DNA of 49,532 nucleotides from contig JACRPH010000028.1 in assembly GCA_016214025.1 (NCBI GenBank), forward strand, positions 1 through 49,532, given 5' to 3'. The notes beneath the pieces were generated by a model, which saw only the letters and a program-made list of their open reading frames with translations, did not search any database and was not told where the DNA came from. This DNA is from Candidatus Woesearchaeota archaeon (GTDB lineage: Archaea > Nanobdellota > Nanobdellia > Woesearchaeales > GW2011-AR9). A program made the translations under genes and the position numbers. Below are positions 1 to 49,532 of the stretch, in pieces. How positions within the stretch are numbered: position 1 is the stretch's first letter; every line of letters starts with the position of its first letter.

Positions 1-261
1 CTTAATATCGAACAATGTAGAAAAGATGCATATCTCCCTGCATGTGGCGGGGGTTGTGTATGTAAAGCACAATGGCAAAGCAAAACTTATCATGCCCCTG
101 GTTGCGGGACTGAAAAATATCTTTTAAAAGACAAAGTTAAAGTTTATATAGAAACATTAGATTTATCTGATAAACCAATGAATCAAATAGGAAACTTCAG
201 ATTACAAAGAATAGAAGGGCATCAACAGCCAAAAATGTCTCACTGTTATGTTTTAGTCTGA
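1..261 (+). CDS. C-terminal part of a radical SAM/SPASM-domain protein (5'-partial, runs off the window)
   Basis: Frame 1 is open from base 1 to TGA at 259-261. It reads LNIEQCRKDAYLPACGGGCVCKA, a SPASM-like Cx2(C/D)x5CxGGC motif. Not in the supplied ORF track. Confidence 0.6.
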   Translation, partial: LNIEQCRKDAYLPACGGGCVCKAQWQSKTYHAPGCGTEKYLLKDKVKVYIETLDLSDKPMNQIGNFRLQRIEGHQQPKMSHCYVLV

Positions 262-272
262 GATGTGTAAAA

Positions 273-437
273 ATGGAATTAAAAAAAATAACTGAACAGG
301 TGTATTATATCCCAAATCATGCAAATATCGGGGTTGTTAAATTAGGAGAGAAATCAGCCATTCTAATCGACACCGGTTTAGATGATAATACCGGTAAAAA
401 AGTATTAAAGCTTTTGGAAGAGAAAGGTATGTATTAG
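273..437 (+). pseudogene. Truncated MBL-fold metallo-hydrolase (first 54 codons only)
   Basis: ATG at 273 reads MELKKITEQVYYIPNHANIGVVKLGEKSAILIDTGLDDNTGKKVLKLLEEKG, a typical metallo-beta-lactamase-fold N-terminus (ILIDTG). It stops before the HxHxDH motif, where the IS66 remnant begins. Confidence 0.75.
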
Positions 438-593
438 GCTTTAGACGATAGCCCTTAATTCTTTGTAATGGTTCAACCCCAGTAAGCGCCAGGTCTGAAA
501 TATACTTAGCATTACATGCATATTTCTCTTTCCCCGCTCACTCCTTAGACATCCAATGATTTTCTTTATCACAACAAATTTTCGCAGCCCCCT
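427..593 (-). mobile_element. IS66-family transposase C-terminal remnant plus putative IS end
   Basis: RGLRKFVVIKKIIGCLRSERGKRNMHVMLSIFQTWRLLGLNHYKELRAIV* resembles the C-terminus of IS66 transposases. The putative terminus GTATGTATTAGGC (427-439) lies where the MBL gene breaks. Confidence 0.7.
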
Positions 594-673
594 ATCAAAT
601 ATATAACGATACTTTCGGGTATATGCGCGCTTATCGAGGTCAGCCAACTTTCTAAATGGTCTTTTTCAAACAT
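569..673 (-). pseudogene. Truncated nucleotidyltransferase (DUF6036/AbiEii-like), N-terminal 30 codons
   Basis: ATG at 673 reads MFEKDHLESWLTSISAHIPESIVIYLIGGC and then runs into IS66 sequence and stops. YLIGGC is the start of the GG...D-x-D nucleotidyltransferase signature. It lies downstream of the wHTH gene that typically partners such enzymes. Confidence 0.65.
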
Positions 674-758
674 TTTTTACCCCATATAACGGCGGACATA
701 AATAATTATGCAAATAGATTATGCCCCCCGAATATAGTGTCGGATAATGATTGCTCAT

Positions 759-1739
759 TTATTTTTGTCCGACACTATACATCTGCGCCATGCGCTTAAA
801 ATCTTTTCTGTCAAAAGGCGGCAATAAATCCAGCTTTAGTAGATCCTGCTCAGACTCAAATATTTTCATGAAACTTTGAAACAGGGTATATTTTCCATAC
901 TTCATTGCTACCGGCAATACTTTAAGATACTTCAGCTTGTTCTTTACATAAAAAGTTGCTGCCAGATGCAAGGTTCTGGGATCATCTACCTCAAACAAAG
1001 AATGGACAAATATCTCTTCTTTGCGCAGCTTTTTTTTAGGGATATAGCATAATGCTGAAATTACGCCCACAAATACGCCATAATCCCGGTATCTAACTAA
1101 CCCGGATGTTTCTCCTTGGACATTATCTTCCCGGTCAACCTCAAAAAGCATCTCCTCCTGAAATCTCCATTTTATATGTCCGCCTATCAGCCCATAATTC
1201 TTATAGTCCAGAATAAATTGCCTTAACAAAGGCCACATTTTTGCGTTTATAGTGTATAAATCCCGCTTTTTTTGTACTATGCCCCTATTGAGAAAGCTGC
1301 GGATATATCTGTTGACAGTATGTTTAGATATCCGGCATAGTTTAAGTGCTTCACTCATGCTAATCCAATCTTCACTTATAGCCGCCAAAAACAGCAATTT
1401 GCTCTCGGCGAGGATATCTTCAAATTTGATATAAGGATATTCTATCATTAGCTCTCTTAGCCGGAGCGAATAATTCGTTCCTGAAATCTCTATTACTAAC
1501 CTGCTGTCTTGCTGATGGTATTTCTGCTTTCCGATTATAAATCCATTTGTTGCCAGCTCAGATATTATTTCTGAGATTCTATTAGCTGATTTATGGAGCT
1601 TTCCCGCTAATTTATCAATAGTGTTTGCCCCGTGTATAATCTCTTGGTATGCCCCCAGCATAGACTTGGTCAAGTGCATTTTTGTATTAAAACCGAGATA
1701 GTATTTAAATGTATCGGGAATATTACTCATTTCCAGCAT
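759..1739 (-). CDS. Tandem winged-helix protein, probable antitoxin/regulator partner of a DUF6036-like nucleotidyltransferase
   Basis: Two wHTH-like segments (TIDKLAGKLHKSANRISEIISELATNGF and MSEALKLCRISKHTVNRYIRSFLNRGIV). It sits upstream of the truncated NTase. The true start may be a later Met. Confidence 0.6.
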   Translation of the reverse strand: MLEMSNIPDTFKYYLGFNTKMHLTKSMLGAYQEIIHGANTIDKLAGKLHKSANRISEIISELATNGFIIGKQKYHQQDSRLVIEISGTNYSLRLRELMIEYPYIKFEDILAESKLLFLAAISEDWISMSEALKLCRISKHTVNRYIRSFLNRGIVQKKRDLYTINAKMWPLLRQFILDYKNYGLIGGHIKWRFQEEMLFEVDREDNVQGETSGLVRYRDYGVFVGVISALCYIPKKKLRKEEIFVHSLFEVDDPRTLHLAATFYVKNKLKYLKVLPVAMKYGKYTLFQSFMKIFESEQDLLKLDLLPPFDRKDFKRMAQMYSVGQK

Positions 1740-1768
1740 TTCAATATCATTACATCTTTAACAGAAAC

Positions 1769-1828
1769 TTACCCTTTCACCTTCCCAATCGGCTTCAGAG
1801 CTACAACTCTTCCAGCTATTCTGGCTTC
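1769..1828 (-). repeat. Diverged second copy of the rtcB 3' end
   Basis: Encodes EARIAGRVVALKPIGKVKG* versus the RtcB end EKAGITKRVVALKPIGNVKG*. Over the last 13 codons including the stop, 34/39 nt match 2376-2414. Confidence 0.9.
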
Positions 1829-1831
1829 TCC

Positions 1832-2068
1832 TCACTTCCCAACTAACCCCATAAACTCCTCTTTGCTCATCCCCGCTTGACGTATAATACTCAACAAGGT
1901 ACTGGGAAGTATCTCTTTATTCCCATGAATTGGAACTGTTACATACAAACCTCTTTCAACAGTACTTTTGTAAAGCGTAACATGAGAACCTTTCTGTCTT
2001 TTAATGATGAAGCCTTGCTTTTGAAGCAGAGAAAGCACTTCTTTCCCAAAAAGAGCTGGAAGTTTCAT
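1832..2068 (-). CDS. hicA: HicA-family toxin (dsRBD-like mRNA interferase)
   Basis: 78 aa with RQKGSH (catalytic His), VTVPIHG and TLLSIIRQAG motifs. Overlaps hicB by 4 nt. Confidence 0.92.
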   Translation of the reverse strand: MKLPALFGKEVLSLLQKQGFIIKRQKGSHVTLYKSTVERGLYVTVPIHGNKEILPSTLLSIIRQAGMSKEEFMGLVGK

Positions 2069-2343
2069 ATCGCTAACGGAACTCCAAACGTTCCGGAAAA
2101 TGATTCAGAAACAAGAATGTCTCTCTTCAAATCATTTTGTGTCAAGCCCAGCTTCTCCATCAGCTCCTCAGCATCTCCATTTTCCATCATCGCCTCTACA
2201 TGGAGCTCCACTGCTTCTTGTAAATTCTGGCGAGCTTCTTCTATTGTATCTCCTTGACTGGCCACATCCAATTCTGGACACCAAGAGGAATATCTTCCCT
2301 GTTCTTTACGAACAACTACAGTTAAAATAAGTTCTTTTACCAT
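2065..2343 (-). CDS. hicB: HicB-family antitoxin
   Basis: YSSWCPELDVASQGDTIEEARQNLQEAVELH is the partial RNase-H-fold HicB signature. Confidence 0.92.
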   Translation of the reverse strand: MVKELILTVVVRKEQGRYSSWCPELDVASQGDTIEEARQNLQEAVELHVEAMMENGDAEELMEKLGLTQNDLKRDILVSESFSGTFGVPLAI

Positions 2344-2375
2344 ACTTTCCAGAAAGCGTTTTTATTTATAAATCT

Positions 2376-3854
2376 TTACCCTTTGACATTCCCGATCGGC
2401 TTCAGAGCAACCACACGTTTGGTAATCCCTGCTTTCTCTAACGTCTCTACCACAATATTAATATCTTTATACGCTCCGCCCGCTTCTTCCGCCAATCCGG
2501 CCATGGTCGTTCCATGCACATAAATTCCCCGCTTCTCCAAGTCTTTCTGCAATGCATCTCCTCGGAATTGCCGTTTAGCTGCCTCTCGACTCATCACCCG
2601 GCCAGCGCCATGCGCAGTAGAAGCAAAAGTTTCATCATCTGCCATATCCGTTCCCACTAGAAGATACGAACCAGTTTCCATACTTCCGCCCAAAATCACC
2701 GGCTGGCCCACTTTAGCATACTTCGCCGGTAAATCAGCAGCTCGAGAAGGGCCAAAAGCTCGGGTTGCACCTTTGCGATGTACTAACAACTCTTTCCATT
2801 CTCCATCAACTTTGTGTTTTTCCAACTTAGCAATATTGTGAGCTACATCATACACTAACTTGATTTCCATCTCCTCTATGGTCTTTCCAAAAACCTCACT
2901 GAACACTTTGCGAATTTGGTGGGTAATAACCTGCCGATTAGCAAAAGCCATATTGGCCGCACAAGCCATCGCTGCATAATAATCCTGCCCTTCCGGAGAA
3001 TTAAATGGTGCGCACGCTAATTCCCTATCCAAAATCTTAATCCCATACTTAGGCATAACCTCTAAAAATGTCCGTAAATAATCCGTGCCGATCTGATGCC
3101 CAAAACCACGTGAACCGCAATGCACCATAATAACTATTTGTCCGGGCGTAGTAATTCCCATTGCTTTAGCCACTTTTGGAGCCAGAATATTTCCTTCACG
3201 CACTTCCTGAATTTCTAAATAATGATTTCCGCTGCCTAGAGTACCAATTTGATCAAACCCGCGTTTAATCGCCGAATCAGAAACCTTGCTGGGATCAGCT
3301 CCTTTGATTTTCCCCTGCTCTTCGATACATTCAACGTCTTCTTTAGTAGCATAGCCATTCTTTAAGCACCATTGTGCCCCTTCTATCATCACTTCTTTAA
3401 ATTCTTCTTTAGAAATCTTTACAAACCCTTTACAGCCCACTCCTGCCGGAACCGCTTTATAGAGCGCATCGACTAGCGGTTTGATTTTGGGTTTAACTTC
3501 ATCAATGGTAAGATTAGTAGTCATCAGGCGCATACCGCAATTAATATCAAAACCGATACCGCCCGGACTAATTATGCCTCCTTCTTTGGGATCAAACGCT
3601 GCCACTCCGCCGATTGGGAAACCGTATCCCCAGTGACCATCGGGCATGCAAAATGCATACTTCTGGATTCCTGGCAGACACGCCACATTTGACACCTGAT
3701 TGAAGACACCCGCATCCATTGACTCAATAAGTACTTTATCTGCATAAATGCGTGCCGGAACCCTCATCCCTTCTTTAAAAGACGTGGGCAGTTCCCACAC
3801 CACCTCGCTTATCTGCTTAAGCATCTGCAGAGGAGCTATTTTTGGCTCTTCCAT
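2376..3854 (-). CDS. rtcB: RNA-splicing/repair ligase RtcB
   Basis: MPDGHWGYGFPIGG, GFDINCG, GTLGSGNHYLE, HCGSRG, YDVAHN, HRKGATR and HGAGR motifs. 492 aa, no intein. Confidence 0.98.
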   Translation of the reverse strand: MEEPKIAPLQMLKQISEVVWELPTSFKEGMRVPARIYADKVLIESMDAGVFNQVSNVACLPGIQKYAFCMPDGHWGYGFPIGGVAAFDPKEGGIISPGGIGFDINCGMRLMTTNLTIDEVKPKIKPLVDALYKAVPAGVGCKGFVKISKEEFKEVMIEGAQWCLKNGYATKEDVECIEEQGKIKGADPSKVSDSAIKRGFDQIGTLGSGNHYLEIQEVREGNILAPKVAKAMGITTPGQIVIMVHCGSRGFGHQIGTDYLRTFLEVMPKYGIKILDRELACAPFNSPEGQDYYAAMACAANMAFANRQVITHQIRKVFSEVFGKTIEEMEIKLVYDVAHNIAKLEKHKVDGEWKELLVHRKGATRAFGPSRAADLPAKYAKVGQPVILGGSMETGSYLLVGTDMADDETFASTAHGAGRVMSREAAKRQFRGDALQKDLEKRGIYVHGTTMAGLAEEAGGAYKDINIVVETLEKAGITKRVVALKPIGNVKG

Positions 3855-3910
3855 TGTTTACTTAGTTTAAGAAGTAGTTATTTAAATGTTTCTTAGGAAT
3901 TTAAAATAAT

Positions 3911-4447
3911 TCACTTTTTGAATGTTAATTTGTCCGGCTTTCTATTTCCTCTTAATTTCAGAATATCCCTCTCTTTTAATAAACAACTTCGGTTATGTTT
4001 AATTGCTTTATCAACATTTCCATCCAGCCATGCTTTCATACAACTAAAACCATCCCCATTAAAAGGATCCCCATGCTGAGAAATATTTAGGGCCTGAACT
4101 ACCCTCTCCTTTTTCTCAAATCTTTTCCGATTTAGTTCCGAATCAAACTCAACCGGAGTTCCCATAAAGTGAAATAAAGTGCCTCTCTCAAAATCAGACT
4201 GAAAGGCATGAAAAGGCCGTTTAAGAGTAGGCAGGATTTCTTTAATCTTTTCCCTGAGTGCGTTGATTGAATTTTGTTTTTTTGCGCATAGAATTTTTAG
4301 TTTACGGTTGTCTATAAATCCAAAGAGGACGGGTGTAATATCTTTATAGCGTCTTGAATCAGGATATTCATTAAAAAAACCAATCGTCTCCAGATCAATT
4401 ATGGTCCCCTCAAAATTAGAATCTATTTTCTCTTCATGAATTATCAT
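3911..4447 (-). CDS. RNase H-like (DEDD/YprB-type) domain protein
   Basis: IIDLETIG at the N-terminus and HNRSCLLKE near the C-terminus resemble the DxE and YNxxD motifs of RNase_H_2/DnaQ-like folds. The last acidic residue is not canonical. GAGGTG RBS upstream. Confidence 0.5.
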   Translation of the reverse strand: MIIHEEKIDSNFEGTIIDLETIGFFNEYPDSRRYKDITPVLFGFIDNRKLKILCAKKQNSINALREKIKEILPTLKRPFHAFQSDFERGTLFHFMGTPVEFDSELNRKRFEKKERVVQALNISQHGDPFNGDGFSCMKAWLDGNVDKAIKHNRSCLLKERDILKLRGNRKPDKLTFKK

Positions 4448-4592
4448 CTTAAATGTTCACCTCTTTACTTAAATTCAGTTCAGCACCTAAAAGTTTATAA
4501 ATTTTATGCAGTGAAGTGATACTTATGAAAAAATTTGTATAACCTAGTGTCAATGAAGTCCTAAATCCCAAAAAAATATAATCCTAACCAGA

Positions 4593-5009
4593 ATGAAATA
4601 CTACAACCTAACCCAAACCGAAGGAAACCGAATGTGCTACTTCCGCTCCACCGATATAGAGCAGAAGAACTACAAGAGATTGCTGTGGAGCGTACCCGAT
4701 GAAATGCTTTATTTTTTGGCTAAGGGGAAGAAAATAATTGTAATAGATAAGTCCCTTAAACCTAAAGGAAAAGTAGAGAAGATTTTTATTCCAGTGTTAA
4801 ATGACTTGCTGAATTATTTGTATTTTAAAGAGAAACCCACTAATCCATACTTACAAAATCACTGGTGGAGAGCTTGGGCAGAAATAAAAAGAGACACCCA
4901 ACTCCGTCGGAAATTCTACTTTTGGAAGAAATACATCTCTTCTCCGGTTAATATTCAGCCGAAAACGATTAAAGTAAACCGGGAAAATCCGAAATTGGAC
5001 GCAGTGTAA
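4593..5009 (+). CDS. Hypothetical protein
   Basis: 138-codon ORF filling the gap between two minus-strand genes. No motif recognised with confidence. Confidence 0.55.
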   Translation: MKYYNLTQTEGNRMCYFRSTDIEQKNYKRLLWSVPDEMLYFLAKGKKIIVIDKSLKPKGKVEKIFIPVLNDLLNYLYFKEKPTNPYLQNHWWRAWAEIKRDTQLRRKFYFWKKYISSPVNIQPKTIKVNRENPKLDAV

Positions 5010-5018
5010 AAAGTCCAC

Positions 5019-5666
5019 TTACGATTTTACCACCTTCTTCCAATCTTCCAGGAACTTCTTGATTCCGCTGTCAGTTAAAGGATGCTTCATCATCTGCTCG
5101 AGCACTTTAAATGGGATGGTAGCAATATGCGCCCCACACAAAGCTGCTTCTTTGGCATGAAGAGGATGCCTGACACTGGCCACTATCACTTCCGTCTTAA
5201 ATCCATAATTCTTGAACATCGTAACAATCTCCCGCACCAATTCCATCCCATTGTGGCTGATATCATCTAACCTGCCCACAAACGGGCTGACATAAGTAGC
5301 TCCTGCTTTCGCTGCCAGCAGCGCCTGATTGGCAGAAAATATCAACGTCAAGTTAGTTTTAATCCCTTCGGTGGTAAGTTGTTTCGTAGCTTTCAATCCT
5401 TCAGCGGTAAGCGGAACTTTAATTACGATATTAGGATGTATCTTAACCAGCTCTCTGGCCTCTTCCAACATCCCTTCTGCTTTCAGGCTAATCACTTCAG
5501 CAGAGATAGGCCCATCAACGATAGAACAAATCTCTTTAACTACCTCTTCAAAATTTCTTCCTTCTTTAGCTATCAGAGAAGGATTGGTAGTAACCCCATC
5601 AATAATTCCCCAACTATTAGCAGTCCTAATCTCTTCTACATTAGCCGTGTCGATAAATATTTTCAT
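5019..5666 (-). CDS. tal: Small-type transaldolase / fructose-6-phosphate aldolase
   Basis: [24 protein letters not shown] (Schiff-base Lys), [29 protein letters not shown] and AASVRHP. GAGGTG RBS. Confidence 0.95.
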
Positions 5667-5769
5667 ATTTGCACCTCTTTAAATTATTTGTTTAAATTTG
5701 AAAGGGATATATTCGTTTTATTAATCATTATGATTTATTCTTCGCGAAGAGTAATCCATTAGCAGGTTC

Positions 5770-6957
5770 TCAATGGGCATCATTATACTGTTTTTTCATC
5801 TTTTCCGATTGAAGCAATCCGGAAATAAAATCCGAAGTAGTGGGAACACACCCCCTTACCGCAGTTCCAAAGCTTTTATTTTTGTGAACCGCACAATTAC
5901 CAAACAGTAAAGCCTCAGGATTAATTTCTCCGGAATAATCTCCCAATACCATCTCTTTACCGGCTAGAATAGATAGAAGTTCAGGCCTCTGAGTTTTTAC
6001 TTTTTTAAAAGAAAGGTATAAAGCCCCTAAACAGCTGCTGCAAGCCTGTCCGTCTTTGATAAATACTTGATATTCTTGTTCTAAACTTTCTGTTCCCGGT
6101 GGCTGGCTTTTAAATTTTGTTGAAAAAGATGAAATCTCCCCTCCAATAATCTCCAGCTCCGAAGGAATCAAAGATATATCTCCCCCACTCCCCCTTTCCG
6201 CAGCCAATCTCAGGTGGTCTACAGAATAAGGCTCTAAGCCCATGATTTTGGCACAGGCATAATCTGCCGCAACCAAATCTACCGAAGCTGCCAGAACCTT
6301 TCCTTTCTTAGGTTCATCTAATTCACTTCCTAAGATTCCATCAACTAAACCCAGAGTTGGAGGAAGGCAGCTCATTAGGTCAGCTAAAGCTGGAGCGATT
6401 CCCAGATGATGAAATCTTTTTTTATCTGCATCTTTTAATAGCCCTTTAAGATTTTTAATAGTTCCGGAAATGCCGCTGACATAATTCGTCTTAAGTTTTG
6501 CCAGGCTGAAAAGGTAATCTGCGGAAAATATCTCGGTGGGGATTTTTATTTTTTTCAGAATTAAACCATTATCTATTTTTACCTCCTGGTACCGGCTTTT
6601 CTTAAAATCAATTAATTCTACCGAAAGCTCTTCAGCAATTTTGGCAATGCCGGTGGAGCGGTAAGCGGAACTTGTATCTATCCCTACACTGGAAGATTCT
6701 CCTATCTTCACCGCAGCGTCGGCAGACTGTAATAATTTGATTGTTCCCCGAAGAACCTGCGGATGAGTGGTTCTTCCTTCCTCAGGTAAAAAAGCTTCGG
6801 TGCAATTAGGTTTTAATAGAACTTTTTTGCCACTAACTAGCTCTAAGATCCCAGAAGCAGAAAGCACTTCTTCTAACTTCGAGTGTATTTCTTCAGGATT
6901 ATAATTCTCCTGTTTAACCAGAGCGACTTTAATCATGGGATTAGTTCCGTTAACCAT
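5770..6957 (-). CDS. DUF362-family Fe-S protein
   Basis: KVLLKPNC, TTHP, IGESS, SLAKLKT, TIKNLKG and DLVAAD, plus C-terminal CSSC, GNCA and GCVP cysteines. Confidence 0.85.
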   Translation of the reverse strand: MVNGTNPMIKVALVKQENYNPEEIHSKLEEVLSASGILELVSGKKVLLKPNCTEAFLPEEGRTTHPQVLRGTIKLLQSADAAVKIGESSSVGIDTSSAYRSTGIAKIAEELSVELIDFKKSRYQEVKIDNGLILKKIKIPTEIFSADYLFSLAKLKTNYVSGISGTIKNLKGLLKDADKKRFHHLGIAPALADLMSCLPPTLGLVDGILGSELDEPKKGKVLAASVDLVAADYACAKIMGLEPYSVDHLRLAAERGSGGDISLIPSELEIIGGEISSFSTKFKSQPPGTESLEQEYQVFIKDGQACSSCLGALYLSFKKVKTQRPELLSILAGKEMVLGDYSGEINPEALLFGNCAVHKNKSFGTAVRGCVPTTSDFISGLLQSEKMKKQYNDAH

Positions 6958-6964
6958 AGAATCA

Positions 6965-8068
6965 TTATAGGGTCAGTTCCAAAGCCTCCTTTGCTCTAAG
7001 ATAAGCACCGTGCAGATTAGAGCCGGCCAGATCATGTGACAATCTGGGTGGACAAGCAACCCTTTTCTGCAAAAGGCTCTTCTGCAGCTCTTTTTTGAAG
7101 CAGCTAAAAGAGTTCATGATTAATCCACTTAAGCAGATTTCCGGAAAACCATCCAGATGGCCTTCTTCCCGGATTATTTTTTCGGTCTCGGCAATCCCAT
7201 AACCCAGAAAATAACCTAATAGCTCAAAAGCTGCACGGGCATAATAATCTCCGGATTCGGCGAAGCGGCTTAAGCTTTTGGCGATGCTTCTTTCGTTGAA
7301 GTTAGGGTCAAGCTCATTTTTTTGATGGGGATTTTCTTTTTGGAATTGGCTGATTTTATCATGATACCATTCTTCTAACATCTCCAGCCTTCCGGAAAAT
7401 AACATCTCCAGAAGTGTTTTCATTCCTGTAGCTGAAGCTATTTTTCCAATTTTAATATTTTCTCTGCTCCTGATTACTTTTTCTAAGCCTTCTTTTTCTG
7501 CCCCATATCTCAATAATTGGTGATAGATTTCTGATTTTGGCAGAGCGATTCGCAACCCTAAATCATTCGGAATGGGATTATCCTGCTCGGAAAATGGGCG
7601 GCCGGGATTAAAGCGGGTCTGGTAGGGCAAATTTCCTGCGGAATCAACATAGGCACTGCCAACGCCGAAGCCGACTACGACATACAAAAATCCGTTCTCT
7701 CCAGGCTTGAAAAAAGTTTTTTCGCTAAAAGCTCCGCAATCAGCATCATTATCAATAGTGACAATCTTTGCATCTAATTCTTTCTGGAAAAAAATTGGCA
7801 GGTTGAATTTTTCTAAAGAGGTTAAGACTGTGGAGCGGTATAAAGAGCCATCTGTGGCAATCAGTCCGGCCATACTTAAGCCGATGGCTTCCATCTTCTC
7901 TTTGGAAAAACTTTTTATCTTATTCAGTAAATCGGTTTTAGCTTTCTCCAAGCCGCAATCACGATAATCATGGTGCCAGAGAGTTTCTTTTTCTATTTGC
8001 TCTCCAAAATAAACCCTGGCTTTAACTGCGGTTCCTCCTAGATCCAAAGATAATATTCTGGGTTTCAT
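6965..8068 (-). CDS. ROK-family kinase (divergent)
   Basis: LSLDLGGT, IGLSMAG, IDNDADCGAFSE and VGFGVGSA. The ExGH and Zn-Cys motifs are absent. GGAGG RBS at 8078-8082. Confidence 0.8.
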   Translation of the reverse strand: MKPRILSLDLGGTAVKARVYFGEQIEKETLWHHDYRDCGLEKAKTDLLNKIKSFSKEKMEAIGLSMAGLIATDGSLYRSTVLTSLEKFNLPIFFQKELDAKIVTIDNDADCGAFSEKTFFKPGENGFLYVVVGFGVGSAYVDSAGNLPYQTRFNPGRPFSEQDNPIPNDLGLRIALPKSEIYHQLLRYGAEKEGLEKVIRSRENIKIGKIASATGMKTLLEMLFSGRLEMLEEWYHDKISQFQKENPHQKNELDPNFNERSIAKSLSRFAESGDYYARAAFELLGYFLGYGIAETEKIIREEGHLDGFPEICLSGLIMNSFSCFKKELQKSLLQKRVACPPRLSHDLAGSNLHGAYLRAKEALELTL

Positions 8069-8070
8069 TA

Positions 8071-8166
8071 AGATTTAACCTCCACTAAGATTTGCTTCTA
8101 CCAACAAGGGGCATAGATTCAGATTTAACATTCGCTAAGATTTGCTTGTACCAACAATGGGCATAG
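8071..8166. repeat. Imperfect tandem duplication (period 50 nt) of the 3' end of the ThiC-like gene
   Basis: 8071-8116 versus 8121-8166 match at 41/46 nt. They encode LCPLLVEANLSGG* and LCPLLVQANLSEC*. Confidence 0.9.
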
Positions 8167-9219
8167 CTCCATACATTTATTGCAGCCTTCTTTCTCTGAA
8201 TGTTGGTTGCAGCTCTTTCTTATGCCCCTCTGCTCCGTGATTTTTCTGTCCTGCTCCATGAGCTCAGGCAGCCGGCACAAATCTCCGGCATGGACGCTGG
8301 TAAGAGTGGCTTTAATTCCCTCGATAGTGTCTTGTAAAGTAGGGAAGCCCACATGCTCTCGCGGTGGAATAGTAGTTATCTTTCCCACATTATACATGGC
8401 TGCAATAGCCGCTCCGCTGGCTGCGGCGTACTGGTCGCAATTAGAATTAACTTCTGTTACTATCGGGCCGAGCATCTGGAAAGGAACGTAACTCCCGAAA
8501 TCTTCCCGAAGCTTATCTATTCCCGGGCCGATGTCCCTCAGCGGCTGGTGGCTCATGGGCTCAACGATAGCCCGCACGCCATATTCATCTGCCCTGCGGA
8601 ACATTTCCATCTGCTGCTTTAATTCCCATTGGTGTGCAGAATCATAGGCTTCAGTAATTCCGCTAGGGCGAAAAGTAGAGCCAATATGCATAGTGACATG
8701 GTACTCCCTGAATAAAGCAAAAATATTGTTGAGGATTGGCCCATAAGGGTTATCCACTTTATTTTTCATCATGTAATTCAACAGCACCCCTCCCTGCCGG
8801 CTGGTAGTGGGAAAAGCTCTGCCCTGGACGACTGCTAAATCTTTTAATTTCAGGGGAACTAAATTCAAAGTCATATAATCAGCTCCCTGAAGAACTGACC
8901 ATTCTATCTCTTTCCACAATTTTTCTGGTGCAATCTCTCCCTGGTTTTCTACTGCAACTAAAATCGGAGCAACCTTTCCAAAGGCGATGTTCGGATAGTG
9001 TTCTTTGCCGTATATCCATAAAGCCGGGGACATCCTAACTGTACTTAGGTCAATTATAGTGTGCACGCCCAGCTTGGCTGCTTCTCCAATTTTCTTTTTC
9101 TCGGCTTCGACCTGCTCTAGATTATTTGCGCCCACAATAAGATTTACTTTGGTCTCCAGCCCTTCACCTACTTCTATTCTTGCTGAGTTCAGCTTGTTTC
9201 CAATGCAGATGCGTTCCAT
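8125..9219 (-). CDS. Divergent ThiC/BzaF-family radical SAM enzyme (probably not a canonical HMP-P synthase)
   Basis: Collinear ThiC motifs: SRQGG (SRGG), GSTFRPSG (GDGLRPG), VEPMSH (EGPGH), GPIVTE (GPLVTD), PPREHVGFP (PAEHLGLP), HAGDL and a C-terminal CNKCMELC cluster motif. 364 aa. Confidence 0.8.
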   Translation of the reverse strand: MERICIGNKLNSARIEVGEGLETKVNLIVGANNLEQVEAEKKKIGEAAKLGVHTIIDLSTVRMSPALWIYGKEHYPNIAFGKVAPILVAVENQGEIAPEKLWKEIEWSVLQGADYMTLNLVPLKLKDLAVVQGRAFPTTSRQGGVLLNYMMKNKVDNPYGPILNNIFALFREYHVTMHIGSTFRPSGITEAYDSAHQWELKQQMEMFRRADEYGVRAIVEPMSHQPLRDIGPGIDKLREDFGSYVPFQMLGPIVTEVNSNCDQYAAASGAAIAAMYNVGKITTIPPREHVGFPTLQDTIEGIKATLTSVHAGDLCRLPELMEQDRKITEQRGIRKSCNQHSEKEGCNKCMELCPLLVQANLSEC

Positions 9220-9425
9220 TATCTCCCATCATGATATTTTTGGTGAGGTGAATTAAGATATTCGCTTCTGGTTAATTCTCTAACTTCCCCCGTGTGAGGA
9301 TTAATTTCCAAATAGGCTCCATTTCTGGTATTATCCACAAAAATTTCTTCATCAGAACCTTTTCCTCTTCTACGATAGGCTGAAATTACTTCTTCTGCAA
9401 CGGTATCATCTAATGTTTGGGCCAT
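9219..9425 (-). CDS. Small hypothetical protein
   Basis: 68 aa. Its stop overlaps the ThiC-like start, and a GGAGG RBS lies upstream. Confidence 0.65.
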   Translation of the reverse strand: MAQTLDDTVAEEVISAYRRRGKGSDEEIFVDNTRNGAYLEINPHTGEVRELTRSEYLNSPHQKYHDGR

Positions 9426-9457
9426 TTTCTATACCTCCATTTGTTCTTTTAGTCGCG

Positions 9458-11002
9458 TTATATATTATTCAATACCTCGCCCAGCCCTTTTTCCAAGCAG
9501 GTATAGCCTCCGGAATGAATCTTCTGCAAAAAGTCCTCTTTTATCTCTCTTAAACTTCCGGCGGTTTTCCCTTCAAACACCAATGTAAATTTCTGCGGGT
9601 CGTTCTTAGAGCTGCGGAATACCACTGAGCGATAATCTCCGCAGGTGCTCTCTATACGCACATCGTCTCCTCTTATGATAGAAATAAAATTATCTCTGTC
9701 TTGGGCGTAAGACTCAGTTAAGTATCTTATAATTTTTTCAATCTCTGGCTTCACCTGGTTTACTTCCTCTCCCTTTCTGTAAGTATATCTAATCTCACCC
9801 GAGGTTTCATATTTGGGAAGCGCTGCTCTAAGCTCACTGAGTTTCTTCCCTTTCTCATTTAATATTTTACCCAATAAGAGCAGAGTAAACAGCCCATCTT
9901 CTCCCGTATCCACAAAATAAAACGGCTTCCCGGCTAATTCCCGGCGATAAAAATAATGGCCGCTAAGCTCTCCGGCAAAAACAATAGATGGATCTTTAGC
10001 CATGGTCTCTTTAATATATACTCTGCCGGTTTGCTCTCTTACCAGTTCACCGCCATTGTCTTCAACTATATCTTTCACCAATTTGCTGCTTTTTATCTCC
10101 GCCACCACTTTTGATTTTTTTTGATGATGTTTATCTTGTTTTTTATCATCTGGAGCACAGCGCTCGGCGGAGATTAGATAGCTGGCGATTATCGCCGTAA
10201 CTTCATCTTCAGAAACAATTTCGCCCTGGTCATCAATAAATTTTACCCGGTCTCCATCCCCATCAAATGCTGCTCCAAAATCCAGATTGAAGCTCTCCGT
10301 TACAGTTTCTATCAGATGCTCCAGATTTTTTTCTTTGTGCGGGTCGGAGCTGTATCCTTCCAAATCATCCGGAAATCCACGTATTCCATTATGCAGGAAT
10401 TCATTGCAGATGATGGTATGGCCGCAGGAGCGTAATACTTCTGCAGCATAATCCGAATAAGCTCCCCATAAGGGGTCTATAGCTACGGTGAGCTTTTCTC
10501 CTCCGCCAAAACCCTGCTGGAGCAAAGCCTGGTAGAATTTCTTTACATCTTTGCCATAGGCACGAATACTTTTTGAATAATCCTTTCTTCTATCTTCACC
10601 ATCTCCATCACTGTCTCTATTCTTAATGATGTTTATCTTGATGCCATTCCACTCCCAAGAGCTGTGCGAAGCGGTGATTACCGCTACTGCATCTGCACCA
10701 TATAACTCCAGTCCAGCATAAGCCAGAGGTGTAGGCAGATTATGCCCAAGGTCGATTGTGTTTACATCATGCTGGCATAGCCCTTCCCAAAACCGGTGTT
10801 TCAGTGCCGGAGTAGTTACTCTCCCATCTCCTGCTACTACTATCCGGCGCTTGTCTTCTTGTACTAATCTTTGGCCTAAAGCAGAGCCTAACTCAAAAAA
10901 ATCCAAGAGAGCCCTTTCTCCCACTTTAATCCTTTGGTCAAATCCAAAAGTGTAATTGTCTAATATTTTTTGTGGGTTTATTTCTGCCATTTTAAGCATC
11001 AC
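9458..11002 (-). CDS. Phosphomannomutase/phosphoglucomutase (alpha-D-phosphohexomutase family)
   Basis: ITASH (phosphoserine loop), FDGDGDR (metal loop) and GELSGH (sugar loop). Confidence 0.92.
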   Translation of the reverse strand: MMLKMAEINPQKILDNYTFGFDQRIKVGERALLDFFELGSALGQRLVQEDKRRIVVAGDGRVTTPALKHRFWEGLCQHDVNTIDLGHNLPTPLAYAGLELYGADAVAVITASHSSWEWNGIKINIIKNRDSDGDGEDRRKDYSKSIRAYGKDVKKFYQALLQQGFGGGEKLTVAIDPLWGAYSDYAAEVLRSCGHTIICNEFLHNGIRGFPDDLEGYSSDPHKEKNLEHLIETVTESFNLDFGAAFDGDGDRVKFIDDQGEIVSEDEVTAIIASYLISAERCAPDDKKQDKHHQKKSKVVAEIKSSKLVKDIVEDNGGELVREQTGRVYIKETMAKDPSIVFAGELSGHYFYRRELAGKPFYFVDTGEDGLFTLLLLGKILNEKGKKLSELRAALPKYETSGEIRYTYRKGEEVNQVKPEIEKIIRYLTESYAQDRDNFISIIRGDDVRIESTCGDYRSVVFRSSKNDPQKFTLVFEGKTAGSLREIKEDFLQKIHSGGYTCLEKGLGEVLNNI

Positions 11003-12686
11003 CTCTGTTTTTGTTACTAAACAAATAGCTTAGTAGTATTCCGTCAAAGACTGCGCCTAGCCCTACCAGATTGCCGACGGGATAACCTACATTAGCAGCA
11101 ACAGTTTCAATGATTCCATTAGCTAAATGCCCTCCCGGATGAACAAATCTTACGAAGAAAGGGCTTTCCTGCCGAGAACGAATGTTTTGGGAATAATTCC
11201 GAACCGCCGTGTCATTGGGATAAATTCCATTTTGGTAAATATAAGTAGTTCCGTCCACTGCTAATTCCAGGCTCTTTTTTAGGTAAGCCGCTAAATCAAT
11301 ATTCTGTTCCGAAGTAATAATATTTTCAAATGTCCCAAAAGAACCAATAACTGCTCCCTCTGCGGAATGGCAAATCATTAAGCCATCACCAAAATCCGTC
11401 CCGGCTCCAAGTTTTCTTAGCTTATCTCCCAGAGGAATAGTTACATCTCCCCCAAAAAGCGCACTATAAATGCTGTTTAACTCAGCATCATTCATCGAAA
11501 CAATGTCTGCTTCTTTGATAATATTCCAGTATTCTTTGATTTCTTTGGGGTCATTCTTAAAAGAATTGGTCCCGATGAATATTTTAACACTGATATCTTT
11601 TTTCAGATATTCCTCTTTTAATTTCTGAATCTCTTTCATCAGGGCGCTATATTCTTTTGGCGAACCCTTATTCAATCCGCCTAAAGCTACTACCACTGTT
11701 TTTCCGGGAGCGCTTTTTTCGTCTATGATCCCTTTTAAATCCTGAATGTATTCCTGGTAATTAATTGTGCCTTCATACTCCCCAATTCTTTTTTCTAGTG
11801 ATTGCAGCGACTGATCAAAATTGGTGTTGCCATGGCGGTATTTCTTTCGGACAGAGCCGTCTTGGTCATTTAAATTAGGAAGAGATTGAATTTCTTCTAA
11901 TTCCTGGCAATCCTCTTCCAAGCTGTGATGGCAGCCACTTAATTCTCTCTTCAGGTCACGAACATACTTTTTGATTTTTTCCCTAGGAGAAGAGTGATAT
12001 TTTTTAATTAAATCTTCTAATTCTCTTAAAATTTTAGGAGGATTATTTTTTTCTGAGGAGATAGTTTTTCTAAAAGCATTGATTTCCGCCTCAAAACTTT
12101 TTTCTTCTGGATCTTTAGTCACCAGTTCTGTCAGCAGGCGGCCGTCTTTGTTAGACAATATTAACTTGTATTTTCCCACTTCCAAGCCCAGGGTTAGTGA
12201 TTTTTTTTTAATGGGGCGGGCATGGCTAAACAAATCAGCCAAACCAGGAGACCTTTCTGTGAGATACTCCTCTACCGATTGGGTCTTAAGCCCGCAATAA
12301 TAAATTTCAGGAAAGCCTTTTAACCGATTTTTAAGATGGTGTCCACCAATCGCAGAGATCGCCGGGCTGCCCCCTGGCTGAATAGAACTTACTAAATATT
12401 TTTTATGGCTTTCGCTTTCAATAGCCTCGATGGCCTTTTCGAGTTCATCTCCTTCAATTTTAATGTCTCTGGCCGGCTCCTTATCCACATTTAGGCCGTG
12501 CTCGATGATTTCATTAAAGAGGGGATGGCATTCTTGAAGAATGTTTTTGCTGATAAAAGATTTCAGCAACTCTCTTAGCTCTTCCATACGAAAAGAATAG
12601 TTATGGTCAATTGTGCATTGGGTGCCCCAGACAATAATATTGCCATTGCTAAACTGTTTTTCTTGATTGATTATTTCATGATTCAT
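10992..12686 (-). CDS. ADP-dependent glucokinase/phosphofructokinase-like protein, divergent
   Basis: PGGSPAISA (GGNA-like), SMNDAEL (NExE-like), CHSAEG and NLVGLGAVFDG (the family VGxGD with Asp replaced by Ala). A charged helical insertion lies in the middle. Confidence 0.6.
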   Translation of the reverse strand: MNHEIINQEKQFSNGNIIVWGTQCTIDHNYSFRMEELRELLKSFISKNILQECHPLFNEIIEHGLNVDKEPARDIKIEGDELEKAIEAIESESHKKYLVSSIQPGGSPAISAIGGHHLKNRLKGFPEIYYCGLKTQSVEEYLTERSPGLADLFSHARPIKKKSLTLGLEVGKYKLILSNKDGRLLTELVTKDPEEKSFEAEINAFRKTISSEKNNPPKILRELEDLIKKYHSSPREKIKKYVRDLKRELSGCHHSLEEDCQELEEIQSLPNLNDQDGSVRKKYRHGNTNFDQSLQSLEKRIGEYEGTINYQEYIQDLKGIIDEKSAPGKTVVVALGGLNKGSPKEYSALMKEIQKLKEEYLKKDISVKIFIGTNSFKNDPKEIKEYWNIIKEADIVSMNDAELNSIYSALFGGDVTIPLGDKLRKLGAGTDFGDGLMICHSAEGAVIGSFGTFENIITSEQNIDLAAYLKKSLELAVDGTTYIYQNGIYPNDTAVRNYSQNIRSRQESPFFVRFVHPGGHLANGIIETVAANVGYPVGNLVGLGAVFDGILLSYLFSNKNRGDA

Positions 12687-12764
12687 TTTTCCACCTCCCG
12701 ATATAGCTCCCGCTACTTCCGCTAACTTTTTATCTCCATAATTTTTATCTAAGGTTCTATTATT

Positions 12765-13823
12765 CTAATTATTTAAAGTTCTAAATGTGTTTATTTCAAA
12801 CGTATTAGGATGAATTACAACTTTGTTCCCTTTGATTTCTCCTCTTTGGCCTGTTTTTAGGTCTAGTCCGAGAATTTGGAAAGCTGCTTCATATTCTTTA
12901 ATGGGAAAAATGTGAGTAATAATTTTTTTAAAGTCTTGATTATGCCGGAGCATTTTAATGACCGGAGCAAAAGTCAAGTTGGAATCAATTGATCCGATGA
13001 TGCGAATTCCATTATCAGTAAGGTGCGACGGTTTAATTTTGGCTTCGGAACTGTAATCCAATCCCGTAATTAGAATGTCTCCTCCGCGGTCCACGACTTT
13101 GATGAGCTTTTCTAGCGACTTTCCACTAGTATCAATCACCAAATCAAAACGCCTGACGGAATTTATCGATAACAAATCATTATTTTTGTAATTCTGCACG
13201 TCGGCAAATAACAACCGAGCTTGCTCTATGCGGTAGTCGGAAACTTCTCCAATAGTTACTTCACAACCCATAGAACGTGTCGCTAGGCCAAAAAGAAGGC
13301 CTAAAGGGCCTGCCCCTACAATTAGCACCCTGAACTCGGGCCTGATTTGGGTCTGGCGTAAAGCATTCAATACGCAGGCTAAAGGTTCAACCAAAGTTGC
13401 TTCCTCAAACGAGAGGTCGTCGGGGAGATGATGCAGAAAAGAAGCATTTACTACGTGATATTCCACAAAAGTCCCATTATGGGATACGCCAGTTTCGGTA
13501 TGATGTTTTTCTGCGCAATAATTTGGCCTGTCGTTTTGACAATAAAAACATATACCGCAATGGTAGGTTGGATCAAGAGCGACTCTATCGCCAGGTTTTA
13601 CATTTTTCACACGCGATCCGACTTCTTCCACAATCCCTGATGATTCATGCCCCAGGATAATTCCGGGCTGGGCAGGATACTCTTTTTTAAGAATATGGAG
13701 ATCTGTTCCGCAAATCCCCGTTGCTTTTACTTGTATGAGGACATCATTGTCGCTGCTGAGGGTTGGTTTAGGAATGTCTACAATTTCTAATATCTCACTC
13801 TCATTAAAAATTAGCGCTTTCAC
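12765..13823 (-). CDS. Zinc-dependent (MDR) alcohol/polyol dehydrogenase
   Basis: GICGTDLH, ILGHESSG, CGICFYC...NYC (structural Zn) and GAGPLG (NAD binding). Confidence 0.93.
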   Translation of the reverse strand: MKALIFNESEILEIVDIPKPTLSSDNDVLIQVKATGICGTDLHILKKEYPAQPGIILGHESSGIVEEVGSRVKNVKPGDRVALDPTYHCGICFYCQNDRPNYCAEKHHTETGVSHNGTFVEYHVVNASFLHHLPDDLSFEEATLVEPLACVLNALRQTQIRPEFRVLIVGAGPLGLLFGLATRSMGCEVTIGEVSDYRIEQARLLFADVQNYKNNDLLSINSVRRFDLVIDTSGKSLEKLIKVVDRGGDILITGLDYSSEAKIKPSHLTDNGIRIIGSIDSNLTFAPVIKMLRHNQDFKKIITHIFPIKEYEAAFQILGLDLKTGQRGEIKGNKVVIHPNTFEINTFRTLNN

Positions 13824-13844
13824 AGGTATGCCTCGCGTTTATAT

Positions 13845-14846
13845 TTAATTTTGCCATTTTAGTTGATTCCTTATCTTTCCATGTAATTCCGAATTAGATG
13901 CAGCAATAATAGAACATTGCCCTTTTATGCTCTTGTCTGTAATGAGAGACAATTTGTCCAGAGATTCCCCGTAAGCATCAGTAACAATCCCGCCCGCTTT
14001 AATCAAAATGAAAGCTGCGGCAGCTATGTCATACGGAAAAAGAGTAGCGATTTTCCCGCGTCCTACCTTTAGAAATTCTTCTGCCGTTTCGGGATAATCC
14101 TGAACGATGCGGTGGCCAACATCTACATGGGCATCCAGTTGCCCGGTAACAATTCTCGTTAACGAATACGATGAGCTCGTAAACACAAAAACTGCCCCCA
14201 AGGTTACAGAGTTGTCAATTAAGTCTCCGCAGACTTTTGTGATTTGTTTTATTGGATGGGCAGTAAGCTCAGTACTCCAAAACATCTTTTCCAGATCGGC
14301 TTTCTCGGTAAGCGAGGGCAACCCTAAAACAGAGCTTGTAATTTTTGGCTGATTGGCATCGGCATAGAAGTACTCACCGCTTTTTAACTCAAGCGCGAGA
14401 GCATTTGTGATTTCACTAAACTTTGGATAAGATGAATATGGTGTTACGGCAACGGAAAAGCAGCAGCTTTCAAAGTTGACCATTGCCGGACGCGTGCCAT
14501 CTATGGGATCAATGATGAGCAGCCATTCTGGTTTTTCATGGAAACAGACCAGGCCGCGATCCTCAGAGAAATAAGCAATAGGTAACTTCCATCTTTTTAG
14601 AACTTTTTCTACCGTCTGTTCTGCCACTTCATCCAGCCCAAAGTGCGGGTCTCCACCGTACTGGCGTCCAATGATTTCTCGCTTATTGTCATTTAATCTG
14701 GGCAAAATTGCTGCCCTTACTTCATTGCCTAGTTTAATCAGTTCTGTCTTCATGACAAATTCTTCATCAATGCTAACTGAATCTTCACTTATATTATCCA
14801 TATTACTCCTATTATTCATATTATTCATATTATTCATATTACTCAT
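13845..14846 (-). CDS. Inositol monophosphatase/FBPase (FIG superfamily) phosphatase
   Basis: DEVAE, YFSEDRG, IIDPIDGT, QLDAHVD and PYDIAAA motifs. The start is placed at the ATG overlapping the aminotransferase stop; several in-frame ATGs follow. Confidence 0.88.
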   Translation of the reverse strand: MSNMNNMNNMNNRSNMDNISEDSVSIDEEFVMKTELIKLGNEVRAAILPRLNDNKREIIGRQYGGDPHFGLDEVAEQTVEKVLKRWKLPIAYFSEDRGLVCFHEKPEWLLIIDPIDGTRPAMVNFESCCFSVAVTPYSSYPKFSEITNALALELKSGEYFYADANQPKITSSVLGLPSLTEKADLEKMFWSTELTAHPIKQITKVCGDLIDNSVTLGAVFVFTSSSYSLTRIVTGQLDAHVDVGHRIVQDYPETAEEFLKVGRGKIATLFPYDIAAAAFILIKAGGIVTDAYGESLDKLSLITDKSIKGQCSIIAASNSELHGKIRNQLKWQN

Positions 14847-14847
14847 A
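14794..14847. repeat. 9-bp in-frame tandem repeat, 6 units (3 perfect TTATTCATA)
   Basis: Units ttatccata, ttactccta, ttattcata x3 and ttactcata. On the minus strand it encodes MSNMNNMNNMNNRSNMDN. Confidence 0.9.
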
Positions 14848-16086
14848 TTTATCCCTCTCAGATATTTTATAAATTTCATTTAAGATGCCATCTAAGACTT
14901 CAAAAGCGTATTGCAATTGTGCTGGCGTTATAATTAAAGGAAGCTGTAGCATGAGAGTATTTCCTAGATGCCTGCACTTAGAATTAGCAATGATAATGCC
15001 TTTCTCCAGCATTTTTAATACAATCAAATCTGCAGTTTTAGGGTCAGGGTTTCCGAACTCATCAACTATATCAATGGCCCCTTTTACTCCTATACATCGT
15101 GCCCCCCGTAAATTTTTGTATTTACTTTCTAGGCCAAGCAATGGGTTTTTAATCTGCTGGCTTAAACTATTAACATTTTTCAAGAGCGGTTTTAATTCTT
15201 CCAGATAAGCTAAGCCTGCTGCCATACTAACCGGACTATGACCAAAGGTAAAAGAGTGCTCACCTGGCTGAAAAGAGAATTCATCTTTGTAGATAGTGCC
15301 GGCCAGAGGAAATCCGCCACCTATGGCTTTACCAAATACCAAAATATCCGGAACCACTTCATAATCTTCGCATAAAAACATCTTTCCCATGCATCCAAAA
15401 GCGGTTTGGACTTCATCTACAACCATAACCACATCATACTTATTGCATAGTGCTCTCACCCCTTTTACGAATTCTTTGTCCAAAATTTTGCATCCTGCAT
15501 TTCCCTGAACCAACTCGATTATAATAGCAGCCGGATTTTCGCACTTTATTTTCTTCTCTATATCTCCCAGGTCTTTCTTGACTTCTACGCCATTTGTAAA
15601 GTAATTGCTATATTTACTGCCCGGCATTTTCCAGCTGATCCCCATTGTGGCTAAACTTCTACCATGGAATCCGTCTTCAAGATACAATATCTTAGACCGG
15701 TTTTCATACTTATTTACCGCTAATTTCATTGCTCCTTCAACTGCAAGGCTCCCATGTAAAACAAAATTCACTTTGTTTAATCCTACCGGGGAGAGTTTGA
15801 TTATTTCCCGAGCTAACTTTGATTTTTCTTCTGTAGAATAAGCTGTTCGCAGATGGGTAATTCTGGTTAGCTGTTCTCCAACGGCTTTAATTATCTTTTC
15901 ATTGCTGTGTCCTAGAGGCATAGACCAGGTTTGTGAGAATAGATCTAAATACCGCTTGCCCTGAGCATCCCATAAATAAGCACCCTCTGCTTTTTGAATC
16001 ATAATGGCTTCTGAGCCAATCATGCTTCCTTCACATAGATGATGAAATTGAACCGATTTGTTTTCTGAATTCATTTTTACAACCAC
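14839..16086 (-). CDS. Class-III PLP-dependent aminotransferase
   Basis: GSLAVEGA, FHGRS, ELVQG, VVDEVQTAFG, DILVFGKAIGGG (PLP Lys) and HSFTFG. Confidence 0.95.
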   Translation of the reverse strand: MVVKMNSENKSVQFHHLCEGSMIGSEAIMIQKAEGAYLWDAQGKRYLDLFSQTWSMPLGHSNEKIIKAVGEQLTRITHLRTAYSTEEKSKLAREIIKLSPVGLNKVNFVLHGSLAVEGAMKLAVNKYENRSKILYLEDGFHGRSLATMGISWKMPGSKYSNYFTNGVEVKKDLGDIEKKIKCENPAAIIIELVQGNAGCKILDKEFVKGVRALCNKYDVVMVVDEVQTAFGCMGKMFLCEDYEVVPDILVFGKAIGGGFPLAGTIYKDEFSFQPGEHSFTFGHSPVSMAAGLAYLEELKPLLKNVNSLSQQIKNPLLGLESKYKNLRGARCIGVKGAIDIVDEFGNPDPKTADLIVLKMLEKGIIIANSKCRHLGNTLMLQLPLIITPAQLQYAFEVLDGILNEIYKISERDKYE

Positions 16087-16090
16087 AATT

Positions 16091-16423
16091 TCACATTGGT
16101 TCTACTTTACATACTCGCCTATCGATGATTTGATACCGCTGAATGCCGGCTTCTAATTCCGATGAAAGCTGCTTCTCTTGATGCTCCCAGTACTTGATAC
16201 AAATATGTTCTTCATTCTCCAAACAACCTTCTAATCCTTTTGGGGTAATCTTCTCTAGAACCAAGATCACTCTCTTCTCTTCTGTAGGGGTTACACTTTC
16301 ACATTCATAGTCCCTTCCGCTAAAATATCCGGTGGATTCAGAGACTATAACTGCTACTTTCTCTCCCACGTACTGGGCGTATTGCTCATATTCCGGTTTC
16401 GTTTCAGCAAGAGCCATTTTCAT
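16091..16423 (-). CDS. Hypothetical protein in the operon
   Basis: 110 aa, GGAGG RBS, overlaps the Lrp gene end and lies 4 nt from the aminotransferase start. Confidence 0.65.
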   Translation of the reverse strand: MKMALAETKPEYEQYAQYVGEKVAVIVSESTGYFSGRDYECESVTPTEEKRVILVLEKITPKGLEGCLENEEHICIKYWEHQEKQLSSELEAGIQRYQIIDRRVCKVEPM

Positions 16424-16871
16424 TTGCCTCCTTCCGATGAGCCATGAACTCTTCCCTTTTTAGTTCTTCAATCACGTTGAGCATCTGCACTTCTGAGCTG
16501 AAATCTTCCTGCAGCTTTCCCAGAAAATCAGTAACCTCTTTCTCATCCCGAAAAATACATTCTACCAAGTAGTCATATCCGTAATTGATCCTGAACAAAG
16601 AATTTACCGAGCTGTGCTGAGCCAGAAAGTCTTTCAGTTCCTGCTTTTTGCTCCCATTTGATTTTAACACCAAATAAACGCTTTTGAAATATCCTAACTG
16701 AGTGAAATCTACCAGTGAAGTGTGCTTTTTGATAAGCTTCTGCTCATAACGCCGAAGCTTGCTGTAAAGAGTAGTAACCGGAAGATTCAGCTTCTTCGAC
16801 AACCCCACTATCTTAATACGCGAGTTTCCCCGCAGATGACGAATAATTTCAGTATCTTTTTCTGACAGCAT
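16404..16871 (-). CDS. Lrp/AsnC-family transcriptional regulator
   Basis: LSEKDTEIIRHLRGNSRIKIVGLSKKLNLPVTTLYSKL (HTH) and INYGYDYLVECIF (RAM domain). The start is placed at the Met at 16871. Confidence 0.9.
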   Translation of the reverse strand: MLSEKDTEIIRHLRGNSRIKIVGLSKKLNLPVTTLYSKLRRYEQKLIKKHTSLVDFTQLGYFKSVYLVLKSNGSKKQELKDFLAQHSSVNSLFRINYGYDYLVECIFRDEKEVTDFLGKLQEDFSSEVQMLNVIEELKREEFMAHRKEANENGSC

Positions 16872-16898
16872 TTCAACCACACTCCTTTTGATACATTC

Positions 16899-16932
16899 TT
16901 TTTCAACACCCACAATTTTTCAACACCCACAA
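16899..16932. repeat. Exact 17-bp tandem duplication just upstream of the lrp start
   Basis: TTTTTCAACACCCACAA occurs twice in tandem. Confidence 0.85.
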
Positions 16933-17088
16933 CACGTTCGTAATTATTCTCAACCCATTCGCGTTTCTTTTTTAGCAATGGTGATAAGTACTATCCTATA
17001 TATTCGTTTTGACAATACAATATATCTTTAGTCAGTATGAATATATATTACGAAAAGCTTAAATAGTTCGTAATTCTTACCATAAAAA

Positions 17089-33658: not shown

Positions 33659-34837
33659 CTACTTCTGTTTCTTTTTCCCTTTATGCATCTCTTTCCCCAG
33701 CTTCCGGCCCACTTCATCTTCTAACTTGTCCAAAGCAACTCTCACTGCCGTTTCTAAATCCCAATCATCATTGGAAGCGATGCAGATGTGCTTAGGCCAT
33801 TCTACCCGGACTGAAATGGAGAATTTTTCCCGGCCTTTCTCCTTCTTGCCGTATTCTTTCACATGAATTGCCATCAAAAATTCTAGTCCCAACTTGCGTT
33901 GAATTTTACTTGCTACCGAATCAGCCAGGTTTTGCAGGACAACCTTTTGGAACGGCTTGAGCTTGGCTTCTTTTATCCCCACAAATTGAAGGGTATAATC
34001 TTTGGTCAGGTTTTTTCGTCCCAGTTCTTTTAGTACGCTTCTGGCAGTAAGCATTCCTTTGTACTCTTCTTGAGCCATCACCAATAAATCATGCACACGG
34101 CGCTCTGCCATCAGCGACAGCGCTTTATCTAAACTATCCTCTGGAGAAATCGTCACTAAATTATCATTAGTGCTGCAGGAGGATACCGGCAGTGAAGCTA
34201 GTGAAGGGAGAACTCCTTCAGAGCCTTTGGCCCGGACTGCAGCAGCATTAAACCTTCCCGAAGTATCTTTCTGCGGAGCCCAATTTAAGAATTTTCGGAT
34301 AACGTCCCTGAAGCTAAGCACTCCATGTATCTTCCCATCATCAGTAATCGGAACATGATCCACATTTTCATCATGCATAATGGTTATCGCTTTAAACAAC
34401 TGTTCTTCTCTATCAACGGTAGTGGGATTAGACAACTTAATATCTTTAATTTTAACTTTCTTCATCTCGGGAAGAGTGGAGGCTAACCTTGCTAAATTCA
34501 ATGCGCTTATCACCCCAATTATCTTTTTGTCTTTCTCAACTGGAAGATAATCAACATTAGCGGTATGCATTAAGTTAGCTGCTTCAATAAGGTCAGTTTC
34601 TTCGGTTAGGATCGGTGTTGGATACAGATAATATCTCACTTTAATTTCTCCCATATCTACCCTAGATTTAAGCAGGGCATTCTTTTCTACTGTTCCTAGA
34701 TACTTATTCTTGCGGAACACTAATCCTACTCTCTTTTCAAAGTTCTGCAGCAGATTGATAATTTCAGCCAGAGTTGCATCTTCATCCAGAACGGCAAAAT
34801 CATTTTTAACAATTGGCTTGATATTCATATACACCAC
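33659..34837 (-). CDS. Four-CBS-domain protein with C-terminal HPF/RaiA-like domain (candidate ribosome hibernation factor)
   Basis: Four CBS repeats, followed by IHVKEY...KFSISVRVE...IASNDDWDLETAVRVALDKLEDEV. GAGGTG RBS. Confidence 0.75.
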   Translation of the reverse strand: MVYMNIKPIVKNDFAVLDEDATLAEIINLLQNFEKRVGLVFRKNKYLGTVEKNALLKSRVDMGEIKVRYYLYPTPILTEETDLIEAANLMHTANVDYLPVEKDKKIIGVISALNLARLASTLPEMKKVKIKDIKLSNPTTVDREEQLFKAITIMHDENVDHVPITDDGKIHGVLSFRDVIRKFLNWAPQKDTSGRFNAAAVRAKGSEGVLPSLASLPVSSCSTNDNLVTISPEDSLDKALSLMAERRVHDLLVMAQEEYKGMLTARSVLKELGRKNLTKDYTLQFVGIKEAKLKPFQKVVLQNLADSVASKIQRKLGLEFLMAIHVKEYGKKEKGREKFSISVRVEWPKHICIASNDDWDLETAVRVALDKLEDEVGRKLGKEMHKGKKKQK

Positions 34838-34910
34838 CTCATTTTTTAGGTTTATTTATTAATATTATACTGCAAATAATAGAAGAAGTATTTAAAGGCT
34901 TTGGGGGAGG

Positions 34911-35043
34911 GTATGTGCATAGCGTCATCAGGTCGAAATCCCAGTTCTTTGTAGAAGCTGGCTCGTTATCAGGGGAGGCTCCCTACGGGAAGATAGAGCC
35001 ATCGGAGTTCTCGTCGAGGATTTCGAAGATGCTATGCACATAC
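34911..35043. mobile_element. 133-bp MITE-like element
   Basis: Perfect 13-bp terminal inverted repeats GTATGTGCATAGC/GCTATGCACATAC, a subterminal IR TCGAAATCC/GGATTTCGA, and the flanking direct repeat GGGGAGG (34904-10 and 35044-50). Confidence 0.75.
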
Positions 35044-35337
35044 GGGGAGGGTGTTCTATTTTTGTTAATCATATGTAATCGCGATTATAGTAAACGTGTA
35101 ATTTCGTAATAATCTTTATTAATGACCCATTATTCTTAGATACAATGAATGAGGAGATAAGACGTTTAATAGATAGTGGTGGAACATCTGATTTTGAAGT
35201 TGTCGCAGGACAAAAGATTTTAGTAGAGAGAGGACAGTTTTGGATTTCCTATAAGAGTAAACCAGCCATCGCTACCAAAATAGATAGTAATGGTGCCATT
35301 CTCCTCTTTCACTTTCAGCCAAGTGTGTTGGTTGAGT

Positions 35338-35559
35338 TCATTCTCGTAAATCTTCATGCTCCCCACAAAGCCATTTTTCTGCATCTCTCTTTAAATTCTT
35401 ATTAATGTCCAAATCTCTGATTTTAATGTTCTTTAATATTTTGAGGTCATCAAGATTAAGCTTATCATCTGCAAACAATGCAGCAAATTTAATACAGGAA
35501 AATATTTTATCCCAATCTTCTTCTCTAATACCTCCAACGACATATAATTTCTTATTCAT
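35338..35559 (-). CDS. Small hypothetical protein, divergent from the R-M operon
   Basis: 73-aa ORF with a TATA-like element about 25-30 nt upstream. No motif recognised. Confidence 0.5.
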   Translation of the reverse strand: MNKKLYVVGGIREEDWDKIFSCIKFAALFADDKLNLDDLKILKNIKIRDLDINKNLKRDAEKWLCGEHEDLRE

Positions 35560-35576
35560 TTAATGCCCTTAATGTC

Positions 35577-35613
35577 ATGACCTATTTAAATCTTTGGTCA
35601 TAATTTGGTCATA
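35577..35613. promoter_or_regulatory. Operator-like sites around a TATA box between divergent genes
   Basis: ATGACC(35577-82)-TATTTAAA...-GGTCAT(35596-601) inverted pair, plus a direct repeat TTTGGTCATA at 11-nt spacing. Confidence 0.55.
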
Positions 35614-35649
35614 TATCTATATTAATTAGGTTACATCAGTGATATAAAT

Positions 35650-35931
35650 ATGGAATGGGATTTAAATGCGTTTATTATCAGAAGTGGTTATCGAAAGAAA
35701 GTATTTTTTGAACTTTCTAAGCCTCAAAGACCATCTCAAATAGCCAAAACTTTAGACCTGAGAATTACCCATGTTACGAGAGTACTAAGAGAATTAAAAC
35801 AGAAAAACCTAATTAAATGTCTTAACCCAAAGGAATCATTTGGAAGGTTCTATGAATTAACTCCTAAAGGGGAAAATGTTCTGAAAGAGGTAAAAAAATT
35901 AACCCAATCTTACGATGGTAAACGATTATAA
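35650..35931 (+). CDS. Small winged-helix regulator (controller-like) heading the R-M operon
   Basis: RPSQIAKTLDLRITHVTRVLRELKQKNLI...YELTPKG. Confidence 0.85.
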   Translation: MEWDLNAFIIRSGYRKKVFFELSKPQRPSQIAKTLDLRITHVTRVLRELKQKNLIKCLNPKESFGRFYELTPKGENVLKEVKKLTQSYDGKRL

Positions 35932-37081
35932 TCAAAAATATGTGGAATTTGCTTCTAATATTCATTTCTACGAATTTTTGCTAGATGAATTTAAAAAACC
36001 ACACTTTGAACTAGAAAAATATTCACCGGAGATTAGCAAACTAGAGGTTAAAACTAATTGGGATGTAATCGCATTGAGTAATTTTCTGAGAACACATCCA
36101 AAATCATTTGATCTATTTCAAGAGATTTTTCAACTAACAAGATTTACAAATACTCAGCTAACTCATTTTTTATTTGATGTGGCCTTATTAAACAATGCGA
36201 ACAAAAACATCTTAAAAAAATATTTAATAAAAAACCTAGAAGATGATGAATATTTCTATAAAAAGTATATCTCGGAATTAAAGAGGAATAAAATTGAAGT
36301 TGATTCTAACAATTTAATTAATGTAATCAATGACAATGAGGTTTTATTTGATTCATTCATCTGGATATTCAAAAGTGTTGTTTCTAGGTATGTTTCAGAT
36401 AGTGTAGCCAAAGTGGAACTATTACATAATAGGTTATCAAAAGAGGCATTTAAAGATGTATCTGAAAGAACTGCTAAATATTTAATGGGTAATTTAAAGT
36501 TAAATAATATCTTAAAAGGAATAGATATTAAAGAATTTCTTTTAAATAAGAGAATGGGTATTGATACCAAATCCCTCCATGGAAAATTTGGTAACATAAA
36601 AATAAAAAACATTTTAGAAAAACACAAACTAATTAATGTCGATGATATTTTTAATGAATTGGGAATAAAGAAATTACCTCGAAAATTAACTAATCCTCAA
36701 TTAGAAAAGTATGCTAATCAAATTATTTATGTGACCGAGAAATATTTAGACGGGATAAGTAAAAGAAAAGATAACAAATTAAAAAAGTTTGATTTTATTA
36801 TTATTTATAATTTAAAACCAAAAATACTCATCGAAACAAATTTTTATTCTACTTCTGGCACCAAAATAGGAATTAATCAAGGAGAATATGTAGATTTAAA
36901 ACAAGATATTGAAAAATTATCTGATAATTATATCTTTTTATGGATTACAGATGGAAATTATTGGCTGACTTGTGATGGACATTCCAGATTAATTCACTTG
37001 TACACTTACTTTGGTGATCAAATTTTGAATTATAACCTTTTTGATAAAAAATTGTTCGAATTAACTGAAAAATTACAATGA
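35915..37081 (+). CDS. DpnII/MboI-family type II restriction endonuclease
   Basis: KKFDFII, ILIETNFYSTSGTKI and FLWITDGNYW match the DpnII-family catalytic region. Longer N-terminus than DpnII. Confidence 0.8.
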   Translation: MVNDYNQKYVEFASNIHFYEFLLDEFKKPHFELEKYSPEISKLEVKTNWDVIALSNFLRTHPKSFDLFQEIFQLTRFTNTQLTHFLFDVALLNNANKNILKKYLIKNLEDDEYFYKKYISELKRNKIEVDSNNLINVINDNEVLFDSFIWIFKSVVSRYVSDSVAKVELLHNRLSKEAFKDVSERTAKYLMGNLKLNNILKGIDIKEFLLNKRMGIDTKSLHGKFGNIKIKNILEKHKLINVDDIFNELGIKKLPRKLTNPQLEKYANQIIYVTEKYLDGISKRKDNKLKKFDFIIIYNLKPKILIETNFYSTSGTKIGINQGEYVDLKQDIEKLSDNYIFLWITDGNYWLTCDGHSRLIHLYTYFGDQILNYNLFDKKLFELTEKLQ

Positions 37082-37842
37082 AAACAACTCATAAAATAAT
37101 AATAGGAGATGCAATAGAAGAATTAAAAAAAATTCCGACAGAATCTATAGAACTAATTTTCGCTGACCCACCTTATAACCTGTCCAAAAAAAACGGACTT
37201 GGATGGAAGTACTCAAAACACGTTACAATGCAGGAAGAATGGGATATGTTTTCGAAGGATGGCTATTATAAATTCAATAAAGAATGGATAAAAGAAGCTT
37301 TACGTGTTTTAAAACATGGGGGTAGTTTATGGATCTGTGGAAGTTTCCATAATATTTATCAGGTAGGGTTTATCTTGCAACAAATTGAGGATGTAAAGAT
37401 AAATAATTCAATTGTATGGTTTAAGCCTAACGCTCAACCTAATATCACTTGTAGAATGTTTACGGAGTCTACTGAGCATTTGATATGGGCATCTAAAAAT
37501 GGCAATAATCAAAAATGGACTTTTAATTACGAAGATACTAAGAATTTGATTTTTGATAATATCAATCCAAAAGGAAAACAAACAAGAAATGTTTGGAGTA
37601 TTGCATTAACTCCAAAAAAAGAGAAATGGGCTGGGGAACATCCTACACAAAAGCCAGAGGAATTGTTGAGAAGAGTTATTTTAGCTTGTACTAAACCGGG
37701 AGAAACGGTTTTAGACCCTTTTGTTGGTTCTGGAACTACTTCAGTTGTTGCTAAAAGATTAGGAAGAAATTCTATAGGTATTGAAAAAGAAGCTAAGTAT
37801 CTTAACATAATTAATAGAAGATTAGAACAACAAAACCTCTAA
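37078..37842 (+). CDS. Beta-class N6-adenine/N4-cytosine DNA methyltransferase (DpnA-like)
   Basis: FADPPY precedes HPTQKPEELL and VLDPFVGSGTT (beta motif order). ATGA overlap with the REase gene. Confidence 0.93.
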   Translation: MKTTHKIIIGDAIEELKKIPTESIELIFADPPYNLSKKNGLGWKYSKHVTMQEEWDMFSKDGYYKFNKEWIKEALRVLKHGGSLWICGSFHNIYQVGFILQQIEDVKINNSIVWFKPNAQPNITCRMFTESTEHLIWASKNGNNQKWTFNYEDTKNLIFDNINPKGKQTRNVWSIALTPKKEKWAGEHPTQKPEELLRRVILACTKPGETVLDPFVGSGTTSVVAKRLGRNSIGIEKEAKYLNIINRRLEQQNL

Positions 37843-37895
37843 AAGTAGGTTTCTCCAACCAATTTGATGCAGTTAAATATGATAGTAAAGATTTA

Positions 37896-38510
37896 TTGCC
37901 CCCTATATTGAGGGAGAAAGAGTATTTTATCATCCATTTAGGTAAAGGTAAACATGCTTTCGTAAAAGGAGAAGGTTATCATACATTTGAACCAGTTAAA
38001 AAAATGGTGGATTGGTCGTGTAAGAATAGCATATTCAACAAAATTGGAAAAAGCGAAGCTTCAACAGTTTCTGACGTTTTTAATACCAAGATAATCCATG
38101 ATTTTGTTTTTGGAGACGTCAAAAAAGAGTTATTTGTTCATACTGCTAGAAGAAGTAAAACGTCGTTTGATTTAGAGTTTAATGGAGACACGCTCCACGC
38201 AGACAAATTGCAAATAGAAATAGATGGATTCTACGAAACGGACGATTCTATCATTTGTGTTGAAGCAAAAAATGTGGAGCATGATGATTTTGAGATAAGG
38301 CAAGTTCACTCAACTATGATATATTTTGATAATTTTCAGAAAGCGGGAATTATCCCAAAAGATTACAAGATATATTTCTTATTTATTGTCAGGGTTATTA
38401 ACAAAGGAGAAGATTCTTTTAGATTATATGAATACAAGTTTGACGATATCAGACAGCTCAATTCTATTCGGTTGGTTAAGAATAAGCAGTATAATGTAAA
38501 GTTCTCTTAA
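37896..38510 (+). CDS. Second PD-(D/E)xK nuclease (type II restriction-enzyme-like), possibly 5'-truncated
   Basis: QIEIDGFYE...CVEAKN...FEIRQ catalytic pattern. TTG start; the frame is open upstream (KYDSKDLLP) without an ATG. Confidence 0.65.
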   Translation: MPPILREKEYFIIHLGKGKHAFVKGEGYHTFEPVKKMVDWSCKNSIFNKIGKSEASTVSDVFNTKIIHDFVFGDVKKELFVHTARRSKTSFDLEFNGDTLHADKLQIEIDGFYETDDSIICVEAKNVEHDDFEIRQVHSTMIYFDNFQKAGIIPKDYKIYFLFIVRVINKGEDSFRLYEYKFDDIRQLNSIRLVKNKQYNVKFS

Positions 38511-38684
38511 GTCCTTCCAGAAACTTTCCTAAGCTGAGGCAACCTCTGCTACCTCGAATGTATGGAGTGCGCCCCAAAAATGGGACAGATAGTTAAGCAA
38601 ATTTAAGTATAACCTATTTTACCCATACAAAAGACGGTGAAAGTTTTTGGGAAGATTTTTATTGTCGTGAGTTATTCAAGCATC

Positions 38685-39017
38685 ATGCTCACCTGGAATG
38701 ATTTTGAAAAAGTAGAAATGCATGTTGGTACAATCATTAATGTAGAAGACTTCCCTAATGCTAAGAATCCTGCTTACAAGCTAACAATAGACTTCGGAAA
38801 AGAAATTGGACTAAAAAAATCCAGCGCACAAATAACTAACCTCTACCCCCAAGAAAAATTAATCGGAAAACAAATCATTGCGGTTACCAACTTTTCTCCT
38901 AAGCAAGTGGCTAATTTCATCTCAGAATGTTTAGTCTTAGGGGTAGTATTGGAAAACAAGGAAGTAGTTTTATTACAACCAGAAAGGAAAGTGCTTAACG
39001 GATTTAAAGTGGCGTAG
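38685..39017 (+). CDS. csaA: tRNA-binding OB-fold protein / CsaA chaperone
   Basis: FEKVEMHVGTI, AKNPAYKLTIDFG, KKSSAQIT, AVTNFSPKQVANFISECLVLG. 110 aa from the Met at 38685. Confidence 0.92.
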   Translation: MLTWNDFEKVEMHVGTIINVEDFPNAKNPAYKLTIDFGKEIGLKKSSAQITNLYPQEKLIGKQIIAVTNFSPKQVANFISECLVLGVVLENKEVVLLQPERKVLNGFKVA

Positions 39018-41007
39018 AATTAAAAAACTCCCTCAACAGTCTCTTGTAATCCTTGCTAACCCTCAGCCCCTCGCGGGAAAAACAGCAGTAATACTGCTCT
39101 CCTACGAACCTATCGTCAAGATAAATAACCACACCTTTATCGGTCTCACTTCGGATACATCTTCCTGCTGATTGGAAGCACTTATTCATCGCCGGATAAA
39201 TGTAGCCGTAATTCCATCCCCGGCCAAATTTCTGGTCGTAATAATTGATAATTTCCCGGGTGAATAAATCCGGCTTGGCTAATGGCAGTCCCACTACCAC
39301 TACGCCGTTCAATAAATCTCCCGGCAAGTCAATTCCCTCGGCAAAGTTTGCTCCGGCTACTCCTAGTAGCACTCCTCCGGCATTTTTCTCTGCTTTGAAC
39401 AGTTCTAAAAATACATCTTTTTCTTCTTTATTCATCTCACTTTTCTCCCAGAACAGCTTTTTCGGAGTAATGATAAACTTGGCAATATTATCTCTTAGTT
39501 CATACGACGGGAAGAACAGAGCCAGGTTTCCGGGAATTAACCCACATAACTCCGAACACTTCTCTGCTATCTTCTTAAACATGGTTTCGTTCCTCATTGT
39601 ATACTTAGTAGACGTCTCCGGGATGATTATGGATAATTTATTCTCCGATGGAAACGGAGATACATATTCTTTTTCAATCCCCGAATCAATCCCCAGCACA
39701 TTCTTGTACATGTGCGTAGGCTTTAGGGTTCCGCTCATTATGATTCCGGCATGGATATTGTTAAATACGTCTCGGGTTACTAGGCTGGGGTCGAGGCAGG
39801 AATAATTTAGACCGATAACTTCTCCAAATCTTCCTCTTCGTTGGGAGATATACCGCACAAATCCCTGCTCTTCCCCATTCTTCCACATATCTAGAAAACT
39901 ATGGACTCCTCCCAGATAACTCTTATGTCTTTTTTTTCTCACTTCATCCGCGGCAAATTCCAGCTCTTCCAGAAATTGATCATAATTTAATCTCTGCTGT
40001 ACTTTAAATATAAATTCTTCTTTGCTTACCTTCTTCTCGCGCTCGTGCAGCTCAGAAAACTGCGCCAGCTCATTTAATACTGCATTTAAGTCAGCCAGCC
40101 ATCCTAACAGCCCATTAAACCGGAATTTTTTTGCTTCGTAAATGCTGTTCTTGAGCATATTCGTGGTTAGCATATTACTCAGCATATCGGTAACTCTTCC
40201 TGGAAGATTATGCCCTTCATCCAGAATTAGAATAATGTCCTGGACTTCCTTGTCCATCTTCTGCAGTACAGTTTTGGCAGCATAAGTGCTGAATAAATAA
40301 TTGTAATCACCGATTAATATCCGGGCATCTTTGGCTAATAACAGAGCCATCTCATAGCTGCACAAGTTTTGGGCGTTGCATTCTGCGGTCAGCTCTTCGT
40401 TATGCAGGGGCCCTCTTAATTTCAATTTGCCTAAGCAGCGTTTGGCTTCTACGGTAACTTCCTTCTTCTGCCTGATATGGGTGTAAAATTCACATTCTCC
40501 TTTCTCTACCACGCTTTTACAGTATTCGTTAAACTCATTCCCGAACAGGTTAGCTACATCCTGGTTGCACATCCAGCGTTTGCCGATTAAATCCACGCAC
40601 GGCAGCTCCAGTTTAGTTTTGTGCTGGATTTGTTTTAGTGTATTTACTGCTATCTGGTGCTGGGTATGCCGGTTAGTGAGAAAAAATACAACTTTATTTT
40701 CTTTCAGTGCATGCTTTAATGCCACGCACAAAGCCGCCGCCGTTTTTCCCATTCCCGTGGGCGCATGGGCGATTAAAACTTTCTTTTCGGCACAAGCTTT
40801 ATCCAAATCATGGATTAATTCATCCTGTCCCCGGCGGATGGATTCGTGAGGAAAGAGCTGGTCTAAGTTTAGCTCTGGCTTCTTTCCGTGCTTTAATTCC
40901 TCTAGCTTCTGGGTGAGCGAGGGTTCAGGGGTATTATCTGCCTTAACTGGCTCTACTACTGGTTCTGGTTCGTCTTTAAATTCAGGAACATATTCTTCAG
41001 GAGGCAT
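39004..41007 (-). CDS. xpd: XPD/Rad3/DinG-family Fe-S DNA helicase
   Basis: Q motif (IRRGQ), HAPTGMGKT, Fe-S cysteines (GKRWMC, YC...GEC, LCSY), ILDEGHNL, SGTL, FAEGIDL and QSAGRCIR. Confidence 0.92.
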   Translation of the reverse strand: MPPEEYVPEFKDEPEPVVEPVKADNTPEPSLTQKLEELKHGKKPELNLDQLFPHESIRRGQDELIHDLDKACAEKKVLIAHAPTGMGKTAAALCVALKHALKENKVVFFLTNRHTQHQIAVNTLKQIQHKTKLELPCVDLIGKRWMCNQDVANLFGNEFNEYCKSVVEKGECEFYTHIRQKKEVTVEAKRCLGKLKLRGPLHNEELTAECNAQNLCSYEMALLLAKDARILIGDYNYLFSTYAAKTVLQKMDKEVQDIILILDEGHNLPGRVTDMLSNMLTTNMLKNSIYEAKKFRFNGLLGWLADLNAVLNELAQFSELHEREKKVSKEEFIFKVQQRLNYDQFLEELEFAADEVRKKRHKSYLGGVHSFLDMWKNGEEQGFVRYISQRRGRFGEVIGLNYSCLDPSLVTRDVFNNIHAGIIMSGTLKPTHMYKNVLGIDSGIEKEYVSPFPSENKLSIIIPETSTKYTMRNETMFKKIAEKCSELCGLIPGNLALFFPSYELRDNIAKFIITPKKLFWEKSEMNKEEKDVFLELFKAEKNAGGVLLGVAGANFAEGIDLPGDLLNGVVVVGLPLAKPDLFTREIINYYDQKFGRGWNYGYIYPAMNKCFQSAGRCIRSETDKGVVIYLDDRFVGEQYYCCFSREGLRVSKDYKRLLREFFNSTPL

Positions 41008-41108
41008 GGATTTATCAGAATTGTAAGTAAGTTAAAAAGATATTGGAATTCAAATAGAAAAGTAACAAATACACAAAAAGAAGAAACAAATTCCTGAAAG
41101 AAAAAACC

Positions 41109-41219
41109 TTACTTCTCTTTCCTTCTTATCACCAAGAATCCGCCAATGGTTACCACCATGATCAATATAATGGCATAATCGCTGAATTCGGGAACGGCAG
41201 GAGGATCAGCGCCACTTAT
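41109..41219 (-). pseudogene. Orphan PEF-CTERM sorting-signal remnant
   Basis: ISGADPPAVPEFSDYAIILIMVVTIGGFLVIRRKEK*: VPEF motif, TM helix and basic tail. An in-frame TAA lies immediately upstream and there is no start codon. Confidence 0.75.
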
Positions 41220-41290
41220 TTAAAAAAAAACAGAAGAAATCTAAAAAATATGGAAAAATTTATATACTTCTTATTTTTCTTAGATGAATC

Positions 41291-42433
41291 ATGAGATTTA
41301 ATCCATTTAACCCCCAATTGCCAGCCAGACCAGACTTTTTTGTAGGCCGTGAACCAGAAATTATAACTTTTGAGAAATATTTAGTTCAAACCATGCACAA
41401 CTCTCCCATGAGCCTATCTGTTACCGGCAATCGGGGGATGGGGAAAACATCTCTGCTGATGAAATTTGAACAAGTAGCTAAAGAAAATTCTTGCTTGGTA
41501 GTTAGATTATCAAATTATGAAAGCAATATTAAAGATATAATTGATTTATGCGACTTCATTGCTTTGAACATTAAAAGTGAGATCTTAAGCAAAAAAAAAC
41601 TTGAGCGTTTGGGTGAATGGGTCAAAGCATTTAAGCCAACTTTGGGCTGGAATGATTTTACCTTGACTTTAGAAAAGAAGCAGGTTGCACAGGAACTATT
41701 CCGGCAAAAGTTAACTAAACTCTGGAAGGAATCCAAACCCGACTTTAAGGCTATTGTTTTACTAATTGATGAGGCCGAATCCCTGGAGAAAGTTCCGGGG
41801 GCGTTGACTTTTCTTAGAGAGGTGTTTCAGAGAATCTCTTCCGAGGCGAATTATATGGTGGTGTTGGCCGGCAAGCTCAATTTTCCAGAGAAAATGTCTG
41901 AATCTTTTTCCCCTTTAAACCGTTTTTTTCCAGCCCAAAAGCTTAGGTCGTTAAGCCAGCAAGAGATGAAAGAGTATCTTAAACGAAAATTAAACCCAGA
42001 AAACCTAGATATCACTGATGAAGCAGTTAATTATCTGGTGGGGAAGAGCGAGGGGCACCCTTATGTTTTTGTAGCCATGTGCTATCTCCTTTTTGATTCA
42101 TTAAATGATGAGGATTCTTTAATCGATTCTAACTTAATTGAACGAAGCGCATTAAAAATAAAAAGCCATTTGGCCAAAGATTTCTTTTCTCCGATGTTCC
42201 ACCCTTTGAGCAAAAAAGCTAAAGAAATTTTGATTGCCATCTGCACCAACTCTAAAAAGAATGAATTTACGTTAAAAGAAGCAACAAAATGGTCCAAAGA
42301 AACAAGTTCTTATCTTTCTCCGTATATTCTAGAATTGTTAAAGCGGGGAATTTTAAACAAGCCAGAAAGGGCGACTTACTGTATTTTTCACACTCTTTTT
42401 TTGGAATATGTTCTTGAGGTTAAAGACGACTAG
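41291..42433 (+). CDS. Archaeal STAND-like AAA+ ATPase with C-terminal wHTH
   Basis: FNPFNP...FFVGREPE, GNRGMGKT, LLIDEAE and GHPY. Paralogue of 17089-18294. Confidence 0.88.
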   Translation: MRFNPFNPQLPARPDFFVGREPEIITFEKYLVQTMHNSPMSLSVTGNRGMGKTSLLMKFEQVAKENSCLVVRLSNYESNIKDIIDLCDFIALNIKSEILSKKKLERLGEWVKAFKPTLGWNDFTLTLEKKQVAQELFRQKLTKLWKESKPDFKAIVLLIDEAESLEKVPGALTFLREVFQRISSEANYMVVLAGKLNFPEKMSESFSPLNRFFPAQKLRSLSQQEMKEYLKRKLNPENLDITDEAVNYLVGKSEGHPYVFVAMCYLLFDSLNDEDSLIDSNLIERSALKIKSHLAKDFFSPMFHPLSKKAKEILIAICTNSKKNEFTLKEATKWSKETSSYLSPYILELLKRGILNKPERATYCIFHTLFLEYVLEVKDD

Positions 42434-42447
42434 TAATATATATACCC

Positions 42448-42693
42448 GATGACATAAATTTTTATACAAAAGAGTATGTCATCTCCTAATAAGTAAGTGA
42501 CATTTTGTACAAAAGCTAATGTCACTTTTAGATAACTGCGTAAGTTATATCACATTAGTACGCAGTTATCTAATAGTATATCAAACGTATTTGATATAGC
42601 GAGACTTGTCGAGCGTAAACTGCGTCGACAAGTGTTTAAGCACAGGATAAGGAAACGTGCTGCAAGTTACGCAGTTTACTATACTATAGTAAG
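42448..42693. repeat. Dense intergenic array of inverted repeats
   Basis: GATGACATA/TATGTCATC, AAGTGACATT/AATGTCACTT, TAGATAACTGCGTA/TACGCAGTTATCTA, TATATCAAA/TTTGATATA, ACTTGTCGA/TCGACAAGT, GTAAACTGCGT/ACGCAGTTTAC and TTACTATA/TATAGTAA. Confidence 0.9.
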
Positions 42694-42741
42694 AGATAAT
42701 TGACAAAAACCATTATAAAGAAGTATTCGTTTTCTAACCAT

Positions 42742-49532: not shown

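Follow-up and report, generated by a model that had tools for sequence, protein, structure and literature searches.

A clade of ThiC-like proteins from archaeal and bacterial hosts with retained ThiC cofactor residues and a rewritten substrate pocket

Results

A ThiC-like gene in a co-directional array

The window, by which we mean the entire 49,532-nucleotide stretch of Candidatus Woesearchaeota DNA that was analysed, carries a ThiC-like gene on its reverse strand among the following genes and ORFs:

5019..5666, reverse strand: fructose-6-phosphate aldolase, last gene of the co-directional array (TIGR00875, 346.9 bits against a cut-off of 245.95)
5770..6957, reverse strand: DUF362 protein, 395 aa, no assigned function (PF04015, 137 bits)
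6965..8068, reverse strand: divergent ROK/ASKHA sugar-kinase-like protein, 367 aa (PF00480, 32.6 bits)
8125..9219, reverse strand: ThiC-like ORF, 364 aa, ATG start
9219..9425, reverse strand: 68-aa ORF, a doubtful gene, its stop codon sharing 1 nt with the ThiC-like start
9458..11002, reverse strand: phosphohexomutase-family (PGM/PMM/GlmM-like) protein, 514 aa, three PGM_PMM Pfam domains
10992..12686, reverse strand: ribokinase-superfamily, ADP-dependent-kinase-like protein, 564 aa with a ~140-aa insert, placed by the fold of a homologue
12765..16913, reverse strand: upstream, co-directional genes for an AsnC-type regulator, a 110-aa ORF, a class-III aminotransferase, an IMPase/FBPase-like phosphatase and a Zn-dependent sugar/threonine-dehydrogenase-like ADH
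18411..19337, forward strand: regulator with an AbrB/MazE fold and a PhoU domain (Pfam)

The ATG of the ThiC-like ORF is closely preceded by GGGAG, a Shine-Dalgarno-like sequence, and homologues from the same clade align with the window protein from residue 1 onward. The phosphohexomutase-family protein (hereafter PGM-like) falls below all NCBIfam equivalog cut-offs, has PMM/PGM relatives in the PDB at an E value of 5e-22, and contains the motifs TASHS, DGDGDR and GELSGH, as read from the sequence; the PDB relatives of the ROK-like protein are beta-glucoside, glucose and GlcNAc kinases. The 564-aa ADP-kinase-like protein has no Pfam, NCBIfam or PDB sequence match, and profile searches of PDB sequences with it or with a 430-aa homologue returned nothing or marginal matches; only a fold search with the AF2 model of the 430-aa protein allowed its placement, the best folds being ADP-dependent PFK/GK and adenosine kinases. 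An Ala occupies the position at which we presume the catalytic Asp of the GXGD motif would be found. DUF362 belongs to a Pfam clan that also includes the LarA N-terminal domain (PMC11770544), and a PDB sequence search with the DUF362 protein gave nothing or marginal matches only.

The 68-aa ORF matches no family, and neither blastp nor tblastn finds a counterpart of it in the related loci. The genes at 12765..16913 are separated by gaps of -41 to +78 nt, and they are specific to the window; an amino-sugar module made up of the aminotransferase, phosphatase and dehydrogenase was considered and dropped as core evidence, the trio not being conserved elsewhere. Scans for promoters and terminators yielded counts at the level of shuffled sequence and, relying on a bacterial consensus, are uninformative for an archaeon. 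The nearest R-M genes lie about 27 kb from the ThiC-like gene, and no defence-island signature surrounds it in the window.

The protein has a ThiC fold and falls below the ThiC and Bza cut-offs

The ThiC-like protein matches PF01964 (ThiC_Rad_SAM) with 180.3 bits against a cut-off of 25 over residues 11-332, covering positions 47-374 of the 420 in the profile. Its AF2 model (pLDDT 93) has the ThiC architecture of a (beta/alpha)8 catalytic domain with a C-terminal cluster-binding extension, and in the fold search ThiC structures take all of the first 13 places among the PDB matches (TMq 0.82-0.84, rmsd 2.2-2.5 Å), the best superposition on the solved AtThiC and CcThiC structures reaching a TM of 0.84 over the query at an rmsd of 2.2 Å; weaker matches include lysine and ornithine aminomutases, at a TM of about 0.48. 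Identity to ThiC is ~27% (26-28%), and the scores for the equivalog models NF009895, TIGR00190 and NF006763 (184, 162 and 116 bits) are all below threshold (410, 460 and 650 bits, respectively), as is that for TIGR04386 (BzaB), the fourth NCBIfam match (141 bits against 700). No PF04055 Radical_SAM domain was detected by Pfam, the N-terminal CX3CX2C motif is absent, and the only Cys cluster lies at the C-terminus.

The cofactor site is invariant

Residues of the window protein were mapped by HMMER alignment to the crystal sequences of A. thaliana and C. crescentus ThiC, with motifs also checked by codon, and invariance was counted over 36 aligned clade members; At numbering refers to AtThiC, and the roles of residues contacting SAM/5'-dAdo, metal and AIR are taken from ThiC crystal structures (PMC4389238). 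The segments concerned with cofactors are:

8161..8211, reverse strand: C-terminal Fe-S loop C337-x8-C346-x2-C349-x3-C353-P354, codons checked
8353..8358, reverse strand: E288-H289 (At Glu489/His490), 5'-dAdo ribose ligand and one of the two second-metal His ligands
8548..8562, reverse strand: E220-P-M-S-H224 (EGPGH in ThiC), equivalents of Glu422 and His426
8794..8802, reverse strand: S140-R141-Q142 (Ser342-Arg343-Gly344), phosphate anchor and adenine contact kept, Gly replaced by an invariant Gln

All eight cofactor-contact positions (At G230, L259, R343, R386, E489, H426, H490 and P494) are invariant in 36 of 36 sequences, with H224, H289, R141, R184, E288, L58 and G30 among their equivalents in the window protein. 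E288-H289 is invariant in canonical ThiC as well, the surrounding PKEH of ThiC reading PREH here; R184 corresponds to Arg386, which in ThiC links the carboxylate of SAM to the phosphate of the substrate. Glu422 serves in activation of the substrate 2'-OH or diol, and His426 is a second-metal ligand (PMC4389238, PMC11117688). The sequence-only reading had proposed that the Fe-S motif CNKCMELC, both metal-binding His and the Glu of EGPGH are kept, and the alignment and codons bear it out on each point (C346, C349 and C353; H224 and H289; E220). As judged from the alignment, this motif pattern is not due to chance, every cofactor position being invariant despite ~27% identity to ThiC.

The three ThiC-type cluster ligands C346, C349 and C353 are invariant across the 36 sequences together with P354 and a fourth, clade-specific Cys, C337 (in 'SCN'), which lies 8 residues ahead of the CX2CX3C motif. 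A few clade members have CX2CX7C in place of CX2CX3C. The CX2CX3C spacing was rejected as a distinguishing mark of the clade, being shared by short-form canonical ThiCs (e.g. CSMCGKMC); crystallised long-form ThiCs have CX2CX4C (PMC4389238). An invariant fourth Cys beside three cluster ligands, together with loss of the catalytic Cys of ThiC (see below), could mean that there is no radical SAM catalysis at all, the four-Cys loop holding a fully ligated cluster in a redox, sensor or structural partner or in a non-radical TIM-barrel enzyme. We consider this very improbable: invariance of the SAM/5'-dAdo contacts and of both second-metal His in all 36 sequences is hard to explain without SAM chemistry, and in the sister clade an upstream 'SC' stands at another, variable distance from the cluster motif, suggesting that the extra Cys is not a fixed fourth ligand.

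The AIR pocket is rewritten and a thiamine context is absent

Outside the cofactor site, the residues that contact AIR in ThiC are replaced at six positions (N228I, H322N, G344Q, D383S/A, Y449Q and C483T in At numbering), and these replacements (I, N, Q, S or A, Q and T) are fixed across all 64 clade sequences. Gly344 lies in the segment at 8794..8802 given above; the other five map as follows:

8374..8376, reverse strand: T282, invariant Thr where ThiC has its essential catalytic Cys (At Cys483 / Cc Cys474)
8476..8478, reverse strand: Q248, invariant Gln at Tyr449, which in ThiC stacks against the C5-amino group of AIR
8668..8679, reverse strand: S181-T-F-R184 (Asp383..Arg386), with Ser at the acid that protonates the AIR imidazole
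8863..8865, reverse strand: N119, invariant Asn at His322, a phosphate ligand
9136..9138, reverse strand: I28, invariant Ile at Asn228, a 3'-OH ligand in ThiC, codon checked

Position At383 is Ser in the clade, with Ala in 6 of 36 members, and the clade retains both the S342/R343/R386 phosphate anchor and E422, the residue that activates the diol. Two of the motif changes named in the sequence-only reading are present as described, SRGG to SRQG (S140-R141-Q142-G143) and GDGLRPG to GSTFRPS (G180..S186). The third, GYDH to NCDQ, stands for the window protein (N259-C260-D262 region) and the DPANN-type sub-clade and fails for the CPR-type sub-clade, which retains (E)YD(Y/H)I. Four replaced catalytic positions, N228 to I28, H322 to N119, Y449 to Q248 and C483 to T282, had escaped that reading.

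Loss of these residues bears directly on whether the gene encodes a true HMP-P synthase (ThiC) that evolves rapidly in symbionts with small genomes, as would be suggested by the best Pfam and NCBIfam matches being ThiC models, by public annotations that name several homologues ThiC and by the intact cofactor machinery. AtThiC D383A, AtThiC N228D and CcThiC C474S form no HMP-P, yet consume AIR and make 5'-dA (PMC11117688); at the same positions, At383, At228 and At483, all 64 clade sequences naturally have Ser or Ala, Ile and Thr. Because archaeal and bacterial hosts alike show these replacements without variation, we attribute them to selection for another function and not to drift. The scores reach less than half of the equivalog cut-offs, and neither thiD, thiE or thiG nor a TPP riboswitch was found in the window or in about 30 related loci. 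An HMP-P synthase is thus highly improbable.

Pfam scans covered about 48 of the 50 listed window ORFs (those of at least 110 aa and the 68-aa ORF) and revealed neither thiamine nor cobamide genes, and Rfam searches found no family in the window at gathering score, no TPP riboswitch, and nothing at E<=1 across the operon, in agreement with what had been stated from the sequence alone on both counts. The hosts belong to DPANN and CPR, for which an absence of de novo nucleotide synthesis has been described (PMC7567580); little AIR is therefore expected in them.

A rare clade found in two domains of life

The window protein belongs to a clade of about 64 sequences among 5.8 billion, with 46-85% identity to it and only 6 matches in 185,579 species genomes. 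Members of the clade score at least 281 bits, whereas the best-scoring canonical ThiC reaches 132, and NJ analysis of 150 superfamily sequences recovers the clade as monophyletic in 40 of 40 bootstraps, on a long stem (0.49). It splits into a DPANN-type and a CPR-type sub-clade, with archaeal and bacterial hosts, and its sister is another non-canonical group; the clade lies outside the canonical D383/Y449 ThiC/Bza group. The NCBI or JGI pipelines label several clade homologues 'phosphomethylpyrimidine synthase ThiC'. For P0079, the nearest outgroup, the context is limited to 3.5-kb contigs, which are uninformative except for a Cap4-nuclease-like fragment downstream. Literature searches on ThiC-like proteins, ThiC homologues, the ThiC superfamily, and ThiC together with DPANN revealed no description of such a clade.

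A 5-hydroxybenzimidazole synthase of the BzaF or BzaA/BzaB type, making the cobamide lower ligand, would share the superfamily, and TIGR04386 is one of the four NCBIfam matches. We find this reading scarcely credible: with TIGR04386 the protein reaches 141 bits where 700 are required, the residues that contact AIR have been lost, Pfam detects no cobamide genes nearby, and the clade branches outside the canonical D383/Y449 group. Nesting within ThiC or BzaF clades, which would have refuted the sequence-only reading, was not observed, in a tree that is NJ only and includes no labelled BzaF, BzaA or BzaB sequences; the relation to Bza is inferred from pocket signature and model scores alone. The proposal made there of a new subfamily with another substrate or product is therefore supported computationally, by the clade, the scores, the pocket and the conserved neighbours, which are enzymes of sugar phosphates or nucleotides and in no case thiamine or cobamide genes, and remains biochemically unproven.

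Two recurrent gene contexts

Across about 30 loci we observe two recurring contexts, one for each sub-clade. DPANN-type neighbours include the ROK-like gene in 9 loci (the most frequent), the PGM-like gene in 7, DUF362 in 6, always adjoining the ROK-like gene, and the ADP-kinase-like gene in 5, where it adjoins the ThiC-like gene or lies one to several genes upstream; in L004 it is fused to the PGM-like protein. A regulator with an AbrB/MazE fold and a PhoU domain lies near the cassette in 6 DPANN-type loci. Individual loci add a PF00483 (sugar-1-P) nucleotidyltransferase and an NAD-epimerase directly upstream of the ThiC-like gene (L006), a PIG-L deacetylase (L008), the glycosylation genes STT3, GT2, UDP-Glc dehydrogenase and GT1 (L013), a SorC-type sugar regulator with DeoC and GFO/IDH/MocA genes (L019), and a SASA esterase with a sulfatase (L025). 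The sugar genes are absent from several DPANN-type loci (L013, L024-L029).

The CPR-type order is nearly invariant: a Tmk-like gene, the ThiC-like gene, a Pol-beta nucleotidyltransferase (NTase) gene and a NUDIX gene. Tmk-like genes lie upstream in 9 loci, the NTase gene is downstream in 10 of the 10 with sequence, and NUDIX follows in 9 of 10; the stop and start codons of the ThiC-like and NTase genes often overlap. The 313-320-aa downstream protein was considered as a distant relative of the ROK-like protein in DPANN loci and rejected as such, being a Pol-beta-type NTase; a PDB sequence search with it produced nothing or marginal matches only. The Tmk-like protein scores 54.6 against the dTMP-kinase equivalog cut-off of 83.25 and, because it falls under this cut-off, need not be a housekeeping enzyme. 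With PADLOC v2, neither the ThiC-like protein nor any cassette partner matched a defence system significantly, the ThiC-like protein having no match at all and the partners weak P-loop, NUDIX or NTase matches, including a 21.8-bit P-loop match to VakA.

The CPR-type order and the sub-threshold Tmk-like score favour an enzyme that modifies nucleotides, following a logic like that of viperin: the substrate would be a ribonucleoside 5'-phosphate (a ribotide, as AIR is) whose ribose is altered, the Tmk-family kinase would phosphorylate the product or supply the substrate, and the NTase and NUDIX proteins would use or recycle it. Retention of the ribose-OH ligand E422 and of the 5'-phosphate anchor fits such a substrate, as do the nucleoside-kinase-like folds among the ribokinase-fold DPANN neighbours and the known pairing of viperin with CMPK2, a Tmk-family kinase. 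On the other side, DPANN-type contexts indicate sugars and NDP-sugars and not nucleotides, the second ribose-OH ligand Asn228 is lost, PADLOC finds no significant match for the cassette proteins, and the window gene, about 27 kb from R-M genes, lacks a defence-island signature. We regard nucleotide modification as unlikely, though it deserves to be taken seriously.

Discussion

We favour, at no better than an even chance, the interpretation that the clade consists of active, non-canonical ThiC-type radical SAM enzymes acting on a phosphorylated sugar or ribosyl substrate other than AIR and forming neither HMP-P nor 5-hydroxybenzimidazole. There is no biochemical evidence for it: activity, SAM cleavage, a phosphate-bearing, sugar-like substrate, the type of reaction and the role in a pathway are all inferred. 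By homology to ThiC, the C-terminal [4Fe-4S] cluster (C346/C349/C353) would reduce SAM, whose amino-acid end would be held on the second metal (H224/H289) and also by R141, R184 and E288. The resulting 5'-deoxyadenosyl radical would take a hydrogen from a substrate with its phosphate on S140, the R141 backbone and R184 and a hydroxyl on E220. The substrate is most likely a phosphorylated sugar or ribosyl compound because the residues that hold the aminoimidazole and drive pyrimidine formation, Asp383, Tyr449, Asn228, Cys483 and His322, are replaced, and the reaction is most likely a radical dehydration, 1,2-rearrangement or epimerisation of it. In DPANN-type loci, that of the window among them, a sugar kinase-like pair (ROK-like and ADP-kinase-like), a phosphosugar mutase and the DUF362 protein would be its partners, with an unusual nucleotide-activated sugar for surface glycans as the likely output.

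Several observations weigh against this favoured interpretation. The context is heterogeneous, with several DPANN-type loci lacking sugar genes, and the CPR-type cassette, entirely different and nucleotide-flavoured, suits a nucleotide no less well than a sugar phosphate as substrate. The ROK-like, PGM-like and ADP-kinase-like neighbours are too divergent for specificity to be assigned, the invariant C337 could fully ligate the cluster, and placement of the clade comes from an NJ tree alone, without labelled BzaF, BzaA or BzaB.

The ThiC family has so far been viewed as AIR-specific, with two reactions, leading to HMP-P (thiamine) and hydroxybenzimidazole (B12), and ThiC catalyses the most complex enzymatic radical cascade identified to date (PMC11117688). 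We tentatively propose, with somewhat less confidence than in the favoured interpretation itself, a third and mechanistically different reaction on this fold: a sugar phosphate or ribonucleotide would be rearranged or dehydrated by way of a SAM-derived radical, giving an unknown sugar or nucleotide specific to ultra-small DPANN archaea and CPR bacteria, for surface glycans or as a modified nucleotide of the viperin kind, by a clade exchanged between domains. If this is true, a radical generator with SAM on a second metal, combined with a rebuilt polar, non-acidic pocket, would make the ThiC scaffold a general radical platform and present enzymology with a new reaction to work out, and the clade would offer a first way into the far more numerous ThiC-like clades that are still uncharacterised. 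The findings also correct a systematic mis-annotation, a ThiC label that would, in metabolic reconstructions, wrongly credit DPANN/CPR symbionts with synthesis of the thiamine precursor. The two cassettes, both tightly conserved, point to a sugar or nucleotide pathway so far unrecognised, in organisms about whose metabolism and host-interaction surfaces little is known.

Comparison with known systems

ThiC (EC 4.1.99.17; PDB 4S25-4S29, 3EPM-3EPO) resembles the window protein in fold, Pfam family and the combination of a TIM barrel with a cluster loop, and also in the SAM-binding residues, the metal His pair, the three-Cys motif, the Ser/Arg/Arg phosphate anchor and Glu422. About 45 residues at the N-terminus of short ThiC are missing from the window protein, whose C-terminal linker is also shorter; the clade differs from ThiC at Asn228, His322, Gly344, Asp383, Tyr449 and Cys483, three of which have been shown to be essential for HMP-P, in the extra invariant Cys337, and in having no thiamine context or riboswitch.

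The sister clade of short ThiC-like proteins (e.g. P0079, P0081, P0085), whose function is unknown, has the signature x-Y-H-S-R-G-[T/S/A]-R-E-H-M-E-H and SC...CxRCx3CP. Nearest to the clade studied here by NJ, it resembles it in length (350-400 aa), in being sub-threshold for ThiC models, in the loss of Asp383 and Tyr449, in the extra upstream Cys and in a Cys-Pro after the motif, but it keeps His322, Gly344 and Tyr286, has Met instead of Gln at 449, and shares only about 30% identity.

Viperin/pVip with a CMPK2-type kinase offers a functional analogy only, restricted to the CPR-type cassette, in which a radical SAM enzyme likewise accompanies a thymidylate-kinase-family kinase. Viperin takes a hydrogen from the ribose of a nucleotide carrying a 5'-phosphate, and the ThiC-like enzyme would do likewise; viperin has an unrelated fold with a canonical CX3CX2C radical SAM motif, and PADLOC gives no significant match for the ThiC-like cassette. 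The ThiC catalytic domain is structurally homologous to AdoCbl-dependent mutases, such as glutamate mutase and lysine 5,6-aminomutase (PMC4389238), and diol activation of the Glu422 type has been likened to diol dehydratase (PMC11117688). The likeness of these mutases to the window protein is at fold level only, at a TM of about 0.48, and the radical would come from SAM and an Fe-S cluster instead of cobalamin.

Bza enzymes still act on AIR (PMC11117688) and occur in cobamide contexts, none of which surrounds the ThiC-like gene. Against TIGR04386, superfamily members with a ThiC-like pocket score about 340-520 bits, compared with 141 for the window protein. Work of 2015 by Hazra and by Mehta is likewise reported to have found that Bza enzymes use AIR. 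BzaF and BzaA-BzaB are nevertheless ThiC-family paralogues, in which a second product evolved on the same radical machinery.

A ThiC-type protein with its cofactor site intact

The ThiC-like gene is a real open reading frame (ORF) and abuts a smaller ORF that is doubtful as a gene, with neither a family match nor a counterpart in related loci:

8125-9219, minus strand: ThiC-like ORF, 364 aa, ATG start, GGGAG Shine-Dalgarno-like sequence immediately 5'
9219-9425, minus strand: 68-aa ORF whose TAA stop shares one base with the ThiC-like ATG

The ThiC-like protein scores 180 bits against Pfam ThiC_Rad_SAM and aligns with the crystallised ThiCs of A. thaliana (At) and C. crescentus (Cc) at 26-28% identity (E about 1e-25). 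For a confident template-free AlphaFold model computed from 36 homologues (pLDDT 93, pTM 0.91), ThiC structures occupy the first 13 places among PDB fold matches (query-based TM 0.82-0.84; rmsd 2.2-2.5 Å); IspG, aminomutases and other TIM barrels match far more weakly. Sequence and predicted structure together place it in the ThiC_Rad_SAM superfamily on each criterion examined: fold, profile match, cluster motif, site of the second metal and contacts to SAM. Alignment to the ThiC crystal sequences and a codon check reproduced every motif in the sequence-only reading: SRQG for SRGG, GSTFRPS for GDGLRPG, EPMSH for EGPGH, PREH for PKEH and the C-terminal CNKCMELC. The proposed change of GYDH to NCDQ holds for the window protein and its DPANN-type sub-clade, but not for the CPR-type sub-clade, which keeps (E)YD(Y/H)I; the two also differ at position 286. 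The CX2CX3C spacing is not diagnostic, since short canonical ThiCs carry it too (e.g. CSMCGKMC). A fourth cysteine, C337, is invariant in the clade, eight residues upstream of the cluster motif; we can only speculate that it is a fourth cluster ligand or an H-atom donor replacing the lost Cys483.

The substrate pocket is rewritten

Using the SAM/5'-dAdo, second-metal and substrate contacts from ThiC crystal structures (PMC4389238), we compared 36 clade members with 9 canonical ThiCs and AtThiC (three-letter numbers refer to AtThiC, one-letter numbers to the window protein). The SAM/5'-dAdo and second-metal positions are invariant in all 36: Gly230 (G30), Leu259 (L58), Arg343 (R141), Arg386 (R184), Glu489 (E288), His426 (H224), His490 (H289) and Pro494 (P293). 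Because the cofactor machinery is under such strict purifying selection, we most probably have here a working radical SAM enzyme of the ThiC type, an activity inferred from conservation, with its function unproven. The phosphate anchor is mostly retained (Ser342 as S140, the Arg343 backbone, Arg386), and so is the Glu that contacts the substrate's 2'-OH in ThiC (Glu422, here E220). Every position specific to the ThiC substrate AIR, on the other hand, is replaced by a clade-fixed substitute: Asn228 by Ile, His322 by Asn, Gly344 by Gln, Tyr449 by Gln and Cys483 by Thr, with Asp383 becoming Ser in 30 members and Ala in 6. This signature is present in 64/64 clade sequences retrieved.

The AtThiC variants D383A and N228D and CcThiC C474S (At Cys483) consume AIR and produce 5'-dA, yet yield no HMP-P, the thiamine precursor (PMC11117688). 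Six clade members are natural 'D383A' variants, and the mutagenesis is decisive for what the ThiC-like protein is not. With the thiyl-forming Cys gone, along with the residues for binding and protonating the aminoimidazole, the ThiC cascade is ruled out.

A rare clade outside canonical ThiC

A search of 5.8 billion proteins recovered 63 relatives besides the window protein (46-85% identity, 281-702 bits), followed after a gap by the first canonical ThiC at only 132 bits and 31% identity. When 1.84 billion 50%-cluster representatives were scanned exhaustively with HMMER, only 2 hits came from the clade, along with several hundred other ThiC-family proteins, many with non-canonical pockets; one large group, marked by Thr/Ser/Ala383 plus Met449, also falls below the ThiC equivalog cut-offs. 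The query itself reaches 184 and 162 bits on the two short-form ThiC models (cut-offs 410 and 460) and 141 bits on BzaB (cut-off 700). In a neighbour-joining tree of 150 full-length superfamily sequences (40 bootstraps; no labelled BzaF, BzaA or BzaB included), 40/40 bootstraps recover the clade as monophyletic, with a stem length of 0.49 substitutions per site; its sister is the Met449 group, and it lies outside the canonical Asp383/Tyr449 group. The gene is carried by 6 of 185,579 GTDB species representatives, labelled Nanoarchaeota, Pacearchaeota, 'Methanosarcinales' bin, Parcubacteria, Shapirobacteria and 'Planctomycetota' bin; 22 further loci came from a scan of metagenomes. Full-text literature searches turned up no account of a clade like this. 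Public pipelines name several members 'phosphomethylpyrimidine synthase ThiC', a label that is probably wrong.

Many other short ThiC-like clades with non-AIR pockets occur among proteins P0079-P0226, with T/S/A at 383 and M449 accompanied by SC...CxRCx3CP, or with R/G/T/H at 449. The four of this group scanned against NCBIfam (P0079, P0081, P0085, P0097) are all below the ThiC equivalog cut-offs, and P0123, P0145 and P0209 are ~700-aa ThiC-like fusions whose C-terminal half has no Pfam match. P0079, the closest outgroup protein, is followed on a 3.5-kb contig by a fragment resembling the Cap4 nuclease, an effector domain of CBASS (L016/L017 2883-3155).

Gene neighbourhoods

Twelve closely spaced ORFs, all on the minus strand, form a co-directional array from 16913 to 5019 (gaps between them -41 to +103 nt), in which the ThiC-like gene comes ninth:

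1, AsnC-type regulator
2, 110-aa ORF
3, class-III aminotransferase
4, IMPase/FBPase-like phosphatase
5, Zn-dependent dehydrogenase
6, 564-aa protein (10992-12686)
7, phosphohexomutase-like protein
8, 68-aa ORF
9, ThiC-like
10, ROK-like
11, DUF362 protein (5770-6957)
12, fructose-6-phosphate aldolase

The 564-aa protein has no sequence-family match; the AlphaFold model of a 430-aa homologue finds its best folds in archaeal ADP-dependent PFK/GK and adenosine kinases. The catalytic Asp of this ribokinase-fold neighbour would presumably lie in GXGD, where the 564-aa protein, P0230 and homologues have G-(A/L)-G-A, the Ala being invariant in 6 homologues and followed three residues later by an Asp. 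The window copy carries a ~140-aa coiled-coil-like insert that 430-aa forms lack, and the neighbour may be a non-kinase member of its superfamily. One DPANN genome fuses the PGM-like and ADP-kinase-like neighbours into a 911-aa ORF (L004 4475-7210), a Rosetta-stone link between the two; that cluster also holds an acyl-carrier-protein-like gene (PP-binding). A Cys-rich tail (CSSC ... C ... C) closes the DUF362 protein, whose family belongs to the same Pfam clan as the N-terminal domain of the racemase LarA; the protein could act as an epimerase or as the radical enzyme's Fe-S redox partner.

We surveyed about 33 non-redundant loci, DPANN-type (at least 62% identity) and CPR-type (46-56%). DPANN-type loci carry ROK-like genes in 9, DUF362 in 6 (always adjoining ROK-like), mutase-like genes in 7, ADP-kinase-like genes in 5 and an AbrB-PhoU regulator in 6, and individual related loci add:

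L006: PF00483 sugar-1-phosphate nucleotidyltransferase and NAD-epimerase/dehydratase, immediately upstream
L008: PIG-L deacetylase
L013: glycosylation cluster STT3/GT2/UDP-glucose dehydrogenase/GT1
L019: SorC-type sugar regulator, DeoC and GFO/IDH/MocA oxidoreductases
L025: sialate-esterase-like protein and sulfatase

Transposases, IS110-family and DDE, adjoin the gene in 2 metagenomic loci (L020 6129-7130; L027 526-1836), consistent with its mobility; together with 68-72% identical copies in clearly bacterial neighbourhoods (L019, L025), they suggest inter-domain transfer of the DPANN-type gene.

The CPR-type cassette is nearly invariant. A Tmk-like gene, whose product scores under the equivalog cut-off for dTMP kinase, lies upstream of ThiC-like in 9 loci; a Pol-beta-type nucleotidyltransferase lies downstream in 10/10 loci for which there is sequence, and NUDIX comes next in 9/10 of these. 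By analogy with the viperin/CMPK2 arrangement, this cassette would equally allow a ribonucleotide substrate, with which its Tmk-like, nucleotidyltransferase and NUDIX proteins are compatible; PADLOC, however, gave no support for a defence role of the ThiC-like or cassette proteins, and the DPANN-type contexts, the window included, favour a sugar phosphate.

No thiamine or cobamide genes occur in any related locus (about 30 loci), and their absence from the window, like that of a TPP riboswitch (by Rfam), bears out the initial reading. Membership in the HMP-P synthase or Bza (5-hydroxybenzimidazole synthase) families was rejected on scores against the family models, on the residues of the pocket and of catalysis, on gene context and on position in the tree, which for Bza had no labelled sequences to compare with; the same four lines support the new subfamily with a different substrate or product that had been proposed, its function being unproven.

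Other features of the window

A restriction-modification module lies in the window's lowest-GC stretch (28.5% versus about 39%) and looks horizontally acquired. A run of repeat proteins has upstream of it a 722-aa protein without family match, a HAD-IIB phosphatase and a kinase of PRK/uridine-kinase-like type. The density of NTPases is unusually high for one 49-kb window.

35915-37842, plus strand: DpnII-like restriction endonuclease, then N6/N4 DNA methyltransferase
20348-27060, minus strand: four large HEAT/PBS-lyase and TPR repeat proteins in succession, 485-655 aa
17089-18294, 30762-32057, 41291-42433, 45754-46830 and 48112-49422: archaeal ATPase_2 / STAND / NACHT / AAA_14-DUF4143 NTPases

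Predicted substrate and reaction

Two features of the pocket suggest a substrate with a phosphate and vicinal hydroxyls: the phosphate anchor and Glu422 are kept, and an acid and aromatic pair (Asp, Tyr, His, Cys) has given way to neutral polar residues (Ser, Gln, Asn, Gln, Thr). On the DPANN-type contexts, the substrate would be a sugar phosphate en route to a nucleotide-activated sugar. The DPANN-type and CPR-type sub-clades, unlike at position 286 and in the GYDH loop, may use related but different substrates. Taken as a whole, the reading of an active radical enzyme on a sugar phosphate stands, in our judgement, evenly poised between right and wrong, with the function unproven. The reaction would most likely be a radical dehydration, 1,2-rearrangement or epimerisation, which fits the structural kinship of ThiC to AdoCbl mutases and its diol-dehydratase-like steps; it would be new chemistry on a scaffold already known.
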